From contig JAFSCR010000030.1 of the NCBI GenBank assembly GCA_017436645.1, forward strand, positions 10,083-74,082: 64,000 bases of DNA, in the 5' to 3' direction. Positions within the stretch are counted from its first letter, which is position 1; each line of letters starts with the position of its first letter. The position numbers were made by a program, and so were the translations under genes. The notes under the pieces were generated by a model. That model made no database searches, had not been told where the DNA came from, and saw nothing but the letters and a program-made list of their open reading frames with translations. This DNA is from Clostridia bacterium. GTDB lineage: Bacteria > Bacillota > Clostridia > UMGS1883 > UMGS1540. Positions 1 through 64,000 of the stretch are shown in pieces.

Positions 1-253
1 CTTCGTCCACATGGATATGGTCAGGCTTCGGTGCACATACGGCATAAGAAGCAACGCCGTACCAAATAGGCGGACAAATTACGACTTCCTTTTCCTTTTC
101 CAGTTCACGAAGACAGCCGTTTACTACCATGGTATCTGTGCCGCAGGATGCGTGGTGTGCATGGTATTCAATGGTACCGATAGGAATGATGAACGGCACC
201 TTTCTTTTAACAGCATCTTCAATCTGGTCATGAAACATATTAATCAGTTGCAT
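1..253 (-). CDS. creatininase (creatinine amidohydrolase) family protein, N-terminal part; the gene runs off the left edge of the window
   Basis: The minus-strand translation from the ATG at 253 reads MQLINMFHDQIEDAVKRKVPFIIPIGTIEYHAHHASCGTDTMVVNG. This matches the creatininase-family N-terminal metal-binding region (PxGxxEqHGpHlplgtD-like). The frame stays open to position 1. Confidence 0.6.
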   Translation of the reverse strand, partial: MQLINMFHDQIEDAVKRKVPFIIPIGTIEYHAHHASCGTDTMVVNGCLRELEKEKEVVICPPIWYGVASYAVCAPKPDHIHVDE

Positions 254-324
254 TTTTAAAGCCTCCTAAAATATTAGATTTAACCTTGTTCCCATTATAT
301 AATAATTTGGAAACCTTGTCAATA

Positions 325-498
325 TCAGCGGTCTTTTTTCTTACAAGTATCCGAGAAGGCACACCCCATACAGTTTCCGCCGCAGGTGTGTCCTTTTTTT
401 CTGTCTTTATAGATTTTGATAAGGGCGAAAATGATGGCCGCAAAAAGAAGTGCGCCAACAAGTATCGTTCCTGCGTTTTTGAAAAGAAAACCGAGCAT
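325..498 (-). CDS. FeoB-associated Cys-rich small membrane protein (57 aa)
   Basis: Translation MLGFLFKNAGTILVGALLFAAIIFALIKIYKDRKKGHTCGGNCMGCAFSDTCKKKDR shows one TM helix followed by a CGGNCMGC Cys cluster, the signature of the FeoB-associated Cys-rich membrane protein family. At 57 aa it is below the cutoff of the ORF track. Confidence 0.55.
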   Translation of the reverse strand: MLGFLFKNAGTILVGALLFAAIIFALIKIYKDRKKGHTCGGNCMGCAFSDTCKKKDR

Positions 499-616
499 GG
501 AAACCCTCCTTTCGGATAGTATAACTATAGCATACAGAAAGAATTTCTGTCAAGAAAATTCGAATGTTCTTTCCGTGGGTTTTCGGGCAGAAAAACGTAA
601 ATATTGCGAAAAACAG

Positions 617-645
617 TTGACATGACAGGTGAGTTTTGATATACT
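617..645 (+). promoter_or_regulatory. sigmaA-type promoter for the PFOR gene (TTGACA-17-TATACT)
   Basis: The sequence reads cagTTGACAtgacaggtgagttttgaTATACTaag, followed by RBS AGGAGGG 8 nt before the ATG at 696. Confidence 0.5.
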
Positions 646-695
646 AAGAAATAGTGAAAAAATAACTTCATATATTTATATAGGAGGGAATAAAT

Positions 696-3600
696 ATGGC
701 AAGAAAAATGAAGACCATGGACGGTAACAACGCCGCCGCATGGGCATCCTATGCCTTTACCGATGTTGCGGCAATCTACCCGATTACCCCGTCCTCGGTT
801 ATGGCAGAGGTTACTGACGAATGGTCAGTAGACAAAAAGAACAATATGTTCGGACAGCCTGTAAAGGTTGTTGAAATGCAGTCTGAAGCAGGTGCTGCAG
901 GTGCTGTGCACGGCTCCCTTGCAGCCGGTGCTCTCACCACTACCTACACCGCTTCTCAGGGTCTGCTCCTTATGATTCCGAATATGTATAAGATGGCAGG
1001 TGAACTTCTGCCTTCCGTAATTCACGTATCGGCTCGCTGCGTAGCAAGCCATGCGCTGAACATTTTCGGCGATCATTCTGACGTTATGGCATGCCGCCAG
1101 ACCGGTTATGCAATGCTCTGCTCCAACAGCCCCCAGGAAGTTATGGACCTTGGCGCAGTAGCACACCTTGCAGCTATTAAGGGAAGAGTGCCTTTCCTCC
1201 ACTTCTTTGACGGTTTCCGTACTTCTCACGAAATCGATAAAATCGAAGTCTGGGATTATGAAGACCTGAAGGAAATGGTTGATATGGATGCAGTACGTGC
1301 ATTCCGCAACGGTTCTCTCAATCCCGAACACCCCGTTCTCCGTGGTAGTGCACAGAACCCTGACATCTTCTTCCAGAACCGTGAAGCATGTAACAAATTC
1401 TATGAAAACGTGCCCGCAGTTGTAGAAGAATACATGAACCGCGTAAACGCCAAAATCGGCACAAACTACGGTCTTGTAAACTACTACGGTGCACCCGATG
1501 CCGAAAAGGTTATCGTTGCAATGGGCTCCATTTGTGATACCATTGAAGAAACCATTGATTACCTTACAGCACGTGGCGAAAAGGTAGGTCTTATTAAGAT
1601 TCGCCTTTACCGTCCGTTCCCCGTTGAAGCATTCCTTAAGGCTCTGCCCGCTACTTGCAAGAAGATTGCAGTACTCGACAGAACAAAGGAACCCGGCTCC
1701 ATCGGTGAACCTCTGTATCTTGACGTTTGCGCCTGCTTTACCGGCAAGGCTGATGCACCCACCATCATCGGCGGCAGATACGGTCTCGGTTCCAAGGATA
1801 CTGTTCCTGCTGATATTATTGCAACTTACAAAAACCTGGATGCAAAAGAACCGGTTCGCGGCTTCACACTTGCAATCACAGACGATGTAACCAACCTTTC
1901 TCTTCCCAGAGAAGAAAATCCCGATACATCCGCAAAGGGTAACACCGCATGTAAGTTCTGGGGTCTCGGCTCTGACGGTACCGTTGGTGCTAACAAGAAC
2001 TCCATTAAGATTATCGGTGACCATACCGACCTTTATGCACAGGCATACTTCTCCTATGACTCTAAGAAGAGTGGCGGTATCACCGTTTCTCACCTTCGCT
2101 TTGGTGAAAAGCCCATCAAGTCCACTTACCTCATCAACAAGGCAAACTTTGTAGCATGTCACAATCCCTCTTATGTGGACAAGTATGACATGGTACAGGA
2201 CCTCGTTCCCGGTGGCAAGTTCCTCTTAAACTGTGCATGGGATGTAAACGAGCTCTCCGACCGTCTGCCCGCAAAGATGAAGCGCTATATTGCAGAGAAC
2301 AACATTTCTCTCTACACTATTGACGCTATCGGCATTGCAAAAGAACTTGGTCTTGGCAACAAGACCTCCATCGTTCTCCAGTCTGCATTCTTTAAGCTCG
2401 CAAACGTAATTCCCTTTGAAGATGCAGTTGGCTATATGCGTGACGCTGTTGTTCGCTCCTTCGCCTCCAAGGGTGAAAAGATTGTAAGCATGAACCATGC
2501 TGCAATTGAAGAAGGCGCAAAGAACATCAAGGAAATCGCTGTTCCTGCTGACTGGAAGGATGCCCAAGATGCAGAAAAGGCTGCAGCTGCCGTTCCGTCC
2601 TTCGTAAAAGATATCTTAAAGCCCTGTGAAAAGCAGGCAGGCGACAAGATTCCCGTATCTACATTCGTAGACTATGTGGACGGTCACCTTCCCCAGGGTA
2701 TGGCTGCTTATGAAAAGCGTGGCATTGCAGTTGACGTTCCTGAATGGATTCCCGAAAACTGTATCCAGTGTAACCAGTGTTCTCTCGTTTGTCCCCATGC
2801 TGCTATCCGTCCTGTTGTTATGACGGCTGAAGAAGCTGCCGCAGCACCGCAGAACATGAAGCACAAGAAGATGAACGGTAAGGACCTCGGTCACTATGAA
2901 TTCGGCATTGCCGTAACGGTTATGGACTGCTCCGGCTGTGGCAACTGCGCTAAGGTTTGCCCCGCTAAGGAAAAGGCTCTCGTTATGAAGCCCATCGATT
3001 CCCAGCGTGACCAGCAGGCATGCTTCGATTATGCAGTAAAAGAAGTTTCCGATAAGGAAGAGCTTCTCGCACTGCCCATTAATGTTAAGAACTCTCAGTT
3101 CCACCAGCCGCTCCTCGAGTTCTCCGGTGCTTGTGCAGGCTGTGGTGAAACACCTTATGCAAAACTCGTTACCCAGATTTGCGGCGACAGAGCATATATC
3201 TCTAACGCTACAGGCTGTTCTTCCATCTGGGGCGGCAGTGCTCCCAGCACACCGTACACCACAAACAAAAAGGGTCATGGTCCCGCTTGGGCAAACTCCC
3301 TCTTTGAAGATAATGCAGAACACGGTCTGGGTATGGCAGTAGGCGCAAAGCAGCTGCGTGAAAGACTTCGCGGTCAGATTGCAGCACTCTCTTGCGAAAC
3401 TGTAAAGGCAGCAGCTGAAGAATGGAATGCAACTTACGATGACGGCGATCTCAATGCCAAGGCTACAGAAGCACTTATCGCAGCACTTGAAGAATGCGGC
3501 AGCGAAGAAGCTAAGGAAATCCTTGCATTTAAGGAATACCTTTCCAAGAAGGCTGTTTGGATCTTCGGTGGTGACGGTTGGGCATACGATATCGGTTACG

Positions 3601-4202
3601 GCGGTCTTGACCACGTTCTCGCTTCCGGCGAAGATGTAAACGTTCTCGTATTCGATACAGAAGTTTACTCCAACACCGGCGGTCAGGCTTCCAAGTCTAC
3701 CCCGACCGGCGCTGTTGCACAGTTCGCTGCAGGCGGTAAGCCCATCAAGAAGAAGAACCTTGCTGAAATGGCAATGAGCTATGGCTATGTATACGTAGCA
3801 CAGGTTGCACTCGGCTATGATATGAATCAGACGGTTAAGGCAATAAAAGAAGCTGTAAGCTACAATGGTCCTTCCATTATCATCGCTTACGCTCCGTGTA
3901 TCAACCACGGTATTAAGGGCGGTATGACCGATACCCAGAAGATTATCAAAAATGCTGTTTTGGCCGGCTACTGGCACACCTTCCGTTTCGATCCGAGACT
4001 GAAGGAAGAAGGCAAGAATCCGTTTACAATGGATTCCAAGGCTCCCGATGCTTCTTACAGAGACTTTATTATGAACGAAGTTCGTTACAGTTCTCTTGCA
4101 CGTAAGTTCCCCGAAAGAGCAGAAGAACTCTTCCAGGAAGCTGAAAAGCAGGCAAAGGAAAAATACGAGCATTGGACAAAGTTCGGCAAACTCTTCGAAT
4201 AA
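696..4202 (+). CDS. nifJ: pyruvate:ferredoxin (flavodoxin) oxidoreductase, single-chain PFOR
   Basis: The 1168-aa ORF carries a 2x[4Fe-4S] ferredoxin domain (CIQCNQCSLVCPH, CSGCGNCAKVCP), a TPP-binding region (GGDGWAYDIGYGG) and an N-terminus typical of NifJ/PorA-type PFOR. Confidence 0.97.
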   Translation: MARKMKTMDGNNAAAWASYAFTDVAAIYPITPSSVMAEVTDEWSVDKKNNMFGQPVKVVEMQSEAGAAGAVHGSLAAGALTTTYTASQGLLLMIPNMYKMAGELLPSVIHVSARCVASHALNIFGDHSDVMACRQTGYAMLCSNSPQEVMDLGAVAHLAAIKGRVPFLHFFDGFRTSHEIDKIEVWDYEDLKEMVDMDAVRAFRNGSLNPEHPVLRGSAQNPDIFFQNREACNKFYENVPAVVEEYMNRVNAKIGTNYGLVNYYGAPDAEKVIVAMGSICDTIEETIDYLTARGEKVGLIKIRLYRPFPVEAFLKALPATCKKIAVLDRTKEPGSIGEPLYLDVCACFTGKADAPTIIGGRYGLGSKDTVPADIIATYKNLDAKEPVRGFTLAITDDVTNLSLPREENPDTSAKGNTACKFWGLGSDGTVGANKNSIKIIGDHTDLYAQAYFSYDSKKSGGITVSHLRFGEKPIKSTYLINKANFVACHNPSYVDKYDMVQDLVPGGKFLLNCAWDVNELSDRLPAKMKRYIAENNISLYTIDAIGIAKELGLGNKTSIVLQSAFFKLANVIPFEDAVGYMRDAVVRSFASKGEKIVSMNHAAIEEGAKNIKEIAVPADWKDAQDAEKAAAAVPSFVKDILKPCEKQAGDKIPVSTFVDYVDGHLPQGMAAYEKRGIAVDVPEWIPENCIQCNQCSLVCPHAAIRPVVMTAEEAAAAPQNMKHKKMNGKDLGHYEFGIAVTVMDCSGCGNCAKVCPAKEKALVMKPIDSQRDQQACFDYAVKEVSDKEELLALPINVKNSQFHQPLLEFSGACAGCGETPYAKLVTQICGDRAYISNATGCSSIWGGSAPSTPYTTNKKGHGPAWANSLFEDNAEHGLGMAVGAKQLRERLRGQIAALSCETVKAAAEEWNATYDDGDLNAKATEALIAALEECGSEEAKEILAFKEYLSKKAVWIFGGDGWAYDIGYGGLDHVLASGEDVNVLVFDTEVYSNTGGQASKSTPTGAVAQFAAGGKPIKKKNLAEMAMSYGYVYVAQVALGYDMNQTVKAIKEAVSYNGPSIIIAYAPCINHGIKGGMTDTQKIIKNAVLAGYWHTFRFDPRLKEEGKNPFTMDSKAPDASYRDFIMNEVRYSSLARKFPERAEELFQEAEKQAKEKYEHWTKFGKLFE

Positions 4203-4212
4203 TAAAATTAAG

Positions 4213-4241
4213 AAAGGTCGCAATTTGCGGCCTTTCTTTTT
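4213..4241 (+). terminator. rho-independent terminator after PFOR
   Basis: A GC hairpin (aaaggtcgcaaatttgcggccttt) is followed by a T-run (ctttttaat). Confidence 0.6.
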
Positions 4242-4251
4242 AATGCAGTAA

Positions 4252-4293
4252 AACGCCTCACAAAACACATGAAATATTGTTTTGTGAGGCGTT
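4252..4293. terminator. long hairpin (16-bp stem) between the convergent PFOR and htrA genes; probable bidirectional terminator
   Basis: aacgcctcacaaaaca / tgttttgtgaggcgtt forms a perfect inverted repeat, flanked by gcttttatt. Confidence 0.5.
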
Positions 4294-4367
4294 TGCTTTT
4301 ATTGTGTTTTGCGGTTCGTCGAGGCCGTCGAACCCTACAAAGTTCAATGATAATTTCTCATTTTTGC

Positions 4368-5594
4368 TTACTGTTTCGGGGACGGTTTTTCTTCTGTCAG
4401 TACCACTTTAATATCCATGACACTGCCGTCACGGTTTACGGTAAGGGTAATCGTATCGCCGGCTTTGAATTTATCCCGAACCGCATTGATTTCATCGGCA
4501 GACTTTACTTCCTCGCCGTTGCACTTTAAAATAACATCGCCTTTCTTAATGCCTGCCGTAGCGGCGCCGCTGCCGGCGGAAACATCACTGACGAAAAGGC
4601 CTTCACAAGGAATATTATAGTACCGTGCTTCCTGTTCGGTAACGTATATCAGTGTCACGCCGATTTGCGGTCTGCCTTTTACGTAGCCGAAGTTCATAAG
4701 GTCTTCAATAATAGGCATGGCGTTTCTGGTGGGGATGGCAAAGCCCAGACCTTCAATTTCGGAAGAGCCGATTTTAACTGTGTTTATGCCGATAACCTCG
4801 CCGTAAGCATTTACGAGCGCACCGCCGCTGTTACCCGGGTTTATGGCGGCATCTGTCTGAATGAGAGTATAGGTCACATTATCAACCGTAAGGGTTCGAT
4901 TGAGTGCGCTGATAATCCCTTGCGTGAGTGACCCTGCAAGTTCCTGCCCTAAAGGGTTGCCGATGGCCACACATCTTTCCCCTGCCTCGAGAATGTCGGA
5001 ATTACCGATGGTTGCGGTGGGAAGGTCAGTAGCGTCCACCTTAATGACGGCAATGTCCGTTCTGGAGTCAGCCCCCACAACGGTGGCATCATATTCCTTG
5101 CCGTTATTTAAAATTACCTTAATACTTTTTGCACCTTCAATAACGTGATTGTTTGTTACAATATATCCGTTTGTGGAGATGATAATACCGCTGCCGCTGC
5201 CCTGCCCTTCCGAGATGGAAGGCTGGCCGAAAAAGGAATAGGACTGCTGCTGAACGACAGTTACAATGCCTACAACCGCAGGGCCGACACGTTTCCCGAT
5301 TTCTACCGTGGAAAGCTCTGTGCGGGTATCGGAAGAGTGGGTAACTTGCATGACCTCCGGCGCTGTGGATGAAACGTTGGAAAAATTGAAACTGCCGCCG
5401 AGCGTAATGGTACCGCCCGGGCCTTTTCCGCCTATAAGACGGGACACGAGGGGAGAGGTACAAGACATGACGAGGGCGCCGATCAGCGCACTCGAAAGTG
5501 CTATGAGCCAGATGCGAGGTTTCTTTTGCGGACTTGGGGGAGTAGGGGGCGTATTTTCTTCGCTATGCCATTGAAACTGATTGAATTCTTGCAT
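4368..5594 (-). CDS. htrA: HtrA/DegP family trypsin-like serine protease with an N-terminal TM helix and a C-terminal PDZ domain
   Basis: The catalytic motif GNSGGALVNAYGEVIGINT and a His/Asp region are present. There is a Pro-rich N-terminus plus a TM segment and a C-terminal PDZ-like domain. Confidence 0.9.
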   Translation of the reverse strand: MQEFNQFQWHSEENTPPTPPSPQKKPRIWLIALSSALIGALVMSCTSPLVSRLIGGKGPGGTITLGGSFNFSNVSSTAPEVMQVTHSSDTRTELSTVEIGKRVGPAVVGIVTVVQQQSYSFFGQPSISEGQGSGSGIIISTNGYIVTNNHVIEGAKSIKVILNNGKEYDATVVGADSRTDIAVIKVDATDLPTATIGNSDILEAGERCVAIGNPLGQELAGSLTQGIISALNRTLTVDNVTYTLIQTDAAINPGNSGGALVNAYGEVIGINTVKIGSSEIEGLGFAIPTRNAMPIIEDLMNFGYVKGRPQIGVTLIYVTEQEARYYNIPCEGLFVSDVSAGSGAATAGIKKGDVILKCNGEEVKSADEINAVRDKFKAGDTITLTVNRDGSVMDIKVVLTEEKPSPKQ

Positions 5595-5676
5595 GTAATA
5601 TCACTCCTTGTTTTTTGTTTTAGTATACCTTATATTTATGAGCAAATTATGAACCGATTGTGAAAAATTCTAAAAA

Positions 5677-7089
5677 TCATTTTTTCGGCAGCGTAAAGGT
5701 GAAACGGGTATATTCTCCGGGACTGCTTTCTGCGCTGATTTTGCCGCCATGGAGAACAATAATATTGCGGACGAGATACAGACCGAGACCTACCCCTGTC
5801 TTGTCTTTTCCACGGCTGCGGTCCGTTTTATAAAATTTATCCCAGATCAGTTTTAAATCCTCTTTTTCAATGCCGTCACCGCTGTTTTCCACGGAAACGG
5901 TAATGGAGGAATCTGCCTGTTTTACCGAAAGACGGACGTAGCCGCCTTCCCGATTAAACTTTAAAGCATTATCAAAAAGATTAATGAACACACGGTCAAG
6001 TGCATCCTTATCGGCCACAATGGGACAGCTTTCCCGGTCAAACGCTATGTCCGCATCAATATTTTTCTCTGTAAATACATTTTCAAACCGCAAAATAGAA
6101 ATACGAATCAGTTCGTTTAAATCAAATGCGGTTTTGTTCAGCTGCAAGCCTTCTTCCATACGGGCAACGAGCAAAAGCTCATTTACAAGCCGTGCCAGCC
6201 GCTTCGTTTCCGAAAGTACGATGGAAAGATATTCCTTGTGTCGCTCGGGCGGGATGGTGTTATCGAGAATGCCTTCAATAAAACCGGAAATGGTCGTCAT
6301 GGGTGTGCGGAGCTCATGGGAAACACTTGCAATAAATCCCGTACGCATATCCTCCAGCTTTTTGAGAGAATAGGTCATCTGATTGAACGTGTCACTTAAA
6401 GCGGCAAGCTCGTTATCGCCCTGCACGGGAACCACAACGGAAAAATCGCCCTTCATAATGGATTTTGCCGCATTTGCAATGTTTTTAAGCGGTTTTGAGA
6501 TGCGGCGGGAAATAAAGTAGGAAATGAGGCATGAAAGGGGAAATGTTAAAAGAATGGCACACAAAACGGTGCGGAAAATATTGTTGCGGTACATATTAAT
6601 ATGGGGCATGGGTACCGCCAAACAAGATACGGCAGGTGTTTCACCGTGATAGGAAATCGGTGCGGAGACCAGAAGATAGGTGTCCGGAAAGAAATGCCCG
6701 AAATGCCCAAGCTGTGCACGTTTCCCTTCAAAGAGGCGGCTTATCTGGGACGAGGGCATGGTGCCTTGTATATGCCCCGGAAGATTGCGGGAGCCTGACA
6801 GGATTTTGCCGCTTCTTTCCATAATAAACACAATGCCGCCTGTTCGCTGTGCTGCCTTATTGATGCTCATTTCATAAAACGATGCGGTCTCGGGGGAAGG
6901 ATTGTCCTGATAAAATACGGTAAGCTCGCTGATGTGTACTGCTTCCTCCGTCAGGGCCGCCTTTTTTTCATCAATGAAATAATTGCCGAAAAAGGCAAAT
7001 AAAATAGTGCCCAGAACCAAAACACAACTGGCAACAATTAAAAAATTGGAAACGAGAATCCGCCCGAAAATGGTTTTCGTTTTAAACAA
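5677..7089 (-). CDS. two-component sensor histidine kinase (2 TM, HAMP, HisKA, HATPase_c)
   Basis: The H-box SHELRTPMTTISGFIEGILD is followed by N, G1 and G2 boxes (GGKISAESSPGEYTRFTF). It overlaps the response regulator gene by 8 nt. Confidence 0.9.
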   Translation of the reverse strand: MFKTKTIFGRILVSNFLIVASCVLVLGTILFAFFGNYFIDEKKAALTEEAVHISELTVFYQDNPSPETASFYEMSINKAAQRTGGIVFIMERSGKILSGSRNLPGHIQGTMPSSQISRLFEGKRAQLGHFGHFFPDTYLLVSAPISYHGETPAVSCLAVPMPHINMYRNNIFRTVLCAILLTFPLSCLISYFISRRISKPLKNIANAAKSIMKGDFSVVVPVQGDNELAALSDTFNQMTYSLKKLEDMRTGFIASVSHELRTPMTTISGFIEGILDNTIPPERHKEYLSIVLSETKRLARLVNELLLVARMEEGLQLNKTAFDLNELIRISILRFENVFTEKNIDADIAFDRESCPIVADKDALDRVFINLFDNALKFNREGGYVRLSVKQADSSITVSVENSGDGIEKEDLKLIWDKFYKTDRSRGKDKTGVGLGLYLVRNIIVLHGGKISAESSPGEYTRFTFTLPKK

Positions 7090-7774
7090 GCGTTTTCACC
7101 TCGAATTTGTATCCCACACCCCAGACGGTTTTCAGCTGCCAGCCGTCCTCATGGCCTTCCAGTTTTTCACGAAGGCGTTTGACGTGTACGTCCACGGTGC
7201 GGGAATCACCGAAATAATCAAAGCCCCACACTTCTTCCAGAAGCTGCTCTCTTGTATAAACACGGTTGGGGTGGGATGCCAGATGATATAAAAGCTCTAA
7301 TTCTTTCGGCGGCAGATTTATGGTTTCCTCGCCCAAAGTCAGCTCGTAATTGACAAGGCTTACCGAAATGCCGCTGTACCGGACAATTTGTTCTTCCGGC
7401 GTTGCTTTTTCGCCGCATCGCCTAAGTACTGCCTTTACTCTTGCCACAAGTTCTTTTGGTTCAAAAGGTTTTACAATATAATCGTCAGCACCCATTTCAA
7501 GGCCCAGAATTTTATCAAGGGTTTCGCCCTTTGCAGTCAGCATAATAATGGGAACGGAGGATGTTTTACGAATTTCTCGGCATACGTCCATTCCGTCAAT
7601 CCCGGGAAGCATCAAATCTAAAATGACAATGTCGGGCGAGGAAGCACGAAAAGCGGCGAGGGCCGTCTGCCCGTCGTACGCCGTGGTAACAGCATAACCG
7701 TCCTTTTCCAGATAAAGGCGCACAAGCTGGCATATATTTTTATCATCATCTACGACTAAACAAGTGCCTTGCAT
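7082..7774 (-). CDS. OmpR-family response regulator (REC plus winged-helix), CssR-like
   Basis: The start is chosen at MQGTCLVVDDD with RBS AGGAGG. The protein has an acidic pocket and D at position 53, and a C-terminal trans_reg_C domain (VWGVGYKF). Confidence 0.9.
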   Translation of the reverse strand: MQGTCLVVDDDKNICQLVRLYLEKDGYAVTTAYDGQTALAAFRASSPDIVILDLMLPGIDGMDVCREIRKTSSVPIIMLTAKGETLDKILGLEMGADDYIVKPFEPKELVARVKAVLRRCGEKATPEEQIVRYSGISVSLVNYELTLGEETINLPPKELELLYHLASHPNRVYTREQLLEEVWGFDYFGDSRTVDVHVKRLREKLEGHEDGWQLKTVWGVGYKFEVKTLV

Positions 7775-7870
7775 TTTTCTTCCTCCTTTTTTATTTAGTA
7801 TATCACAAGGGCGGAAAAAGTGCAATTTTTTTATGAATAGAATATGAACAGATTTCTGTCTTTAATAAAA

Positions 7871-7899
7871 TTGACAAACCCGGAGAAATATGGTATACT
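7871..7899 (+). promoter_or_regulatory. consensus sigmaA-type promoter (TTGACA-17-TATACT) driving the truncated sigG-like ORF
   Basis: TTGACAaacccggagaaatatggTATACT, followed by RBS AGGAGA 9 nt before the ATG at 7915. Confidence 0.5.
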
Positions 7900-7914
7900 G
7901 CAAGGAGAAAGAAA

Positions 7915-8430
7915 ATGCCGCTCTTTTTTCACGTTCCTACGTTCATGCCGATGATTATAGGTGAAATCAGGCGGTATCTTCGGGATAATAATGCCATCCG
8001 TGTCAGCCGTTCTCTGCGGGACACGGCATACCGTGCTCTCTCCGTAAAAGAGCGCCTTTCCAAGGAAAAGGAGCCCACGGTGGAGGATATTGCACGGGAG
8101 ATGGGCATTAAAAAAGAAGAAGTTGTGTTCGCACTTGATGCAATCCTCGATCCGGTTTCCCTTTTTGAACCGGTATATCATGACGGCGGTGATGCGCTGT
8201 ATGTGATGGATCAGGTGAGTGACACACGCAGTACCGACGAAAACTGGACCGAAACCATTGCGCTGAAGGAAGCCATGCGAAGGCTTTCGGAACGGGAAAA
8301 GCTTATTTTGAATCTTCGCTTTTTCCAAGGGCGGACTCAGATGGAAGTGGCGGAGGAAATCGGCATCTCTCAGGCACAGGTTTCAAGGCTTGAAAAAAGT
8401 GCGCTGGAGGATATGCGCCGACATATTTAA
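7915..8430 (+). CDS. sigG: sporulation sigma factor SigG-like protein lacking the N-terminal regions 1.2-2.3 (only regions 2.4/3/4 are encoded)
   Basis: The 171-aa product is near-identical in pattern to the C-terminal two thirds of Bacillus SigG (PMIIGEIRRYLRDNNAIRVSRSLRD ... RFFQGRTQMEVAEEIGISQAQVSRLEKSAL). An in-frame stop lies at 7834-7836, so no longer N-terminus is possible. Confidence 0.7.
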   Translation: MPLFFHVPTFMPMIIGEIRRYLRDNNAIRVSRSLRDTAYRALSVKERLSKEKEPTVEDIAREMGIKKEEVVFALDAILDPVSLFEPVYHDGGDALYVMDQVSDTRSTDENWTETIALKEAMRRLSEREKLILNLRFFQGRTQMEVAEEIGISQAQVSRLEKSALEDMRRHI

Positions 8431-8462
8431 ACGATTATGCGAAAGAGGAAGGAGCCGAAAGA

Positions 8463-8846
8463 ATGCATAAATTATGGGTGGCACTTGTTGCCATGGTATT
8501 TGTTCTGGCAGGCTGTAACGTGCAAAAAATTCCGAATCAGGCAGAGGGCAATGCGCCGGCCATCACCCCTTCTGCTACCCCGGGAACCACGAACTTTTTG
8601 CCGAGACTGGATGTTTCGGGCAATATTATTACAACCGTATATGCCGAGGGCGTGTTTATAAAAGCGGAAGAAGGCACACTTTTTATGACAGAAAACGGGA
8701 AAGAGAGGAAGTTTATCCTTTCCGCCCGTGCTGAAAAGGATATTACGGCCTTGAAAATTACGGAAGGCACAAAGATTATCGTAAACTATAACCGAGTGGA
8801 TGAGGGGCAGGAGGCAGAAGCCTTAAGCCTTGAAAAGCTCTTATAA
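8463..8846 (+). CDS. hypothetical lipoprotein (signal peptide with LAGC lipobox)
   Basis: MHKLWVALVAMVFVLAGC is a lipoprotein signal peptide. RBS GAGGAAGGAG is present. No recognisable domain was found. Confidence 0.65.
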   Translation: MHKLWVALVAMVFVLAGCNVQKIPNQAEGNAPAITPSATPGTTNFLPRLDVSGNIITTVYAEGVFIKAEEGTLFMTENGKERKFILSARAEKDITALKITEGTKIIVNYNRVDEGQEAEALSLEKLL

Positions 8847-8873
8847 AAGCGCAGGCGTTTTGGCGGAGGCAAT

Positions 8874-11225
8874 ATGGATACACTGAAAACATTGGAGTTT
8901 TATAAAATTCGCACGGCGCTTATGGCGGAGGCCGTTGTACCGGCGGCAAGAGAGGCACTTAATGCACTTTTGCCTTCTGCCGATACGGATACGGTCCGTA
9001 CCCTTCTTTCCGAAACGAGCGAAAGCAGAGCGTATACGGCAAAACACGGTACGCCGCCCATTTCCGCCATTTCGGAGGTGCACGGTGCGATCAAAAGAAG
9101 CCGTGTGGGTGCAACCCTTTCCATGGGAGAACTTAAAAATATCGCAGGCGTACTGCGTATGGCAGGGCAGCTGATTCGTTATGCGGATACGGAAGATTTT
9201 AACGTGCAGTATCCGGCTTTGGCGGCCCATTTTTTACGTCTTTCTGCATTTCATGATTTGGCACGGCGCCTTTCCGATGCCATTATCGACGAAAACACCA
9301 TGGACAGCGGCGCTTCTCCCGCCCTTTCCGTTATTCGCCGAAAAATTGCCGGCACTACGGAGAAAATCCGTGATATTCTCGATGAAATCATCAGAAGCCA
9401 GACGTATGCAAAGGTACTGCAGGAACAGCTCGTTACCATGCGTGCCGGCAGATACGTGGTGCCTGTTCGTGCAGAGATGCGAACATCCCTCCCCGGCGTT
9501 GTGCATGACACGAGCCAGACGGGGTCTACCCTTTTCGTAGAACCCATGCGGGTAGTGGAGGCCAATAACGCCCTTCATAAACTGCATGCCGAGGAGAAGG
9601 AAGAAATCCAGCGTATTCTGGCGGCCTTTTCCGAGGAAGTGGCAGCCATTGCTGATGAAATTCTGGAAAACTATGATGCCATCTGGCATCTTGACGTCAT
9701 TTTTGCAAAAGGACGGTATGGGGACCGCCTGGGCGCAGTTTGCCCTATAGTCCGTGCGGACGGCGGCGTGGAAATTTTAAGAGGCCGTCATCCCCTTTTA
9801 AACCCGAAGACGGTAGTGCCCATTGATATTTCCATCGGCACGGATTTTGACACCCTCGTCATCACCGGCCCCAACACAGGCGGCAAGACCGTTTCTCTCA
9901 AAACCTTAGGCCTTTTCGTCCTCATGGCGGCGGCAGGGCTTCACATTCCGGCGGCGGACGGTTCTTCCGTTTCCGTCTTCACCTATGTGTTTGCAGATAT
10001 CGGTGACGAGCAGAGTATTGAACAGTCCCTGTCCACCTTCTCGTCCCACCTTGTCAATATTATTGAAATTCTCCGCCTTTCCGGCGCACGTACGCTGGCC
10101 CTTTTCGACGAACTCGGTGCCGGCACGGACCCCACAGAAGGCGCAGCCCTCGCCCGTGCAGTCCTTTCTGAAATGCAGCGGAAAGGTGCCAAAACCGTGG
10201 CAACCACCCATTACAGCGAAATAAAACTTTATGCCCTTGAAACGGACGGGGTGGAAAATGCCGCTTGCGCCTTTGACGTAGAGACCCTTCGCCCTACATA
10301 CAGGCTCGAAGTGGGGGCGCTGGGGCAGAGTAATGCCTTTGCCATTGCATCTCGCCTTGGAATGCCGGAGGAAATTATTCAAAATGCAAAAGAATTTGTA
10401 ACGGCAGAAAACACACGGTTTGAAGACGTGATTCGTTCTCTCGAAAGTCAGCGCACCCGCCTTCGGGAAGAAAGAGAAACGGCGGCGGAGGACAGAAAAC
10501 GTGCAAGTGCCCTAAAAGAACGCCTTTCTAAGGATGCGGAAACCACCGAGGCAAGACGGCAGAAAATTTTAGAAGATGCCCGAAAAGAAGCACGGCAGAT
10601 GCTGCGGGATGCAAAGGCTGAAATTGATGCCCAGATTAAAGAAGCACAGGCGGCAGAAAACAAAAAAGCCGCCCTTGAAAAAGCACGGCAGAAGGTAACG
10701 AAAAAGCTGGATGCCGTTTCCGGGGAGCTTTCAAAAGATGCGGTTCGCCCTGCAAAGGTGGCAATCAAAAAAGAAGATATTAAAGAAGGCACACCGCTTT
10801 ATCTTGATGCCATGGGGCAGCGAGGCGTAGCCCTTCGTGCGCCCGATAAGGACGGCAACGTGGAAGTGCAGGTCGGCTTTATGAAAGTTAAAACCCATGT
10901 TTCCACCGTTTCTGCGGCGCCGCCCGAGAAAAAACCCAAGGTGAAAACGGCGGCGGTAGCAAGACGAAGTGACTCCTCCGGCGCCAAAACGGAGGTGGAC
11001 CTTCGTGGTATGACCCTCGATGAGGCAGAGCTTGTAGCCGAAAAGTTTATTGATGATGCCGTGTTATCTCATCTTGAAACCGTCACCATTATTCACGGCA
11101 AAGGCACAGGCGTTCTTCGAAGCGGTATTCACAGAATGCTTAAAACAAATAAATCGGTGAAGTTTTTCCGCCTTGGCGTTTATGGCGAAGGGGAAGACGG
11201 GGTCACCATTGTAACGCTTAAATAA
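8874..11225 (+). CDS. mutS2: endonuclease MutS2 (MutS domain V ATPase plus a C-terminal Smr domain)
   Basis: Walker A GPNTGGKTV, a KOW-like linker and a C-terminal Smr domain (DLRGMTLDEAE...HGKGTGVLR) are present across 783 aa. Confidence 0.95.
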   Translation: MDTLKTLEFYKIRTALMAEAVVPAAREALNALLPSADTDTVRTLLSETSESRAYTAKHGTPPISAISEVHGAIKRSRVGATLSMGELKNIAGVLRMAGQLIRYADTEDFNVQYPALAAHFLRLSAFHDLARRLSDAIIDENTMDSGASPALSVIRRKIAGTTEKIRDILDEIIRSQTYAKVLQEQLVTMRAGRYVVPVRAEMRTSLPGVVHDTSQTGSTLFVEPMRVVEANNALHKLHAEEKEEIQRILAAFSEEVAAIADEILENYDAIWHLDVIFAKGRYGDRLGAVCPIVRADGGVEILRGRHPLLNPKTVVPIDISIGTDFDTLVITGPNTGGKTVSLKTLGLFVLMAAAGLHIPAADGSSVSVFTYVFADIGDEQSIEQSLSTFSSHLVNIIEILRLSGARTLALFDELGAGTDPTEGAALARAVLSEMQRKGAKTVATTHYSEIKLYALETDGVENAACAFDVETLRPTYRLEVGALGQSNAFAIASRLGMPEEIIQNAKEFVTAENTRFEDVIRSLESQRTRLREERETAAEDRKRASALKERLSKDAETTEARRQKILEDARKEARQMLRDAKAEIDAQIKEAQAAENKKAALEKARQKVTKKLDAVSGELSKDAVRPAKVAIKKEDIKEGTPLYLDAMGQRGVALRAPDKDGNVEVQVGFMKVKTHVSTVSAAPPEKKPKVKTAAVARRSDSSGAKTEVDLRGMTLDEAELVAEKFIDDAVLSHLETVTIIHGKGTGVLRSGIHRMLKTNKSVKFFRLGVYGEGEDGVTIVTLK

Positions 11226-11237
11226 GGAGAGATAAAA

Positions 11238-11540
11238 ATGGTAAAACACGTAATTTTATGGACACTCAAGGCAGAATATACAGAAGCGGAAAAGAAAAGT
11301 ATTAAGACAGGCATAAAAGAAGGCCTTGAAGGTCTTATGGGCAAAATCCCGGGCCTTACCGAAATTAAGGTATATACGGAAGGCCTTCCCACCTCCAATG
11401 CAGATGTTATGCTGGATTCCACCTTTGAAAGTGCCGAAGCACTCGCCACTTACGCAAAACACCCCGACCACGTTGCCGTGGCAGACGGTAAGGTAAGACC
11501 ATATACAGCGACCCGCTCGTGCCTCGATTTTGAAATCTAG
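11238..11540 (+). CDS. Dabb-family stress-responsive alpha/beta-barrel protein
   Basis: The 100-aa product begins MVKHVILWTLK and ends with a PDHVAV motif, typical of the Dabb/YciI-like dimeric barrel. Confidence 0.65.
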   Translation: MVKHVILWTLKAEYTEAEKKSIKTGIKEGLEGLMGKIPGLTEIKVYTEGLPTSNADVMLDSTFESAEALATYAKHPDHVAVADGKVRPYTATRSCLDFEI

Positions 11541-11547
11541 TCTTTGT

Positions 11548-11590
11548 AATTTAAAAGGCAGAAACGAAATTCGTTTCTGCCTTTTTATTA
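11548..11590. terminator. bidirectional rho-independent terminator
   Basis: The hairpin ggcagaaacgaaattcgtttctgcc is flanked by A- and T-runs. It lies between the convergent Dabb and aroQ genes. Confidence 0.6.
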
Positions 11591-12013
11591 TCTCTTTACT
11601 AAGTACTCCATCGCCTTCTTGTATCCTTCAAACCCAAGACCCATATAGGTCTTTTCGCAGGCTGAGCGGACGAAGGAGATTTGCCGGAAATCCTCTCTTT
11701 TTGTAACGTCCGACAGGTGAACTTCCACCGTGGGAATGGCAACGGATTTTAAGGCATCCAAAATGGCAACGGAAGTATGGGTATAGGCGGCAGGGTTTAT
11801 GACGATGCCGTCTTTTTCCCCGTAAGCTTCCTGGATTTTCGTGACAATATCGCCTTCGTAGTTTGACTGATACACTTCGGCTTCAACGCCAAGGTCTTTT
11901 GCGGTTTTTTCAATAAAGGCAACAAGGTCCCCGTATGTTTCTTTTCCGTAAATGTTCGGCTCCCGTATGCCCAGCATGTTGAGATTCGGGCCGTTAATGA
12001 CAAGAATTTTCAT
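11588..12013 (-). CDS. aroQ: 3-dehydroquinate dehydratase, type II
   Basis: MKILVINGPNLNMLGIREPNIYG is the canonical type II DHQase N-terminus. The start at 12013 overlaps the end of aroE-aroK. Confidence 0.9.
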   Translation of the reverse strand: MKILVINGPNLNMLGIREPNIYGKETYGDLVAFIEKTAKDLGVEAEVYQSNYEGDIVTKIQEAYGEKDGIVINPAAYTHTSVAILDALKSVAIPTVEVHLSDVTKREDFRQISFVRSACEKTYMGLGFEGYKKAMEYLVKR

Positions 12014-13229
12014 AAATGGAAAGCACCCTTTCTGCGATATCTTCTGTTTCAAACCGGTTTTCTACCGTAAAATCGGCAAACCTTTCGTAAAGGGGCCGAC
12101 GGATTTCATACATTTGATGAAGGTCGGCTTTTTCCGACAGGGGCCTGCCGTCCCGTGGAAGCGTTTCAATATCCCGCTTTATCCAAAAGATTACGCCGTT
12201 TTGGTGAAGGAGGGGATAGTTTTCTTCCCTTGTGATGCATCCGCCGCCTGTGGCGAGCACAAGGCCTGACTGCATCCCTAAAGTGGTGAGCACTTCCGTC
12301 TCAATTTTGCGAAAGCCCGCTTCGCCGCTTTCTTTAAAGATTTCAGGGATGGAACAGCCGGCTTTTTCGCAAATTGCCTCATCCGCATCCATAAATTTTC
12401 TGCCCGTTATTTCGGCAAGCTTTTTCCCGAGGGTAGATTTCCCCGAGCCGGGCATCCCGATCAGTACAATATTTTTCTGCTTCATGGAAAGGGAAGCGGT
12501 TACGCTGTCAATGACGGAAAAGGGTAACGCCTTGCCGCCAAAATATTCTGCACTTTCCTTGGCCTGGGCTACCAGCATGGTAAGGCCGTTTGCATGGGGA
12601 ATGCCTAAGTTTTCCGCTTCCAGCAGGAGCGCCGTTTTGTAAGGGTTATAAATTAAATCCAGCACCCCTTCGCATTTTTTAAAATCCGAAAGGACAATGG
12701 GGGACGCACCGGGGTGGGGATACATGCCCACGGGCGTTGTGTTTACAATGACTTCCGCATCCCCGTGGCGGCTTATGTTTTCGTAATTATTCTCGCCACT
12801 TCTTGAAATGACGATAACTTCGCCGGCACCCATATCCCGCAGTACGGCACAAACGGTAACCGAAGCACCGCCGCTACCCAAAACAAGCACCTTTTTGCCT
12901 TTTGGTATAATGCCGCTTTTTTCTACCATATAGGAAAAACCGAAATAGTCCGTGTTGTGGCCGAAAAGCGTGCCGTCCTCCCGTTTTACCACCGTGTTGA
13001 CGCTGCCGAGGCGCTTTGCCGAGTCAGAAAGTTCGTCCATAAACGGCACCACGGTTTTTTTGTAGGGAATGGTAACGTTTATGCCGTCAAAAGGCTTATT
13101 TTGCATAAAGGATTCCACTTCGTCCTTATCTTTTTCAAAAAGGTCGTAGCTGTAATCACCGAGGCAGGAATGAATCTGGGGAGAAAAACTGTGAGAAAGC
13201 TTTTCTCCCAAAAGTCCGCACTTTTTCAT
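11994..13229 (-). CDS. aroE: bifunctional shikimate dehydrogenase (N-terminal) / shikimate kinase (C-terminal) fusion
   Basis: The N-terminal half carries NVTIPYK, GHNTD and VLGSGGAS (AroE). The C-terminal half carries the NIVLIGMPGSGKST P-loop and the shikimate kinase fold (AroK). Confidence 0.9.
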   Translation of the reverse strand: MKKCGLLGEKLSHSFSPQIHSCLGDYSYDLFEKDKDEVESFMQNKPFDGINVTIPYKKTVVPFMDELSDSAKRLGSVNTVVKREDGTLFGHNTDYFGFSYMVEKSGIIPKGKKVLVLGSGGASVTVCAVLRDMGAGEVIVISRSGENNYENISRHGDAEVIVNTTPVGMYPHPGASPIVLSDFKKCEGVLDLIYNPYKTALLLEAENLGIPHANGLTMLVAQAKESAEYFGGKALPFSVIDSVTASLSMKQKNIVLIGMPGSGKSTLGKKLAEITGRKFMDADEAICEKAGCSIPEIFKESGEAGFRKIETEVLTTLGMQSGLVLATGGGCITREENYPLLHQNGVIFWIKRDIETLPRDGRPLSEKADLHQMYEIRRPLYERFADFTVENRFETEDIAERVLSIYENSCH

Positions 13230-13231
13230 GA

Positions 13232-14386
13232 TTACACCATTTCCGTGTAACTGCCGAGATAACGGAAATCTTCGCTGATTTTATCCAGCTCGCAAATAAG
13301 CTGCACGAAGGCCTCGGAATATACGCTTGTCTCTAAATCAAAGTAGAACATAAATTCAAAATTGCGGTTCGGCATGGGACGGCTTTCCAGTTTAATAAGG
13401 TTTATGCCAATGGTATAAAGCCGAGCCAGCACCTTATAAAGTGCACCGGGTCTGTGGGGGAGAATCATCATGATACTCGTTTTGTCAGCACCCGGATAAA
13501 TTTCCAGCTTTCTCGAAATGCAGATAAAGCGGGTATAGTTGTTATCGGAATTCTGTGCTGCTTCCGCAAGACAGCGCAGACCGTAAAGGGAAGCACAGTA
13601 ACGGGAGCTTAAGGCCGCTACATCTCTTCTGTCAGACTCGGCAACCATTTTTGCCGCCAGCGCCGTATTTTCCACCGCTGTCACTTTCACATCGGGACCG
13701 AGGGAGGAGATAAAGTCAGCACACTGGCGGATTGCCTGCTCGTGGGTGTAAATTTCACGGATTTCCGAAAGGTCCACCCCTTCTTTTGCGAGAAGGTTAT
13801 GGTCAACTTTAATGCGAACACTTTTTACAATATAGAAATTATGTTCGAGCATCAGGTCATACACTTTATTTACAGAACCTGCCGTGCTGTTTTCAATGGG
13901 CAGAACACCATAGCGGCAAAGGCCCTTTTCAATGGCGGAGAAAACCTTATCAAAGGTGTCAAAATACATAATGTTGGCACCGGAGAACATTCTGTCGCAG
14001 GCAATCTGGGAATAAGCACCGTCCACGCCTTGACAGGCAATCATGGCGTTTTGGGGAAATTCCATGTTGGTGTTTTCGGCGATGGCATCGGCAATGGTTT
14101 TGTGCAGTTCGTTTTCCGTGTCCAGCACCTTTTCCTGATAGGAACGGCTCAGTTCAAAGAGAAGGGAATATAAAGCGCCTGTATAAGAGGCAAACTTTTC
14201 TTCGGATTTTGCCTGTACGTCCGCAAGCTTTGCACGCTCACGGGCAGCGTCCAGAACTGGAAGCCCGTTTTCCTTTTTAAACGATGCAATCTTTCCGGCA
14301 ACTTCCATTCTTTCGCCGAAAAGACGGACGAGCTCGTCATCAATGCGGTTAATTTCGTCACGATAGGTATGCAGATTGTTTTCCAT
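13232..14386 (-). CDS. pheA: bifunctional chorismate mutase / prephenate dehydratase (P-protein) with a C-terminal ACT domain
   Basis: An N-terminal CM domain (RDEINRIDDELVRLFGERMEV) precedes a PDT domain and an ACT domain (ESRPMPNRNFEFMFYFDLE). The start is chosen at the second ATG, which has a GGAGAA RBS; an alternative ATG lies at 14401. Confidence 0.88.
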   Translation of the reverse strand: MENNLHTYRDEINRIDDELVRLFGERMEVAGKIASFKKENGLPVLDAARERAKLADVQAKSEEKFASYTGALYSLLFELSRSYQEKVLDTENELHKTIADAIAENTNMEFPQNAMIACQGVDGAYSQIACDRMFSGANIMYFDTFDKVFSAIEKGLCRYGVLPIENSTAGSVNKVYDLMLEHNFYIVKSVRIKVDHNLLAKEGVDLSEIREIYTHEQAIRQCADFISSLGPDVKVTAVENTALAAKMVAESDRRDVAALSSRYCASLYGLRCLAEAAQNSDNNYTRFICISRKLEIYPGADKTSIMMILPHRPGALYKVLARLYTIGINLIKLESRPMPNRNFEFMFYFDLETSVYSEAFVQLICELDKISEDFRYLGSYTEMV

Positions 14387-14390
14387 TTTT

Positions 14391-15493
14391 TTATTCTCCA
14401 TTTTTCCAAATCATTTCGTGGTCAAAAAGTGTATCTAAAAGCACCAGCGCCGTCACAGCTTCCATGACGGGCACGGCACGGGGGACGATGCAAGGGTCGT
14501 GTCTGCCGTGGACGGAAACGGGCGTTTCCGTTTTTTTCGAAAGGCTGATGCTCTTTTGTTCTTTACCGATAGATGGTGTGGGCTTTATGCCGACTCGGTA
14601 GACAAACGGCATGCCTGTGGTAATCCCGCCTAAAGTCCCGCCACACCGATTGGTTTCCGTTTTTGCGGTGCCGTTTTCATATAGAAAGGCATCGTTATTT
14701 TCGCTGCCGTAAAGAAGCGTCGCCTCAAAGCCGTTGCCAAATTCAATTCCCCGGATGGCAGGAATGCCGAAAACGGCATGGGCCATTTTGCCTTCCAGAC
14801 GGGAAAACATAGGCGAGCCAAGCCCGGCAGGAAGACCCATGGCACTAACTTCGATTATGCCACCGACGGAATCGGCTTCCTCTCGTGCCTTGTCGATTTC
14901 TGCCTGCATTTTTTCACCGGCATCATCGTCAAATGCGGGGAACGGTTTTCCGGCAACAGAGCGAAGGGCAGGCAGGTCGCTTTCTCTATAGCATGGAGCC
15001 TTGCCTTCCACACCGTGAACCGAGCGGATATGGGCAAAGACCTCGATGCCTTTTTCTTTCAGCATCTGGAGAGCGATGCCGCCGGCTATCGCAATGGGCG
15101 CGGTCAGCCGACCGGAAAAGTGGCCGCCGCCACGCATATCGGCATAACCGCCGTATTTGATTTCCGCCGTAAGATCCGCATGGCCGGGGCGGGGAATGTC
15201 AAGGTGGGCGTTATAATCGGCACTTCTTGTGTTGGTGTTTTGGATGATGGCCATAATGGGACTGCCTGTCGTTACATTTTCATAAACACCGGATAAAAAC
15301 AGGGGCGCATCTCCTTCTTTTCGGGGCGTGGAGAAACGGTTTTGCCCCGGTGCACGGCGCTTAAAAAAGCGGAAAGTGCTTCCATATCAATGGTAAAGCC
15401 TGCAGGAATGCCGGAAAGAATCATGCCGATGGCGTCGCCGTGAGATTCTCCTGCAATGGAAAACTTGATGTTTTTGCCGAGCGTATTACTCAT
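14391..15493 (-). pseudogene. aroC: chorismate synthase interrupted by a +1 frameshift in an A6/T6 homopolymer (15363-15368), or a sequencing error at that homopolymer
   Basis: The N-terminal 73 aa (15272-15493, MSNTLGKNIKFSIAGESHGDAIGMILSGIPAG) and the C-terminal 287 aa (14391-15254) are in different frames. Removing one T from gcttttttaagc restores ...[46 protein letters not shown]..., a canonical AroC sequence. Confidence 0.8.
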
Positions 15494-16764
15494 TTTAGGT
15501 CTCTCCTTTCAATACTGCCGCCGAGGAGGGAAAAGTGTTCCCAGAACTTCGGATAGGACTTCATAACAGCCTCTGCGCCCTGTACGGTGACGGGGCCTGT
15601 GCATAAAATGGAGGCAATGGCAGCGCTCATGGCAATGCGGTGGTCGCCTGCGCTTTGTGCGGTGCCGCCGGAAAGGGGTGTGCCGCCACGGACGATAAGG
15701 CCGTCGTCCGTCTGAAGGACTTTGCCGCCTAAGGCGGTGAGCATATCACAAACAGTCAGGAGTCGGTCGCTTTCCTTAAGGCGCAGCCGCTCGGCACCGT
15801 AAATTTTCGTTTCGCCTTCTGCCGCTGCGGCAAGAACGGCTAAAATCGGTACAAGGTCGGGAATTTGCGAAGCATCAATTTCCATGCCATGCATATTCCC
15901 TTTTGAAACCGAAACAGCGTCCCCGTTACATTCTACCTTTGCACCAAACTGCTTTAAAAGGCTTACAATCGCTTTGTCGCCCTGCAAGGAAGCGTGGTTT
16001 ACGCCAAAAAGGGTAATCCCGCCTCCCAAAGCACCGGCAACGAGCCAGAAGGCGGCATTGGACCAGTCGCCCTCGACCTTAAGAGGCGTTTTTTCAGGAT
16101 AGGACGGGCGCTGATTGCCCGAAATAGAATATGTAGAATCTTTATAAGTAAAGTCAATTTGAAACTGCCGGATGGCTTCCTCTGTCATAGCAATATACTG
16201 TGCCGATTCTGTTTTGCCCGTAAGACGGAGCGTGCTTTCGCCCGAAAGAAGGGGCAGGGCAAAAAGGAGACCGGAAATAAACTGGGATGAGATATTGCCG
16301 GGGAGGGTATAGGTGCCGCTACGGAGTTTTCCACCGCAGGAAATGGTGTTTTCGTTTTCCCAAGAGAGGGTCATGCCACCGCGCACAAGTTCTTCCCAAA
16401 GGGGAGAGAGGGGGCGGCTCGGGAGCCTTCCCGAAAGCTTCAGCTTGGCCTCTGCACCAAGGGCACCCACGACGGGGAGAATGAAGCGGAGGGTAGAACC
16501 GCTTTCGCCACAGTCCAGTATGGGGCTTTTGGGCACCGTTTTTATGGGCGAGACGGAAAAACCGTCCGCTGTTTTTACAATCTTTGCGCCAAGGGAAATG
16601 AGGCAACGTACCGTTGCATCAATATCTTCAGAAGATTCGTTTATCAGTAAATTTACAGGTGCATCGGAAAGGGCGGCACAGATGAGAAGACGATGCGCCC
16701 GGGATTTGGATGCGATACATGTAATTTTTCCCCCAAGACTTTGGGGAGAAATTATGATTTCCAT
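15490..16764 (-). CDS. aroA: 3-phosphoshikimate 1-carboxyvinyltransferase (EPSP synthase)
   Basis: The 424-aa product has the EPSPS fold signatures (LGNSGTT-like, RPL...) and overlaps aroC by 4 nt. Confidence 0.95.
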   Translation of the reverse strand: MEIIISPQSLGGKITCIASKSRAHRLLICAALSDAPVNLLINESSEDIDATVRCLISLGAKIVKTADGFSVSPIKTVPKSPILDCGESGSTLRFILPVVGALGAEAKLKLSGRLPSRPLSPLWEELVRGGMTLSWENENTISCGGKLRSGTYTLPGNISSQFISGLLFALPLLSGESTLRLTGKTESAQYIAMTEEAIRQFQIDFTYKDSTYSISGNQRPSYPEKTPLKVEGDWSNAAFWLVAGALGGGITLFGVNHASLQGDKAIVSLLKQFGAKVECNGDAVSVSKGNMHGMEIDASQIPDLVPILAVLAAAAEGETKIYGAERLRLKESDRLLTVCDMLTALGGKVLQTDDGLIVRGGTPLSGGTAQSAGDHRIAMSAAIASILCTGPVTVQGAEAVMKSYPKFWEHFSLLGGSIERRDLK

Positions 16765-16774
16765 AGTAAGCTCC

Positions 16775-17830
16775 TTATATAACGGCGGATTCTAAAAAGG
16801 AAAGAAGGGAATCCGTTGATTTTTTGAGAAGTGTGCATTTGCCGATTTCGGAGGGAATTACAACGGTTAAACTGTCACCGCTTCGTTTTTTATCGGAAAG
16901 CATGATGCCATATAGGTCTTTTGCCGAATAGTCTGTTTCCAGGGGAAGGGAAAAGGCTTTTAGCACAGCTTCAATTTCGTCCGGCACTTCCTCCTCGCAA
17001 AGGGAGGCGGCAAGGGCACTTTTTGCCATAAGCATCATGCCGATGGAAACAGCCCGACCGTGAGAAAGGGAAAAATTACTCATTTTTTCCACGGCGTGGC
17101 CGAAGGTGTGGCCGAAATTCAGGAGCATCCGCTGTCCTGATTCAAACTCGTCCGCACGGACAATTTCGCTTTTCATTTCGATACATTTGGCGATTACCCA
17201 TGTGCGGTCGAAGTTCTCTCCCTTTTCCTTCAGGTGCATAAAAAGGTCACGGCTTCCGAGTACGCCGTATTTAATCACTTCTGCCGAGCCGTCCCTGAAA
17301 ATATCCTGCGGTAGTGTATTCAAAACAGCAGGGTCGCAGAGAACCATTTTCGGCTGGTAAAATGCACCTGCCAGATTTTTTCCTGCTCGCAGGTCAATGG
17401 CGGTTTTGCCGCCAACGGAAGAATCCACCATGGCAAGAAGGGTGGTGGGAATTTGCACAAAGGAAATGCCTCTTAAATATGTTGCCGCCGCAAACCCTGC
17501 CATGTCACCCACAACACCGCCGCCGAGGGCGATAATAAGGTCACTTCTCGTCAGATGGTTTTCGGCTAAAAATTCAAGTATTTCGATATAGGTTTCGGCG
17601 CTTTTGGACTGTTCGCCATGGGGAAAAACAAATTTTACCGTGCGGATGCCTTCTTTTAAAAGAGAAGCCTCCAAAACTGTGCTGTATAGGGCGTTTACGG
17701 TGTCATCTGTTATGATGGCGGCGTAGTCGTTTTTGCAAAAAGGGGCAATATGGGTGCCTGCATCCGCAAGAATGCCGTTTTCGAGAAGGACATCATAAGG
17801 GCAGGATGCATCAACATGAATTTTTTTCAT
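16775..17830 (-). CDS. aroB: 3-dehydroquinate synthase
   Basis: GGGVVGDMAGFAAATYLRGISFVQIPTTLLAMVDSSVGGKTAIDL is the DHQS NAD/metal-binding core. Confidence 0.95.
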   Translation of the reverse strand: MKKIHVDASCPYDVLLENGILADAGTHIAPFCKNDYAAIITDDTVNALYSTVLEASLLKEGIRTVKFVFPHGEQSKSAETYIEILEFLAENHLTRSDLIIALGGGVVGDMAGFAAATYLRGISFVQIPTTLLAMVDSSVGGKTAIDLRAGKNLAGAFYQPKMVLCDPAVLNTLPQDIFRDGSAEVIKYGVLGSRDLFMHLKEKGENFDRTWVIAKCIEMKSEIVRADEFESGQRMLLNFGHTFGHAVEKMSNFSLSHGRAVSIGMMLMAKSALAASLCEEEVPDEIEAVLKAFSLPLETDYSAKDLYGIMLSDKKRSGDSLTVVIPSEIGKCTLLKKSTDSLLSFLESAVI

Positions 17831-18657
17831 CCGTCAATTTCTCCTTTCATGCGGCGGCCGTCCTCTAAAAGGGCACGGAGCGTTTGGGCATCGTCACGCT
17901 CCATGGCGTCACGGTATTCGGAAAGGCGTTCGATTATGCCGCTAAGTTCCTTTAAAAGGTGGGTTTTGTTTTCTAAAAACAGCTCCGTCCACATATCGGG
18001 GTTCAGCCATGCAACACGGGTTAAGTCCTTGTAACTTCCGGCGGAAAGACCTTTATGGTTCTTGGCACCGGGGGACTTAATGTATGCATTGGAAACGACG
18101 TGGGCAAGCTGGGAGGTGAAAGCAATCATTTCGTCGTGCTTGTCTGCATCCGTGACGGAAAAAGAGCCAAAGCCTAAAGGCGAAAGAACGGATTTGATAT
18201 GTTCGAAAAGCTCTATATCGTCATAGACAGGCGGAACAATTACCATAGGCGCACCGACGAACATATCGCTTCGGCTGTATTTAAATCCCGAATGATGGGT
18301 GCCTGCCATGGGATGACCGCCTACGAAAATAAAACCGTGTTCTTTGGAAAGGGCGAAACCGGCTTCGCAGATTCCCTTTTTCGTGCCGCAAAAATCAATG
18401 ACGAATTTGCCTTTCGGAAAAAGAGCAGCGTTTTCATGTAGATATGCAATAGAAGCTTTGGGATAAAGGCAGAGAAGCACAAGGTCGCATTCTCCCAGCG
18501 CCTCGCTCGTCAGCACACCGTCTGCGGCGCCGCAAAGGATGGCGTAGTCCAGCATGACCTTATCTTTATCATATGCCAAAACAGTATGGCCTGCTTCCTT
18601 ATATGCTCTTGCGGCACTGCCGCCGATAAGGCCAAGCCCTAAAATACCGACTTGCAT
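17827..18657 (-). CDS. tyrA: prephenate dehydrogenase
   Basis: An N-terminal Rossmann motif GILGLGLIGGS and the PDH fold are present. It overlaps aroB by 4 nt. Confidence 0.9.
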   Translation of the reverse strand: MQVGILGLGLIGGSAARAYKEAGHTVLAYDKDKVMLDYAILCGAADGVLTSEALGECDLVLLCLYPKASIAYLHENAALFPKGKFVIDFCGTKKGICEAGFALSKEHGFIFVGGHPMAGTHHSGFKYSRSDMFVGAPMVIVPPVYDDIELFEHIKSVLSPLGFGSFSVTDADKHDEMIAFTSQLAHVVSNAYIKSPGAKNHKGLSAGSYKDLTRVAWLNPDMWTELFLENKTHLLKELSGIIERLSEYRDAMERDDAQTLRALLEDGRRMKGEIDG

Positions 18658-18669
18658 TTTAATCGCTCC

Positions 18670-19668
18670 TTATATAATTTCACGCACTTTTTGAATTTTG
18701 CCTGCAAGATGGGCAAAATTATCGGGGGTCAGGGATTGGGCACCGTCACAAAGGGCGTGTGCAGGGTCGTTGTGTACTTCAATCATCAGTCCGTCTGCGC
18801 CTGCCGCCACAGAAGCCATGGCCATGGGTTCTACAAGGCGGGATTTACCCGTGGCATGACTAGGGTCAGCAATAACGGGCAGGTGAGAAAGCTCATGGAG
18901 AAGAGGAATTGCGGAAATATCCATGGTGTTTCTCGTGTAGGTTTCATAGGTGCGGATGCCCCGCTCACAAAGAATGATGTTGCCGTTTCCTTCGCTCATG
19001 ATATATTCGGCACTCATTAAAAATTCTTTTAAGGTGTTTGCAAGGCCACGCTTTAAAAGAATGGTCTTCTTCGTTTTTCCAAGCTCCTTTAAAAGTTCGA
19101 AATTCTGCATATTTCGTGCGCCGACCTGAATGACATCCACATCTTCGAAAAGGGGCAGGTGGTTAGCGTTCATAATTTCCGTTACAATCGGCATGCCCGT
19201 TTCTTTTTTCGCTTCCAATAAATACTCGATGCCGTGGGCCTTAAGACCCTGAAAGTCATAGGGGGAGGTGCGGGGTTTGAAGGCACCGCCACGAAGCAGC
19301 GTGGCGCCTGCCGCTTTTACGCTTTTTGCAACCGCAATCATTTGTTCTCTGGATTCTACCGAGCAGGGGCCTGCAATCATGGCAAAATGGCCGCCGCCGA
19401 TTTTCACACCGCCGATGTCGATTACCGTGTCTTCGGGATGAAAGTTTCGGTTGCACTGCTTGAAGGGGTCAGAAATCCGCTTTACCGTATCTACAATGGC
19501 AAGGCTGTCGAGAAGCTCCATGTCAATCTTGGAGGTGTCACCCACAAGGCCTAAAACGGTATAATCCACGCCATAGGAAGGATGTACCTCAACGCCCTGT
19601 TCCTCAAGCCAGCTCGTCAAATGTGCAATTTGTTCCTTCGATGTGTTCTTTTTAATTACGGCAATCAT
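18670..19668 (-). CDS. aroF: 3-deoxy-7-phosphoheptulonate (DAHP) synthase, type I-beta with an N-terminal ACT/FL regulatory domain
   Basis: The start is chosen at MIAVIKK with RBS AAAGGAG. The KDSA-like TIM barrel carries GPCSVES and LRGGAFKPRTSPY motifs. A regulatory domain of about 70 aa sits at the N-terminus. Confidence 0.9.
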   Translation of the reverse strand: MIAVIKKNTSKEQIAHLTSWLEEQGVEVHPSYGVDYTVLGLVGDTSKIDMELLDSLAIVDTVKRISDPFKQCNRNFHPEDTVIDIGGVKIGGGHFAMIAGPCSVESREQMIAVAKSVKAAGATLLRGGAFKPRTSPYDFQGLKAHGIEYLLEAKKETGMPIVTEIMNANHLPLFEDVDVIQVGARNMQNFELLKELGKTKKTILLKRGLANTLKEFLMSAEYIMSEGNGNIILCERGIRTYETYTRNTMDISAIPLLHELSHLPVIADPSHATGKSRLVEPMAMASVAAGADGLMIEVHNDPAHALCDGAQSLTPDNFAHLAGKIQKVREII

Positions 19669-19701
19669 GATAAACGCTCCTTTAAAAAAGATAAAATAAA
19701 A

Positions 19702-19746
19702 GGCCACACAGAGGATTTCTGTGTAGCCGAATTCGCTTTTGCGGAC
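19702..19746 (-). terminator. intrinsic terminator (attenuator) in the aro operon leader, about 25 nt upstream of the DAHP synthase RBS
   Basis: On the minus strand GGCUACACAGAAAUCCUCUGUGUGGCC forms a 10/11-bp stem and is followed by UUUUAUUUUAUCUUUUUU. Confidence 0.6.
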
Positions 19747-19760
19747 CTTAAAAGTTCTTC

Positions 19761-19850
19761 CTATTTGTCTGCAACACAAAAATCCTTTACTTCGCTGTTT
19801 CTAAAGTAAAAGTAAAAGAAATATTCATATGCAAACGTATTCTTATGCAT
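19761..19850 (-). CDS. candidate aromatic-amino-acid leader peptide (29 aa) containing YEYFFYFYF
   Basis: The ATG at 19850 sits 7 nt after an AAAGGGAAG RBS. The product is MHKNTFAYEYFFYFYFRNSEVKDFCVADK*, in which 8 of 9 consecutive codons are Tyr or Phe. It lies between the promoter and the terminator hairpin. Confidence 0.5.
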   Translation of the reverse strand: MHKNTFAYEYFFYFYFRNSEVKDFCVADK

Positions 19851-19884
19851 AATAGGCTTCCCTTTCAGTTTATTAGATATACCC

Positions 19885-19913
19885 AGTATACTCTCGAGCA
19901 TGCGGTTTGTCAA
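19885..19913 (-). promoter_or_regulatory. sigmaA-type promoter of the aro supraoperon (TTGACA-17-TATACT on the minus strand)
   Basis: The minus strand reads cTTGACAaaccgcatgctcgagagTATACTggg. The leader peptide RBS begins about 25 nt downstream. Confidence 0.5.
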
Positions 19914-19946
19914 GTGTTTTTTTGAAGAATTTATATTTTTTTCGGA

Positions 19947-19975
19947 TTGACAGAAAATACATTCCATAGTATAAT
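19947..19975 (+). promoter_or_regulatory. sigmaA-type promoter for the PPIase gene (TTGACA-17-TATAAT)
   Basis: gaTTGACAgaaaatacattccatagTATAATc, with RBS AAAGGAGA before the ATG at 20006. Confidence 0.5.
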
Positions 19976-20005
19976 CAAAAGAAAAAAGCGTAAAGGAGAA
20001 ACACG

Positions 20006-21232
20006 ATGAATAAGAAGGTTTTAGCCATGCTTTTGGCAGGGCTCGTCCTGTTCACTTCCGCTTCTGCAGCTTCCATGGAGTTTACCGTTGGCGGCACAGC
20101 GCTGAAGGTGGAAAAAGAAGGCGAAATAGAAGAAAAGGCTTTAGAGGCGGCACCGTTTATTAATGCAGAGAGCCGTACTATGGTACCTGTCCGTGCCATT
20201 TCCGAAGCGTTTGGCGCAGAGGTGGGCTGGGATGAGAACAGCCGCACCGTTACGGTAAAGAAAGACGGCGTGGAAATAAAACTTGTAATTGATAAGAATG
20301 AAGCTACGGTAAACGGCGAAGTGAAAAAGCTGGATACCTGTCCCGTTATTGTGGCGGACAGGACAATGGTGCCCCTTCGCTTTATCGGCGAAGCACTTTC
20401 CTGTAATGTACAGTATGCATCCGTTACAAAACAGATTTTAATTGACGACAGCGAGCCGGTGCTTTCTTGCGGCGATCAGACGTTTGGCTTTGCAGAATTT
20501 AAGGCGCTGTACGATGTTTTTTATTTAGGAAATCTGGAGAACGCCACGTCTTCCGGCATGGATGATGCCGCATATGGCCAGCTTGTGGCGCAGATTGCGC
20601 TGAAGACGGCAGAAAACATGCTTTGGATGAAGGCGGCATACCCTGCAGCTGTGCTTTCGGCCGAAGATATAGAAGAACTGCGCCCCATGACGGAAGAAAC
20701 TGCGGCAGTCTTGACCGGGCTGGATGGATATCTCGCATTGATATTTGAAAAGAATCATATCGCTTCCGGCAAACCCGTTCTGCGTCTGGTGCAGGCAACG
20801 GAAGATGTGAAAGCATTTTATGAAGAAAACTACGTTTTGGCAAAACACGTTCTGGTATTCGATGAAGCATCAGCCAATATGATTTATGAAAAGGCTGTGA
20901 GCGGTGCGGATTTTGATATCCTGGTGGCGGAAAACGGTCAGGATACCGGCATGCTGACAAACCCCGAAGGCTATGTTTTCACAAAAGGTGAAATGGTGGC
21001 AGAATTTGAGGAAGCCACTTTTGCCGCCGCCATAGGTGAGATTACAAAACCCGTTAAGAGCGAATTCGGCTACCATGTTATACAGCGCCTGCCCCTTCCC
21101 GCTTTTTCGGCAGAACAGGCAGAGTTGGTTTCCGCCAGAATTGCAAATGCAAAACTGGAACAAACGGAAAAACCGAAAACCGTGATGGAAATTGAAACGC
21201 TTTATGAAAAACTGGGCGTAAATACAAAATAA
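20006..21232 (+). CDS. secreted PpiC/parvulin-type peptidyl-prolyl isomerase (PrsA-like) with an N-terminal copper-amine-oxidase-like (stalk) domain
   Basis: A signal peptide is followed by a Cu_amine_oxidN1-like repeat (PFINAESRTMVPVRAISEAFGAEVGWDENSRTVTV; VIVADRTMVPLRFIGEAL). The C-terminal rotamase domain contains GEITKPVKSEFGYHVIQRL. Confidence 0.75.
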   Translation: MNKKVLAMLLAGLVLFTSASAASMEFTVGGTALKVEKEGEIEEKALEAAPFINAESRTMVPVRAISEAFGAEVGWDENSRTVTVKKDGVEIKLVIDKNEATVNGEVKKLDTCPVIVADRTMVPLRFIGEALSCNVQYASVTKQILIDDSEPVLSCGDQTFGFAEFKALYDVFYLGNLENATSSGMDDAAYGQLVAQIALKTAENMLWMKAAYPAAVLSAEDIEELRPMTEETAAVLTGLDGYLALIFEKNHIASGKPVLRLVQATEDVKAFYEENYVLAKHVLVFDEASANMIYEKAVSGADFDILVAENGQDTGMLTNPEGYVFTKGEMVAEFEEATFAAAIGEITKPVKSEFGYHVIQRLPLPAFSAEQAELVSARIANAKLEQTEKPKTVMEIETLYEKLGVNTK

Positions 21233-21235
21233 AGA

Positions 21236-21270
21236 AGAGGGTGTAAATTTTACACCCTCTTTTTTATTTG
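21236..21270. terminator. bidirectional terminator hairpin
   Basis: aagagggtgtaaattttacaccctctt with flanking A/T runs. Confidence 0.6.
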
Positions 21271-21767
21271 GCTTCTACAATTTTAATATTTGCGGCCGGA
21301 ATGCCTGTTTGCCCTGTGATAATGTCCACAATTTTGGCAACATCCGCCTCTTCCAGTTTTTCCGCTTTCACGATGACGGTGGCACTTTCATCATGAATAT
21401 ATACAACCGCATCGGAAAAGCCTTTGGCCATAATCATGCTTTCCACGCTGGATTCTGTTTCGGAAAGGCGGGAAAGCTTTACCATTTCCGCCTCTGCCAT
21501 GGCACGTCCTTCTGCACTTGTGGAAGTATCCTGTACCATGGTCTGGAGAGAGGCAACGCTTTGCGACCTGCCGATTTCACGTTCCAGCCTTGCTTCGCTG
21601 AAGAAATCTGACGTGTCCGAACTGTCATTGCTAACAAGACGGACCTCTCCGAGCGTTTCACCCGGGCCGTTTTCTGAATTTCCGTAGGAAAAATTCAGAT
21701 ACCCTGCAATCGCCACCATGGCGGCAATCCCGACAATGAGGACTTGTTTCTTTTTCAGTACAACCAT
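21264..21767 (-). CDS. spoIIIAH: stage III sporulation protein AH
   Basis: It is the last gene of the spoIIIA operon. It has an N-terminal TM helix, an acidic linker and a C-terminal YscJ/FliF-like domain. Confidence 0.8.
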   Translation of the reverse strand: MVVLKKKQVLIVGIAAMVAIAGYLNFSYGNSENGPGETLGEVRLVSNDSSDTSDFFSEARLEREIGRSQSVASLQTMVQDTSTSAEGRAMAEAEMVKLSRLSETESSVESMIMAKGFSDAVVYIHDESATVIVKAEKLEEADVAKIVDIITGQTGIPAANIKIVEAK

Positions 21768-21783
21768 CTAAACCATCCTTTCT

Positions 21784-22260
21784 TTATTTCAAAGGGAATA
21801 CTGCAATGCTGTATGGCGGGGCACCGGAAAGCGCACCGACAGCGGACAGAATATCCGCACGGACGCTTTTGCTTTTTGCACCCTCTGCCACAACAATTAC
21901 GCCCCGCACTCTGGGGCTGATTTCTTTTGTGGCAGCAACTTTGGCGGAAGAGCCGGAGCCTAAAGTTACCACGGAATCCGAATCGCCGTGAGAGTTTACG
22001 GCGGGCACGGTTTCAGGGCCGGTCTCATATGTGACTGCCACCCGCACCTTGCCCACGCCTTGTATATTGGATAATATACGCTCAAGCTTTTTTTCAAGAA
22101 TCTGACCGTCCGGCGGGGACGTGGAAATGCTTTCCGTTTTTTCTTTTGGACTGCAACCGGCAAACGCCAATAACAGGATACAGATACTTACTATGCCGTA
22201 AAGGAGATAAATATTCTTCTTTTTCGAGAAAAAAGTTTCCGCATTATCGAATTTCCACAC
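21784..22260 (-). CDS. spoIIIAG: stage III sporulation protein AG
   Basis: An N-terminal TM helix and the C-terminal RGVIVVAEGAKS motif are typical of SpoIIIAG. Confidence 0.85.
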   Translation of the reverse strand: MWKFDNAETFFSKKKNIYLLYGIVSICILLLAFAGCSPKEKTESISTSPPDGQILEKKLERILSNIQGVGKVRVAVTYETGPETVPAVNSHGDSDSVVTLGSGSSAKVAATKEISPRVRGVIVVAEGAKSKSVRADILSAVGALSGAPPYSIAVFPLK

Positions 22261-22663
22261 AGCTTCTTGGCACCTCCAGTTCTATTGTAATATAATGCAT
22301 CATGCGATTTGTAACGTTTCCCGAAAGAACAATGCGGGAAACGGAGAAATTTTTGCCCAGGGAAACTTCTGCAGTAGCATCGCCGAATTTTTCTATGGAA
22401 GCCTCTATACGGCGGACATATTCTTCGGCCACCTTCGTTTCAAAGGCATGTTCGGATGCGGCTGCTTCCACTTGGGGGAGAAGGTCGTAAAGCGCCTCGC
22501 CGCCGCCACTAAAAAGAGAAATGCATGGCAGAAGAACGGATGCGGTGACGGCAAGGGATAAAAGCGGTGCGGCAAACCGACGGACCTTGCCCGCAGGCAG
22601 CAGAAATTCAAAAACAGCACTGAAAAGCGAAATGGAAAGTAACCTTAAAAGATAAGCTCTCAC
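22244..22663 (-). CDS. spoIIIAF: stage III sporulation protein AF
   Basis: The product has two N-terminal TM helices and a soluble C-terminal domain, and sits at the expected operon position. Confidence 0.8.
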   Translation of the reverse strand: MRAYLLRLLSISLFSAVFEFLLPAGKVRRFAAPLLSLAVTASVLLPCISLFSGGGEALYDLLPQVEAAASEHAFETKVAEEYVRRIEASIEKFGDATAEVSLGKNFSVSRIVLSGNVTNRMMHYITIELEVPRSCVEIR

Positions 22664-23769
22664 CTTAGCATCACCCCCATGTCACCTATGCGGAGAAGCA
22701 TCCCTACGGAAAGCATGGAAAGCATACCTGCCGCCGCCGTCATGCCCGAGAGGGCAGAGAGCATATCCGCCATGTCGGAAAAGGCCGAAGAGATACGTGT
22801 ATCAGCGGCGGTGCTTGACAGGGCGGCAGCCAGACGATAGGCAAAGGAATGGAGAATGGTTTTTATAACGGGATATAATGTGAGAAGGAGAATGAGAAGC
22901 ATGCCGGCACCCCCTGCTGCATTTTTAACGGTCAAGGCGCTGAAACTGACGGCTTCCGCCGACTCGGACAATATGCCGCCAAGGACCGGAACAAGACTGC
23001 CAACGGCAAATTTGATGCCCTTTGCCGCCACACCGCCCAAAGTGCCGGCGGCATACCCCGTTACGCTGATGACAGCCCCGAAAACCGTCAGGCTTCCCGT
23101 CACAACAAAAAATGCACACTTTCTGATGAGGGCGGAAAGCTTTCTGAGAACGGTATGGGAGGAAAGACCGGAAATCACCGAAAGGGAGAGAGAAACATAA
23201 AGGGAGGGAATCCCGATGCGGGAAAGAAGGAGCGAGGAAGCGGAAGAGGCAGCCAGAAGAAGGGGGTGCACCGCTGCGGCGCCACCGCCCGTACCGACAG
23301 ACAAAACGGCCAGCGAAGGCATAACCGAATTTGTAAATGCGGCCATGTCCTGCGAAAATCCGCGTGCCAGCTCTGCCGCATCGCCTACCGCTGCAATCGC
23401 AAGGCCAATGGATGCGGCATACGTGATTAAAAATGCCATTTCCGAAGTACTGCCATCACCGCCGAGCCGCCCGAGAAGGCTGCAAAGCACCGCAACGGCT
23501 GCCGCTGTGAGGGGAACAGAGAGGCTTGTGCCTGCTTCCTGAAAGAAAAACGAAACGAGGCCGTTCCAAAGACGGTGCAGAAAGCCTGCGTCACTGTTTT
23601 CAGACAGAGATTGTACCGCCGAGCGGAAGTCAAAATCCGGCATGACAGACTGAATTTGTGCCTGCCCCCGGGGACTGAGACCGTCGGCAGCATTGTATAT
23701 TTCTTCTTCGGCTGTGGCCGAGAGGGGGAAAAGACAAACAAGAAGTAAAGCAATAAATATTTTTCGCAT
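22660..23769 (-). CDS. spoIIIAE: stage III sporulation protein AE (polytopic membrane protein with a signal peptide)
   Basis: It has a signal peptide and multiple TM helices and sits at the expected operon position with a 4-nt overlap. Confidence 0.85.
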   Translation of the reverse strand: MRKIFIALLLVCLFPLSATAEEEIYNAADGLSPRGQAQIQSVMPDFDFRSAVQSLSENSDAGFLHRLWNGLVSFFFQEAGTSLSVPLTAAAVAVLCSLLGRLGGDGSTSEMAFLITYAASIGLAIAAVGDAAELARGFSQDMAAFTNSVMPSLAVLSVGTGGGAAAVHPLLLAASSASSLLLSRIGIPSLYVSLSLSVISGLSSHTVLRKLSALIRKCAFFVVTGSLTVFGAVISVTGYAAGTLGGVAAKGIKFAVGSLVPVLGGILSESAEAVSFSALTVKNAAGGAGMLLILLLTLYPVIKTILHSFAYRLAAALSSTAADTRISSAFSDMADMLSALSGMTAAAGMLSMLSVGMLLRIGDMGVMLR

Positions 23770-23782
23770 CGTATCCTTCTTT

Positions 23783-24169
23783 CTAGGGGATTACCGTGAT
23801 AACTGTTTCAAAAAACGAAGTGATGAGAGGCAGAGAAATTCCAAGAATAATGAGTTTCCCCGCCATTTCCAGATTTTGTGCAAGAGCGCCCTCGCCTGCA
23901 TCCCGACAAAGTGCCGCCGTACACTCTGTAATAAACGTGATGCCGATTACTTTTAAAAGCGCATCCATAAACGGAATGTGCAGACTGACTTTTTCCGACA
24001 TTGCCTCGGCAAACAGAAATGCATCCCGAAGATAGGGAATTGTATAAAACAGCAAAAGGCATCCGCCTGTAAGGGTGACGGGCACGGCGAGAGGACTTTT
24101 ATACTGTTTTAAAAGAACGGCGGATAATGCCGTGACAACCGAAATGGCGCAAAGCCGCAGGATTTCCAA
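23783..24169 (-). CDS. spoIIIAD: stage III sporulation protein AD
   Basis: The 128-aa product has four TM helices and the SpoIIIAD pattern. Confidence 0.85.
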   Translation of the reverse strand: MEILRLCAISVVTALSAVLLKQYKSPLAVPVTLTGGCLLLFYTIPYLRDAFLFAEAMSEKVSLHIPFMDALLKVIGITFITECTAALCRDAGEGALAQNLEMAGKLIILGISLPLITSFFETVITVIP

Positions 24170-24182
24170 CTTTAAATGCCTC

Positions 24183-24377
24183 CTAAAGACCGAAAATGCT
24201 TTTTATGGTTTCAAAAAGGGTACTGATTTCTTTGACAAGAATCATCAGCACCACGATAAGGCCGGCAAGGGTAGTCAGCATTGCCTGCTCTTCCCGTCCG
24301 CTCCGGACGAGAAGCTGATGCAGAACAGAAACAATAATGCCGATGGCGGCAATGCGAAAAATCAAATCTACGTCCAT
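24183..24377 (-). CDS. spoIIIAC: stage III sporulation protein AC
   Basis: The 64-aa product has two TM helices and begins MDVDLIFRIAAIGI. Confidence 0.85.
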   Translation of the reverse strand: MDVDLIFRIAAIGIIVSVLHQLLVRSGREEQAMLTTLAGLIVVLMILVKEISTLFETIKSIFGL

Positions 24378-24386
24378 ATTCGCTCC

Positions 24387-24869
24387 TTAAAAAAGTAAAA
24401 TCACAACGAGCAGCCCAAGCATCATGCCGCCGCCTGAATATAGGCGGCCGAGCCGTGCAGCATCGAGCTGGGCGGCTGAATAGATTGCCGAAAGCCTTTT
24501 GCGACATGCAGAAAGGTTTTGCAGCTGTCCTCTTTCATCGGTGGCTGTAAGACCGACGCTGAAAACAGAGAGGACCTCCCGTTCCGCTTTTTCCAGATGA
24601 TCTTCTTCTATTGCTTTTGAAAAGGCGGAGCCTATGTCCGTTTCCATTGCAAGACGTGCCGCATTTTGGAAAAGCGGGTCATATCTGCCTGCTTCCGAAA
24701 GGGCGAAGGGGATGGGAGAAAGGCAGGTGCGGATTTCGCCTTCCATGCATAAAAGACCGTCCAAAATTTTACCGAGCCGTGTGGCACGGCTTTTCAGGCG
24801 GACTCGTTTTCCAAGCCCGATGCACCACATACTGCCTATAAGCAGAACAGCCACTGCACACTTTAACAT
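24387..24869 (-). CDS. spoIIIAB: stage III sporulation protein AB
   Basis: The 160-aa product carries a GspF-like domain flanked by an N-terminal and a C-terminal TM helix. Confidence 0.85.
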   Translation of the reverse strand: MLKCAVAVLLIGSMWCIGLGKRVRLKSRATRLGKILDGLLCMEGEIRTCLSPIPFALSEAGRYDPLFQNAARLAMETDIGSAFSKAIEEDHLEKAEREVLSVFSVGLTATDERGQLQNLSACRKRLSAIYSAAQLDAARLGRLYSGGGMMLGLLVVILLF

Positions 24870-24963
24870 GTCACATCACCTCTTTCTGTGACTATCGTAT
24901 GAAGGCCCGTCCCCATTTATGATTAAAAATACGGCTGCCAAAGAAACGAAATCTTGTATTTTG

Positions 24964-24992
24964 TTGACAAAACAATGAACTTACAGTATAAT
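24964..24992 (+). promoter_or_regulatory. sigmaA-type promoter (TTGACA-17-TATAAT) for the zinc-ribbon protein gene
   Basis: TTGACAaaacaatgaacttacagTATAAT, followed by RBS AAAGGGGAAA. Confidence 0.5.
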
Positions 24993-25029
24993 AAAATTAG
25001 AAACGCTGAAGAAGAAAGGGGAAATATAT

Positions 25030-26871
25030 ATGTTTTGCAGAAATTGCGGTAATGCCATAGGCGAAGGCGTAAAATTTTGCAACAAGTGCGGCACACGGGT
25101 TTTAACCGAAAGTGCAGCCGAAGAGGTAACGGCTAACGTAGAGGCAGCCATGCCTTCAGAACCCGAAATACCGGAAGCGGCGTCGGCTAAGGTGGAAACG
25201 GTGGTGGAAACGATGCAGCCGCCCATGAATGAAACACCGGAAAAACCGGCAAAAAAGAAAGGCGGATTTAAGACAAAAGCCATTGTTGCATGCATTTTGG
25301 CCGCTGTGATTTTAACAACCTCAGGCCTTGCGGCACTTTTTGTACCGAGCGTGGGGAACTTCTTTGCCAAAACAGTTATGCCTGCCGACAAGTATTTTGC
25401 ATATGTGCAGAAAAACAATGCCGAAACGCTGGCGGCGGACCTTTCGTCCATGATCAGCATGCTTGGTACGAAAAAATATACTATTTCTGCGGCGACAGCC
25501 GATGCGGAAATTACAATTGGTGAAGGCATGAAAGAACTTCTGCGGACGGAGGGTGGTTCCGAAGCGGCAGAAGTCCTCGGCTGGATTCAAACGATTGGCA
25601 TGCACATGGATGCAGACATAACCGGCAACGTATACGGAACAAACAGCAGCGTCAGCATTAATGGTAAAGCATTTATCAATGCCAAAATGATTTGGGATAT
25701 GGAAAGGGGATATATCTATCTTTCTTTACCCGGTATTCAGGACCAGGCATTGCAGCTTTATACAGGTATCACCCTGTCCCAGGCTGATTACGATAAACTG
25801 GCAAGCACAGTAGGCCGCTTTGTCGAGATTGTTCCGGATGAAAAAACTCTTGAAAAAATGCTGACAAGATACATATCCGCAATAACAGACGAGGTAACGA
25901 ATGCGGAGAAGAAATCTGAGACCATCAAGGCAGGCGAGGTTTCCCAGAGAGTTACTCGCATTGATGTGCCCATTACGGAAAAAATGATGGTCAACGTCGC
26001 AAAAGCCGTTCTTGCAGAAGTGAAAAAAGATGGCGATATCAAGGATATTATCAAAAAATTTGATGCACTCGCAGAAGAACTCGGTGTATCCTTTGATGCA
26101 GACAAGGTATGGGATGAACTGGTAGAAGATATTAACGAAACCATGGAAGACCTTAAAGAGGCAGACCCGTCCGCAAAGAAACTGGGCACGCTCAAATGCT
26201 GGGTGGATGCAAGCGGTGACATCGTCGGCCTCGGGTTCCGTGCGGATGAAGTGGAACTGAAGGCATATGCAGTTGAAAAAGGCGATCAGTATGGCGTATA
26301 TATGCTGGCAGATGCAGGCGGAAGAGTATATAAGCTTGACGGTGGCGGTGTCGTTTCCGGCGACAAGCGCAGCGGCGAGTTTAATCTCTCCGTTGGCGGA
26401 AGCAATATCGTAAAGGTGACACTTTCGGATGTTGACGATGCAAAGCTTAAGAATGCAGGACTCTTCAGCGGAAAACTCACCATTGAGCCTGCTGATTCCA
26501 TTAGTGGACTTTTAGGCATGGCGGGCGGCGATGCTGCACGCTACTTAAGAGGTGCAAAGTTTGTACTTACATCGGATATGGTTTCCGATTACGAAGGCAC
26601 GGCTGAAATGGAAGTGCATCTTGGCGGCAAGCATTTTGTCACCATGAAAGTGAATGCAAAAGTCAAGGATGGATCCGGCCTCGTACAGATTCCTGCGGAT
26701 TATACCGGCGAATATGATGCGGAAAGCTGGGCTGCAGGTATGAATCAGGGAGAACTTGGGGCTGCACTTGAGAAGGTAGATGCACCGGAGGAAGTAAAGC
26801 GCAAGTTGGTGGCACCGCCGGCACCGACTGAAACGGAAGTAACATTCGGCACGGGCGTAGCGCTTCCGTAA
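25030..26871 (+). CDS. zinc-ribbon domain membrane protein with a large extracytoplasmic domain (hypothetical)
   Basis: An N-terminal CxxC-x13-CxxC zinc ribbon (CRNCGN...CNKCGT) is followed by a Pro/Glu-rich linker, a single TM helix and an extracellular domain of about 500 aa with no recognisable catalytic motifs. Confidence 0.7.
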   Translation: MFCRNCGNAIGEGVKFCNKCGTRVLTESAAEEVTANVEAAMPSEPEIPEAASAKVETVVETMQPPMNETPEKPAKKKGGFKTKAIVACILAAVILTTSGLAALFVPSVGNFFAKTVMPADKYFAYVQKNNAETLAADLSSMISMLGTKKYTISAATADAEITIGEGMKELLRTEGGSEAAEVLGWIQTIGMHMDADITGNVYGTNSSVSINGKAFINAKMIWDMERGYIYLSLPGIQDQALQLYTGITLSQADYDKLASTVGRFVEIVPDEKTLEKMLTRYISAITDEVTNAEKKSETIKAGEVSQRVTRIDVPITEKMMVNVAKAVLAEVKKDGDIKDIIKKFDALAEELGVSFDADKVWDELVEDINETMEDLKEADPSAKKLGTLKCWVDASGDIVGLGFRADEVELKAYAVEKGDQYGVYMLADAGGRVYKLDGGGVVSGDKRSGEFNLSVGGSNIVKVTLSDVDDAKLKNAGLFSGKLTIEPADSISGLLGMAGGDAARYLRGAKFVLTSDMVSDYEGTAEMEVHLGGKHFVTMKVNAKVKDGSGLVQIPADYTGEYDAESWAAGMNQGELGAALEKVDAPEEVKRKLVAPPAPTETEVTFGTGVALP

Positions 26872-26936
26872 ACGGATACAATCAATCCATAACAGGGGTC
26901 GGCTTTTTCCGGCCCCTTTTTAAAAGAGGCTACAAG

Positions 26937-27599
26937 ATGAAAATAGAGCATATTCAAAAAAACTATGGCAAAAAAGTAGTGCTGCGGGATATTACCCTTT
27001 CAGCCGAAAAAGGGTCTTGCATCGGCATTCTGGGCGGAAACGGCAGCGGAAAATCCACACTGCTAAATATTCTTGCAGGCGTTCTTCGGACAGATGGTGG
27101 CTCCTTTTCTTATGACGGACATGATTTACTGCGTGATACGGCCTTTCGCACAAAGCATGTTGGTTTTGTGCCGCAAAGTACGCCGCTCATGGAAGAACTT
27201 TCAGCACGGGATAATTTGCGGTTGTGGTATGAAAAAGAGGAAATGGAAGCGTCACTTTCGGACGGGGTTCTTGCCATGCTCGGCATAGGGGATTTCCTGA
27301 AGGTTCGTGTGGAAAAGATGTCAGGCGGCATGAAAAAACGGCTTGCCATTGGCTGTGCGGTGGCGCATAATCCGGATGTTCTTCTTCTGGACGAACCCAG
27401 TGCGGCGCTGGACCTTGTGTGCAAAGAACGGATTGCAACGTACTTAAAATCGTTTAAAGAAGAGGGCGGCATTATTCTTCTGGCTACACATGATGTGCAG
27501 GAACTGCCGCTTTGTGATGCACTCTATATCCTGAAAAACGGCAGGCTTGCGCCTTATGTTTTTGATGGCGATGTACACAGATTGGTGGGTAAACTGTAA
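26937..27599 (+). CDS. ABC transporter ATP-binding protein
   Basis: Walker A GGNGSGKST, the signature motif MSGGMKKRLAI and Walker B LLLDEPSAALD are present. Confidence 0.9.
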   Translation: MKIEHIQKNYGKKVVLRDITLSAEKGSCIGILGGNGSGKSTLLNILAGVLRTDGGSFSYDGHDLLRDTAFRTKHVGFVPQSTPLMEELSARDNLRLWYEKEEMEASLSDGVLAMLGIGDFLKVRVEKMSGGMKKRLAIGCAVAHNPDVLLLDEPSAALDLVCKERIATYLKSFKEEGGIILLATHDVQELPLCDALYILKNGRLAPYVFDGDVHRLVGKL

Positions 27600-28841
27600 A
27601 TGAGAAAAAACGTGTATGCGGCGCTTCAGATAAAGCGTGCATGGAAAATCTATCCGTCAGTTCTCGGCATTACAGCTTTGATGCTTTGCGCTGTTTTGCT
27701 TGTGGGTTCTCTGGCGCTCGGCAGCTTTATAAACGGTGCGGATAAACAGAAGGTGAATATCGGCATTGTCGGAGATATTTCCGATTCCTATCTCGGCGTG
27801 GGCATATATGCGCTCACGAATATGGACAGCTCCCGTTTTTCCATTTCATTTCTGGAGATGGAGGAGAAAGAGGCGCTGGCGGCGTTGGAGGCACGGAAAA
27901 TTACAGGCTATGTCAAGGTGCCGCCTTCCTATATCAGCGGCATTATAAACGGGGAAAACGTGCCGGCAACATTTGTGACCTACGGCGGACCCGAGGGGTT
28001 CGGTTCGGTGATGACAGCAGAAATCACAGGCACGGTATCGGATCTTGTAACGGAATGCCAAAGGGCCATGTACGCCATGCAGGATTTAGCGCATGATGCG
28101 GGAGAAACTGAAGAATTATGGGATAAAGTGAAAACCATAAACATAGAATATATTGATTTTATTTTATCCCGCACAAGCATTTACGAGGTCGAAACGCTCG
28201 GCATCAGGGATGCAGTTTCTATGGGCGGATATTATATTTGCGGCATAATCATTTTCTTCCTTTTATTATGGGGGATTTCTGCCGGTAGGTTTTTTACCGG
28301 ACGAAACCGTCGGGCGGATCGCCATTTTTTTGCACATGGAATGGGCGTGGGCAGGCAAATTCTCAGCGAATATTTTGCCTATTGTTTGATGACCTTCCTG
28401 ACTGTTCTTCTCCTGTCTCTTGTGGCAGGGGCATTGGTAGCACGGCACGATTTCGGTATTCCCGAGCTTTTGGGACGTGGCTTTTTTGCTCCCTTAGGAT
28501 TTGCCTTTGCAATGATTCCGGTTATTCTTATGCTTTCCGCCATGCAGTTTTTTCTTTATGAAACAACAGAGAATACGGTCAGCGCAATCCTCTTGCAGTT
28601 TTTGGCAGCAATCGGAATGGGATATATATGCGGTTGTCTTTATCCCACTACATTTTTTCCGGTGCCATTGCAAAAAATCGGGGCGGCTTTACCTGCCGGC
28701 GTAGGCTTTTCTTATTTACGGCAGAGTCTTTGCGGCATGCCGCGCATCACCGTGTGGTGCGGCGTTTTCGGATATACCGCACTCTTCCTTGTGGCGGCCA
28801 TAGCCGTTCGAAAACACAAAATGGCAGGTGACTGCAGATGA
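27600..28841 (+). CDS. ABC-2 family transporter permease
   Basis: The 413-aa product has an N-terminal TM helix, a large extracytoplasmic loop and a C-terminal bundle of about five TM helices. It is translationally coupled to the ATPase gene. Confidence 0.7.
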   Translation: MRKNVYAALQIKRAWKIYPSVLGITALMLCAVLLVGSLALGSFINGADKQKVNIGIVGDISDSYLGVGIYALTNMDSSRFSISFLEMEEKEALAALEARKITGYVKVPPSYISGIINGENVPATFVTYGGPEGFGSVMTAEITGTVSDLVTECQRAMYAMQDLAHDAGETEELWDKVKTINIEYIDFILSRTSIYEVETLGIRDAVSMGGYYICGIIIFFLLLWGISAGRFFTGRNRRADRHFFAHGMGVGRQILSEYFAYCLMTFLTVLLLSLVAGALVARHDFGIPELLGRGFFAPLGFAFAMIPVILMLSAMQFFLYETTENTVSAILLQFLAAIGMGYICGCLYPTTFFPVPLQKIGAALPAGVGFSYLRQSLCGMPRITVWCGVFGYTALFLVAAIAVRKHKMAGDCR

Positions 28842-29977
28842 AAAAAGTCAGACAAACAGCCCTTTGGTTTTTCATGACTTGCAAGCGGCTGTGCAGAAAG
28901 TACAGTTTTTTGGTTATTCTTTTGATGATTCCAATTTTGTTGCCCCTTGCCAATATGGCTATGCAGGGGGAAAGCGGTGTTTTGAAAATCGCCCTTTCTT
29001 ATGAAGAGGAAGAAAATCCGGGCGCACAGGCCGTTGTTGAAAAACTGAAAAGCGAAAAAAGTGTTCTTTTATATACAGTGTATGAAACGCCCGAAAAAGC
29101 ACAGGAGGCTGTGGAAAACGGGCAGGCAGATGGCGCATGGGTTTTTGCTGAAAATTTTAGCGAGGCGGTGCGGGCGCATGCCGAAAGAAGACGGAGTGCA
29201 CCGCTGGTTACCGTTTTGGAGCGGGAAAGCACAGTGCCGCTGGGCCTTGCACGTGAAAAACTGTATGGCGCCGTGTATCCGCAAATTTCTTATGCAATAT
29301 ATGAGAACTTTGTGCAGAAATCGTTCTCAGCGGATGCGGCAGAAAAAGCGGAAAAGTATTATCTGGACACGGCGCACAGCCGAAGCGTAATTCAAACGGA
29401 AAAATTACACGAATCGAAATCGGCGGCAGAAACAAATTATCTTACAGCACCACTTCGGGGACTGCTTTCCGTTTTGATTCTTCTTATAAGTCTTGCATCG
29501 GCGCTGTATTATCTGGAGGACGACTGCCTCGGACGGTATGACCAATTACCCCGACCAAAGCGAATTCTGTCGGCAATCGGTATTTGCACGGCAGGTACCC
29601 TGATGGCCGGCGTGGCCGTTTTTCTGGCACTTTTCGTCAGCGGCATCCATACATCTTTTTGGCGGGAAGCGGCAGCAATGGCGCTTTATGTTCCGGCGGC
29701 GGCCGGTTTTGGCGTAGCTGTGGCGATGCTGTTTAAAAGCACGGTGCGATTCGGTGCCTGTATTCCTTTTATAATAATAGGAAGTATTGCATTGTCACCC
29801 ATCTTCTTTCATGTCAAGACGCTTCCGCTGCTTCGTGTCCTTTTGCCGACAACATATTATCTGAAAGCAATACATGACATCCGATACCTTTTGTATATGG
29901 TGATTTACATTGTCTGTGTATTCGGATTTGCGGTCTGTATTTCTGCCTGCAAAAGCAAAATGAGAAAATCACTATAA
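28838..29977 (+). CDS. ABC-2 family transporter permease (second membrane subunit)
   Basis: The 379-aa product has an N-terminal TM helix, an extracytoplasmic loop and a C-terminal polytopic region. It overlaps the previous gene by 4 nt. Confidence 0.65.
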   Translation: MKKVRQTALWFFMTCKRLCRKYSFLVILLMIPILLPLANMAMQGESGVLKIALSYEEEENPGAQAVVEKLKSEKSVLLYTVYETPEKAQEAVENGQADGAWVFAENFSEAVRAHAERRRSAPLVTVLERESTVPLGLAREKLYGAVYPQISYAIYENFVQKSFSADAAEKAEKYYLDTAHSRSVIQTEKLHESKSAAETNYLTAPLRGLLSVLILLISLASALYYLEDDCLGRYDQLPRPKRILSAIGICTAGTLMAGVAVFLALFVSGIHTSFWREAAAMALYVPAAAGFGVAVAMLFKSTVRFGACIPFIIIGSIALSPIFFHVKTLPLLRVLLPTTYYLKAIHDIRYLLYMVIYIVCVFGFAVCISACKSKMRKSL

Positions 29978-30106
29978 AATTATAAAAGAATCACAATAAG
30001 ACTAGAAAAGCAAAATGAAACCTGTTAAAATAATTGTATATTAGTGTAGACAGCAAGGTATACCCAGAATTAAAAATTTATTTAATATAAAAAAGGAGAG
30101 CAAAAA

Positions 30107-30286
30107 ATGAAGGAAAGAAAACGGTACGAAAACCCGGACATCAAAGTTATCAGCATCCGTGAGAACAGCGACATTATTCAGACAAGTGGTGAAATTCTGA
30201 GTAAATTCGCAAACATTGCTAACGCACCTACCAGTGCACAGTCTATTGTAAACAGCAACAATAACATTCGTGGTCTGTTTCAGTAA
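30107..30286 (+). CDS. small hypothetical protein (59 aa), Cys-free and Asn/Ser/Ile-rich
   Basis: A strong RBS AAAGGAGAG lies 7 nt before the ATG. The product is MKERKRYENPDIKVISIRENSDIIQTSGEILSKFANIANAPTSAQSIVNSNNNIRGLFQ. It sits 24 nt upstream of the secreted-protein gene and is below the size cutoff of the ORF track. Confidence 0.45.
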   Translation: MKERKRYENPDIKVISIRENSDIIQTSGEILSKFANIANAPTSAQSIVNSNNNIRGLFQ

Positions 30287-30310
30287 TTGCAGAAAGGAAG
30301 GAATAGTATA

Positions 30311-31321
30311 ATGAAAAAGTTTAAGCTTTTAACTCTTACACTTTTAGTGCTCGCAATTTGCATGACTTCTGTTTCTGCAACAGCAGCACTCAACCCCGTA
30401 GGTACATATGAAGAAGGTATTGTTACAGTAACTGCCAGCGGTGAAGCCGGTGCAGCTGATGCAACAATCATCGCAACTCGCCAGGATGGCGAATTAGATT
30501 CTGCTCCCGCCACTTTCTCTGAAGCAGACATTCTGGCTTCTGTTGTTTACATTGACCAGTTCGATGCAGCAGCAGACATGAGCGTAAGCTTTGCTCCTGA
30601 ACGTGTTGCAGAAGGCGACACAGTATCTGTATTTATGGCAGGCGCAGGCGCATCCGGTATTGAAATTGAAAACGTTTCTCTTGAAGAAGAAGAACCGGTT
30701 GACAGAACACTTGTTCTGACTCTCAACGGTGGTACTTTAGATCCCGCTGCTCCCGGTACATACCCCGAAGCAGGTTATGTTCTTCCCGAACCCACAAAGG
30801 CTGGCTTCACATTTGGCGGTTGGTACGCAAACGGTGAATTTACCGGTGATGCTGTTACCGAAATTGCTGCAGCAGAAGCTGCAATCGGTGGCGCAAAAAC
30901 ATTCTATGCAAAATGGTTAGAAAACGTTGCTTCCTTTGTATATGATTCCGGTTACTGTGCACCTGAAGAAGAAAGCGTAGAAGATGTTACTGGTGTTATC
31001 TCCGTAACAGTTTCTTTTGCAAGTCACATTGATAATGTTACAAATGCCGGTTTCTATGTATACCTGACAGGTGGTTTTAATGACAAGGTTGACATTAGTG
31101 GTGAATGCGCTGCATCTGACTTCTACACAGTTGTTTACGATATTCCTGAAGAAGAATTCGACACTACTATCATCTTCATGCCTTACGTTGTAACAGATGA
31201 AGGAACTGTATTCGGCACAGCACGTGAACTTACCGTTAATAGTGCATCTGCTCTCGGTGAACTCCAGTACTTAGGCACAATCGAAGATCTCGCAGCAGAA
31301 CTTGCTTTAGATGCTGAATAA
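30311..31321 (+). CDS. secreted protein with a Listeria-Bacteroides repeat (Flg_new) domain
   Basis: A signal peptide MKKFKLLTLTLLVLAICMTSVSA is present. One canonical repeat reads YVLPEPTKAGFTFGGWYANGEFTGDAVTEI...KTFYAKW. The product is acidic and has codon usage typical of a highly expressed gene. Confidence 0.7.
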   Translation: MKKFKLLTLTLLVLAICMTSVSATAALNPVGTYEEGIVTVTASGEAGAADATIIATRQDGELDSAPATFSEADILASVVYIDQFDAAADMSVSFAPERVAEGDTVSVFMAGAGASGIEIENVSLEEEEPVDRTLVLTLNGGTLDPAAPGTYPEAGYVLPEPTKAGFTFGGWYANGEFTGDAVTEIAAAEAAIGGAKTFYAKWLENVASFVYDSGYCAPEEESVEDVTGVISVTVSFASHIDNVTNAGFYVYLTGGFNDKVDISGECAASDFYTVVYDIPEEEFDTTIIFMPYVVTDEGTVFGTARELTVNSASALGELQYLGTIEDLAAELALDAE

Positions 31322-31336
31322 TTTCTGAAAATTTTA

Positions 31337-31365
31337 GAGGACGGAACATTCCGTCCTCTTTTTTT
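31337..31365 (+). terminator. rho-independent terminator
   Basis: agaggacggaacattccgtcctct followed by ttttttta. Confidence 0.65.
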
Positions 31366-31466
31366 ATAAAAATTTAGAGAACACCCATGGCCAAAAGAAA
31401 CGGGAATAAGGCCTTTTATTAAAATTCAAGTTGTTAATTATAGTAATATATATTTAATTGCAAATA

Positions 31467-31504
31467 AAAAGGTGCTGTAAATTTATTTACAGCACCTTTT
31501 TAGG
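31467..31504. terminator. second, bidirectional terminator hairpin
   Basis: aaaaaggtgctgtaaatttatttacagcacctttttag. Confidence 0.55.
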
Positions 31505-31860
31505 GGATAGGAAAAAATGTTCAGAATGGACAAACTGAGCCAAAGCCGCAGGCTTTGGGATACCCGAAGCTGTACTTCGTCAAAGCAAAGTCCACACGCT
31601 ACTTTTACCTAATCGGTAAAAATCCGCTTTGCTTCCTTGCTTTTCCTCCTCTCCAAAAGTCCGGTGGACTTTCCGGGGCCCCCGAAAGTCGCAAGACTTT
31701 AAGGGGAAAAGGAGTAACCGAGCGGAAAAGTGACTGTTTGCGAAAGCAAACGGAACATAAGCGAGAGTTGCGACGCCATCGAGCGGCGAAGTTTGTTTCA
31801 TAGCAAAAAGGCATATATGCAAAGAAAAACTTCAAAAATTTGAAGTTTTTCTTCATTTTG
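31505..31860. ncRNA. candidate structured non-coding RNA in a 600-bp ORF-free convergent intergenic region; class and strand unresolved
   Basis: The region contains dense nested helices: ccaaagccGCAGggctttgg, gtttgcGAAAgcaaac with a GNRA loop, aaagtccGGTggacttt, and the near-palindrome ggactttccggggcccccgaaagtc. It is flanked by terminator hairpins on both sides (31467-31504 and 31822-31851). There is no convincing ORF or RBS. Confidence 0.3.
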
Positions 31861-31965
31861 TGAATAATGTTAGTTTTCTCGTTTCTGTTTTTATTGTGTT
31901 TTCTGCCTTTTTGCGGTCTGGACTTTTTTTGCAGCCCCTTATTTCTGTTTATATTTTAAATTGAA

Positions 31966-32895
31966 TTATTCCGAAAAGAGAGGGGTGGAAAGATATCTGT
32001 CTCCCGTATCAGGCAGGAGAACCACAATGGTTTTGCCTTGGTTTTTCTCATCCCTTGCAAGCGTAACTGCAGCAGAAAGCGCTGCACCGGCAGAAATGCC
32101 TACAAGAAGTCCTTCTGTTTTTGCAAGAGAACGTGCGGCAAGATAGGCTTCTTCTTCTGTAACGGGCAAAACTTTGTCTAAAAGCGCCGTATTTAACACA
32201 GTCGGCACAAACCCTGCGCCAATGCCCTGGAGCCCGTGTGCGCCTTTTATTCCGCCGGAGAGAACAGGGGAACCGGCAGGCTCTACGCCGACGATTTGAA
32301 TGGACGGATTTTTTTCTTTTAAAAAAGAACCTACGCCCGTAATCGTGCCGCCTGTGCCGATACCTGAAACGAATATATCAAGATTTCCATCCGTGTCTTC
32401 CCAGATTTCCGGACCCGTTCCGTCAAAGTGAGCCTTCGGGTTTGCAGGATTATCAAATTGTCCGGGAATAAAGCTATTGGGAATTTTCTCGGCAAGTTCC
32501 TCGGCTTTTCGGATTGCCCCGTCCATACCTTCCGCACCCGGTGTTAAAACAATTTCGGCGCCAAAGGCTTTTAAAAGTTTTTGCCTTTCCACGCTCATGG
32601 AATCAGGCATGGTTAAAATGATGCGGTACCCTCTTGGAGCAGATACGGCCGCAAGACCAATGCCTGTGTTTCCGCTTGTGGGTTCAATGATGACACTACC
32701 TTCTTTTAAAAGACCGGCCGCTTCTGCTTCTTCAATCATTTTGCGTGCCACCCTGTCTTTTGCACTGCCTGCAGGATTAAAAGATTCCATTTTGGCAAGT
32801 AGTGCTATGGATATATGATTCGCCTTTTCAAAAGCAGAAAGACGTACCAAGGGTGTTTTTCCAATGCATGCACTAATATTCGGATAAATTTTCAT
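31966..32895 (-). CDS. cysK: cysteine synthase A (O-acetylserine sulfhydrylase)
   Basis: The PLP lysine motif [11 protein letters not shown], GxTGG ([10 protein letters not shown]) and the 309-aa length are canonical. Confidence 0.95.
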
Positions 32896-32905
32896 TTCAT
32901 ATACC

Positions 32906-35065
32906 TCATTTTATGGCTTTGTAAAGATTCATCATAATCTGTGCAACTTGCGCTCTTGTTGCAGTTTCCGAAAGTGCAAGAAGGCCATTGCCCATGCCGC
33001 TGATAATCTTTTTGCCTACGCACCATGTGGAGGCATCCTTAAGGTCTGAAGAAAGGTCGGCGTAATCGGTAAAACCGGCTGTAGTTCTTCTGTCCAGCGT
33101 CATATCCACTTTTTTGAATGCGCCAAATTTATAAGCGCAGAGCACCATTTCACCCCTCGTTACAGGTGCAGAGGGACTGAACATTGCCGTATCTCCAAAG
33201 GGAAGAAGCTTTTTCTCATAAGCCCAGGCAACATAGGGCGCATAATAGGCCGAGGCGTCGACGTCCAGATAGGGAAGGGCAGAAATGTCTGCTTCAATCG
33301 TTTTCCCTTTTGATTCATACAGTCTTCCCAAAACGGTAATAAACATTGCACGGGTCATGGTAATGTCCGGCGAGAAGGTGGTTTCGGTAGTGCCGTTAAA
33401 GAGCTTTAGCGAAACGGCAGAATTCACAACCTCTTTTGCCCAGTGATTTTCCATATCCGTAAAGGCAATAGGCGCCACGATGGGATTCTCCGTTTTACCC
33501 GGATCTTTTTCCGGATCTTCAGAAGGCTTATTTTCACCTGATGTGTTTTCTCCTTCAATGGGGTCATCTTCGCCTTCTACCTCAAGTGTAATTGCCGCCA
33601 TACCGCCGCCGGAAAGAAAAGCATACAAGGTTGCCTTTCCGGGTGCTTTTGCCTTGACAAGTCCGCCTTCATTGACGCTTAAAACATTTCTGTTTGTATT
33701 TTCCCAGTAAATCGTACCGCTTTTTAAGGAAACAACGGGATCTAGCTCAATTTCATCGCCTACGGCAAGTGTTTCGGAAGGCGTTAAATTTATGTATGAG
33801 GCGCTGACATATCCTCGCACCCTGCCCACCTTCACTTCGTACCAATACGGGTTTTCCAGTACGTGCATACGGTCAGAGGAATCGGTACGGGTACCGCTTA
33901 AAACGGTGGCTTTCGCACCGCTTTCCAGTCTGCCAACCGTGTCGTGGAGGACGGAGGGGCCGGAACGGATATTTACGCCGCCGCCCGATGAGGTTCCTTC
34001 GATTGACGGGTAGGCTGAAAATGCAATTGTGGTTTTTTCTGCGGGCATATTCTTGAAGGTGGGGATATAAAATACCTTGGAATCTGCAAGCGTGCCGGCG
34101 GATTGATAGCCTGTAAATGTGGATTTGGACTGACCTGCCACGGCATATACATTCGTCATGTACTGGTGGGTATAAAGCGCATAGCCGGTGTCGGGCGCAA
34201 CATTAAACCGTTCAAAATACATGGTGTTTTGCCCTTTGGAAATATAAAGCTCGCCAATCCAGATGGCACCGTTTATAATGGAAAGCTCAGGGGTAGTCCA
34301 GGGTCTGCCGTAGGATTTGCCGAGGCTCGCCCAATTGAGGCCGTTGGCGATTGGGTTTGCTCCGTCATTTGCACCGATATTATAGAAATTATAAAGACCT
34401 TCATACCCTTCATATGTACCCGAAACGCTGCCGGAAGGTTTGATGCCGATTTCCGTGCGGATTTTCGAGGCCAGATAATAGGGGCTGACCATGCTTTTTT
34501 CAGCAGCTTCCATAATCACTTCGCCGTAGGTTTTTTCTGTTTCCACCGTTTCGCCTTCGGCTGTTACATAGGTGATGAGCGCTTCATGCATAAAAGTACC
34601 TTTTAAAATCAGTTCAACGCCGTCAATAGTGTGATAATTCCGGTCATAGGAAAGGGCCTCGAACTGAAAAATATACGTTTCGTTGAGGAAGTTTGCCGGA
34701 TTCATAAAGTAGTCCACCATAGCGGCAGAGGCAGAAACCCAGGTGGAAGCATCATGATATGTATAGGCGCCTGTTTCAGGATTATAATGGCCTTCACCCG
34801 TGTTTCGGAGAAGGGTATTATAATACTTTTCCACAAGGCTTTTCTTACCGGTTTCCGCTTTAACAACCTCCTGCCAGGAAAGACCCGTCGGCACGGCAAC
34901 AAACATCCATTCGGGGTATTTTTCGTGCAGCGCTGTCAGCTTTTCCTGCCATGCGGTGGGAAAGGCGGAAAGCTCCGTTGTAAAAGAGTCAGTCGCCGCA
35001 AGGGCAGCTGCCGGCACGGTAAATAGTATAAGACTTAAGACCAGTGTAAAAATTCGTTTTATCAT
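32906..35065 (-). CDS. cell-wall hydrolase with an N-terminal GH73 glucosaminidase domain, an SH3b domain, a Big_2 domain and two C-terminal SLH domains
   Basis: The start is chosen at MIKRIF, which has a GGAGAG RBS and a signal peptide. The glucosaminidase core reads [12 protein letters not shown]...NFYNIGA. The SH3b domain reads [10 protein letters not shown]...WYEV. The SLH repeats begin FTDMENHWA... and [11 protein letters not shown].... Confidence 0.85.
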
Positions 35066-35224
35066 TGGTATTCTCTCCAATATTAAAAAGTTAAAAGGGG
35101 TATACTACTATACTCTATATCATATCGTTTATTGTTTTTCCTGTCAAGGCGCATGGCCGTTTTCTTAAAGGAAATACACAGATTTTTAACTGTTCTGTAA
35201 CATTATCGGGGGAGAATTTTGGAA

Positions 35225-35253
35225 TTGACAGAAAAGGGAAAATGTGGTATAGT
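35225..35253 (+). promoter_or_regulatory. sigmaA-type promoter for mrp (TTGACA-17-TATAGT)
   Basis: TTGACAgaaaagggaaaatgtggTATAGT, with RBS AAGGAGG before the ATG at 35281. Confidence 0.5.
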
Positions 35254-35280
35254 ATAAAAAGAATTAAGGAGGCGAATACA

Positions 35281-36120
35281 ATGAGTGAATGTTCACACGA
35301 TTGCTCCTCCTGCAGCTCGTCCTGCAGTGAGCGCACGGCTCCCCAGAGCTTTCTGGCGGATCCGCATCCCATGTCCAGCGTAAAGAAGGTTATCGGCATT
35401 GTCAGCGGTAAGGGTGGCGTAGGTAAATCCCTCGTTACAAGCCTTTTGGCAGTCGGTATGCAGAGAAAGGGTTATTCCGGCGCTATTCTCGATGCAGATA
35501 TCACCGGTCCTTCCATCCCGAAAGCGTTTGGCATCAAAGAACGTGCAAAAGCCATTGAATCCGGTCTTTTGCCGGTTGTTACCAAAACGGGTATTGAAAT
35601 TATGTCTTTAAATCTGCTTCTGGAAAACGATACGGACCCTGTGGTATGGCGTGGTCCGGTTATTGCAGGCACAGTCAAGCAGTTCTGGAGCGATGTAATC
35701 TGGGAAGATATTGATTATATGTTTGTAGATATGCCCCCGGGAACAGGCGATGTACCTCTCACGGTATATCAGTCCCTGCCTCTTGACGGCATTGTGGTTG
35801 TTACTTCTCCGCAGGAACTTGTAGGCATGATTGTAGGCAAGGCGGTTCGCATGGCAGAAATGCTTTCCATTCCCATTTTGGGCGTTGTGGAAAATATGTC
35901 TTACTTCGAATGCCCCGATTGCGGCGGCAAACATAGTATCTTCGGTGAGAGCCACGTAGAAGATTTTGCAAAAGAATACGGCATCGAAACAGTTGCCCGC
36001 ATTCCTATGACCCCCGCACTTGCGGCGGCCTGTGACAAGGGTGAAATCGAAACGTTTGATGGGGATTATCTTGCCGCTTTAACGGATAAAATTGAAAAAA
36101 CCGTTAAAATTGAAAAGTAA
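35281..36120 (+). CDS. mrp: Mrp/NBP35 (ApbC) family iron-sulfur cluster carrier ATPase with an N-terminal Cys/Ser-rich extension
   Basis: The N-terminus MSECSHDCSSCSSSCSE precedes a deviant Walker A GKGGVGKS. The ParA/MinD fold and the C-terminal CPDCGG motif are present. Confidence 0.9.
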   Translation: MSECSHDCSSCSSSCSERTAPQSFLADPHPMSSVKKVIGIVSGKGGVGKSLVTSLLAVGMQRKGYSGAILDADITGPSIPKAFGIKERAKAIESGLLPVVTKTGIEIMSLNLLLENDTDPVVWRGPVIAGTVKQFWSDVIWEDIDYMFVDMPPGTGDVPLTVYQSLPLDGIVVVTSPQELVGMIVGKAVRMAEMLSIPILGVVENMSYFECPDCGGKHSIFGESHVEDFAKEYGIETVARIPMTPALAAACDKGEIETFDGDYLAALTDKIEKTVKIEK

Positions 36121-36132
36121 AAAAACAGGCTG

Positions 36133-36819
36133 TCACGCACGTGACGGCCTGTTCTTCTCTATTAAAGTATAAAGCGTCTCGATTGCATCATGGATTGTGC
36201 CCACACGGTCGATAAGACCGCAAGAAACCGCATCCTCGCCAAGAAGTACCGTTCCCATATCCCCTAAAAGCTCGCCCGTGGTGAGAATCATGCGGCGGAA
36301 ATCCGCACTCGGCATTTTTGAATGTGCCGAAACGAAGCGGATAACCCGTTCTTGCATGCGGGTAAGATATGCGAAGGTCTGGGGTGCACCGATGACGGTG
36401 CCGCTTAAACGGATGGGATGGAGCGTCATAGAGGCGGTAGGGGAAATGAAGGAAACATCTGCCGAAACGGCAAGGGGGACCCCGATGCTGTGTCCGCCGC
36501 CAAGGACCAGAGAAACCGTTGGCTTTTTCATGCCGGCAATCATTTCCGAGATGGCAAGGCCGGCTTCCACATCGCCACCCATGGTGTTGAGCAGCAGTAA
36601 AAGGCCGTCTGCTTCCTCGCTTTCCTCGACGGCAACCAGTCGGGGCAGCACATGCTCGTATTTGGTCGTTTTATTCTGCGGCGGCAGAAGAATATGACCT
36701 TCAATCTGGCCGATAACCGTAAGGCAATGGATTTTTCCTTTGGGGGACTGAATCAGCGTGCTGCCGTCAGGCGGTGCAGCCGTGCTCGGGGTCTCAGGCG
36801 TCTTTTCCTCGTTTTCCAT
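36133..36819 (-). CDS. ClpP-family (S14) serine protease homolog, TepA-like
   Basis: NTMGGDVEAGLAISEMIAGM resembles the ClpP active-site region. The 228-aa product has a Pro-rich N-terminus. Confidence 0.7.
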   Translation of the reverse strand: MENEEKTPETPSTAAPPDGSTLIQSPKGKIHCLTVIGQIEGHILLPPQNKTTKYEHVLPRLVAVEESEEADGLLLLLNTMGGDVEAGLAISEMIAGMKKPTVSLVLGGGHSIGVPLAVSADVSFISPTASMTLHPIRLSGTVIGAPQTFAYLTRMQERVIRFVSAHSKMPSADFRRMILTTGELLGDMGTVLLGEDAVSCGLIDRVGTIHDAIETLYTLIEKNRPSRA

Positions 36820-36882
36820 TTTGCACCTCCTTTATGCTATGTAAATGCACGGCAAAGGAATGCTTTGCCTGTGCGGACAAGA

Positions 36883-37098
36883 TTAGTCGTTTCTGTTTGC
36901 CGGCAGTTTTTCTTTAAACAGAAGCGTAATGCTCCAAAGACCTGCAAGCCCTACCACGGAAAAAACGATACGGGCAAGAACCGAGGCCTGGCCGCCTAAA
37001 AGCGTGCCTAAAATGTCAACGCCAAACAAACCGATGGCACCCCAGTTCAGTGCCCCAAGGATTACAAGTACAAGTGCGGTGTTATCCAAAAAATCCAA
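36883..37098 (-). CDS. DUF378 family small membrane protein
   Basis: The 71-aa product has two TM helices, and ALNWGAIGLFGVD is the DUF378 hallmark. Confidence 0.7.
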   Translation of the reverse strand: MDFLDNTALVLVILGALNWGAIGLFGVDILGTLLGGQASVLARIVFSVVGLAGLWSITLLFKEKLPANRND

Positions 37099-37297
37099 CT
37101 CCTTTATTTCGGCAACATGTAAAGTATTTTACGCTTGCCGTACTTGATTCCTTTCCCAGTTTGTGTATTTTTATTGAAAATAAACGAGGGAAAAATTGGT
37201 AAAATTGATTTTTTTTGAAAAATTAAAAAAAAGCCTTGCTTTTAGGAAAAAAATGTGTTATACTAGTTGACGTTACTGAAGACCAGGAGGTGAAACC

Positions 37298-37561
37298 ATG
37301 CCTAACATTAAATCTGCAAAGAAAAGAGTTCTTGTAATTGAAAAGAAGACGCTGAGAAATCAGATGATTAAGTCTGCTCTGAAGACTGCAATCAAGCGTT
37401 TCGACGTAGCTCTGGGAAACAAGGATGTTGATGCTGCCAATGCTGCATTCCGTTTCGCAGTTAAGAAGCTGGACCAGGCTGTTGCTAAGGGCGTTCTGCA
37501 TAAGAACACAGCTTCCCACAAAAAGTCTCAGATGGCGCTGAAGCTTAAAGCGATTGCCTAA
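37298..37561 (+). CDS. rpsT: 30S ribosomal protein S20
   Basis: MPNIKSAKKRVLVIEKKTLRN... is canonical bS20. RBS GGAGGTGA is present. Confidence 0.95.
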   Translation: MPNIKSAKKRVLVIEKKTLRNQMIKSALKTAIKRFDVALGNKDVDAANAAFRFAVKKLDQAVAKGVLHKNTASHKKSQMALKLKAIA

Positions 37562-37654
37562 TTTTCTGAACAAAACAGCATTTCAATCAGCCATGGCCGA
37601 AGGCTTATGGTTGATTTGTTGTATTCGGATTTAGAAACACCCGGGGGTGAAAGC

Positions 37655-38353
37655 GTGAAAACAGCTATAGTTTCCGGCGGTGCCGGCGGCATAGGCAGTG
37701 CAATCTGCCGCCGATTTCAAAACGAAGGATATCATGTGATTATCGGGTACCATAAGTCCCGTGAAAAGGCAGAAGCGCTGGCGATAGAACTTGGCGGCAC
37801 GGCGATGGAGCTTGATGTGACAAGTGCAGATTCTGTCGAGAATTTTGCCCGCAAGGTGGGCAGAGCGGATGTTCTCATCCATAATGCCGGCATTGCAGGG
37901 CAAAAGCTTTTTACCGAGATTACCGAGCAGGAATGGGACGAGATGTTCTCGGTGCATGCAAAAGGTGCATTCCTTTTATGCCGTGCATTTTTGCCCGGAA
38001 TGATTCGTGAAAAAAGCGGAAGTATTGTAACGGTGGCATCTATGTGGGGGCAGGTCGGTGCATCCTGTGAGGTGCATTATTCCGCTGCTAAGGCGGCCCT
38101 GATCGGCATGACCCGAGCACTTGCAAAGGAAGTCGGCCCCAGTGGCATTCGGGTAAATTGTGTTTCACCCGGCGTTATTGATACGCCCATGATGGCAGGG
38201 TTTACGGAAGAAGATAAAAAAGCCCTCGCAGAGGAAACGCCTCTGGGAAGGCTGGGAACGCCTCAGGATGTGGCGGATGCCGTTTTTTATGCGGCTACCG
38301 CAGAATTTCTGACGGGACAAGTAATTGCGCCAAATGGTGGCTTTATCATTTAA
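37655..38353 (+). CDS. SDR-family oxidoreductase (3-oxoacyl-ACP reductase-like)
   Basis: A GTG start with RBS GGGGGTGA is chosen. The motifs TGGAGGIG, NAG and YxxxK (YSAAKAA) are present. Confidence 0.8.
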   Translation: MKTAIVSGGAGGIGSAICRRFQNEGYHVIIGYHKSREKAEALAIELGGTAMELDVTSADSVENFARKVGRADVLIHNAGIAGQKLFTEITEQEWDEMFSVHAKGAFLLCRAFLPGMIREKSGSIVTVASMWGQVGASCEVHYSAAKAALIGMTRALAKEVGPSGIRVNCVSPGVIDTPMMAGFTEEDKKALAEETPLGRLGTPQDVADAVFYAATAEFLTGQVIAPNGGFII

Positions 38354-38414
38354 TTTTATCATATAAAAAAAGGCTGTTTAAAATCATTTTAAACAGCCTT
38401 TTTTAGTGTTTTAT

Positions 38415-39500
38415 TTATTTATTTTGAATTGTATCTGTCGAAAGAATCATCATGCGAATGGATGCCACAATCGGCACGCCGAGAAGCATACCCCACGGTC
38501 CCCAGATACCACCGAAAAGAAGAACGGCAAAGATGACCCAGAAGGGGCTGATACCTACGGAATTTCCAATAATACGGGGCTGGATAACGTTGCCGTCAAT
38601 CTGCCCGAGCACAATCTGGAAAAGAAGAAACCAGAGTGCCTTGATGGGCCCGAGAGAAATGGCGGCAATGAAGGTGACCACGCCGGCCGAAATGATAGGC
38701 CCGAAGAAGGGAATCATGTTTCCGACGCCTACGATAAGACCTAAAAGCCACGGATAGGGCGCTTTGAATACGATATAAAATACGGTAGAAATAATGCCCA
38801 CTACCACCGCGTCAATTGCAAGCCCCGTAAAATAAGAATAGAACATATCGATAAGGCGACGGGAATAACGGGAAATAGTTTCCACACGGGTGGGGCGTGC
38901 AACAAGGCTCAGTGCTTTCTTTGCAATATCCTTGAGAGATTCTTTTTCCAAAATCGTATAAATGGAAATGATAATACCCGTAAACACGGAAACGAGAGAG
39001 CTGGCAATACCGCCCACGATATTTCCGGCCTTAAAAAGGACCTCTGTTTCCAGAAGATTTGTGAGGAACAGATTTGCCTTATCCAGCCATTCCTGTTTTT
39101 GCGGCAGGTTAACCGAATTGAAAATATCAAAGAAACGGGCAGAAATGATATCCCAGTTGGCAATAATGTCAGCAATGTTTCTGTAGATTGCTTCAATCAA
39201 ATAACTGAGGAGGAAAAAGCAGGCAAATAAAAAAGCGGCATAAACAATTATAAGGGAAAGAAGCATGGAAAATTTCTGCACAATGGGAAGGCGGACTTTT
39301 TTAAACAGTTTATCAAGTTTCCCAACGGGTTTATGCAGAAAAAATGCAATAATACCGCCGATGACAAACGGGGTCAGAATATTTACAATCATGCTTAAAT
39401 ACCCCAGAATGCGGGGGAAATTATCAATAATCTTATAGCCGATGACGAACAGAAGGGCAAACCCCAGCGCACGCCACCAGGTGCCTGACATTTTTTGCAT
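38415..39500 (-). CDS. AI-2E family transporter (PerM/UPF0118)
   Basis: The 361-aa polytopic protein carries the characteristic LGPIKALWFLLFQIVLGQIDGNVIQPRIIG segment. Confidence 0.9.
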   Translation of the reverse strand: MQKMSGTWWRALGFALLFVIGYKIIDNFPRILGYLSMIVNILTPFVIGGIIAFFLHKPVGKLDKLFKKVRLPIVQKFSMLLSLIIVYAAFLFACFFLLSYLIEAIYRNIADIIANWDIISARFFDIFNSVNLPQKQEWLDKANLFLTNLLETEVLFKAGNIVGGIASSLVSVFTGIIISIYTILEKESLKDIAKKALSLVARPTRVETISRYSRRLIDMFYSYFTGLAIDAVVVGIISTVFYIVFKAPYPWLLGLIVGVGNMIPFFGPIISAGVVTFIAAISLGPIKALWFLLFQIVLGQIDGNVIQPRIIGNSVGISPFWVIFAVLLFGGIWGPWGMLLGVPIVASIRMMILSTDTIQNK

Positions 39501-39639
39501 AAAAAAACCTCCCAGTTTATTCCTTATCTATAATGATAACATACTTTCTTTTTGCCGTCAAGTGGCTTTCCCGGCTATATCTGTCGTATTTACAAAAAAA
39601 TCAAAAAACAGAGTATGTTTTACTTGACAAATGGGGAAG

Positions 39640-39760
39640 AACATGGTAAACTATATAAGATAAATCTTTAAGCACGATACAGAGAGATCGGCAAGATTGT
39701 AATAAAGAGCAGCCAATAGGCTGTTTTTGGTGCGTCTTGCCTTCGGAAGGGCGCTTTTTT
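39640..39760 (+). promoter_or_regulatory. pyr operon leader with a PyrR-binding-loop-like motif and two terminator-like hairpins (candidate attenuator)
   Basis: After the promoter TTGACAaatggggaagaacatggTAAACT, the leader contains AUACAGAGAGAUCGG (compare the PyrR box AGUCCAGAGAGGCU). This is followed by hairpins gcagccaataggctgttttt and gcgtcttgccttcggaagggcgctttttt, immediately upstream of the pyrC RBS. Confidence 0.3.
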
Positions 39761-39781
39761 GTTGCCCGGAAAGGAAATGAC

Positions 39782-40975
39782 ATGCGGGAAATTCTGGATA
39801 TGTTTCATATGAATACCTCAAGCGACAGAAAAGAAGCGTTTATCCGTCGCTTTGCACCCCATTTTTCTCATTTTGACGATGTAACTATTATACCCGGCTT
39901 TTGCGATGTGCATGTGCATTTTCGTGAGCCGGGTTTTTCGTATAAAGAAACCATGCACACAGGCACCATGGCGGCGGCCCGTGGCGGCGTGACGGCGGCA
40001 GTTACCATGCCGAATCTTTCGCCCGTGCCGGATAGCTGTGCTTCTCTGGCGGTGCAAAAAGAAATCATAAATAAAGATGCGGTCATTTCCGTCTATCCCT
40101 TAGGCTCTATTACGAAAGGGCAGAGCGGGGAAGCACTTTCCGACATGGAGGAAATGGACGTTATCGGCTTTTCTGATGACGGACGGGGCGTGCAAAATGA
40201 AAGCATGATGCGCTCTGCCATGGAAAAAGCAAAAAAATGCGGCAAAATCATCGTAGCCCATTGTGAGGATAACAGTCTTCTCCACGGCGGCTACATTCAT
40301 GACGGTGCATATGCCCGTGCCCACGGTCACCGTGGCATCTGTTCAGAGAGTGAATACGGCCCTATCGCCCGTGATATAAAGCTTTTAAAAGAAACCGGTG
40401 CAAAATACCACGTGTGCCATGTTTCTACCAAAGAAAGCGTGGAAATCATCCGCAACGCCAAGAAAGACGGCGTGAACATTACCTGTGAAACGGCACCCCA
40501 CTACCTTATTTTAGATGACAGTTACCTTCAGGAGGACGGCCGGTTTAAAATGAATCCGCCCCTTCGAGGGAAGGAAGACAGGGAAGCACTTATGGAAGGC
40601 ATTTTAGACGGCACCGTGGATATGATTGCCACCGACCATGCACCCCACTCGGCAGAGGAAAAGGGGAAAGGCCTTGAAAAAAGTGCATTCGGCATTGTGG
40701 GCATTGAAACTTCTTTTCAGGCAATGTACACCCACTTTGTAAAAACGGGCATTCTCTCCATGGAAAAGCTGATAGAGCTTATGTGCATAAATCCAAGGGC
40801 ACGGTTCGCTATTCCTTTCGGCGAAGAATTTTCCCTCTGGAATCTTTCCGAGAAGGAAACCGTAACGGCGGAAAACCTCGTATCCATGGGCAAGGCAACA
40901 CCGTTTTTGGGCGAAACGTTTGATGCAGTAAATTACCTTACCGTATGTGGCGGAAAGGTTGTATATGAGAAATAG
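39782..40975 (+). CDS. pyrC: dihydroorotase
   Basis: The metal-binding motif FCDVHVHFREPG, a carboxylated Lys region and DHAPH are present. RBS AAAGGAA is present. Confidence 0.9.
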   Translation: MREILDMFHMNTSSDRKEAFIRRFAPHFSHFDDVTIIPGFCDVHVHFREPGFSYKETMHTGTMAAARGGVTAAVTMPNLSPVPDSCASLAVQKEIINKDAVISVYPLGSITKGQSGEALSDMEEMDVIGFSDDGRGVQNESMMRSAMEKAKKCGKIIVAHCEDNSLLHGGYIHDGAYARAHGHRGICSESEYGPIARDIKLLKETGAKYHVCHVSTKESVEIIRNAKKDGVNITCETAPHYLILDDSYLQEDGRFKMNPPLRGKEDREALMEGILDGTVDMIATDHAPHSAEEKGKGLEKSAFGIVGIETSFQAMYTHFVKTGILSMEKLIELMCINPRARFAIPFGEEFSLWNLSEKETVTAENLVSMGKATPFLGETFDAVNYLTVCGGKVVYEK

Positions 40976-40987
40976 GAGGAAATGAAA

Positions 40988-43900
40988 ATGGCAAAAAGAC
41001 AGGATCTCAAAAAAATCTTAATTATCGGTTCCGGCCCCATTGTTATCGGACAGGCGGCGGAATTTGACTATGCCGGCACACAGGCATGTCTGGCACTGAA
41101 GGAAGAGGGGTACGAAGTGGTTCTTTGTAACTCCAATCCTGCCACCATTATGACAGACACCACCATTGCAGACAAGGTTTATATGGAACCTTTGACCCTC
41201 GAGTATGTGGCAAAAATTCTGCGGTATGAACGCCCCGACGCTATTGTGCCCGGTATTGGCGGCCAGACGGGTTTAAACCTTGCCATGCAGCTTGAAAAGA
41301 AGGGCATCTTGAAGGAATGCGGCGTCGAGCTTTTGGGAACTACAAGCGAAAGCATTGAAAGAGCAGAGGACAGAGAACTCTTTAAAGAGCTTTGCCAGTC
41401 CATCGGCGAGCCTACCATCCCTTCCGAAATTACATATGATCTGGAAGAAGCCAAGAAAGCAGCGAAGGCCATCGGCTACCCTGTTGTTCTTCGTCCCGCC
41501 TTTACCTTGGGCGGTACGGGCGGCGGCTTTGCAAACGATGAAGCAGAACTCATTGAAATCGGCAAAAATGCCTTTAAGCTTTCTCCTGTGCATCAGGTGC
41601 TCATTGAAAAGAGCGTAAAAGGCTATAAGGAAATTGAATTTGAAGTTATGCGCGATGCAGATGACAATGCCATTACCATTTGCGGCATGGAAAACGTAGA
41701 CCCCGTTGGCGTGCATACGGGTGACTCCATCGTTGTAGCACCGATCATGACCCTTTCTAAAGAAGACGAGAAAATGCTCAATGACAGCGCCATTAAGATT
41801 ATCCGTGCCCTTAAGATTGAAGGCGGCTGTAACGTCCAGTTTGCGCTGGATCCCCACACAAGCGAATACTACCTCATCGAGGTAAACCCCCGTGTGTCCC
41901 GTTCCTCCGCGCTTGCCTCCAAGGCCAGCGGCTATCCCATTGCCCGTGTTACGGCAAAAATTGCGGTGGGCATGCGCCTTTCCGATATTCAGATTGCAAA
42001 TACCACGGCGGCAAAGGAACCGAGCCTTGACTACGTTATTGCCAAGTTCCCCCGTTTCCCCTTCGATAAATTTGCATCTGCACCCAACACATTAGGCACA
42101 CAGATGAAGGCAACAGGTGAGGTTATGGGTATCGGCTCGTGCCTTGAGGAATGTTTCCTCAAATCCGTTCGCTCTCTTGAAACGGGTGCATACCATTTCC
42201 ACCTGCCGAAGTTTGACGGGAAAACGAAAGCAGAACTTCTTAGCTATATTTCCGAATTTAAGGATGATAATATCTTTGCCATTGCAGAGCTGATGCGCCT
42301 CGGCACCTCCGTTGAAGAGCTTTATGACGTAACAAAGATTACGCCCTTCTTCCTCGAATCTGTAAAGCGGATTGTGGAGATGGAAAAGGAAATCGCCGCA
42401 AAGCCCGGATGCGTGGAAACACTCAAAGCTGCAAAGAAAATGGGCTTTGGCGATAAATTTATTGCAAAGCTCTGGAATATGGCGGAAATTGAAGTATTTA
42501 ACATGAGAAAACAGGAAAATATTTTCCCTGTATATAAAATGGTGGATACGTTCCACACGGATGCATACATTCCCTACTTCTATTCCACCTACACGGGCGA
42601 AAATGCTTCCCGCCTGACAGACCGGAAGAAAATTGTGGTTCTCGGTGCAGGCCCTATCCGTATCGGTCAGGGCGTAGAGTTTGACTATTCTACCGTCCAT
42701 GCCGTAACTACCATTAAAAACTCCGGCTATGAAGCCATTATTATCAATAACAACCCCGAAACGGTTTCCACCGACTACACTACGGCAGACAAGCTCTATT
42801 TTGAACCCCTTTGCACAGAAGATGTTATGAACATTTTAGAGTTTGAAAAGCCGGAAGGCGTTATCGCATCACTTGGCGGCCAGACAGCTATCAATCTCGC
42901 CGAACCCCTTCGTGATCGTGGCGTTAAGATTATCGGTACGGACTGTGATGCCATTGAGCGTGCCGAAAACCGTGACAGTTTCGAAAAAATTCTTGAAGAA
43001 CTGGAGATTCCCCAGCCGAAGGGCAGAGCCGTTACAAATATTGAGGACGGCATCCGTGCCGCTGAGGAAATCGGCTATCCCGTTTTGGTTCGCCCCAGCT
43101 TCGTTTTAGGCGGCAGAGCCATGCAGATTGTTGCAAAGGAAGAGCATTTAAGACAGTATCTGAAAACGGCGGTTGAAATTGACGAGGACAAGCCCGTTCT
43201 TGTTGATAAATACATCCAAGGCAGAGAAGTTGAGGTTGATGCAATCTGCGACGGACGTGATGTGTTTGTTCCCGGTATTATGGAACTTGTTGAGAGAACA
43301 GGTGTTCATAGCGGTGACTCCATAAGCGTATACCCCACCTTCAGCGTATCCGATAAGGTAAAAGGCACCATTTTGGGATATGCAAAGAAACTGGGTCTTG
43401 GCATCGGCATTATCGGTCTTTACAATATTCAGTTTATCGTAGATGAAAAGGATGATGTTTATATCATCGAAGTAAATCCCCGCTCGTCAAGAACGGTTCC
43501 CTTCCTTTCCAAGGCAACAGGCTATAGCCTTGCAGATATTGCAACGGAAGTTATCCTCGGCAGAAGCCTCAAGGAACAGGGCATCTTCGATTTATATTCG
43601 GAAGAAAAGAAGCGGTACTATGTAAAGGTACCGGTATTCTCCTCCAATAAAATCCGTGGTCTGGATGCATATCTCTCACCGGAAATGAAGTCCACCGGTG
43701 AAGCTATCGGTTATGATGATAAGTTAAACCGTGCCCTTTATAAGGCGCTGCAGGCATCCGGCATGCATCTCCAAAATTACGGCACCGTTTTGGTAACCCT
43801 TGCGGACGAGGATAAGGAAGAAGCGCTTCCCATGATTCGCCGTTTTTACGATATGGGCTTTAACATTGAAGCCACAATCGGCACGGCAGATTTCTTAAAA

Positions 43901-44161
43901 GAACACGGCATCAGAACAAAAGTGCTCAGAAAGCTTTCCGAAGGCAGCACAGAGATACTCGATGCCATCCGTGCAGGCTATGTAAGCTATGTGATTAATA
44001 CACGTGCAATCCTGTCCGGTGTTCACTATGAAGACGGCGTTGAAATCAGAAGAACGGCAAATGAAAATAACGTAACACTCTTTACGTCCCTTGATACCGT
44101 AAGAGTTCTTCTCGATGTTCTGGAAGAAATCACACTTACAATCTCCACCATTGACGCCTAA
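40988..44161 (+). CDS. carB: carbamoyl-phosphate synthase large subunit
   Basis: Duplicated ATP-grasp halves are present across 1057 aa, with ILIIGSGPIVIGQAAEFDYAGTQ at the N-terminus and an MGS-like C-terminal domain. Confidence 0.97.
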   Translation: MAKRQDLKKILIIGSGPIVIGQAAEFDYAGTQACLALKEEGYEVVLCNSNPATIMTDTTIADKVYMEPLTLEYVAKILRYERPDAIVPGIGGQTGLNLAMQLEKKGILKECGVELLGTTSESIERAEDRELFKELCQSIGEPTIPSEITYDLEEAKKAAKAIGYPVVLRPAFTLGGTGGGFANDEAELIEIGKNAFKLSPVHQVLIEKSVKGYKEIEFEVMRDADDNAITICGMENVDPVGVHTGDSIVVAPIMTLSKEDEKMLNDSAIKIIRALKIEGGCNVQFALDPHTSEYYLIEVNPRVSRSSALASKASGYPIARVTAKIAVGMRLSDIQIANTTAAKEPSLDYVIAKFPRFPFDKFASAPNTLGTQMKATGEVMGIGSCLEECFLKSVRSLETGAYHFHLPKFDGKTKAELLSYISEFKDDNIFAIAELMRLGTSVEELYDVTKITPFFLESVKRIVEMEKEIAAKPGCVETLKAAKKMGFGDKFIAKLWNMAEIEVFNMRKQENIFPVYKMVDTFHTDAYIPYFYSTYTGENASRLTDRKKIVVLGAGPIRIGQGVEFDYSTVHAVTTIKNSGYEAIIINNNPETVSTDYTTADKLYFEPLCTEDVMNILEFEKPEGVIASLGGQTAINLAEPLRDRGVKIIGTDCDAIERAENRDSFEKILEELEIPQPKGRAVTNIEDGIRAAEEIGYPVLVRPSFVLGGRAMQIVAKEEHLRQYLKTAVEIDEDKPVLVDKYIQGREVEVDAICDGRDVFVPGIMELVERTGVHSGDSISVYPTFSVSDKVKGTILGYAKKLGLGIGIIGLYNIQFIVDEKDDVYIIEVNPRSSRTVPFLSKATGYSLADIATEVILGRSLKEQGIFDLYSEEKKRYYVKVPVFSSNKIRGLDAYLSPEMKSTGEAIGYDDKLNRALYKALQASGMHLQNYGTVLVTLADEDKEEALPMIRRFYDMGFNIEATIGTADFLKEHGIRTKVLRKLSEGSTEILDAIRAGYVSYVINTRAILSGVHYEDGVEIRRTANENNVTLFTSLDTVRVLLDVLEEITLTISTIDA

Positions 44162-44171
44162 AGGAGTAGCC

Positions 44172-44897
44172 ATGAAACAGGGATTATTTGAAATTATAGA
44201 AAATACACCGCTTACAAAAGACGTATATAAAATGCGTCTTTTGGGCGATACTTCGGCCATTACCGCACCCGGCCAGTTTGTCAATATTAAACTAGATGGT
44301 CTGTTCCTCCGCCGCCCCATTTCCGTTTGTGACGTGGAGGGAAACGTACTCACCATTCTTTATAAAGTGGTCGGTCGGGGCACGGAAGAAATGGCAAAAA
44401 TGGAAAGCGGAACGCTCGATATACTAACGGGCCTCGGCAACGGATATAATACGGCGCCTTCGGGAGATGCTCCCCTTCTTCTCGGTGGTGGTGTTGGCGT
44501 GCCTCCCATGTTTATGCTTTGCAAAAAGCTTCTTTCCGAGGGGAAAAAGGTCAGAGTTGTCCTCGGCTTTAATACCAAAGATGAAGTCTTTTATGAAGAT
44601 GAATTCCGCACTATAGGGGCAGAAGTCACGGTTACCACGGTAGACGGTTCCTACGGTGAGAAAGGCTTTGTAACCGATGCCCTTGGGGAAGGATACACCT
44701 ATTTTTACACCTGCGGACCCGAGCCTATGCTGAAAGCCGTATTTCATGCTGCAAAAACAGACGGACAGCTCAGCTTTGAAGAAAGAATGGGTTGCGGCTT
44801 TGGCGCTTGTATGGGATGCTCCTGCAAGACCATTTACGGGAACAAAAGAATCTGCAAGGAAGGCCCCGTGCTTTTGAAGGAGGAGATTTTATGGTAA
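44172..44897 (+). CDS. pyrK: dihydroorotate dehydrogenase electron transfer subunit (FAD / 2Fe-2S)
   Basis: RBS AAGGAG is present. A ferredoxin-reductase-like fold precedes a C-terminal CGFGACMGC cluster. Confidence 0.9.
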   Translation: MKQGLFEIIENTPLTKDVYKMRLLGDTSAITAPGQFVNIKLDGLFLRRPISVCDVEGNVLTILYKVVGRGTEEMAKMESGTLDILTGLGNGYNTAPSGDAPLLLGGGVGVPPMFMLCKKLLSEGKKVRVVLGFNTKDEVFYEDEFRTIGAEVTVTTVDGSYGEKGFVTDALGEGYTYFYTCGPEPMLKAVFHAAKTDGQLSFEERMGCGFGACMGCSCKTIYGNKRICKEGPVLLKEEILW

Positions 44898-45802
44898 ACA
44901 CAAAGGTTACACTTTGCGGCATAGAACTGGATAATCCCATAATTCCTGCCAGCGGCACCTTCGGCTTCGGGTACGAATTTGCAGAAATTTATGATATTAA
45001 TTGCCTCGGCACGTTTTCCTTTAAAGGCACCACGAAGGAACCGAGGTTCGGAAACCCCACCCCCAGAATTGCAGAATGCACGAGTGGTATGATTAACGCC
45101 GTGGGTCTGCAGAACCCGGGCGTTGACAAAGTAATTGCCGAAGAACTTCCCAAAATGGAGAAGGTTTTTCATAAAAAAGTAATGGCGAATATCAGCGGTT
45201 TTTCCGTTGATGAATACGTCCACTGTGCAGAAAAGCTGGATGCCGAGCCTTCGGTCGGCTGGCTGGAAATTAACGTCAGCTGCCCCAACGTCCACGGCGG
45301 CGGTATGAGCTTTGGCACAGAGCCCGGGGCGGCGGCAGAGGTAACGGCGGCGGTGAAGGCAAAAACAAAAAAACCCGTAATCATTAAGCTTTCGCCAAAT
45401 GTTACCGATATTGTATCCATTGCCCGTGCCTGCGAAGAGGCAGGTGCGGACGGCATAAGCCTTATAAACACCCTCCTCGGGATGCGAATTAATCTCAAAA
45501 CCGGAAGGCCCGTGATTGCAAACAAAATGGGCGGTTTTTCCGGTGCGGCCATTTTCCCTGTGGCACTTCGCATGGTGTATCAGGTGGCAAACGCCGTAAA
45601 GATTCCCGTTGTTGGTATGGGCGGCGTGGAAAAAGCAGAAGATGTTATTGAAATGATGATGGCGGGGGCCACGGCTGTGGAGGTCGGTGCGGCAAACCTT
45701 GTAAATCCCTTTGCTTGCCGTGATATTATAAATGATTTACCTTCCGTTATGGAAAAATATAAAATCAGTGCACTTTCCGACATTATCGGCTGTGCAAAAT
45801 AG
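44891..45802 (+). CDS. pyrD: dihydroorotate dehydrogenase catalytic subunit (class 1B)
   Basis: [27 protein letters not shown] and the active-site region [11 protein letters not shown] are present. It overlaps pyrK by 7 nt. Confidence 0.92.
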
Positions 45803-45818
45803 AAAGGAAGCGAGAAAA

Positions 45819-46517
45819 ATGGGAAAAGACGTAATCATCGCCTGTGATTTTGACAGTGCGGAAAAATGCCTTGCATTTTTGGACAAGTTCGAAGGAGAAA
45901 AGCCTTTCGTAAAAATCGGCATGGAACTTTTCTATGGTGCAGGCCCCGATATTGTGCGGCAGATTAAAGAAAGAGGGCACAAAATTTTCCTCGATTTGAA
46001 ACTGCATGATATTCCCAACACCGTAAAAAAATCCATGGCAGTTTTATCAAAACTCGATGTGGATATGACGAATCTGCACGCCTCGGGCACCATCCCCATG
46101 ATGGAAGCGGCCATTGAAGGCCTGACCCGTCCCGACGGCACACGCCCCATTCTCATTGCCGTAACCCAGCTGACGAGTACGGACGAAGAACACATGAAAA
46201 ATGATCTTCTTATCCATGAACCCATTGACAAAGTGGTTATGCACTATGCAGAGAATGCGAAAAAAGCAGGACTTGACGGCGTTGTATGCTCTCCCCTTGA
46301 AGCAGGTAAAGTGCATTCCGTTTGCGGCGAAGGCTTTGTAACCGTAACCCCCGGCGTCCGCTTCCGGGATGGGGACGTAGGCGACCAAAAACGTATTACA
46401 ACACCGGAAGGCGCAAAGGCACTCGGTTCCGATTATATTGTTGTGGGAAGACCCATCACGGCGGCAGAAGACCCCGTGGCAGCATACCGCCGCTGCATGA
46501 AAGAATTTGTTGGTTAA
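45819..46517 (+). CDS. pyrF: orotidine 5'-phosphate decarboxylase
   Basis: The motifs DFD, KIGMELF and [10 protein letters not shown] are present. Confidence 0.92.
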
Positions 46518-46536
46518 AGGAAAGGAGAAAAGTACT

Positions 46537-47175
46537 ATGGAAAAAAGAATTGCAAAAGATTTACTTTCAATTAAAGCTGTTTTCTTCAGACCCGACGAGC
46601 CCTTCACCTGGGCAAGCGGTATTAAGAGCCCGGTTTACTGCGATAACCGCCTGACCTTAACGGCACCCAAGGTTCGTACAGACGTTGAGGAAGGTCTTGC
46701 CGAGCTTATTAAAACACATTATCCCGAGGCAGAAGTTTTAATGGGTACTTCCACCGCCGGCATTGCCCACGCCGCAATCACCGCACATATTCTCGATATG
46801 CCCATGGGATATGTCCGTGCAGGGAAGAAGGACCACGGCAGACAGAATCAGATTGAAGGCCGACTTGAAAAAGGCCAGAAGGTTGTCGTTGTAGAAGACC
46901 TGATTTCCACAGGCGGCAGTGTTCTTGAGGTTGTAGAAGTGCTTCGTGAGGCAGGCGCCGATGTTTTAGGTGTTGTGAGCATCTTTACCTACGGTATGGC
47001 AAAAGGTGTAAAGCGTCTTGAAGAAGCAAACGTAAAGAACATTTCCCTTACAAACTTTGATGTTATTGCAGAGATTGCCGCTGAGGAAGGCTACATCCGT
47101 CCCGAAGATGTTGCACGCCTCATTGCATTTCGAAATAATCCTTCCGATGAATCCTGGATTGGCGGAGGTAAATAA
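46537..47175 (+). CDS. pyrE: orotate phosphoribosyltransferase
   Basis: The PRPP-binding motif [13 protein letters not shown] is present. RBS AAGGAAAGGAG is present. Confidence 0.92.
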
Positions 47176-47176
47176 A

Positions 47177-48265
47177 ATGAAAAGAAGTGTAATTGATATA
47201 CTGGACCTGTCAACGGCGGAAATCGATGCACTGCTTTCCACTGCCGAAGATATTATGGACCATCCCGAAAAGTATGCGGAAAAATGTCACGGCAAAAAAC
47301 TGGCGACCCTCTTTTTTGAGCCTTCCACAAGAACACGCCTTAGCTTTGAAGCGGCCATGATGGAGCTAGGCGGCAATGTTTTAGGCTTTTCAGAAGCCAG
47401 CAGTTCTTCCGCATCAAAAGGGGAGAGCATGGCGGACACAGCAAAGGTCCTTTCCTGTTATGCCGATATTATGGCAATTCGTCACCCTATGGCGGGTGCA
47501 CCGTTTGTAGCGGCGCAAAACGCTTCCGTACCCGTTATAAATGCCGGAGACGGCGGACATGCCCATCCCACCCAGACCCTTGCAGACCTTCTCACCATTA
47601 AACGTAAAAAAGGCACCCTTGAAAACCTTACCATCGGTTTTTGCGGTGACCTGAAGTACGGCAGAACGGTACATTCTTTAATTGCGGCGCTTTCAAGATA
47701 TAAGGGAACGAAGGTTGTCCTCATTTCGCCGAAAGAACTGGCACTGCCGAGTTATGTAAAATATGAAAATATGGAACCGGCAGGCGTACCGTATACGGAA
47801 ACGACGGACCTTGAATCTGCCCTTCCCGAGCTTGATATTTTATATATGACCCGTATCCAGAGAGAGCGGTTCCCCGATCCGTATGAATATGAGCGCCTGA
47901 AAGACAGTTATATTCTGACGGCGGAGAAAATGGAAAGGGCAAAAGATGATGCAATCGTCATGCATCCCTTGCCCCGTGTGAACGAAATCAGTGTGGCGGT
48001 GGATAAAGATGACCGTGCATGTTATTTTCTTCAGGTGCTGTGCGGCAAATTTATGCGGATGGCACTTATCTTAAAGCTTCTGGAAAGCGCAAAGGAGGAT
48101 ATTGTACCTGCAGAGAACGGCATTGTACGGGAGGATGTTATGTGTAAGAACCCTGCCTGTATCACGGCAAAAGAACAGGAGCTTGTGCAGAAATTCCGTC
48201 TCGTTAATGCGGAGAATAAAATTTACCGCTGTATTTACTGCGAAGAAAAAGTGCAGTTATCATAA
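47177..48265 (+). CDS. pyrB: aspartate carbamoyltransferase catalytic chain fused at its C-terminus to a PyrI-type zinc-binding regulatory domain (no allosteric domain)
   Basis: STRTR and HPTQ catalytic motifs lie within a PyrB fold of about 305 aa. An extension of about 85 aa follows, reading [15 protein letters not shown]...[10 protein letters not shown] (a C-x4-C ... C-x2-C zinc domain like the PyrI C-terminus). Confidence 0.85.
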
Positions 48266-48275
48266 GCCAATAAAA

Positions 48276-48310
48276 AAAGACTTGCTTTGCAAGTCTTTTT
48301 TTTTATTGGT
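48276..48310. terminator. bidirectional terminator
   Basis: aaaaaagacttgctttgcaagtcttttttttt. Confidence 0.65.
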
Positions 48311-48315
48311 AAATT

Positions 48316-50142
48316 TTATTTTCTATACCGATAGGTCGGCACAACAGACGCCAGAATTTCTTTAATCTTTTCAGCACTTTCGTCTGAAACTTTTTCAAGG
48401 GCACGAAGCTTTTCATTTAAAGTTTCTGTGCTGATTTTAACTTGTTTACCGACGAAAATTTTACTGTGTGCTGTTTTCTCAAGGCCTTCCTCCGCCATCA
48501 GTATTTCCTCATAAAGCTTTTCACCGGGACGAAGACCGGTAAATTGGATGGGGATATCCACATCGGGTTTTAGCCCTGAAAGGTGAATCATTTTCCGTGC
48601 AAGGTCATAAATCTTGACGGGTTTCCCCATGTCAAGCACAAAAATTTCACCGCCTTTGGCGTAGGCCGCCGCCTGCAGTACAAGCTGTGCTGCTTCGGGG
48701 ATTGTCATAAAGAAACGGGTGATTTCAGGGTCGGTAACCGTAACGGGGCCGCCGGCAGCAATCTGCTTTTTAAAGCGGGGAATTACAGAACCGTTAGAGC
48801 CGAGAACATTGCCGAACCGAACGGCTACAAAATCTGTTTCGCATGTATCTTCAAAGGATTCCACAATCATTTCACACATACGTTTTGTTGCGCCCATGAC
48901 GTTTGTGGGATTTACCGCCTTGTCAGTAGAAATCATCACGAATCTGCGTGCACCGTATTTCTTGGCACAAAGGGCAGTATTGTAGGTGCCGAATACGTTA
49001 TTCTTAATTGCTTCTCCGGGACTGTATTCCATAAGCGGCACGTGTTTATGGGCTGCAGCGTGGAATACGATTTCCGGACGGTAATGATCAAAAATCTGTT
49101 CCATACGCTTTTGGTCTCTGACAGAAGCGATGAGAACGCTGATTTTTTGCGACGGGAACTTTTCTTCCAAATCATTTTGCAGTTCATAAGTGGTATTCTC
49201 ATAAACGTCCAGAATAATGAGATGCTCCGGTCGGTATTTTATAATCTGCCGGCAAAGCTCGGAACCGATGCTGCCGCCGCCCCCGGTAACCAGAACGACT
49301 TTTCCGAATATATCCTGCTGAATAAGCTGGTTATCCAAAACAATGGGATCACGGTCCAGAAGGTCTTCAATATCCAGTTCACGGATTCTTTTGAGCGGGT
49401 CGGACCCAAGAAGCAGCTGCTCCATACCATGCACAACCTTTACTTTTTTGCCGGTGGAGCTGCATATATCCAAGATTTCCGTTTTGTCTTTGGAAGGAAG
49501 GTTACAAATGGCAAAAACAATTTCCTCAACCTTTTTCTCTTCGCAAATACGGACGATATCATTTCGGGTGCCAAGCACATGTGCACCGTATATCCGCTGT
49601 CTTGCCTTCTGCGGATTATCGTCAACGAGGCCGACTACCGTATAGTGCAGGCGGTCGTTTTCCGCAATGCTCCGAAGAAGCGTTACGGCAAGGTTGCCTG
49701 CGCCAACGACAAGGATTCGTGTGCCATCCCCGACAAAAGAGGCTGTCTGCAGTTTGCAGACAAGACGGACTGCGTAGCGAATAAAACAAATAAGTGCAGA
49801 TGCACTGAACAGTGCTGCAAGGGTAATTTTAAAATGCAGCACTTTAAACACAAATATGTTTAGGAGAAATGAAACGGTACTGGCCAAAAAGCAGGAAAGC
49901 AGAAGGGTAAAATGTTCCTTAACACCTGCATATAGCCAGTCCACCTGATAAAGATGTGCCAGTAACAAGACGAAAACAAAAATAAACGTACTGGTTACAA
50001 TAAGCGGCAACGCTTTCAAAAAAACATGATGAAACTCTGCCGAAGCAGAAACAATTAATGCCAGAATCATGGCATAGGACATAAAACAAACTAAGATGTC
50101 AGCTAAACAAAGATGTCGGTTTTTAATATGCAATTTTATCAT
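48316..50142 (-). CDS. capD: membrane-anchored polysaccharide biosynthesis protein CapD/PglF-like (UDP-sugar 4,6-dehydratase)
   Basis: Four N-terminal TM helices precede two Rossmann domains (ILVVGAGNLA; VLVTGGGGSIGSEL). The start is chosen at MIKLH, which has a GGTGA RBS. Confidence 0.88.
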   Translation of the reverse strand: MIKLHIKNRHLCLADILVCFMSYAMILALIVSASAEFHHVFLKALPLIVTSTFIFVFVLLLAHLYQVDWLYAGVKEHFTLLLSCFLASTVSFLLNIFVFKVLHFKITLAALFSASALICFIRYAVRLVCKLQTASFVGDGTRILVVGAGNLAVTLLRSIAENDRLHYTVVGLVDDNPQKARQRIYGAHVLGTRNDIVRICEEKKVEEIVFAICNLPSKDKTEILDICSSTGKKVKVVHGMEQLLLGSDPLKRIRELDIEDLLDRDPIVLDNQLIQQDIFGKVVLVTGGGGSIGSELCRQIIKYRPEHLIILDVYENTTYELQNDLEEKFPSQKISVLIASVRDQKRMEQIFDHYRPEIVFHAAAHKHVPLMEYSPGEAIKNNVFGTYNTALCAKKYGARRFVMISTDKAVNPTNVMGATKRMCEMIVESFEDTCETDFVAVRFGNVLGSNGSVIPRFKKQIAAGGPVTVTDPEITRFFMTIPEAAQLVLQAAAYAKGGEIFVLDMGKPVKIYDLARKMIHLSGLKPDVDIPIQFTGLRPGEKLYEEILMAEEGLEKTAHSKIFVGKQVKISTETLNEKLRALEKVSDESAEKIKEILASVVPTYRYRK

Positions 50143-50857
50143 ATTTTTCACCGCCAAAGTAAGGTTTTAGCATCTGCATTGCAGTGCCGGAAAAAAGCGC
50201 TTCGGCTTTTTTCGGAAATTTTTTGTTTGCTTTTGTAAATGCGATTTGTATGTCACAGTTTCGCACGGCCATATTATGCATGTCACTTCCGACGATGCAA
50301 GGCGCAGCTTCGGAAAGAAGACGGCCGACAAAGCGGCGCCCCGAAAAAGAACGAAACCGTGCGGCGTTAATCTGGTACGTTATGGCCAGCCCATGAAAGT
50401 CTGATAACATTTTTTCCGCATGCAAATAACGGTCAATGTGTGCCACAATCGGGCGAAACCCTCGAACAATCAATGAGTGTAACCATTCACTCCAATAAGG
50501 GTTGTATGGGGCTGACAGGGGGAATTCTACCAAAATATATGGGGTTTCTTCCAGACAGAGCGCTTTGAGCGCATCGTGCCTTGTAATGTCATGGTCTAAA
50601 AAAACTTCGGCGCCTAAAATAAGCTTGGGAAAAGAAAGCGAGGCTTTTTCCATTTCTGCTGAAAGTGCCCTGTAGCTTTCTTGCCGTTTTTTTATAAAAT
50701 GAGCAATTGCATCTTCCTGATGCAAAACTACATGCGGTGTAGCGCCGCAAAGGCGGACACCCTGCTTATAAGCATCTGCAAGCATCCTGATGCTTTCTTC
50801 CGCTTTTTTAGGTCCGTCATCAATGCCGGGGAGAACGTGGGTATGCAAATCAATCAT
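50123..50857 (-). CDS. cpsB: PHP-family tyrosine-protein phosphatase CpsB/YwqE
   Basis: MIDLHTHVLPGIDDGP is the PHP metal-binding N-terminus. Confidence 0.9.
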   Translation of the reverse strand: MIDLHTHVLPGIDDGPKKAEESIRMLADAYKQGVRLCGATPHVVLHQEDAIAHFIKKRQESYRALSAEMEKASLSFPKLILGAEVFLDHDITRHDALKALCLEETPYILVEFPLSAPYNPYWSEWLHSLIVRGFRPIVAHIDRYLHAEKMLSDFHGLAITYQINAARFRSFSGRRFVGRLLSEAAPCIVGSDMHNMAVRNCDIQIAFTKANKKFPKKAEALFSGTAMQMLKPYFGGEKYDKIAY

Positions 50858-50864
50858 GCATTCA

Positions 50865-51647
50865 TCACTTCTTCTTCTTTTCTTCTACTTCATCACCGTA
50901 ACGGTAGTTGTAGCCGTACTTATAGCTGTAACGGTACCCGTATTTATATTTATAACCGTGCTTGCCTCGTTTGTAATAGCTGTAACGGGCTGCACGCTCG
51001 TTGCAGTCAACCATTACAACACCGAGAATTTTTGCATCTGCAATTTTGAGGTTTTCCATTGTTTCGTCCAGAAGATCGTAGGTTGTATAATTTTCACGAA
51101 CAATAACAATGGCGCCCGTGCTGTACTTGGTAACGATGAGCGCATCCGTAACAACGGTGACGGGAGGTGTGTCAATAAAGATGTAATCGTAGGACTTGCG
51201 AAGCGTAGCTAAAAGCGCAGCAAATTCCTCTGTTTCCAGAAGTTCTGCAGGGTTTGGCGGAATGGCACCGGCCGTCAGGCAATCCAAGTTTTCACGTACG
51301 TTATGTTTAATTGTTTTTTCCAGTTCTGAAAAACCGCAAAGTACATTGGAAAGACCGTCCGTTCTTTCCAGCCCTAAATACTTGTGCACTCTTGCTTTTC
51401 GAAGGTCAGCATCTATGAGGATTACTCTTGCACCCATCTGTGCAAAGGTGATGGCAAGGTTTATGGAAGTTGTGGTTTTACCTTCATTCGGAGAGGAACT
51501 TGTAACAACAATTACTTTTCCGCCTTCCGATTTCGGCATGGAGAACATAATATTTGTACGGATGGATTTATAAGTTTCAATGGTGTTAAAATCTGTCTGG
51601 TCTGTCAGAACAAAATTGATTTCATGGTCATTTTTTACTTTAGCCAT
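50865..51647 (-). CDS. cpsD: BY-kinase (CpsD/YwqD-type tyrosine autokinase) with a long C-terminal Tyr/Lys/Gly-rich tail
   Basis: Walker A SSPNEGKTTTSINLA and Walker A'/B motifs are present. The C-terminus reads YSYYKRGKHGYKYKYGYRYSYKYGYNYRYG. Confidence 0.9.
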   Translation of the reverse strand: MAKVKNDHEINFVLTDQTDFNTIETYKSIRTNIMFSMPKSEGGKVIVVTSSSPNEGKTTTSINLAITFAQMGARVILIDADLRKARVHKYLGLERTDGLSNVLCGFSELEKTIKHNVRENLDCLTAGAIPPNPAELLETEEFAALLATLRKSYDYIFIDTPPVTVVTDALIVTKYSTGAIVIVRENYTTYDLLDETMENLKIADAKILGVVMVDCNERAARYSYYKRGKHGYKYKYGYRYSYKYGYNYRYGDEVEEKKKK

Positions 51648-51662
51648 TTTCATGCACCTCCC

Positions 51663-52340
51663 TTACTGACTGATGTTGCCCAAGATAGATACATCGTATC
51701 GTTTGGCAACATCTTCGCCTTTGTGCACTTTTTTATCAAACAAATTCAAAAGAAATGCGATTACAGCACCCAGGAAGGCACCAATGGCGAACCCGAGAAC
51801 GGTTTTCCGGCCTGTGCCCGGATCTACCAGCGTACCTACGCTGTTAATTTCGTCAATAATTTCAACGGCACCGCCATTGAGAACACTCTGCAGCTTGCCC
51901 GGCGCTTTTTGCATAATTGTGGATGCAATGGCACCGGCGTCTTCAGCAGAGGTGGCTTTGACGGAAATGGTAAGAAGCTCTGTTTCGTTCACGGAGTTAA
52001 TTGTGAGCATGGATTTGATTTCTTTCCAGGTGTATTTGGACCCGGTTGCCTCACTGACATCCGTCAAAAAAGAACGGGACTTTAAAATTTCAATATAACT
52101 GTTAATAAGAGAACGGGAGGTGGAAATGTCACTTCCGGAAATTACGCCCTCAATGCTCTGCTCGGTACGGTTGCGGACATAAAGCATGCCGTCTGCCACA
52201 TATTGGTCGTCGGTAAAATACACGGTTTTCACCAAAAATAGTGTTGCCATAAGGCAGGCCAGCGTGATAATCAAAAATTTGTTAAGCCAAAATATACGCA
52301 AAATGTCGGTTACAGCCAGATCTTTTGCTTGTTCGTTCAT
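51663..52340 (-). CDS. cpsC: Wzz/CpsC-type chain-length regulator (BY-kinase transmembrane activator)
   Basis: The start is chosen at MNEQAKD, which has a GGAGGATGG RBS. Two TM helices flank a periplasmic-type domain, and the product is 225 aa. Confidence 0.85.
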   Translation of the reverse strand: MNEQAKDLAVTDILRIFWLNKFLIITLACLMATLFLVKTVYFTDDQYVADGMLYVRNRTEQSIEGVISGSDISTSRSLINSYIEILKSRSFLTDVSEATGSKYTWKEIKSMLTINSVNETELLTISVKATSAEDAGAIASTIMQKAPGKLQSVLNGGAVEIIDEINSVGTLVDPGTGRKTVLGFAIGAFLGAVIAFLLNLFDKKVHKGEDVAKRYDVSILGNISQ

Positions 52341-52505
52341 ATTCCATCCTCCTAAAAATACTATTATAACCTTATTAATTCTATCACAGACAAAAGACAA
52401 TGTCAACATTAAATTGTGCTTTCGGGGCGAGTTTTTTGTGGAAAAGTACTTGCAAGATTCGTTTGGGTGTGGTATACTGAATAAAAAAAAGGAGTTCTTT
52501 TGAAA

Positions 52506-53156
52506 ATGGCCGAAAACGCTGAAAAACCAAAGGGAATAAAGAAGAAGCTGGAAAACTTTTGGTATCATCATCAAATTGCAACCTTGGTTACTGTGTTTAT
52601 TGTCTGCAGTGCCATTTTTCTGACGGTGGATTATCTGAGGAAACAGGATCCTGACATGGTTCTGACTTACGTAGGAGCGGAATTTGGGGATAAGACCCAG
52701 TTTATCCGTGCAGAGGACGACCTTCTTGCGGTTGTGGGCGATATAAACGGTGACGGAAAAAAGAAAATGAATTACCGCATGATTGTCATACGGGAGGACT
52801 GGACGACCTATGACGTGGACAAAGAACAGCACTTTAATTATTCCTTTATTGATAAAAATGTGCGCCTCTATGTTATAGAAGAACGGTTTTTTGAGCAAAA
52901 GAAAATATTCTTTGAACCGCTGGAAGGCATTTTGCCTGACGAGTTTCTCAAAGAGGGACTTAAAAACGATGAGGGTCAGGTTTGTGCAGTGCCTCTTGCA
53001 GGCAGCGAAGTGGCAGAGAAAATGGATTTCGCAAGACCCGGTCTGTATGTGGGCATAAAGCGCATGATTGATACGGAAAAGCACGAGAAACTGGTGCCGG
53101 CCCAGTTTGAAAAGTCCAAAGACCTGATTCGTTACATTGTAACGGGGGAGAAATAA
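52506..53156 (+). CDS. hypothetical membrane-anchored protein
   Basis: An extended -10 element (TGgTATACT) and an AAGGAG RBS precede the gene. A single N-terminal TM helix is present, and there are no recognisable domains. Confidence 0.6.
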   Translation: MAENAEKPKGIKKKLENFWYHHQIATLVTVFIVCSAIFLTVDYLRKQDPDMVLTYVGAEFGDKTQFIRAEDDLLAVVGDINGDGKKKMNYRMIVIREDWTTYDVDKEQHFNYSFIDKNVRLYVIEERFFEQKKIFFEPLEGILPDEFLKEGLKNDEGQVCAVPLAGSEVAEKMDFARPGLYVGIKRMIDTEKHEKLVPAQFEKSKDLIRYIVTGEK

Positions 53157-53168
53157 AAAAACAGTAAA

Positions 53169-53198
53169 GAAAGCACAAAAAGTGCTTTCTTTTTTTGT
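53169..53198 (+). terminator. rho-independent terminator
   Basis: aaagaaagcacaaaaagtgctttcttttttt. Confidence 0.65.
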
Positions 53199-53206
53199 GC
53201 GGATGC

Positions 53207-53235
53207 TTGACTTTTGTGGAAAAATATAGTATAAT
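53207..53235 (+). promoter_or_regulatory. sigmaA-type promoter of the decarboxylase operon (TTGACT-17-TATAAT)
   Basis: TTGACTtttgtggaaaaatatagTATAAT. Confidence 0.5.
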
Positions 53236-53298
53236 CGAAGTCAAATGCGATTATTTTTTGCCAAAAGCAAAAATGAGAGTACATAGGAGGTATTTTTC

Positions 53299-54675
53299 AT
53301 GAAAGTACAATTTACTGAAACCGTGCTGCGTGACGCAAACCAGTCCCTTATTGCAACCCGTTTGCCGTTTGATAAGTACGCCCCCATCCTGGAAACGATG
53401 GACAAGGCCGGCTTTTACTCGGTAGAATGCTGGGGCGGTGCAACATTTGATTCCTGTCTGCGTTTTCTCGATGAGGATCCCTGGGAACGTCTTCGCAAAA
53501 TTAAAGAAAAGTTGCCGAACACGAAGCTCCAGATGCTTCTCCGCGGCCAGAATCTTTTGGGGTACAAGCATTATCCCGATGATGTTGTAAGAAAGTTCAT
53601 TCAGCACTCCGTGTCCAACGGTATTGACATTATCCGTATCTTTGACGCTCTCAACGACCTTCGCAACATCCGTGTTGCCGTTGAAGAAACCAACAAATGC
53701 GGCGCACTCGCTTCCGGTGCGATTTCCTATACCACAAGCCCTGTGCATACCCTTGAAAACTATGCAAAGCTTGCAAAGGAAATGGAAGAAATGGGCGTTG
53801 GCTCCATCTGTGTAAAAGACATGGCAGGTGTTATGAGCCCTCAGGAAGCTTATGACCTTGTAAAGGCAATCAAGAGCGCTGTTAAGGTTCCCGTTGTTGT
53901 GCATACACATTGCACCACAGGTCTTGCATTTATGACTTATATGAAGGCTATCGAAGCCGGTGCAGACGTTGTAGATACTGCAATTTCCTGCTTCTCCGGC
54001 GGTACAAGCCAGCCTGCAACAGAAACACTCGTATATGCAATGCGTCAGGCAGGCTACGAAGTAGACGTTAACGATAAGTGCCTTAAGGAAATCAACGATT
54101 TCTTCAAGCCTATCCGTAACGAATATCTCGAAAGCGGTCTTTTAGAACCCACCGTTTTGGCAACCGATACAAATGCGCTGAACTACCAGATTCCCGGCGG
54201 TATGCTTTCTAACCTCATTTCCCAGCTGAAGGCACAGAATGCGCTTGACCGTCTCGATGAAGTTTTAATTGAAACCCCGAAGGTACGTAAGGACCTTGGC
54301 TATCCGCCGCTCGTAACACCCATGAGCCAGATGGTTGGTGTACAGGCTGCAACAAACGTTCTTATCGGCGAACGCTATAAGAACATCAGTAAGGAAGTTA
54401 AGGCATATCTCCGTGGTGAATACGGTCAGGCTCCCGGCGAAGTCGATAAAGAGCTTATAAAGAAAGCCCTTGGCGACGAAGCACCCGTAACCTGCCGCTT
54501 TGCAGATACTTTGGAAGATGCTTTCGAAAAGACAAAAGCAGAACTCGGCGACAAGGCAAAATGTGATGAAGATGTTCTTTCTTACATTGCATTCCCTCAG
54601 GTTTACGAAAAGTTCAATGAAAAACGTCAGGCAAAACTGGAAAACCGTGCAAAGTACACCATCGAAGAAATGTAA
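53299..54675 (+). CDS. oadA: oxaloacetate decarboxylase alpha-subunit carboxyltransferase domain (5S-type, no biotinyl domain)
   Basis: The N-terminus FTETVLRDANQSLIATRL, an HMGL-like TIM barrel and an OadA-type conserved C-terminal domain are present. At 458 aa it is short and lacks the biotin-attachment domain. Confidence 0.88.
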   Translation: MKVQFTETVLRDANQSLIATRLPFDKYAPILETMDKAGFYSVECWGGATFDSCLRFLDEDPWERLRKIKEKLPNTKLQMLLRGQNLLGYKHYPDDVVRKFIQHSVSNGIDIIRIFDALNDLRNIRVAVEETNKCGALASGAISYTTSPVHTLENYAKLAKEMEEMGVGSICVKDMAGVMSPQEAYDLVKAIKSAVKVPVVVHTHCTTGLAFMTYMKAIEAGADVVDTAISCFSGGTSQPATETLVYAMRQAGYEVDVNDKCLKEINDFFKPIRNEYLESGLLEPTVLATDTNALNYQIPGGMLSNLISQLKAQNALDRLDEVLIETPKVRKDLGYPPLVTPMSQMVGVQAATNVLIGERYKNISKEVKAYLRGEYGQAPGEVDKELIKKALGDEAPVTCRFADTLEDAFEKTKAELGDKAKCDEDVLSYIAFPQVYEKFNEKRQAKLENRAKYTIEEM

Positions 54676-54702
54676 TTACGGAAGTAAGAAAGGATTTTGA
54701 AA

Positions 54703-55008
54703 ATGGTTATCATGTCAACTCTTATTAATGCGATTGTCTGCATGGCGGTTGTTTTCGCTGTTCTCATTGTTCTGATGCTTTTCATTTCTGTAATGAGTAA
54801 GCTGATGAAAAAAGAAGAAGCACCTGCCCCTGCGGCAGCATCTGCAGCTCCTGCACAAGCTCCCATGGCAGCCCGTGGCAGCTGCGGCGAAGTAAAGCTC
54901 TTTGACGTGCCCGATAAAACGGCAGCACAGCTTATGGCAATTACGGCAGATAAGCTCGGCAAACCTTTAAACACACTGCGCTTTGTTTCTATTAAAGAAG
55001 TGAAATAA
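54703..55008 (+). CDS. oadG: Na+-decarboxylase small membrane subunit (OadG-like)
   Basis: A single TM helix is followed by an Ala/Pro-rich linker, as in OadG/MmdD-type subunits. Confidence 0.7.
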   Translation: MVIMSTLINAIVCMAVVFAVLIVLMLFISVMSKLMKKEEAPAPAAASAAPAQAPMAARGSCGEVKLFDVPDKTAAQLMAITADKLGKPLNTLRFVSIKEVK

Positions 55009-55026
55009 GAGAAAGGAAGAAATAAA

Positions 55027-55425
55027 ATGGGAATTTATAAAATCACATTAAACGGAAAAACATATGAAGTAGAAGTAAAAGAAGGCGAAGCCATTGTAGC
55101 TGCAGAATACGAAGCTGCAGCACCCGTAGCCGCCCCTGTAGCCGCTCCCGCAGCACCTGCAGCACCTCAGGCTGCACCTGCACCTACTGCCGCTCCCGCA
55201 GTAACAGGCAGTGGCGAAGTTGTTTCTTCTCCTCTTCCCGGCACCGTTCTTGACATTAAGGTAGCCCAGGGCGCAGCCGTTAAGGCCGGCCAGCTTCTCG
55301 TTATTATCGAAGCTATGAAAATGGAAAATGAAATTTTAGCACCGAAGGATGGCACTGTTTCTCAGATTGTTGCCTCCAAGGGCGCATCCGTTGAAAGCGG
55401 CGCTCCCCTCCTTGTAATTGCATAA
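55027..55425 (+). CDS. biotin carboxyl carrier protein of the decarboxylase
   Basis: An Ala/Pro linker is followed by the biotinyl domain EAMKMENEI. Confidence 0.9.
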   Translation: MGIYKITLNGKTYEVEVKEGEAIVAAEYEAAAPVAAPVAAPAAPAAPQAAPAPTAAPAVTGSGEVVSSPLPGTVLDIKVAQGAAVKAGQLLVIIEAMKMENEILAPKDGTVSQIVASKGASVESGAPLLVIA

Positions 55426-55438
55426 GGAGGACAACCTG

Positions 55439-56629
55439 ATGAAGATTTTAGATGTACTTCAAAAACTCTGGGAAACTTCCGGCATTGCGCAGATTGCGGC
55501 ACAGTTTTCAAGCGACGGTGTTTTACAGCTTATTATGATTGCGCTTGCCTGCGTACTGCTTTATCTCGGTATTGTAAAGAAGTTTGAACCCCTTCTTTTA
55601 GTTGGTATTGCATTTGGTATGCTGCTTACAAACCTGCCCCTCTCCGGCGTGTTTACGCCTGAGTACTGGAACACGGCAGGGGATATTGATTATGCAGAAG
55701 TCCTCCGTCACGGCGGTCTTTTGGATATTCTGTATATTGGCGTTAAAACGGGTCTTTATCCGTCGCTTATCTTCCTTGGAGTTGGTGCTATGACGGACTT
55801 TGGCCCCATGATTGCAAACCCCAAGTCCATGCTCATGGGCGCAGGCGCACAGTTTGGCATTTCCTTCGCACTGGTTATGGCAATTCCGTTCTTTGCACCT
55901 GAAGTAGCCGCTTCCATTGCGATTATCGGCGGTGCTGACGGCCCTACAGCCATCTGGCTGACGAAAACCCTTGCACCCCATATGCTTGCACCCATCGCTA
56001 TTGCAGCATATTCCTATATGGCACTCATTCCCCTCATTCAGCCTCCCATTATGAAGCTGATGACCACGAAAAAAGAACGGGGAATCAAAATGGAACAGCT
56101 CCGTCCCGTTTCCAAAACGGAAAAGATTGTGTTCCCCATTATGGTTACCATCGTAACCTGTCTCGTTCTGCCCTCTGTTGCGCCCCTTCTCGGTTGCCTC
56201 ATGCTTGGTAACCTCCTGAAGGAATGCGGCGTTACGGACCGTCTTTCCGATACCGCACAGAACAACCTCATGAACATTGTTACAATCTTCCTGAGTGTTT
56301 CCGTAGGTGCTACCGCACGTTATGACACATTCCTTAAGACTGATACACTCCTCATTATTGTGCTTGGTCTTACGGCATTCTGCTTTGCAACCTTCGGCGG
56401 TCTTCTCGTTGGTAAGATTATGTGTAAGCTTTCCGGCGGTAAGATTAACCCCCTTATCGGTTCTGCAGGCGTTTCCGCCGTTCCTATGGCGGCACGCGTA
56501 TCTCAGAGCGTAGGGCAGAAAGCAAACCCCTCCAACTTCCTTCTCATGCATGCCATGGGTCCCAACGTTGCAGGTGTTATCGGTTCTGCTGTTGCGGCCG
56601 GATTCCTTCTCGCCGTATTTGGTGGCTGA
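55439..56629 (+). CDS. oadB: Na+-transporting decarboxylase beta subunit
   Basis: The start is chosen at MKILDVL, which has an AAGGAGG RBS. The product is a polytopic OadB/MmdB family protein. Confidence 0.9.
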   Translation: MKILDVLQKLWETSGIAQIAAQFSSDGVLQLIMIALACVLLYLGIVKKFEPLLLVGIAFGMLLTNLPLSGVFTPEYWNTAGDIDYAEVLRHGGLLDILYIGVKTGLYPSLIFLGVGAMTDFGPMIANPKSMLMGAGAQFGISFALVMAIPFFAPEVAASIAIIGGADGPTAIWLTKTLAPHMLAPIAIAAYSYMALIPLIQPPIMKLMTTKKERGIKMEQLRPVSKTEKIVFPIMVTIVTCLVLPSVAPLLGCLMLGNLLKECGVTDRLSDTAQNNLMNIVTIFLSVSVGATARYDTFLKTDTLLIIVLGLTAFCFATFGGLLVGKIMCKLSGGKINPLIGSAGVSAVPMAARVSQSVGQKANPSNFLLMHAMGPNVAGVIGSAVAAGFLLAVFGG

Positions 56630-56642
56630 TAGAAAATATAAA

Positions 56643-56672
56643 AGGCACGGTTTTAAACCGTGCCTTTTTTGT
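56643..56672. terminator. bidirectional terminator
   Basis: aaaaggcacggttttaaaccgtgcctttttt. Confidence 0.65.
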
Positions 56673-56676
56673 ATGC

Positions 56677-57399
56677 TTATTTACGTAATTTCCGGCAATA
56701 TTGTGTGCAAAGCTTGTCCGTACATTCTGAACATCTGAGCGCCATATTGCTGTTTTCCCAGAACCGCTCGGGATAGGTAAAGACGCATACTTCCCAGATG
56801 ATAAAGATAATAACGGAGAGACCAAAGAGGGACCAGGAGAAAAAGCTGTTTACCATAATCAGGGGAGAGAACATCATGAGGTGGTCCCAGTTAAATATGC
56901 GGCAGGTGGTGCAGCATTTGTTTTTCATGATGAGACGAAACGGGCACCAGATGAGAACGCAGATAAGGTCGCATACGTAAAAGAGTACGGAAATGAGCAC
57001 CACACCTGCTGTATCCAGAAACCCTTTTACATATAAAAAGCCAATCAGAACACTCAATGCACCCCATAAAACCATGACTTTATAGGCGGCGGCGGTGGTG
57101 TCCTTCACATATTTTTTTAGATTTTGATAATTTATTTTTTCTTTGATGGGACGGAAGAGGGAGGGAAACAGCTTTTGCGACCCGATGGAAATGTGGGCCC
57201 GAATGGGCAGGAGCTGCAAAATCATGTCCCATATCCATATGCCCCAAAGAATGTGGAGAACGGAAAAAGTTTCAAAAAAATGCATTCCTTCAGCAGGGAA
57301 AAACACATCTTTTCGGAATAAATATAAATATACGGTGAGCGCCAATATGCCGCATCGGGCAAAAAGGCGGATAAAGTAAATTTTTCTTGTCTTTGACAT
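56677..57399 (-). CDS. hypothetical polytopic membrane protein with a C-terminal Cys-rich region
   Basis: The start is chosen at MSKTRK, which has a TGGAGG RBS. Six or so TM helices are present. The C-terminal segment reads KNKCCTTC...RCSECTDKLCTQYC. Confidence 0.55.
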   Translation of the reverse strand: MSKTRKIYFIRLFARCGILALTVYLYLFRKDVFFPAEGMHFFETFSVLHILWGIWIWDMILQLLPIRAHISIGSQKLFPSLFRPIKEKINYQNLKKYVKDTTAAAYKVMVLWGALSVLIGFLYVKGFLDTAGVVLISVLFYVCDLICVLIWCPFRLIMKNKCCTTCRIFNWDHLMMFSPLIMVNSFFSWSLFGLSVIIFIIWEVCVFTYPERFWENSNMALRCSECTDKLCTQYCRKLRK

Positions 57400-57467
57400 A
57401 GTGCCTCCAAAAGTATTAAGTACCTTTTTAGTATAACATTTTTCTGCACAAAAGTCAATGCACACAA

Positions 57468-57498
57468 AAGGCGATTGCATAAAATACAATCGCCTTTA
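57468..57498 (-). terminator. relict lysS terminator displaced by the island insertion
   Basis: The hairpin aaaggcgattg/caatcgccttt lies directly downstream (on the minus strand) of the lysS 3'-end remnant PTMKTLS*. Confidence 0.4.
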
Positions 57499-57518
57499 AT
57501 GCTTATAAAGTTTAGCTC

Positions 57519-57537
57519 AGCGTCTTCATGGTGGGGA
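57519..57537. repeat. attL-like 19-bp direct repeat (AGCGTCTTCATGGTGGGGA), a copy of the lysS 3' end
   Basis: It is identical to 63247-63265. On the minus strand it encodes ...PTMKTLS* followed by the relict terminator. Confidence 0.7.
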
Positions 57538-57722
57538 TTAGGGTCCCAATAATCACATAACTCATTATAACTCTACACAATCCTTTATATAAGGCGTTTT
57601 CAGAATATCCATTTTCACATAAGTCTTCAAGCCTATATAATATATGCACAAAATGGTGTGGTGATTTAGTGTGGTTGGTGTAGTAACCTCTTTAATTACT
57701 AAATAGTATTTCTTCAAATCCC

Positions 57723-57771
57723 TTGACATTTTGCACAAAGTATGTTAGTATGTTTACATACATACTTTGTG
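57723..57771 (+). promoter_or_regulatory. promoter (TTGACA-17-TAGTAT) overlapped by a 12-bp perfect inverted repeat (C-box-like operator)
   Basis: The arms cacaaagtatgt (57734-57745) and acatactttgtg (57760-57771) flank the -10 element. RBS GGAGGTGA follows. Confidence 0.55.
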
Positions 57772-57785
57772 GAGGTGAAAAACGG

Positions 57786-58121
57786 ATGGCTACGGATAAA
57801 AAAGCGTTTGGCAATTTCCTTCGGGAAATGATAAGTCAGACAAAAATATCGCAGGCAGCTTTTTATGAAGCTGTGGGGATTACAAAGCCATATTTTTATG
57901 ACATATTATCCGGCAAAGTCAATCCACCACCACCGGATATACAGTATAAAATGCTTGAAAAATTAACTGTTAATGAAAAACAGCGAAAGCAGTTTTTGAA
58001 CTTGGCTGCTGAGGGACGCAGCGAAATCCCTGCAGACATTGCAAAATTGATTACGGATAATCCGCGGCAGCTTGAAAAAATACGAACAACACTTACAGAA
58101 CTGCTTGTAAAGCAGAGATAG
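57786..58121 (+). CDS. XRE-family HTH regulator (R-M controller C-protein-like)
   Basis: The 111-aa product has an HTH (ISQAAFYEAVGITKPYFYDILSGK). It is the first gene of the R-M cassette and lies immediately downstream of a palindromic operator. Confidence 0.75.
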   Translation: MATDKKAFGNFLREMISQTKISQAAFYEAVGITKPYFYDILSGKVNPPPPDIQYKMLEKLTVNEKQRKQFLNLAAEGRSEIPADIAKLITDNPRQLEKIRTTLTELLVKQR

Positions 58122-58131
58122 GAGGATAGAT

Positions 58132-60234
58132 ATGGCGGCATTACAAGAGCTTATTGCAAAAATAGAAAACCCGGAGCTTCGTGCGCAGATACAGGAAGCA
58201 GCTGACAAGGCATTAAAGCGCAAACAGTTCGGACTTGTATTCGAGGAACACCTGCCAGAATGTACTCCTCTTCACGACGTCCCCGTAAGAAAAGGAAAGC
58301 GTGTATCTCTGAAGACAGGCAAGGTAAGCGAAACTTATAAAGTATTGGAAATTCAAGGAGACAAAGCAATCTGTTTACCAAAGGACAGCAATGAGGCTGT
58401 TGAATTTTCGATAGATGACCTTGTTGTAACGGCAGAATTTGGTGAACCAATCTACCCCTGCTTGAAGCCTCTTGGCGAAGTGTGCAACGCGCCGGACAGC
58501 GAACTTTGGCATACTCTTATTGAGGCAGATAATTATCATGCGCTCCAGCTTCTTGAATATCTTTATGGCGGCAAGGTGGATTGCATTTATATCGACCCTC
58601 CCTATAATACAGGAGCAAAAGACTGGAAATACAATAATGATTACGTAGACGGAACCGATGAATATAGGCACAGCAAGTGGTTATCATTTATAAAAAAGCG
58701 TCTTGAAATTGCAAAACGCCTATTAAACCCAGAAAGTTCAGTGTTATTTATTACAATTGATGACAAAGAATATTTGCATTTGGGTTGCTTATTGGAAGAT
58801 ATGTTTCCAGAAGCAAGAATTCAAATGATAAGCGATGTAATTAATCCAAAAGGGACTATGCAAAGAAAAAAGTTTCCAAGAACAGACGAATACATTTTCT
58901 GTGTATGGCTTGGAGAAGCAGAACCAACCGAATTAACCCTTTCGAAGGATTGGTTAATTGGTGATGCTGATAATACTAATCGCAACAGGTATAGATGGGT
59001 TACATTCATAAGAACGGCCCCAAATGTTAGCAGAAGCAAAACTCCTTCTATGTTTTATCCAATATTTGTAAACAAGGAAGGAACAAAAATTATTAGAGTA
59101 GGTGAATCATTAGGCAAGGAAGTTGATTATCAAACGATAAAACCGCAAGAAGGAGAATGTGTTCTATTTCCGATTAACTCTCAAGGGCGTGAGGTAATTT
59201 GGCATTTGACACAAACCTCCTTAATGGAAGCATATTCAAAAGGATTCGTGAAATTGAGCGGAATTACAAAAAACGGAGTTAGTATTTCATATTTGCCTTC
59301 TGGAATGCAAAAAAAGATTTCAGATGGTGATATACCAATCTTAGGGTATGATGAAAATGGCGCTGTTATTTTTGATGCATCTGATTATGCTCCGCAATTT
59401 ATGCCTGGTACACAGTGGAGAATAAAAACACATGATGCAACAGAACACGGAACGAAATTATTACAGAAATTAATAGGCAACAGATTTTCTTATCCCAAAT
59501 CCTTGTATTCAACCAAAGATTGTATTAACTTTTTTCTGTGTAATAAGCCTAATGCGTTGATTGTGGATTTTTTTGCTGGCTCAGGAACAACTCTCCATGC
59601 AATCAACCTCCTAAATGCAGAGGACGGAGGCAACCGACGTTGTATAATGGTAACAAACAATGAGGTTTCAGGAGACGAAGCGAAGACATTAACAGCAAAA
59701 GGACTTAAGCCAGGGGATAAAGAATGGAATAACCTCGGTATAGCTCGCTATGTCACATGGCCTCGCACAGTATGTTCTATAGAAGGACATGACGTAAACG
59801 GTAATCCGTTAAAGGGGAATTACATAGGAAGTGATATTCCTATGGCAGACGGATTCAAAGCGAACGCCGCTTTCTTCAAATTAGGTTTCCTTGATAAAAC
59901 AAAGGTTTCACTCGGTATGCAGTTCAAAGAACTTCTATCAACCTTGTGGATGAAGGCAGGAGCAATCGGCAGATGTCCTGTCGTTGATGCAACTGTGCCG
60001 GATATGCTGATTCTGCCGGAAAATAAGATGGCAATTCTCAATGATGAAAATCAATTTGGTGTATTTGCAGAAAAACTCGCAGAGCACCCGGAAATTGACG
60101 TTGTATATCTTGTTACAGATTACGAAGGAAGCTTTGTGGCAATGACGCGTGAGCTCCCAGGAAAAACTACATATCAGCTTTATAGAGACTATCTTGATAA
60201 CTTTAGAATTAATGCAGGGAGGAACAGCAGATGA
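58132..60234 (+). CDS. mod: Type III restriction-modification system methyltransferase (Mod, N6-adenine, beta class)
   Basis: Motif IV IYIDPPYNTG precedes motif I DFFAGSGTT, with a variable target-recognition region between them. The N-terminus LLEYLYGGKVD is typical of EcoP15I-like Mod. Confidence 0.88.
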   Translation: MAALQELIAKIENPELRAQIQEAADKALKRKQFGLVFEEHLPECTPLHDVPVRKGKRVSLKTGKVSETYKVLEIQGDKAICLPKDSNEAVEFSIDDLVVTAEFGEPIYPCLKPLGEVCNAPDSELWHTLIEADNYHALQLLEYLYGGKVDCIYIDPPYNTGAKDWKYNNDYVDGTDEYRHSKWLSFIKKRLEIAKRLLNPESSVLFITIDDKEYLHLGCLLEDMFPEARIQMISDVINPKGTMQRKKFPRTDEYIFCVWLGEAEPTELTLSKDWLIGDADNTNRNRYRWVTFIRTAPNVSRSKTPSMFYPIFVNKEGTKIIRVGESLGKEVDYQTIKPQEGECVLFPINSQGREVIWHLTQTSLMEAYSKGFVKLSGITKNGVSISYLPSGMQKKISDGDIPILGYDENGAVIFDASDYAPQFMPGTQWRIKTHDATEHGTKLLQKLIGNRFSYPKSLYSTKDCINFFLCNKPNALIVDFFAGSGTTLHAINLLNAEDGGNRRCIMVTNNEVSGDEAKTLTAKGLKPGDKEWNNLGIARYVTWPRTVCSIEGHDVNGNPLKGNYIGSDIPMADGFKANAAFFKLGFLDKTKVSLGMQFKELLSTLWMKAGAIGRCPVVDATVPDMLILPENKMAILNDENQFGVFAEKLAEHPEIDVVYLVTDYEGSFVAMTRELPGKTTYQLYRDYLDNFRINAGRNSR

Positions 60235-63068
60235 AAATAAATTTAATATCGTTTCAGGACAAGGCTGTTAAAGACCTGCGTAAGAAAATGGCGGTCGCTC
60301 AGAGCAGCTATAAAATAGAAAAAAGCACGCAGGTTGTTTCGCTTCAGGCACCTACAGGTGCAGGCAAAACAATTATTGCAGCAGCGGTTATTGAGGATAT
60401 TTATTTTGGCTCGACACTTGCGGATGGAACTACATTCGACGAACAGCCGGAAGCAATTTTCGTGTGGCTTTCTGACTCGCCGGAGCTCAACACGCAATCA
60501 CGTCAAAAGATTGAGCTTAAAACGAGCAAACTGAAGTATGGTCAGTGCGTGACAATCGAAGACGATTCCTTTGATATGGAAATGCTTGAGGACGGACATG
60601 TTTATTTTCTGAATACACAGACAATAAGTAGAAGCGGCCGACTCACTCAACATTCGGATAATAGACAGTATACAATATGGGAAACTCTTGATAACACCAT
60701 ACAGAACAAATCCGACAGACTGTATTTTATTATCGATGAAGCGCACCGTGGTGCAAAAAGCAAACGCGAAGCAGGCACCGATACCACAATAATGCAGCGC
60801 TTTATCAAAGGGTATGAATATACAGAAAATAATATCAAAAGAAAAATGCGTTCAATGCCTGTCGTTCTTGGCATAAGTGCGACAGCAGAACGTTTTAACA
60901 CTTTGATTAAGAACACCGGCGATGTTGTGCTAAGACAATATGTTGTTACAGCTGATGAAGTCAGAAGCTCCGGCCTTTTAAAAGACAGAATTGTTATCAC
61001 CTATCCGGAAGACCCGACCAAAAACAATGATATGGTGCTTCTGGAAGCAGCCGTGGAAGAATGGCTGAAAAAGTGTAAACGATGGTATCAGTATACTTAC
61101 GAACAGCATTATGCAAACGTTGACCCCGTTCTTGTGGTGCAGGTTTGCAAAGGAAGTGGCGGTGCTGTTTCTGATACCAACCTTGAAGATGTGCTTGCAA
61201 AGATTGAAGAAAAAGCGGGCATTCATTTCAAGGCTGGAGAAGTTGTACATTGCTTCGGAGAAGGAACAACACTTGAATTATGCGGACTTAGTATTCCTCA
61301 TGTGAAAGCATCTGAAATAGTTGATGATCATAAAATCAAGGTGGTTTTCTTCAAGGAAGCATTGTCTACAGGTTGGGACTGTCCGAGAGCAGAAACAATG
61401 ATGTCCTTTGCGGTAAGAAACGACCCGACTTACATTGCACAGCTACTTGGCAGAATGGTGAGAACACCACTTCAAATGCGCGTGCAGCGTGATGAATTCT
61501 TAAACGATGTAAAGCTTTATCTTCCCCATTTTGACAAGGATAACGTTAAAAAGGTTGTAGAGGAACTTCAGAGTAATGAAGGCGGTGACATTCCCACAGA
61601 GATTAACGGTGAATCTTTGGAGGAACCGACTTACATTACATGGACGGTACACACACCTCGTAGAAATCGTCAAAACGAGCAAAACCCGGATCAAATATCA
61701 TTATTTTATGACCAGCTGGCAGAGCAGAATGATAATACTGTTCCATATAATCTCCCGACAGTCGCGAACAATCCTACAAGAGTGTTAAATTCCGGAGACA
61801 ATGTGCCGGAATACATACCACCACAGACGGTTACTGTTCCGGCATCTCCTGTAGCACAGCAACAGACTCCTTTTGAACCGACACCGGCAGGAAAACAGCT
61901 TGAGTTTACTGTAGACATAGACCGAGTTGAAATAATAAACTTTATAAATTCAAAGGGGTATTTGACATATCTTGTAAGACAAGATCGCATAAATGATTAT
62001 TTAAAATCATTGCTCGACCTTGCAACATTGCTGACAATTAATGTCATTTATCAGGGAGCACGTGATGAAGTTATTGACGATATAATAGCTCTCATTCGTG
62101 AATATATTGAAGAATTGCATCACACAGGCAGATACAAAGAACTTGCTGAGCATATTTTGCAGCACAAGTTGTCAGTACAAATATTTGACCCGTTCGGAAA
62201 AGATGTTACAGAAAACTATACCAATGACTTTACTTTGATGTCAGAAACTGACCTTGACAGGCAGTTAAGAAATGCAGATGCCAAAATGGGCAGATATGGT
62301 TTTCCCAATATTTACGGCGGCAGATATTACGATGAAGACAATCCAAATGCTCACAAAATTGATTGTATTCTTTTTGCCGAGGATGAAGCATGCCGAACAA
62401 AGCTGGGTGAGTATGCAAAGGAAAAATTATACGAATTCGTTGCTAAGTTCAGACTCGCAATCGTTAATAAATCCGATGCGTGCAAAAAGAAATATCACGA
62501 CATTCTTGCAGATAGTGATATTGTCAGCGAACAGATTTTTGCTATTCCCGAAAACATCAGTGTAAGAGAAGACCCCGAAGGCAAAGAGTATGAAAACCAT
62601 TTGCTTGCATCTGAAACAACAGGCATTGCAAGAATCAAGTTAAACGGCTGGGAAGCAGACCTTATCGAAGAAGAATCCCGCAGAAATGACTTTGTTTGCT
62701 GGCTCAGAAATCCTGCACGTGCTTCATGGGCACTGTGTTTACCTTACGAAATAGGCGGAGAAAAGAAATCCTTCTATCCGGATTTTCTGATTGTACGCAG
62801 CGATAATGAGCTTGATTATGTCGTTGATATTCTTGAACCTCATGGAAATCAGTATAGCGACAATCTTCCAAAAGCAAAAGCCCTTGCGGAATATGCAAAA
62901 AAGGAAGACCGTATTGGAAGAATACAGCTTATCCATAAGAGCAGCGATGCTGCTGGCGTCAGCCATTTCAGACGTTTGGATTTAACAAACCTTACAGTCC
63001 GTGACAAAGTTCTTCAGGCAATGAATAATGACGAGCTTGATCATATTTTTGATACAGACGGAATATAA
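60231..63068 (+). CDS. res: Type III restriction enzyme Res subunit (SF2 helicase plus C-terminal nuclease)
   Basis: Walker A LQAPTGAGKT, DEAH box IIDEAHRG and motif VI QLLGRMVRTP are present. The C-terminal region has a PD-(D/E)xK-like motif (YPDF...DILEP). It overlaps mod by 4 nt (ATGA). Confidence 0.85.
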   Translation: MKINLISFQDKAVKDLRKKMAVAQSSYKIEKSTQVVSLQAPTGAGKTIIAAAVIEDIYFGSTLADGTTFDEQPEAIFVWLSDSPELNTQSRQKIELKTSKLKYGQCVTIEDDSFDMEMLEDGHVYFLNTQTISRSGRLTQHSDNRQYTIWETLDNTIQNKSDRLYFIIDEAHRGAKSKREAGTDTTIMQRFIKGYEYTENNIKRKMRSMPVVLGISATAERFNTLIKNTGDVVLRQYVVTADEVRSSGLLKDRIVITYPEDPTKNNDMVLLEAAVEEWLKKCKRWYQYTYEQHYANVDPVLVVQVCKGSGGAVSDTNLEDVLAKIEEKAGIHFKAGEVVHCFGEGTTLELCGLSIPHVKASEIVDDHKIKVVFFKEALSTGWDCPRAETMMSFAVRNDPTYIAQLLGRMVRTPLQMRVQRDEFLNDVKLYLPHFDKDNVKKVVEELQSNEGGDIPTEINGESLEEPTYITWTVHTPRRNRQNEQNPDQISLFYDQLAEQNDNTVPYNLPTVANNPTRVLNSGDNVPEYIPPQTVTVPASPVAQQQTPFEPTPAGKQLEFTVDIDRVEIINFINSKGYLTYLVRQDRINDYLKSLLDLATLLTINVIYQGARDEVIDDIIALIREYIEELHHTGRYKELAEHILQHKLSVQIFDPFGKDVTENYTNDFTLMSETDLDRQLRNADAKMGRYGFPNIYGGRYYDEDNPNAHKIDCILFAEDEACRTKLGEYAKEKLYEFVAKFRLAIVNKSDACKKKYHDILADSDIVSEQIFAIPENISVREDPEGKEYENHLLASETTGIARIKLNGWEADLIEEESRRNDFVCWLRNPARASWALCLPYEIGGEKKSFYPDFLIVRSDNELDYVVDILEPHGNQYSDNLPKAKALAEYAKKEDRIGRIQLIHKSSDAAGVSHFRRLDLTNLTVRDKVLQAMNNDELDHIFDTDGI

Positions 63069-63239
63069 AACAAAATGCCGGCAGGGAAATAAACCCCTGC
63101 CGGTTTTGATATTCACAAATAAAAGGACTACGGAAATCCCGTAGTCCTTAAACATTTAGGAACCTTTTTTAATTTTTACACACATTAGTGCACCTTTTTG
63201 GTGTAGTAACACCCTAAAAGCCTTGATTTACACTATTAC

Positions 63240-64000
63240 TCATCCAAGCGTCTTCATGGTGGGGAAGAGGAGCACGTCACGAATGGCGGAGGAATCGGTA
63301 AGGAGCATGCACATTCTGTCAATACCGAAGCCGATACCGCCTGTGGGGGGCATGCCGATTTCGAGGGCGGTCATAAAGTCCTCGTCTGTGGTGTTGGCTT
63401 CTTCGTCACCTTGGGCAAGGAGTGCTTCCTGTGCTTTGAAGCGTTCACGCTGGTCGATGGGGTCATTCAGCTCGGAATAAGCGTTTGCCATTTCCCAGCC
63501 GTTCATGAAGAACTCAAAGCGTTCCACATAGTCGGGGTTACCCGGCTTTTTCTTCGTAAGAGGAGAAATTTCAACCGGATGGTCCATAACAAAGGTGGGC
63601 TGAATGAGATGTTCTTCAACGAATTCTTCAAAGAAGAGGTTTAAGATGTCGCCTTTTCCGTGGCGTTCTTCGTATTCCACATGGTGTTCCTTTGCTACCT
63701 TGCGGGCGTCTTCCAGCGTTTTAATTTCATTAAAGTCTACGCCGGAATATTTCTTTACGGCATCCAGCATGGTGATTCTTTCAAAAGGCTTGCCAAGGTC
63801 CATTTCAATGCCGTTATATACGATTTTGGTGGTGCCGAGTACTTCCTGTGCCACGTGGCGGTAGAGGTTTTCGGTAAGGTCCATCATGCCGTGGTAATCG
63901 GTGTATGCCTGATAGAGTTCCATTAAGGTAAACTCGGGATTATGACGAGTGTCAACCCCTTCGTTACGGAATACTCTGCCGATTTCATACACACGGTCTA
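63240..64000 (-). CDS. lysS: lysyl-tRNA synthetase, class II (C-terminal part; the gene continues beyond the right edge of the window)
   Basis: Class II motif 2/3 region (FRNEG...; [27 protein letters not shown]) is present. The frame is open to position 64000. Confidence 0.92.
63247..63265. repeat. attR-like 19-bp direct repeat within the 3' end of intact lysS
   Basis: AGCGTCTTCATGGTGGGGA is identical to 57519-57537. Confidence 0.7.

Follow-up and report, generated by a model that had tools for sequence, protein, structure and literature searches.

The DNA analysed here, a stretch of 64 kb (the window), contains a 5.7-kb segment with a Type III R-M operon that lies between two short direct repeats at the 3′ end of lysS, which raises the questions of how the segment came to be there, how lysS remained intact and whether the segment can still move. 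It is probably a CIME-like, integrase-less remnant or passenger (a ‘classical CIME’) of an integrative element that had inserted site-specifically into the lysS 3′ end. The island is a stripped-down mobile element of a familiar kind, not a new mechanism.

The repeat is the 19-mer AGCGTCTTCATGGTGGGGA, which the window contains exactly twice, each time on the + strand: the attL core at 57519..57537 and the attR core at 63247..63265, the latter within intact lysS. The count is still two when two mismatches are permitted, no match was obtained in 100 shuffles (chance expectation 0), and the direct repeat can be prolonged to 24 nt at 92% identity. The 5,709 bp between the cores have a GC content of 40.1%, compared with 47.3% in the rest of the window; this is lower than in every one of 519 equal-sized windows elsewhere in the stretch (minimum 43.7%). 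The GC3 of the island genes is 34–37%, while that of the flanking genes is 48–58%. Both the repeats and the AT-richer insert of the original prediction are thus present, with a clear break in composition. The island, together with both cores and both of the arm motifs described below, was found again at 99.97–100% identity in independent assemblies from other samples, which excludes an assembly artefact.

The 3′ half of lysS, encoding a class II lysyl-tRNA synthetase, occupies 63240..64000 on the − strand, where the gene leaves the window (Pfam tRNA-synt_2, E = 4e-62); the complete 500-aa LysRS gene is present in locus L001. The right repeat copy codes for the ...FPTMKTL of the full-length 500-aa protein and is followed by the G and stop codons at 63240..63246 (− strand). 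By direct reading, these form the ...L-G-stop ending of lysS that is supplied by the element, the same G-stop ending as in the native gene of the sister species (L126). The left repeat copy reads ...PTMKTLS-stop. Here the native ending of lysS, a last codon and a stop now displaced (...L-S-stop, also by direct reading), lies at 57512..57518 on the − strand, on the chromosomal side of attL, with the stop codon at 57512–57514; one base, in the last codon, sets it apart from its homologue, the native L126 end CTGGGCTAA.

Just past the left copy, GAGCTAAA and the hairpin that follows are homologous to the native lysS end of L126, GGGCTAAA followed by the same hairpin. This native lysS terminator (57467..57497, − strand; fold −22.9 kcal/mol, z = −6.3) is now apart from lysS in the window, with the promoter of a membrane-protein gene coming after it, whereas in L126, where the site is empty, it stands directly after the lysS stop. 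A replacement lysS terminator supplied by the element was found by terminator scan at 63123..63149 on the − strand (12-bp stem and T tail; −19.5 kcal/mol, z = −5.4). With a new last codon, stop and terminator provided by the element, lysS stays intact. Reading, folding and the homology to L126 therefore agree with the earlier description of an intact gene end at the right copy, and a displaced end with a relict terminator at the left.

The lysS-to-membrane-protein junction had been proposed as the place to look for an empty site, and L126 provides one, in a sister species rather than the same species. In L126, lysS, this hairpin and this membrane-protein gene follow one another without an insert. 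The single repeat copy of L126 aligns to both copies of the window: the left-flank alignment stops exactly at 57537, the right-flank alignment begins at 63244, and the two overlap by 22 nt across the repeat, as is expected for an empty site. The two species share 91% nucleotide identity in lysS and 85% in the flank, and the core differs at 4 of 19 positions. The predicted attB is GTTTAGCTC + core + AGAGGAGCAC. The island is present in every contig of the window's own species, and an uninterrupted allele ending in ...TLS is absent from the protein collection.

The lysS 3′ flank varies across all relatives examined, which carry nothing, a membrane gene, a MobL element, a Fic pair or a GmrSD/HEPN/Type III island at this position. 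In L138, a replacement takes in the final ~90 nt of lysS and the downstream gene, and the islands of L125 and L146 open with triple direct repeats 60–100 bp after the lysS stop.

The DNA between the cores and the conserved cassette, ~170 bp on the left and ~140 bp on the right, is neither R-M nor target sequence. The left arm (57538..57708, + strand) is unique, with no homologue in any fetched locus; homology to relatives begins only at 57709 and stops at 63103, and for neither arm was a homologue found in the fetched loci beyond a short motif. This motif lies in the 13-mer TTGGTGTAGTAAC, which has only two copies in the 64-kb window, one per island end and in the same orientation: 57675–57687 (+ strand), 138 bp inside the left core, and 63198..63210 (+ strand), 49 bp before the attR core. 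Degenerate copies of the arm site (ATGGTGTGG and TTAGTGTGG) stand just upstream of the left one. Arm-type repeats to the left and right of the core are as expected for the att site of a heterobivalent tyrosine integrase of the lambda or Tn916-Int type. With the empty site and the homology of the displaced gene end, these repeats uphold the original interpretation of site-specific integration into the lysS 3′ end.

As had been predicted, no recombinase is aboard; searches by tblastn, phmmer and a custom HMM found none in the island or anywhere in the 64-kb window. Nor did a cognate integrase, an attP form or an intact parent element targeting lysS come to light. The cassette itself has relatives in other mobile elements, close ones being accompanied by a serine resolvase (L046), a phage capsid gene (L048) or integrases (L044 and L050). 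Another is L052, an intact 13.3-kb element in the groEL 3′ end on the metagenome contig SAMEA104315427__coassemble_367. A Tn916-type tyrosine integrase (PF02920 + PF00589) adjoins one end of this element, a 21-bp direct repeat lies in the groEL 3′ end, and the GC content falls exactly between the repeats. Pairs of TTGGTGTA are located ~150–160 bp inside one core and ~60–70 bp before the other, with six copies in the locus compared with 0.31 expected; the motif is common to the L052 arms and the window island, at similar spacing.

L052 and the island have in common a homologous regulator-mod-res cassette (75% identity in Res, 65% in Mod and 49% in the HTH protein) that points the same way relative to the target gene, the conserved promoter and operator, a direct repeat among the final codons of a housekeeping gene, and TTGGTGTA arm repeats on both sides. 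In contrast to the island, L052 keeps the integrase, AAA_25, DUF6100 and Fic genes and an IS66 transposase, its target is groEL and not lysS, and its arms cannot be aligned to those of the island beyond the motif. The link between motif and integrase rests on one comparator, since another arm motif (TGTAGA repeats) goes with an integrase that shares 79% identity with the L052 enzyme.

The only convincing genes in the island are those for an HTH regulator, Mod and Res. The mod gene (58132..60234, + strand) encodes a 700-aa Type III beta-class N6-adenine methyltransferase, matched over its full length by PADLOC MTase_III PDLC03645 (E = 2e-172), with further matches to Pfam N6_N4_Mtase and, in the PDB, to the H. 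pylori and EcoP15I Mod proteins; DPPY stands upstream of FAGSGT, the beta-class order (DPPY before FxGxG). The res gene (60231..63068, + strand) overlaps mod by 4 nt and encodes a putative 945-aa SF2 helicase-nuclease subunit (Pfam ResIII and DEAD). Its matches to PADLOC REase_III are weak and partial only (E = 1e-8), and there is no PDB sequence match. Walker A, DEAH, SAT and motif VI, as well as a nuclease-like block at the C-terminus, a PD-x15-D-x2-EPH variant, are kept in 12 homologues. Both genes belong to one operon with a single upstream promoter and a bidirectional terminator hairpin at 63077..63104 (+ strand; terminator scan, −22.9 kcal/mol, z = −5.7). The predicted cargo of an XRE-type regulator, a beta-class N6-adenine Mod and a Res is supported by full-length matches for Mod, by Pfam matches below the cut-offs for the regulator, and by Pfam, weak PADLOC matches and conserved helicase motifs for Res. 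The overlapping mod-res operon is as in EcoP15I and EcoP1I, the beta-class N6A Mod is detectably related to the EcoP15I Mod, and Res has SF2 helicase motifs and a C-terminal nuclease-like block. However, Res is highly divergent, with PD...D-x2-EPH in place of PD...ExK, and the island operon has an HTH regulator upstream.

The regulator (57786..58121, + strand) is a controller-like, XRE-type HTH protein of 111 aa, with Pfam matches to HTH_31 and HTH_19 (E about 2e-5) that fall below the curated cut-offs. Homologues of 41–75% identity lie upstream of mod in four other cassettes (L043, L046, L048 and L052). The promoter and an overlapping palindromic operator are located at 57723..57771 on the + strand (TTGACA, 17 nt, TG-n-TAGTAT; promoter scan 10/12, extended −10). 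The putative operator halves, 57734–57750 and 57755–57771, form an inverted repeat (I10) with the dyad GTATGT-NN-ACATAC, whose columns are invariant in five cassettes while the flanks vary. The protein had been called C-protein-like. Its position and the conserved dyad operator over the −10 favour this label; the family assignment does not, as there is no sequence match to the solved C-proteins even at E ≤ 10, and none to NCBIfam or PADLOC models. The Type II C proteins C.PvuII, C.AhdI and C.Esp1396I are likewise small HTH proteins encoded first in the operon, with a palindromic operator overlapping the promoter, but typical C-proteins are shorter than 111 aa. With the island operator placed over the −10, simple repression of the entire operon is predicted, and not a switch of the nuclease gene from activation to repression. 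In a 2025 review (PMC12707154), upstream HTH regulators are described for Type II systems and for a single system of Type I.

The following sequence of events would account for the present structure. As the comparison shows, an element whose attP imitated, over 19 bp, the codons F-P-T-M-K-T-L recombined with this part of lysS, bringing a last codon, stop and new terminator and pushing their native counterparts 5.7 kb away. We infer that the recombinase was a Tn916-Int-type tyrosine integrase with an N-terminal arm-binding domain, because TTGGTGTAGTAAC occurs in direct orientation in both arms at a spacing like that in the intact, integrase-bearing relative. The integrase and backbone genes may have been deleted later, between ~57688 and 57709 on the left and between ~63104 and 63122 on the right, leaving a self-stabilising cargo; alternatively, the cassette may have been captured between pre-existing att sites, and the very tidy layout could mean such capture and not decay. 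From knowledge of the protein families, the XRE-type HTH protein would bind the dyad over its own −10 and limit expression, Mod would methylate adenine in an asymmetric site, and Mod-Res would cut incoming DNA that lacks the modification. That the cargo outlasted the mobility genes would be explained by post-segregational killing through the R-M system. Movement at present would be possible only through a compatible integrase acting in trans, or by accretion, a related element integrating alongside. The earlier alternatives of a decayed island or one mobilised in trans are both contained in this reading.

It is unlikely that the island is still active as a streamlined, non-autonomous ‘satellite’ cassette (arm, promoter, regulator-mod-res, terminators, arm) which the integrase of a resident or incoming element routinely cuts out and reinserts in trans. 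In its favour, the two copies of the 19-bp core, like those of the 13-bp arm site, are perfect and undecayed, there are no backbone pseudogene fragments between arms and cargo, the element carries its own replacement lysS terminator, GC3 is still far from that of the host, suggesting recent arrival, and gut metagenomes are very rich in the related integrase family. However, neither a circular or attP form nor another insertion site of the island was seen, the identical Mod protein is found in this one context only, the 64-kb window holds no integrase, and none of 82 related cassettes (0/82) shares the mini-element layout or the flanking repeats. Were it true, there would be a class of integrase-less defence cassettes moved by the abundant Tn916-Int-family integrases of gut Clostridia, and in this genus the lysS 3′ end would be a docking site dedicated to defence modules that can replace one another.

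Two readings dispense with site-specific recombination. Nobusato, Furuta and Kobayashi reportedly proposed, from genome comparisons, that R-M genes can move by ‘insertion with long target duplication’, and an R-M-only unit between direct repeats, a relative with a single repeat copy and the lack of a recombinase gene would fit an R-M unit that moved alone in this way. We nevertheless regard it as very improbable: the extra DNA between repeats and cassette carries matching arm-type 13-mers, the right junction is predicted to give a functional alternative gene end and terminator, and homologous cassettes elsewhere lie inside integrase, resolvase or phage elements, without such duplications. Even less credence is given to the region downstream of lysS being a hotspot where homologous or illegitimate recombination from a donor left the 19-bp repeat as a microhomology by-product. 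The 3′ flank is indeed different in every relative examined, and L138 has its lysS end replaced with the downstream gene, but homologous replacement does not duplicate a gene end, the duplication here is precise and in frame with arm-type repeats beside it, and the triple repeats of L125 and L146 suggest integrase arm sites and not random exchange. Finally, although the insert is bounded by direct repeats, a transposon or IS insertion, or a repeat due to chance or assembly, is effectively refuted by the absence of terminal inverted repeats and a transposase, the zero chance expectation and the recurrence in independent assemblies; 19 bp is also well above the usual target-site duplication lengths.

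The preferred reading, a CIME-like remnant or passenger, places the island among known elements. Tyrosine integrases of streptococcal ICEs are known from publications to target the lysS 3′ end, with direct repeats of 13–17 bp (PMC4701971), and streptococcal ICEs at this position have also been documented in another study (PMC7168690). CIMEs, integrase-less att-flanked elements of 1.2–13 kb with cargo, are reported to be very prevalent (PMC5704250; PMC7563491). The original prediction that such an insertion is uncommon is therefore overstated. The lysS ICEs (for example ICE_SsuGZ1_lysS; vanG-family and ICESt3-type conjugation modules) differ from the island in being large, with integrase and conjugation genes; the repeat of the island measures 19 bp, compared with the 13–17 bp of the streptococcal elements, and stops 7 nt short of the end of the lysS stop codon.

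Unlike the streptococcal CIMEs, the island stands alone and not in tandem with an ICE or IME, it was found in the MAG of an uncultured member of the Clostridia, sampled from animal gut, and it carries a Type III R-M operon that is complete and regulated. The island may have been derived by deletion. In its structure it resembles the CIMEs of Firmicutes (for example those beside ICESt1/ICESt3-family elements at the streptococcal fda, rpsI and rpmG 3′ ends): attL and attR are direct repeats, one of them holding a housekeeping 3′ end, and there is cargo only, with no integrase, excisionase, relaxase, coupling-protein or T4SS gene supported in the island beside HTH, Mod and Res, and its size of 5.7 kb is inside the reported CIME range (PMC7563491; PMC5704250).

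The 5.7-kb low-GC island in the 3' end of lysS is bounded by two copies of the 19-mer AGCGTCTTCATGGTGGGGA, at 57519-57537 and 63247-63265, both on the plus strand of the 64-kb window. No third copy occurs in the window, even with two mismatches allowed, and none of 100 dinucleotide-preserving shuffles gave a match; at 92% identity the direct repeat can be extended to 24 nt. On the minus strand, the right copy specifies the F-P-T-M-K-T-L of lysS, which then ends with G-stop (63240-63246). After the left copy the reading is S-stop (stop at 57512-57514), and a stable hairpin lies beyond it (57467-57497; -22.9 kcal/mol, z = -6.3). The 5,709 bp inside the repeats have a GC content of 40.1%, compared with 47.3% in the rest of the window; none of 519 windows of equal size elsewhere is that low (mean 47.4%, sd 1.6%, minimum 43.7%). 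The three island genes have a GC3 of 34-37%, their neighbours one of 48-58%. The exact repeat pair and the AT-richer intervening DNA of the original prediction are thus borne out. The whole island, including both repeat cores and both of the arm motifs described below, was recovered at 99.97-100% identity in independent assemblies from other samples which, together with the shuffles, rules out a chance repeat or an assembly artefact. Sequencing runs with the strain include SRR12529057, SRR12529064 and SRR12529392, besides the XIEF21-1 samples.

An empty site had been expected in related strains. The island is present in every contig of the window's own species, so LysRS homologues were searched and the contexts of the closest inspected; a parallel route, through homologues of the neighbouring membrane-protein gene, failed, as gene order is not kept at about 75% identity. 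The lysS route led to a sister-species locus (L126) whose LysRS is 98% identical to that of the window (91% at the DNA level). Here lysS is followed by the hairpin, then by the same 240-aa membrane-protein gene and oadB, and the island is absent. The locus aligns by blastn to 51180-57537 and, separately, to 63244-64000 of the window, and the two alignments share 22 nt of L126, a single repeat region matching both window copies. Judged by its sequence, the locus has the form expected of an unoccupied attachment site, within the limits set by a sister species, flanks that are only 85% identical and a core that differs at 4 of 19 positions. The bases directly outside the left copy (GAGCTAAA) and the hairpin are homologous to the native L126 lysS end (GGGCTAAA and the same hairpin), whereas the bases beyond the right copy (TGGATGA...) are non-homologous to it, while still encoding G-stop. 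The left copy therefore carries the displaced native lysS end and terminator, as had been proposed. The element provides a substitute lysS end and its own terminator for the gene, the latter at 63123-63149 (-19.5 kcal/mol).

The island carries a cassette, the operon of an HTH regulator, mod and res. Res homologues (52-80% identity) were taken from metagenomes and viral contigs, and none of the resulting 82 loci has the cassette beside lysS. Flanking repeats at more than 60 related cassettes amount to background matches of 12-17 nt, so the cassette family as such does not come in mini-islands flanked by direct repeats. At the nucleotide level, the island and its closest relatives are homologous only from 57709 (promoter) to 63103 (terminator). 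About 170 bp to the left of this stretch and about 140 bp to its right are thus island DNA outside the cassette. These arms gave only chance matches of 13-14 nt by blastn against all fetched loci. They have in common an exact 13-mer, TTGGTGTAGTAAC, at 57675 and 63198, in the same orientation and with no other copy in the window, spaced 138 bp from the left core and 49 bp from the right core.

The closest cassettes are found in mobile elements: one has a small serine resolvase 200 bp upstream (L046), another a phage capsid gene downstream (L048), and two have tyrosine integrases nearby (L044 and L050). The most informative for the arms is L052 (metagenome contig SAMEA104315427__coassemble_367), a 13.3-kb segment that lies between two 21-bp repeats identical at 20/21 positions, of which the right-hand one supplies the last codons of groEL (...GGMY-stop). 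GC drops from 58-66% outside to 45-53% inside, with the boundaries exactly at the repeats; the left repeat adjoins a Tn916-type integrase (Integrase_DNA, PF02920, and Phage_integrase, PF00589), and the regulator-mod-res cassette is oriented towards the target gene. The arms of this element contain pairs of TTGGTGTA or ATGGTGTA, about 150-160 bp in from the left core and some 60-70 bp short of the right, with six copies of the motif in the locus compared with 0.31 expected. Motif and orientation are the same in the window island, and the spacing approximately so; from this we infer that its att sites are of the L052 kind, suited to a tyrosine integrase that has a domain for binding the arms, and that it lacks the integrase and backbone genes. 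Among the matches listed for the L052 integrase (at least 120), all are at least 70% identical. In the one context inspected (L141, integrase 79% identical), a groEL-like core adjoins the integrase and the arm motif is different (TGTAGA), so the link through TTGGTGTA rests on L052 and the internal 13-mer repeat. A search of viral contigs with the L052 integrase gave one distant, uninformative match. The L141 element itself spans ~4.4 kb (L141:7000-11400) with DUF6100, Tn916-Xis and the integrase, and has its core, ATGTACTAAGAGA, beside the latter. It adjoins a folC-like gene and a Meth_synt_2 fragment, not groEL, and could be a secondary-site insertion or a rearrangement.

The predicted attP junction of the island reads ...CACTATTACTCATCCA-AGCGTCTTCATGGTGGGGA-TTAGGGTCCCAATAATC..., and the predicted restored attB ...GTTTAGCTC-AGCGTCTTCATGGTGGGGA-AGAGGAGCACG.... 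No attP-like locus was present among the 31 matches to the 19-mer in 185,579 species genomes, and viral contigs gave no match. Only two of the 31 lie in lysS, the others being chance matches in unrelated genes encoding ...PTMKTL.... In these two (L034:1544-3616 and L010 around 1700-2760; Lachnospiraceae/Blautia) LysRS does not end after ...PTMKTLG but has a tRNA-binding domain (PF01588) fused at its C-terminus, with a total of 639-690 aa, and the core is mid-gene; the window's genus has a short LysRS of 500 aa. The predicted uninterrupted same-species LysRS allele (...TLS) was absent from a 15-billion-protein collection by exact look-up. With its two att sites and its arm motif, the island offers defined sequences for work on trans-mobilisation. 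It could be argued that the island is an active satellite, still moved in trans; we regard this as unlikely. The L126 empty site, the arm 13-mers and the repeats support the mechanism first proposed, site-specific integration at the lysS 3' end. The island is probably a CIME-like (cis-mobilizable) integrative element that has no integrase, sits in the lysS 3' end and carries a regulated Type III R-M operon.

Three ORFs in the island are supported, those of the regulator, mod and res. No integrase, resolvase or transposase was found in the island, confirming the earlier claim, and no recombinase was detectable elsewhere in the window by tblastn, phmmer or a small custom tyrosine-recombinase HMM. 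The window contains no tRNA gene, an Rfam scan of 56500-64000 found no RNA family, and searches of plasmid and phage collections gave similarity of methyltransferase motifs only. The regulator (57786-58121, 111 aa) is of the XRE type, matching HTH_31 and HTH_19 at E about 2e-5, under the Pfam curated cut-offs. Mod (58132-60234, 700 aa) gives a full-length match to the PADLOC Type III methyltransferase profile (E = 2e-172), has relatives among solved structures in the Mod subunits of EcoP15I and Helicobacter, and has DPPY ahead of FAGSGT, the order of the predicted beta class. Res (60231-63068, 945 aa) overlaps mod by 4 nt and has a ResIII/DEAD helicase domain, with Walker A, DEAH, SAT and motif VI blocks kept across 12 homologues. 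A C-terminal block, PD-x15-D-x2-E-P-H then KDNL (residues 847-872; 62769-62846), is invariant in these homologues at 52-80% identity; it departs from the classic nuclease signature PD...(D/E)xK. Since the similarity of Res to curated Type III Res profiles is weak and partial (E = 1e-8) and no sequence match exists in the PDB, the system is classed, from sequence comparison, as a divergent Type III. R-M systems cause post-segregational killing, which is a likely reason why the R-M genes alone survive in the island; a decayed integrative element may leave its R-M cargo as sole survivor.

The cassette promoter (TTGACA, 17 nt, TG-n-TAGTAT; 57723-57751) is overlapped by a palindrome (57734-57750 / 57755-57771), the core of which, GTATGT-NN-ACATAC, is unchanged across five cassettes although the flanking bases differ. 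A dyad operator over the -10 element predicts simple autorepression of the whole operon. The XRE/C-protein-like label given originally holds in part: the operator dyad at the regulator's own promoter favours it, but no sequence match to solved C-proteins was found. The regulator appears controller-like in action, while its membership of the C-protein family is unsupported by sequence. A 2025 review (PMC12707154) covers C-proteins of Type II systems and of a single Type I locus, so a controller-like regulator at the head of a Type III operon is of some minor interest. The left arm also has a near-consensus, promoter-like site facing the regulator gene (TTCACA, 16 nt, TATAAT, 11/12 matches; 57612-57641, plus strand).

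What follows lysS is different in every related species that was examined. In L127 (LysRS 95% identical) oadB comes straight after lysS with nothing inserted (11504-11582), and in L126 (98%) the membrane-protein gene stands alone. In L125 (98%; 2672-5909) three TTAAGCC repeats are followed by HTH_36, a MobL relaxase and an AbiEi-like gene; L128-L137 (91%; L128:11504-13751) have an unknown gene and Fic. In L146 (94%; 11507-21506) three TACTACGCC repeats precede a low-GC island with GmrSD_N, HEPN_RiboL-PSP and a second ResIII and N6_N4_Mtase pair. In both L125 and L146, the triple repeats that come shortly after the lysS stop resemble arm sites of other integrases, which fits with lysS as a shared docking site; the flank as a whole looks like a hotspot for mobile and defence modules. 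The membrane-protein gene (56677-57399, minus strand) has thousands of homologues and no Pfam/NCBIfam family. Its neighbourhoods are unrelated in relatives about 75% identical, and it is missing between lysS and oadB in L127, so that it may be an earlier insertion; no flanking repeat was seen there. Two contigs of one species, L138 (8040-8600) and L128 (11390-11560), share 8.1 kb at 99.7% identity, but in L138 lysS is divergent over its last ~90 nt, LysRS ends ...FFPTMKPESK and a different gene begins 3 nt past the stop. This lysS 3' end was apparently swapped together with the downstream DNA.

The island reveals no new mechanism. Most tyrosine-recombinase IMEs target the 3' end of tRNA or housekeeping protein genes without disruption. 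For streptococcal ICE tyrosine integrases the lysS 3' end is already on record as a target, with direct repeats of 13-17 bp in the last bases of the gene (PMC4701971, PMC7168690); here it serves as an attachment site in uncultured Clostridia of the gut or rumen as well. The 'classical CIMEs' of Streptococcus salivarius carry cargo, measure 1.2-13 kb and were judged to be of very high prevalence (PMC7563491). Protein-gene targeting by a recombinase-less island was originally called uncommon, which this prevalence and the known use of lysS do not support. Single CIMEs escape searches based on signature genes, as acknowledged in PMC7563491, and the present case helps in annotating defence islands without recombinases. 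In its testable features the window island agrees with the CIMEs.

Follow-up and report, generated by a model that had tools for sequence, protein, structure and literature searches.

The window, as we call the whole 64,000-nucleotide stretch of Clostridia bacterium DNA that was analysed, holds near one end a Type III R-M operon headed by a small gene for an HTH protein of the XRE type. Just ahead of that small gene lies a promoter with an inverted repeat across it. The features are listed here in order of position.

57519-57537, no strand: left 19-bp direct repeat, AGCGTCTTCATGGTGGGGA, flanking the island; exact match to 63247-63265.
57708-57722, plus strand: left limit of the conserved cassette; homology with other Type III cassettes at the DNA level starts here.
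57723-57728, plus strand: -35 hexamer TTGACA, read from the sequence.
57734-57745, no strand: left arm of the 12-bp repeat; the conserved part is only 57739-57745, AGTATGT (heptamer 1).
57739-57766, no strand: putative operator, the conserved 28-bp site AGTATGTTAGTATGTTTACATACATACT, from position counts over 54 sites.
57746-57751, plus strand: -10 hexamer TAGTAT with a TGn extension (TG at 57743-44), inside the operator.
57760-57771, no strand: right arm of the 12-bp repeat; the conserved part is only 57760-57766, ACATACT.
57772-57778, plus strand: RBS of the regulator gene, GGAGGTG, read from the sequence.
57786-58121, plus strand: 111-aa XRE-type HTH regulator, start codon ATG at 57786 and stop codon at 58121 (Pfam, AF2, homologues).
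58132-60234, plus strand: Type III Mod methyltransferase (PADLOC MTase_III, PDLC03645, 2.1e-172, full length; Pfam N6_N4_Mtase, 7e-22).
60231-63068, plus strand: Type III Res subunit (Pfam ResIII, 1.7e-13; PADLOC REase_III).
63077-63104, no strand: hairpin resembling a bidirectional terminator, which closes the cassette after res.
63247-63265, no strand: right 19-bp direct repeat, within the 3' end (last codons) of lysS, which is on the minus strand.

The genes run in the order regulator, mod, res. They abut or overlap, and a single conserved promoter serves them. The RBS of mod (AGGAGG) overlaps the stop codon of the regulator gene, and the start of res overlaps the stop of mod by 4 nt (ATGA). 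There is no simple-sequence repeat tract in mod. The cassette is about 5.4 kb long and self-contained, and the HTH protein does head it, as the original prediction had said. Its borders show in blastn alignments to other Type III cassettes (loci L001-L025), which start at 57701-57745, mostly at 57708-57723, and reach their right limit at 63066-63111; for L004, L008 and L020 the homology stops at 63104-63111. The genes on either side of the cassette in the window are common to no other locus in this comparison. Identity between Type III cassettes is 50-83% for Mod and 77-95% for Res, and the centre of mod (about 58830-59420), which is probably the target-recognition region, cannot be aligned between them. 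The 19-bp repeats that flank the island align locally with a score of 38, where 300 shuffles reached 29 at most. Flanking direct repeats were sought in the other cassettes as well and are convincing in the window only. Locus L005 has G+C-rich direct repeats on both flanks.

The promoter is where it had been predicted, with 17 bp between TTGACA and TAGTAT and with the TG at 57743-44 making the -10 an extended one. The inverted repeat said to straddle it is there too: cacaaagtatgt (57734-57745) on the left is the exact reverse complement of acatactttgtg (57760-57771) on the right, with 14 bp between these arms, and the GTATGT direct repeats noticed earlier belong to a tandem of AGTATGTT, repeated twice at 57739-57754. 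Symmetry runs further inward than the perfect arms; a repeat search gives 17-nt arms with 88% complementarity and a gap of 4 nt. Perfect 12-bp inverted repeats with spacers of up to 20 bp number about 10 in the window, against 0.03 in a first-order Markov simulation of it. The remaining ones are G+C-rich hairpins with flanking A/T runs, terminator-like in appearance, and two of them are confirmed terminators. The repeat in front of the regulator differs from these in being AT-rich and in lying in a promoter.

Comparison with related loci changes the outline of the site. Conservation is confined to the inner 7 bp of the 12-bp arms; the 5 bp at the outer end of either arm are specific to the window locus and lie outside the conserved element. 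That element is 28 bp long and has the consensus AGTATGT-W-AGTATGT-WW-AC-W-TACATACT (57739-57766 in the window). It is made up of two direct heptamers (57739-45 and 57747-53) and an inverted heptamer, ACATACT (57760-66), with an additional overlapping ACATAC at 57756-61. The direct copies are spaced 8 bp apart and the inverted copies 13 and 21 bp, which is unusual for a simple HTH dimer, and simple dyad symmetry does not account for the invariant AC at motif positions 18-19. Between operator and gene, GGAGGTGAAGCGG-ATG is kept across the Type III group. No second operator was found at up to four substitutions in the window or at any other locus, in a search that covered up to 7 kb on either side of each locus's gene, so there is one copy per cassette. 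A promoter-like site further upstream (57614-57641) falls outside the conserved cassette and is not counted here as belonging to the system.

How closely do motif and gene travel together? A scan of one genome per species gave 57 loci with homologues that are 40-95% identical to the window protein; the hosts are gut Clostridia and related Firmicutes. At six or fewer substitutions the motif stands directly upstream of the homologue in 53 of them, 48 at two or fewer. The other four comprise one locus with only 63 nt of sequence upstream, two truncated homologues and L042, where the motif is present with a 1-nt deletion. Out of 54 sites, 50-54 agree at each of positions 9-15, 18-19 and 21-27. The intergenic DNA around the motif is not conserved. 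Metagenome contigs were scanned in the opposite direction, for the exact motif and with no reference to the gene, which yielded at least 120 loci. Among the matches listed, a homologue begins 10-32 nt downstream of the motif in 115 of 116 informative contigs; the uninformative ones were three contigs without space for a gene and one piece of low-complexity DNA. One viral contig carries the motif without the regulator gene. The pair is now seen at more than 170 gut-bacterial loci, and motif and gene each predict the presence of the other almost perfectly. Taking the palindrome for an operator was thus partly right: a conserved site embedded in the promoter is found whether one goes from gene to motif or from motif to gene, but its unit is the 28-bp composite of heptamers and not the 12-bp arms.

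The motif also keeps its place in the promoter. Across 114 distinct promoters, the TAGTAT of either heptamer 1 or heptamer 2 has a -35-like hexamer 16-18 bp ahead of it, which means that neither the -10 nor the predicted start ever falls outside the operator. There are two registers, 8 bp apart: heptamer 1 provides the -10 in most Type I cassettes and heptamer 2 in most Type III cassettes, the window included.

The enzymes behind the regulator are of several kinds. In the genome set there are about 19 Type III loci, about 24 Type I loci, eight N6_Mtase loci and three exceptions. The Type III loci come as a mod-res pair like that of the window, as a shorter pair (L012) or with a different Mod family (L025). 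The Type I loci have the layout hsdM-(267-aa unknown)-hsdS-hsdR, and in the N6_Mtase loci the enzyme usually carries a fused HSDR_N_2 domain, with a specificity gene or domain after it. The three exceptions have non-R-M genes downstream and look like remnants. Isolates with a cassette include Anaeromassilibacillus senegalensis An867 (L008, Type III) and, with Type I enzymes, Laedolimicola ammoniilytica and Mediterraneibacter hominis NSJ-55 (L032 and L050). Among the metagenome matches listed, 63 are Type I, 22 Type III (five of these with another Mod family, PDLC03646) and 17 Type II/IIG-like; the rest are one PD-T4-6-type kinase defence locus, four others and nine truncated contigs. The module accompanies at least four Type III Mod lineages. 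For protein P0037, HTH, N6_N4_Mtase and ResIII appear in that order on independent contigs. All told, the regulator leads an R-M operon on the same strand in the window and at some 150 related loci, and R-M genes are present at about 150 of the 160 loci with enough downstream sequence to judge. The XRE gene is supported as a dedicated partner of R-M operons. Between cassettes HsdS is 32-96% identical, and HsdR is 91-97% identical among Type I cassettes from Clostridia, Erysipelotrichales, Bacilli and Phascolarctobacterium records, which suggests, subject to the caveat that goes with metagenome bins, that Type I cassettes were recently exchanged across these groups.

The Pfam matches of the regulator itself (HTH_31, 1.7e-5; HTH_19, 2e-5) are both below the curated cut-off, NCBIfam and PADLOC scans gave no match to it, and PHROGs gave only weak matches to generic (phage) regulators. 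No paralogue was found in the window. A search of 5.8 billion proteins returned 611 relatives; the 120 of them that are listed are 109-127 aa long, almost all of them 111 aa. The AF2 model (pLDDT 89) has seven helices, a five-helix XRE core and two more at 83-110. The model is less reliable on how the C-terminal helices pack, because the sequences in the alignment behind it are all at least 72% identical. Across 27 diverse members of the family the recognition-helix segment I32, K34-I40 (KPYFYDI) is invariant. Foldseek found nothing at E<=0.001 with the model, and the structure supports a predicted XRE DNA-binding protein and nothing narrower.

We think that the 111-aa protein is probably a dedicated autorepressor of the regulator-mod-res operon. 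It would bind the AGTATGT heptamers as a dimer or as a dimer of dimers (a tetramer), and for this it would use its recognition helix, the invariant KPYFYDILSGK, along with the additional pair of helices at its C-terminus. Once bound it would occlude the -10 and the transcription start and so block RNA polymerase, and the regulator, Mod and Res would come under negative autoregulation together. An operator in this position, covering the -10 and the predicted start, is laid out for occluding the promoter and not for activating it; at low occupancy the protein may activate. A cassette entering a cell without the repressor would be expressed at a high level and later at a low, self-limited one. 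With a single operon, the regulator ahead of both mod and res and no second operator, the expected outcome is therefore autorepression of the whole operon with no delay specific to Res, and the delayed expression of Res after entry that had been suggested for this locus is not supported. The regulator would have no part in letting Mod protect before Res acts; that would rest on the order of the genes, on coupled translation and on properties inherent in Type III enzymes. A burst of Res on entering a naive host seems risky, and for this reason there may be an additional layer of control. As we see it, the regulator-operator pair has been joined to Type I, Type II/IIG-like and several Type III enzyme sets, and these move among gut Firmicutes.

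The protein could also be a signal-responsive defence repressor, with the same autorepression keeping the operon low until phage infection or DNA damage relieves it. This extends the autorepressor reading and is compatible with it. Relief of the kind has been proposed for RptR and shown for CapH/CapP. The cassettes, however, have no partner protease, no sensor domain and no ligand-binding domain, and the sequence has no sign of a cleavage site, which leaves the extension conceivable but rather doubtful.

The original prediction was of control by a C protein, which would activate and then repress its own promoter so that Res follows Mod in a new host. We now regard this as unlikely. In classical C-protein systems the methyltransferase gene is transcribed separately, and the proteins, of the C.PvuII, C.AhdI, C.Esp1396I and C.BclI type, are 70-100 aa long and have no C-terminal helices. 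What ours has in common with them is that it is a small XRE-type HTH protein; three features that define them, namely sequence homology, an R-only gene order with a separate M promoter, and the C-box, are missing here. Classical C proteins belong to Type II systems, stand before R only, use GACT/AGTC boxes near the -35, and activate then repress (PMC12707154, PMC2632904). The window's regulator heads both mod and res, with no conserved second operator and no separate mod promoter, and because all three genes form one operon without such a promoter, transcription cannot order Mod before Res. Its site lies on the -10 and the predicted start, whereas C proteins activate from upstream of or over the -35 (PMC12707154, PMC5282649). 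The site lacks the GACT/AGTC core of a C-box and consists instead of AGTATGT heptamers, and the string GTATGT/ACATAC is absent from the text of Sorokin et al. 2009.

A profile of the family (27 members), run against all PDB chain sequences, matched no characterised C protein at E<=10: C.AhdI, C.BclI, C.Esp1396I, C.Csp231I and C.Kpn2I are all missing from its matches, which are HipB, an unrelated coiled coil and one unnamed HTH protein, none of them below E = 0.2. The comparison with C-protein structures that had been proposed does give fold matches to C.AhdI and C.BclI, but these do not exceed the matches to XRE proteins that are not C proteins, CapH, ClgR, SinR and the P22 c2 repressor. The likeness to SinR of Bacillus subtilis is one of architecture only, at 18% identity, and offers a hint on stoichiometry, not on membership; the SinR regulon consists of biofilm genes and its heptamer is GTTCTYT. 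Membership of the canonical C-protein family is not shown by a generic XRE fold with no sequence match. Of the C-protein proposal, the dedicated R-M partner gene is supported; the assignment to the C-protein family is not.

If the protein is an autorepressor, as we prefer, its operator is a protein-binding site, and three other uses of the palindrome have to be weighed against that. One is recombination. The motif is about 30 bp inside the left border of a cassette found in many genomic contexts, and on some contigs a serine recombinase lies downstream, all of which would suit a site by which the cassette moves. Yet there is no copy at the right end or elsewhere within up to 7 kb on each side of the gene, and the register of the motif is fixed to the -35, the -10, the RBS and the start codon. 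The regulator gene and the motif are all that cassettes with unrelated enzymes share, and the direct repeats flanking the island in the window differ from the motif in sequence. We consider a recombination site very improbable.

The second use is as a nucleic-acid structure, either a hairpin in the leader RNA (an attenuator, an RNase site or a means of translational control) or a DNA cruciform. The segment 57725-57795, if it were wholly transcribed, would fold at -22.3 kcal/mol (z = -4.4), and in 5 of the 54 loci, the window among them, the outer palindrome is 3-7 bp longer, with differing sequences. In 45 of the 54 it reaches only 0-1 bp past the core. Transcripts from the conserved promoter would lack the left arm, since their predicted start falls within the palindrome; the second direct heptamer has no role in a hairpin; and an Rfam scan of 57300-58300 returned only noise. 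It is sequence that is conserved and not pairing, with invariant half-sites, a variable centre and no compensatory changes, and we give this explanation very little credence, a shade less than recombination.

The third, that the motif contains the target of the cassette's own methyltransferase and makes the promoter methylation-controlled, has a precedent in the methylation-sensitive promoters of some Type II systems (PMC12707154), but the motif is constant across wholly different enzyme types while the specificity determinants diverge, as the unalignable centre of mod and the range of HsdS identities show, and we set it aside as scarcely credible. Equally hard to credit is an antitoxin or prophage repressor that merely adjoins R-M genes: the best Foldseek matches are indeed HigA antitoxins (E 0.03) and the PHROG matches are to phage regulators, but no toxin or phage genes stand next to the regulator, and the count of R-M genes at the judgeable loci leaves little room for the other partners that the original prediction had named as its own undoing. 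A phage-repressor or plasmid origin is rejected because tblastn against 50,697 phage records and 72,556 plasmids and a scan of IMG/VR turned up no homologue.

Autorepression of an R-M operon by its first gene does have precedents. HsdC of Mycoplasma gallisepticum S6 (GCW_02350) is a small HTH homologue of C proteins and the first gene of hsdC-hsdMSR (Fisunov et al. 2017, PMC5282649). Its apparent role is repression of the whole Type I operon from repeats over the -10, and its homologues in Mollicutes are linked to R-M Types I and II (PMC5282649). The resemblances to our module are several: the regulator is first in the R-M operon, the repeats overlap the -10 and the start (the start being predicted here), they are direct or inverted with a TG-containing core, and the linkage is to more than one type of R-M. 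The differences are as plain. The HsdC site is (GTGTTA-N5)x2 and ours AGTATGT-N-AGTATGT-N6-ACATACT; the hosts are Mollicutes there and gut Clostridia and their relatives here; and no Type III linkage such as ours is reported for HsdC (PMC5282649).

RptR of enteropathogenic E. coli is the other precedent, a homodimeric repressor of its own promoter whose gene stands first in an R-M defence island (Zhang et al. 2025, PMC12255303). It is a 79-aa, four-helix protein, said at the time to have no homologue in the PDB, that binds several short repeats overlapping the -10, 6-bp TAGCTA palindromes, and it is found in Gammaproteobacteria, mainly with Type I systems (PMC12255303). Like RptR, our regulator and its site are conserved together across many genomes with a strong link to R-M. 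Unlike RptR, the protein is 111 aa with a seven-helix XRE fold (AF2) and 7-bp heptamers, TAGCTA is absent from the motif, and the enzymes are of Types I, II/IIG-like and III where those of RptR are mainly Type I. On these comparisons the best reading is that the module would work as HsdC and RptR do, and not as the C.PvuII activator/repressor switch.

Why should a small putative repressor matter? In a review of 2025 the dedicated regulators named belong to Type II systems, apart from one Type I case (PMC12707154). The original prediction had remarked that such control is rare for Type III, and this holds: the searchable literature has no report of a regulator of this kind for Type III systems. 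The transcriptional control of Type III R-M is essentially undescribed, and the window locus offers a concrete pair of regulator and operator. Judged from its sequence, the Type III operon is most likely governed by a self-repressing R-M switch; descriptions of such switches have until now been limited to Type I and Type II systems. If confirmed, this would be a third family of repressors that head R-M operons, after HsdC and RptR. What sets it apart is that one regulator-operator pair is found on Type I, Type II-like and Type III cassettes; the same pair sits on the Type I and Type II-like cassettes of abundant bacteria of the human and animal gut. Control modules, again if this is confirmed, would be swapped between R-M types.

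A larger and more tentative idea, which we hold as possible but not as probable, is that the XRE repressor and its 28-bp operator form a portable module, carried on Type I, Type II/IIG-like and at least four lineages of Type III cassettes and occasionally with a non-R-M defence gene, in cassettes exchanged among distant gut Firmicutes that make up one cross-regulating group. A single such group is suggested because all the cassettes keep the same recognition helix and operator. If the idea is true, a resident copy would silence an incoming cassette in trans, and the reverse. Such silencing would be the opposite of the lethal 'mutual exclusion' that comes from activating C proteins, and a phage or plasmid could exploit it by carrying the repressor or a decoy operator. 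Regulation in trans of co-resident or incoming cassettes would bear on horizontal gene transfer and on phage defence in the gut. On a smaller scale, the module would be a compact, self-limiting promoter-repressor part for Firmicutes.

The restriction–modification (R-M) island of the window, in which a 111-aa XRE-type regulator heads Type III mod and res genes, lies between two pairs of direct repeats, one nested within the other:

57519-57537 and 63247-63265, exact 19-bp direct repeat bracketing the R-M island
57675-57687 and 63198-63210, 13-bp direct repeat (TTGGTGTAGTAAC) nested within the 19-bp pair

The right copy of the 19-bp repeat falls within the last codons of lysS, and the island looks like a site-specific insertion at the 3' end of that gene. 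There is no integrase within the island of the window. Between the edge of the island and a divergent gene for a membrane protein sits a stretch of non-conserved DNA, which, together with that gene, holds the following:

56677-57399, minus strand, predicted membrane protein of 240 aa with a Cys-rich C terminus
57458-57430, that gene's own promoter, TTGACT-17-TATACT
57469-57497, hairpin ggcgattg...caatcgcc, in the non-conserved DNA
57614-57641, near-consensus promoter-like site TTCACA-16-TATAAT, in the non-conserved DNA

The membrane protein found no match in Pfam, NCBIfam, PADLOC or PHROG. Transcripts initiated at the promoter-like site would run across the entire palindrome over the regulator's promoter. 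The outer part of this palindrome, beyond the conserved 28-bp core that we predict to be the binding site, reaches a further 3 to 7 bp in five of the 54 loci (L033, L046, L052, L054 and the window). These extensions differ in sequence from one another and most loci have none; by a rough estimate, rather than a computed test, five is more than chance would supply.

Within the cassettes themselves, specificity appears to have been swapped, in Type III (mod) and Type I (hsdS) alike. The central part of mod (58830-59420), probably its target-recognition region, cannot be aligned with that of cassettes otherwise 70 to 90% identical, and res is conserved. In the Type I cassettes, hsdS identity ranges from 32 to 98%, as against 90 to 98% for hsdR. 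Because near-identical Type I cassettes (HsdR 90–98% identical) recur among L029–L056 (genomes) and L063–L182 (metagenome contigs) in records classified as Clostridia, Erysipelotrichales, Bacilli and Phascolarctobacterium, cultured isolates included, the sequences suggest their recent horizontal spread in the gut. Some related cassettes have an extra ORF embedded in them, and either of the two listed here may have an accessory or defence role:

L038:9012-9815, conserved 267-aa ORF between hsdM and hsdS of Type I cassettes
L025:5547-6410, uncharacterized 287-aa ORF between the regulator and Mod

About 80 Type I cassettes have the 267-aa ORF at this point, and it had no match in Pfam or PADLOC. 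On one metagenome contig (L150), the R-M genes are replaced altogether: the same operator and regulator are followed by a PD-T4-6-like Ser/Thr kinase gene, flanked on either side by an uncharacterized protein. The module of regulator and operator is therefore occasionally joined to other defence genes. An IMG/VR viral contig (L062) carries an exact 27-nt match to the operator (stored coordinates 3767-3793, minus strand). It has no regulator gene, and its downstream ORFs include no recognized regulator, R-M or defence gene; the match may be fortuitous, or the contig may carry the operator as a decoy.

The regulator itself has a proline-rich stretch:

57921-57935, N-P-P-P-P (regulator residues 46–50), directly C-terminal of the recognition helix

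It is nearly invariant in the family: in the broad alignment (A2), P48 is invariant, and P47 and P49 are present in at least 90% of members. Efficient translation of polyproline runs usually requires EF-P, and this run could couple synthesis of the regulator to translation status.
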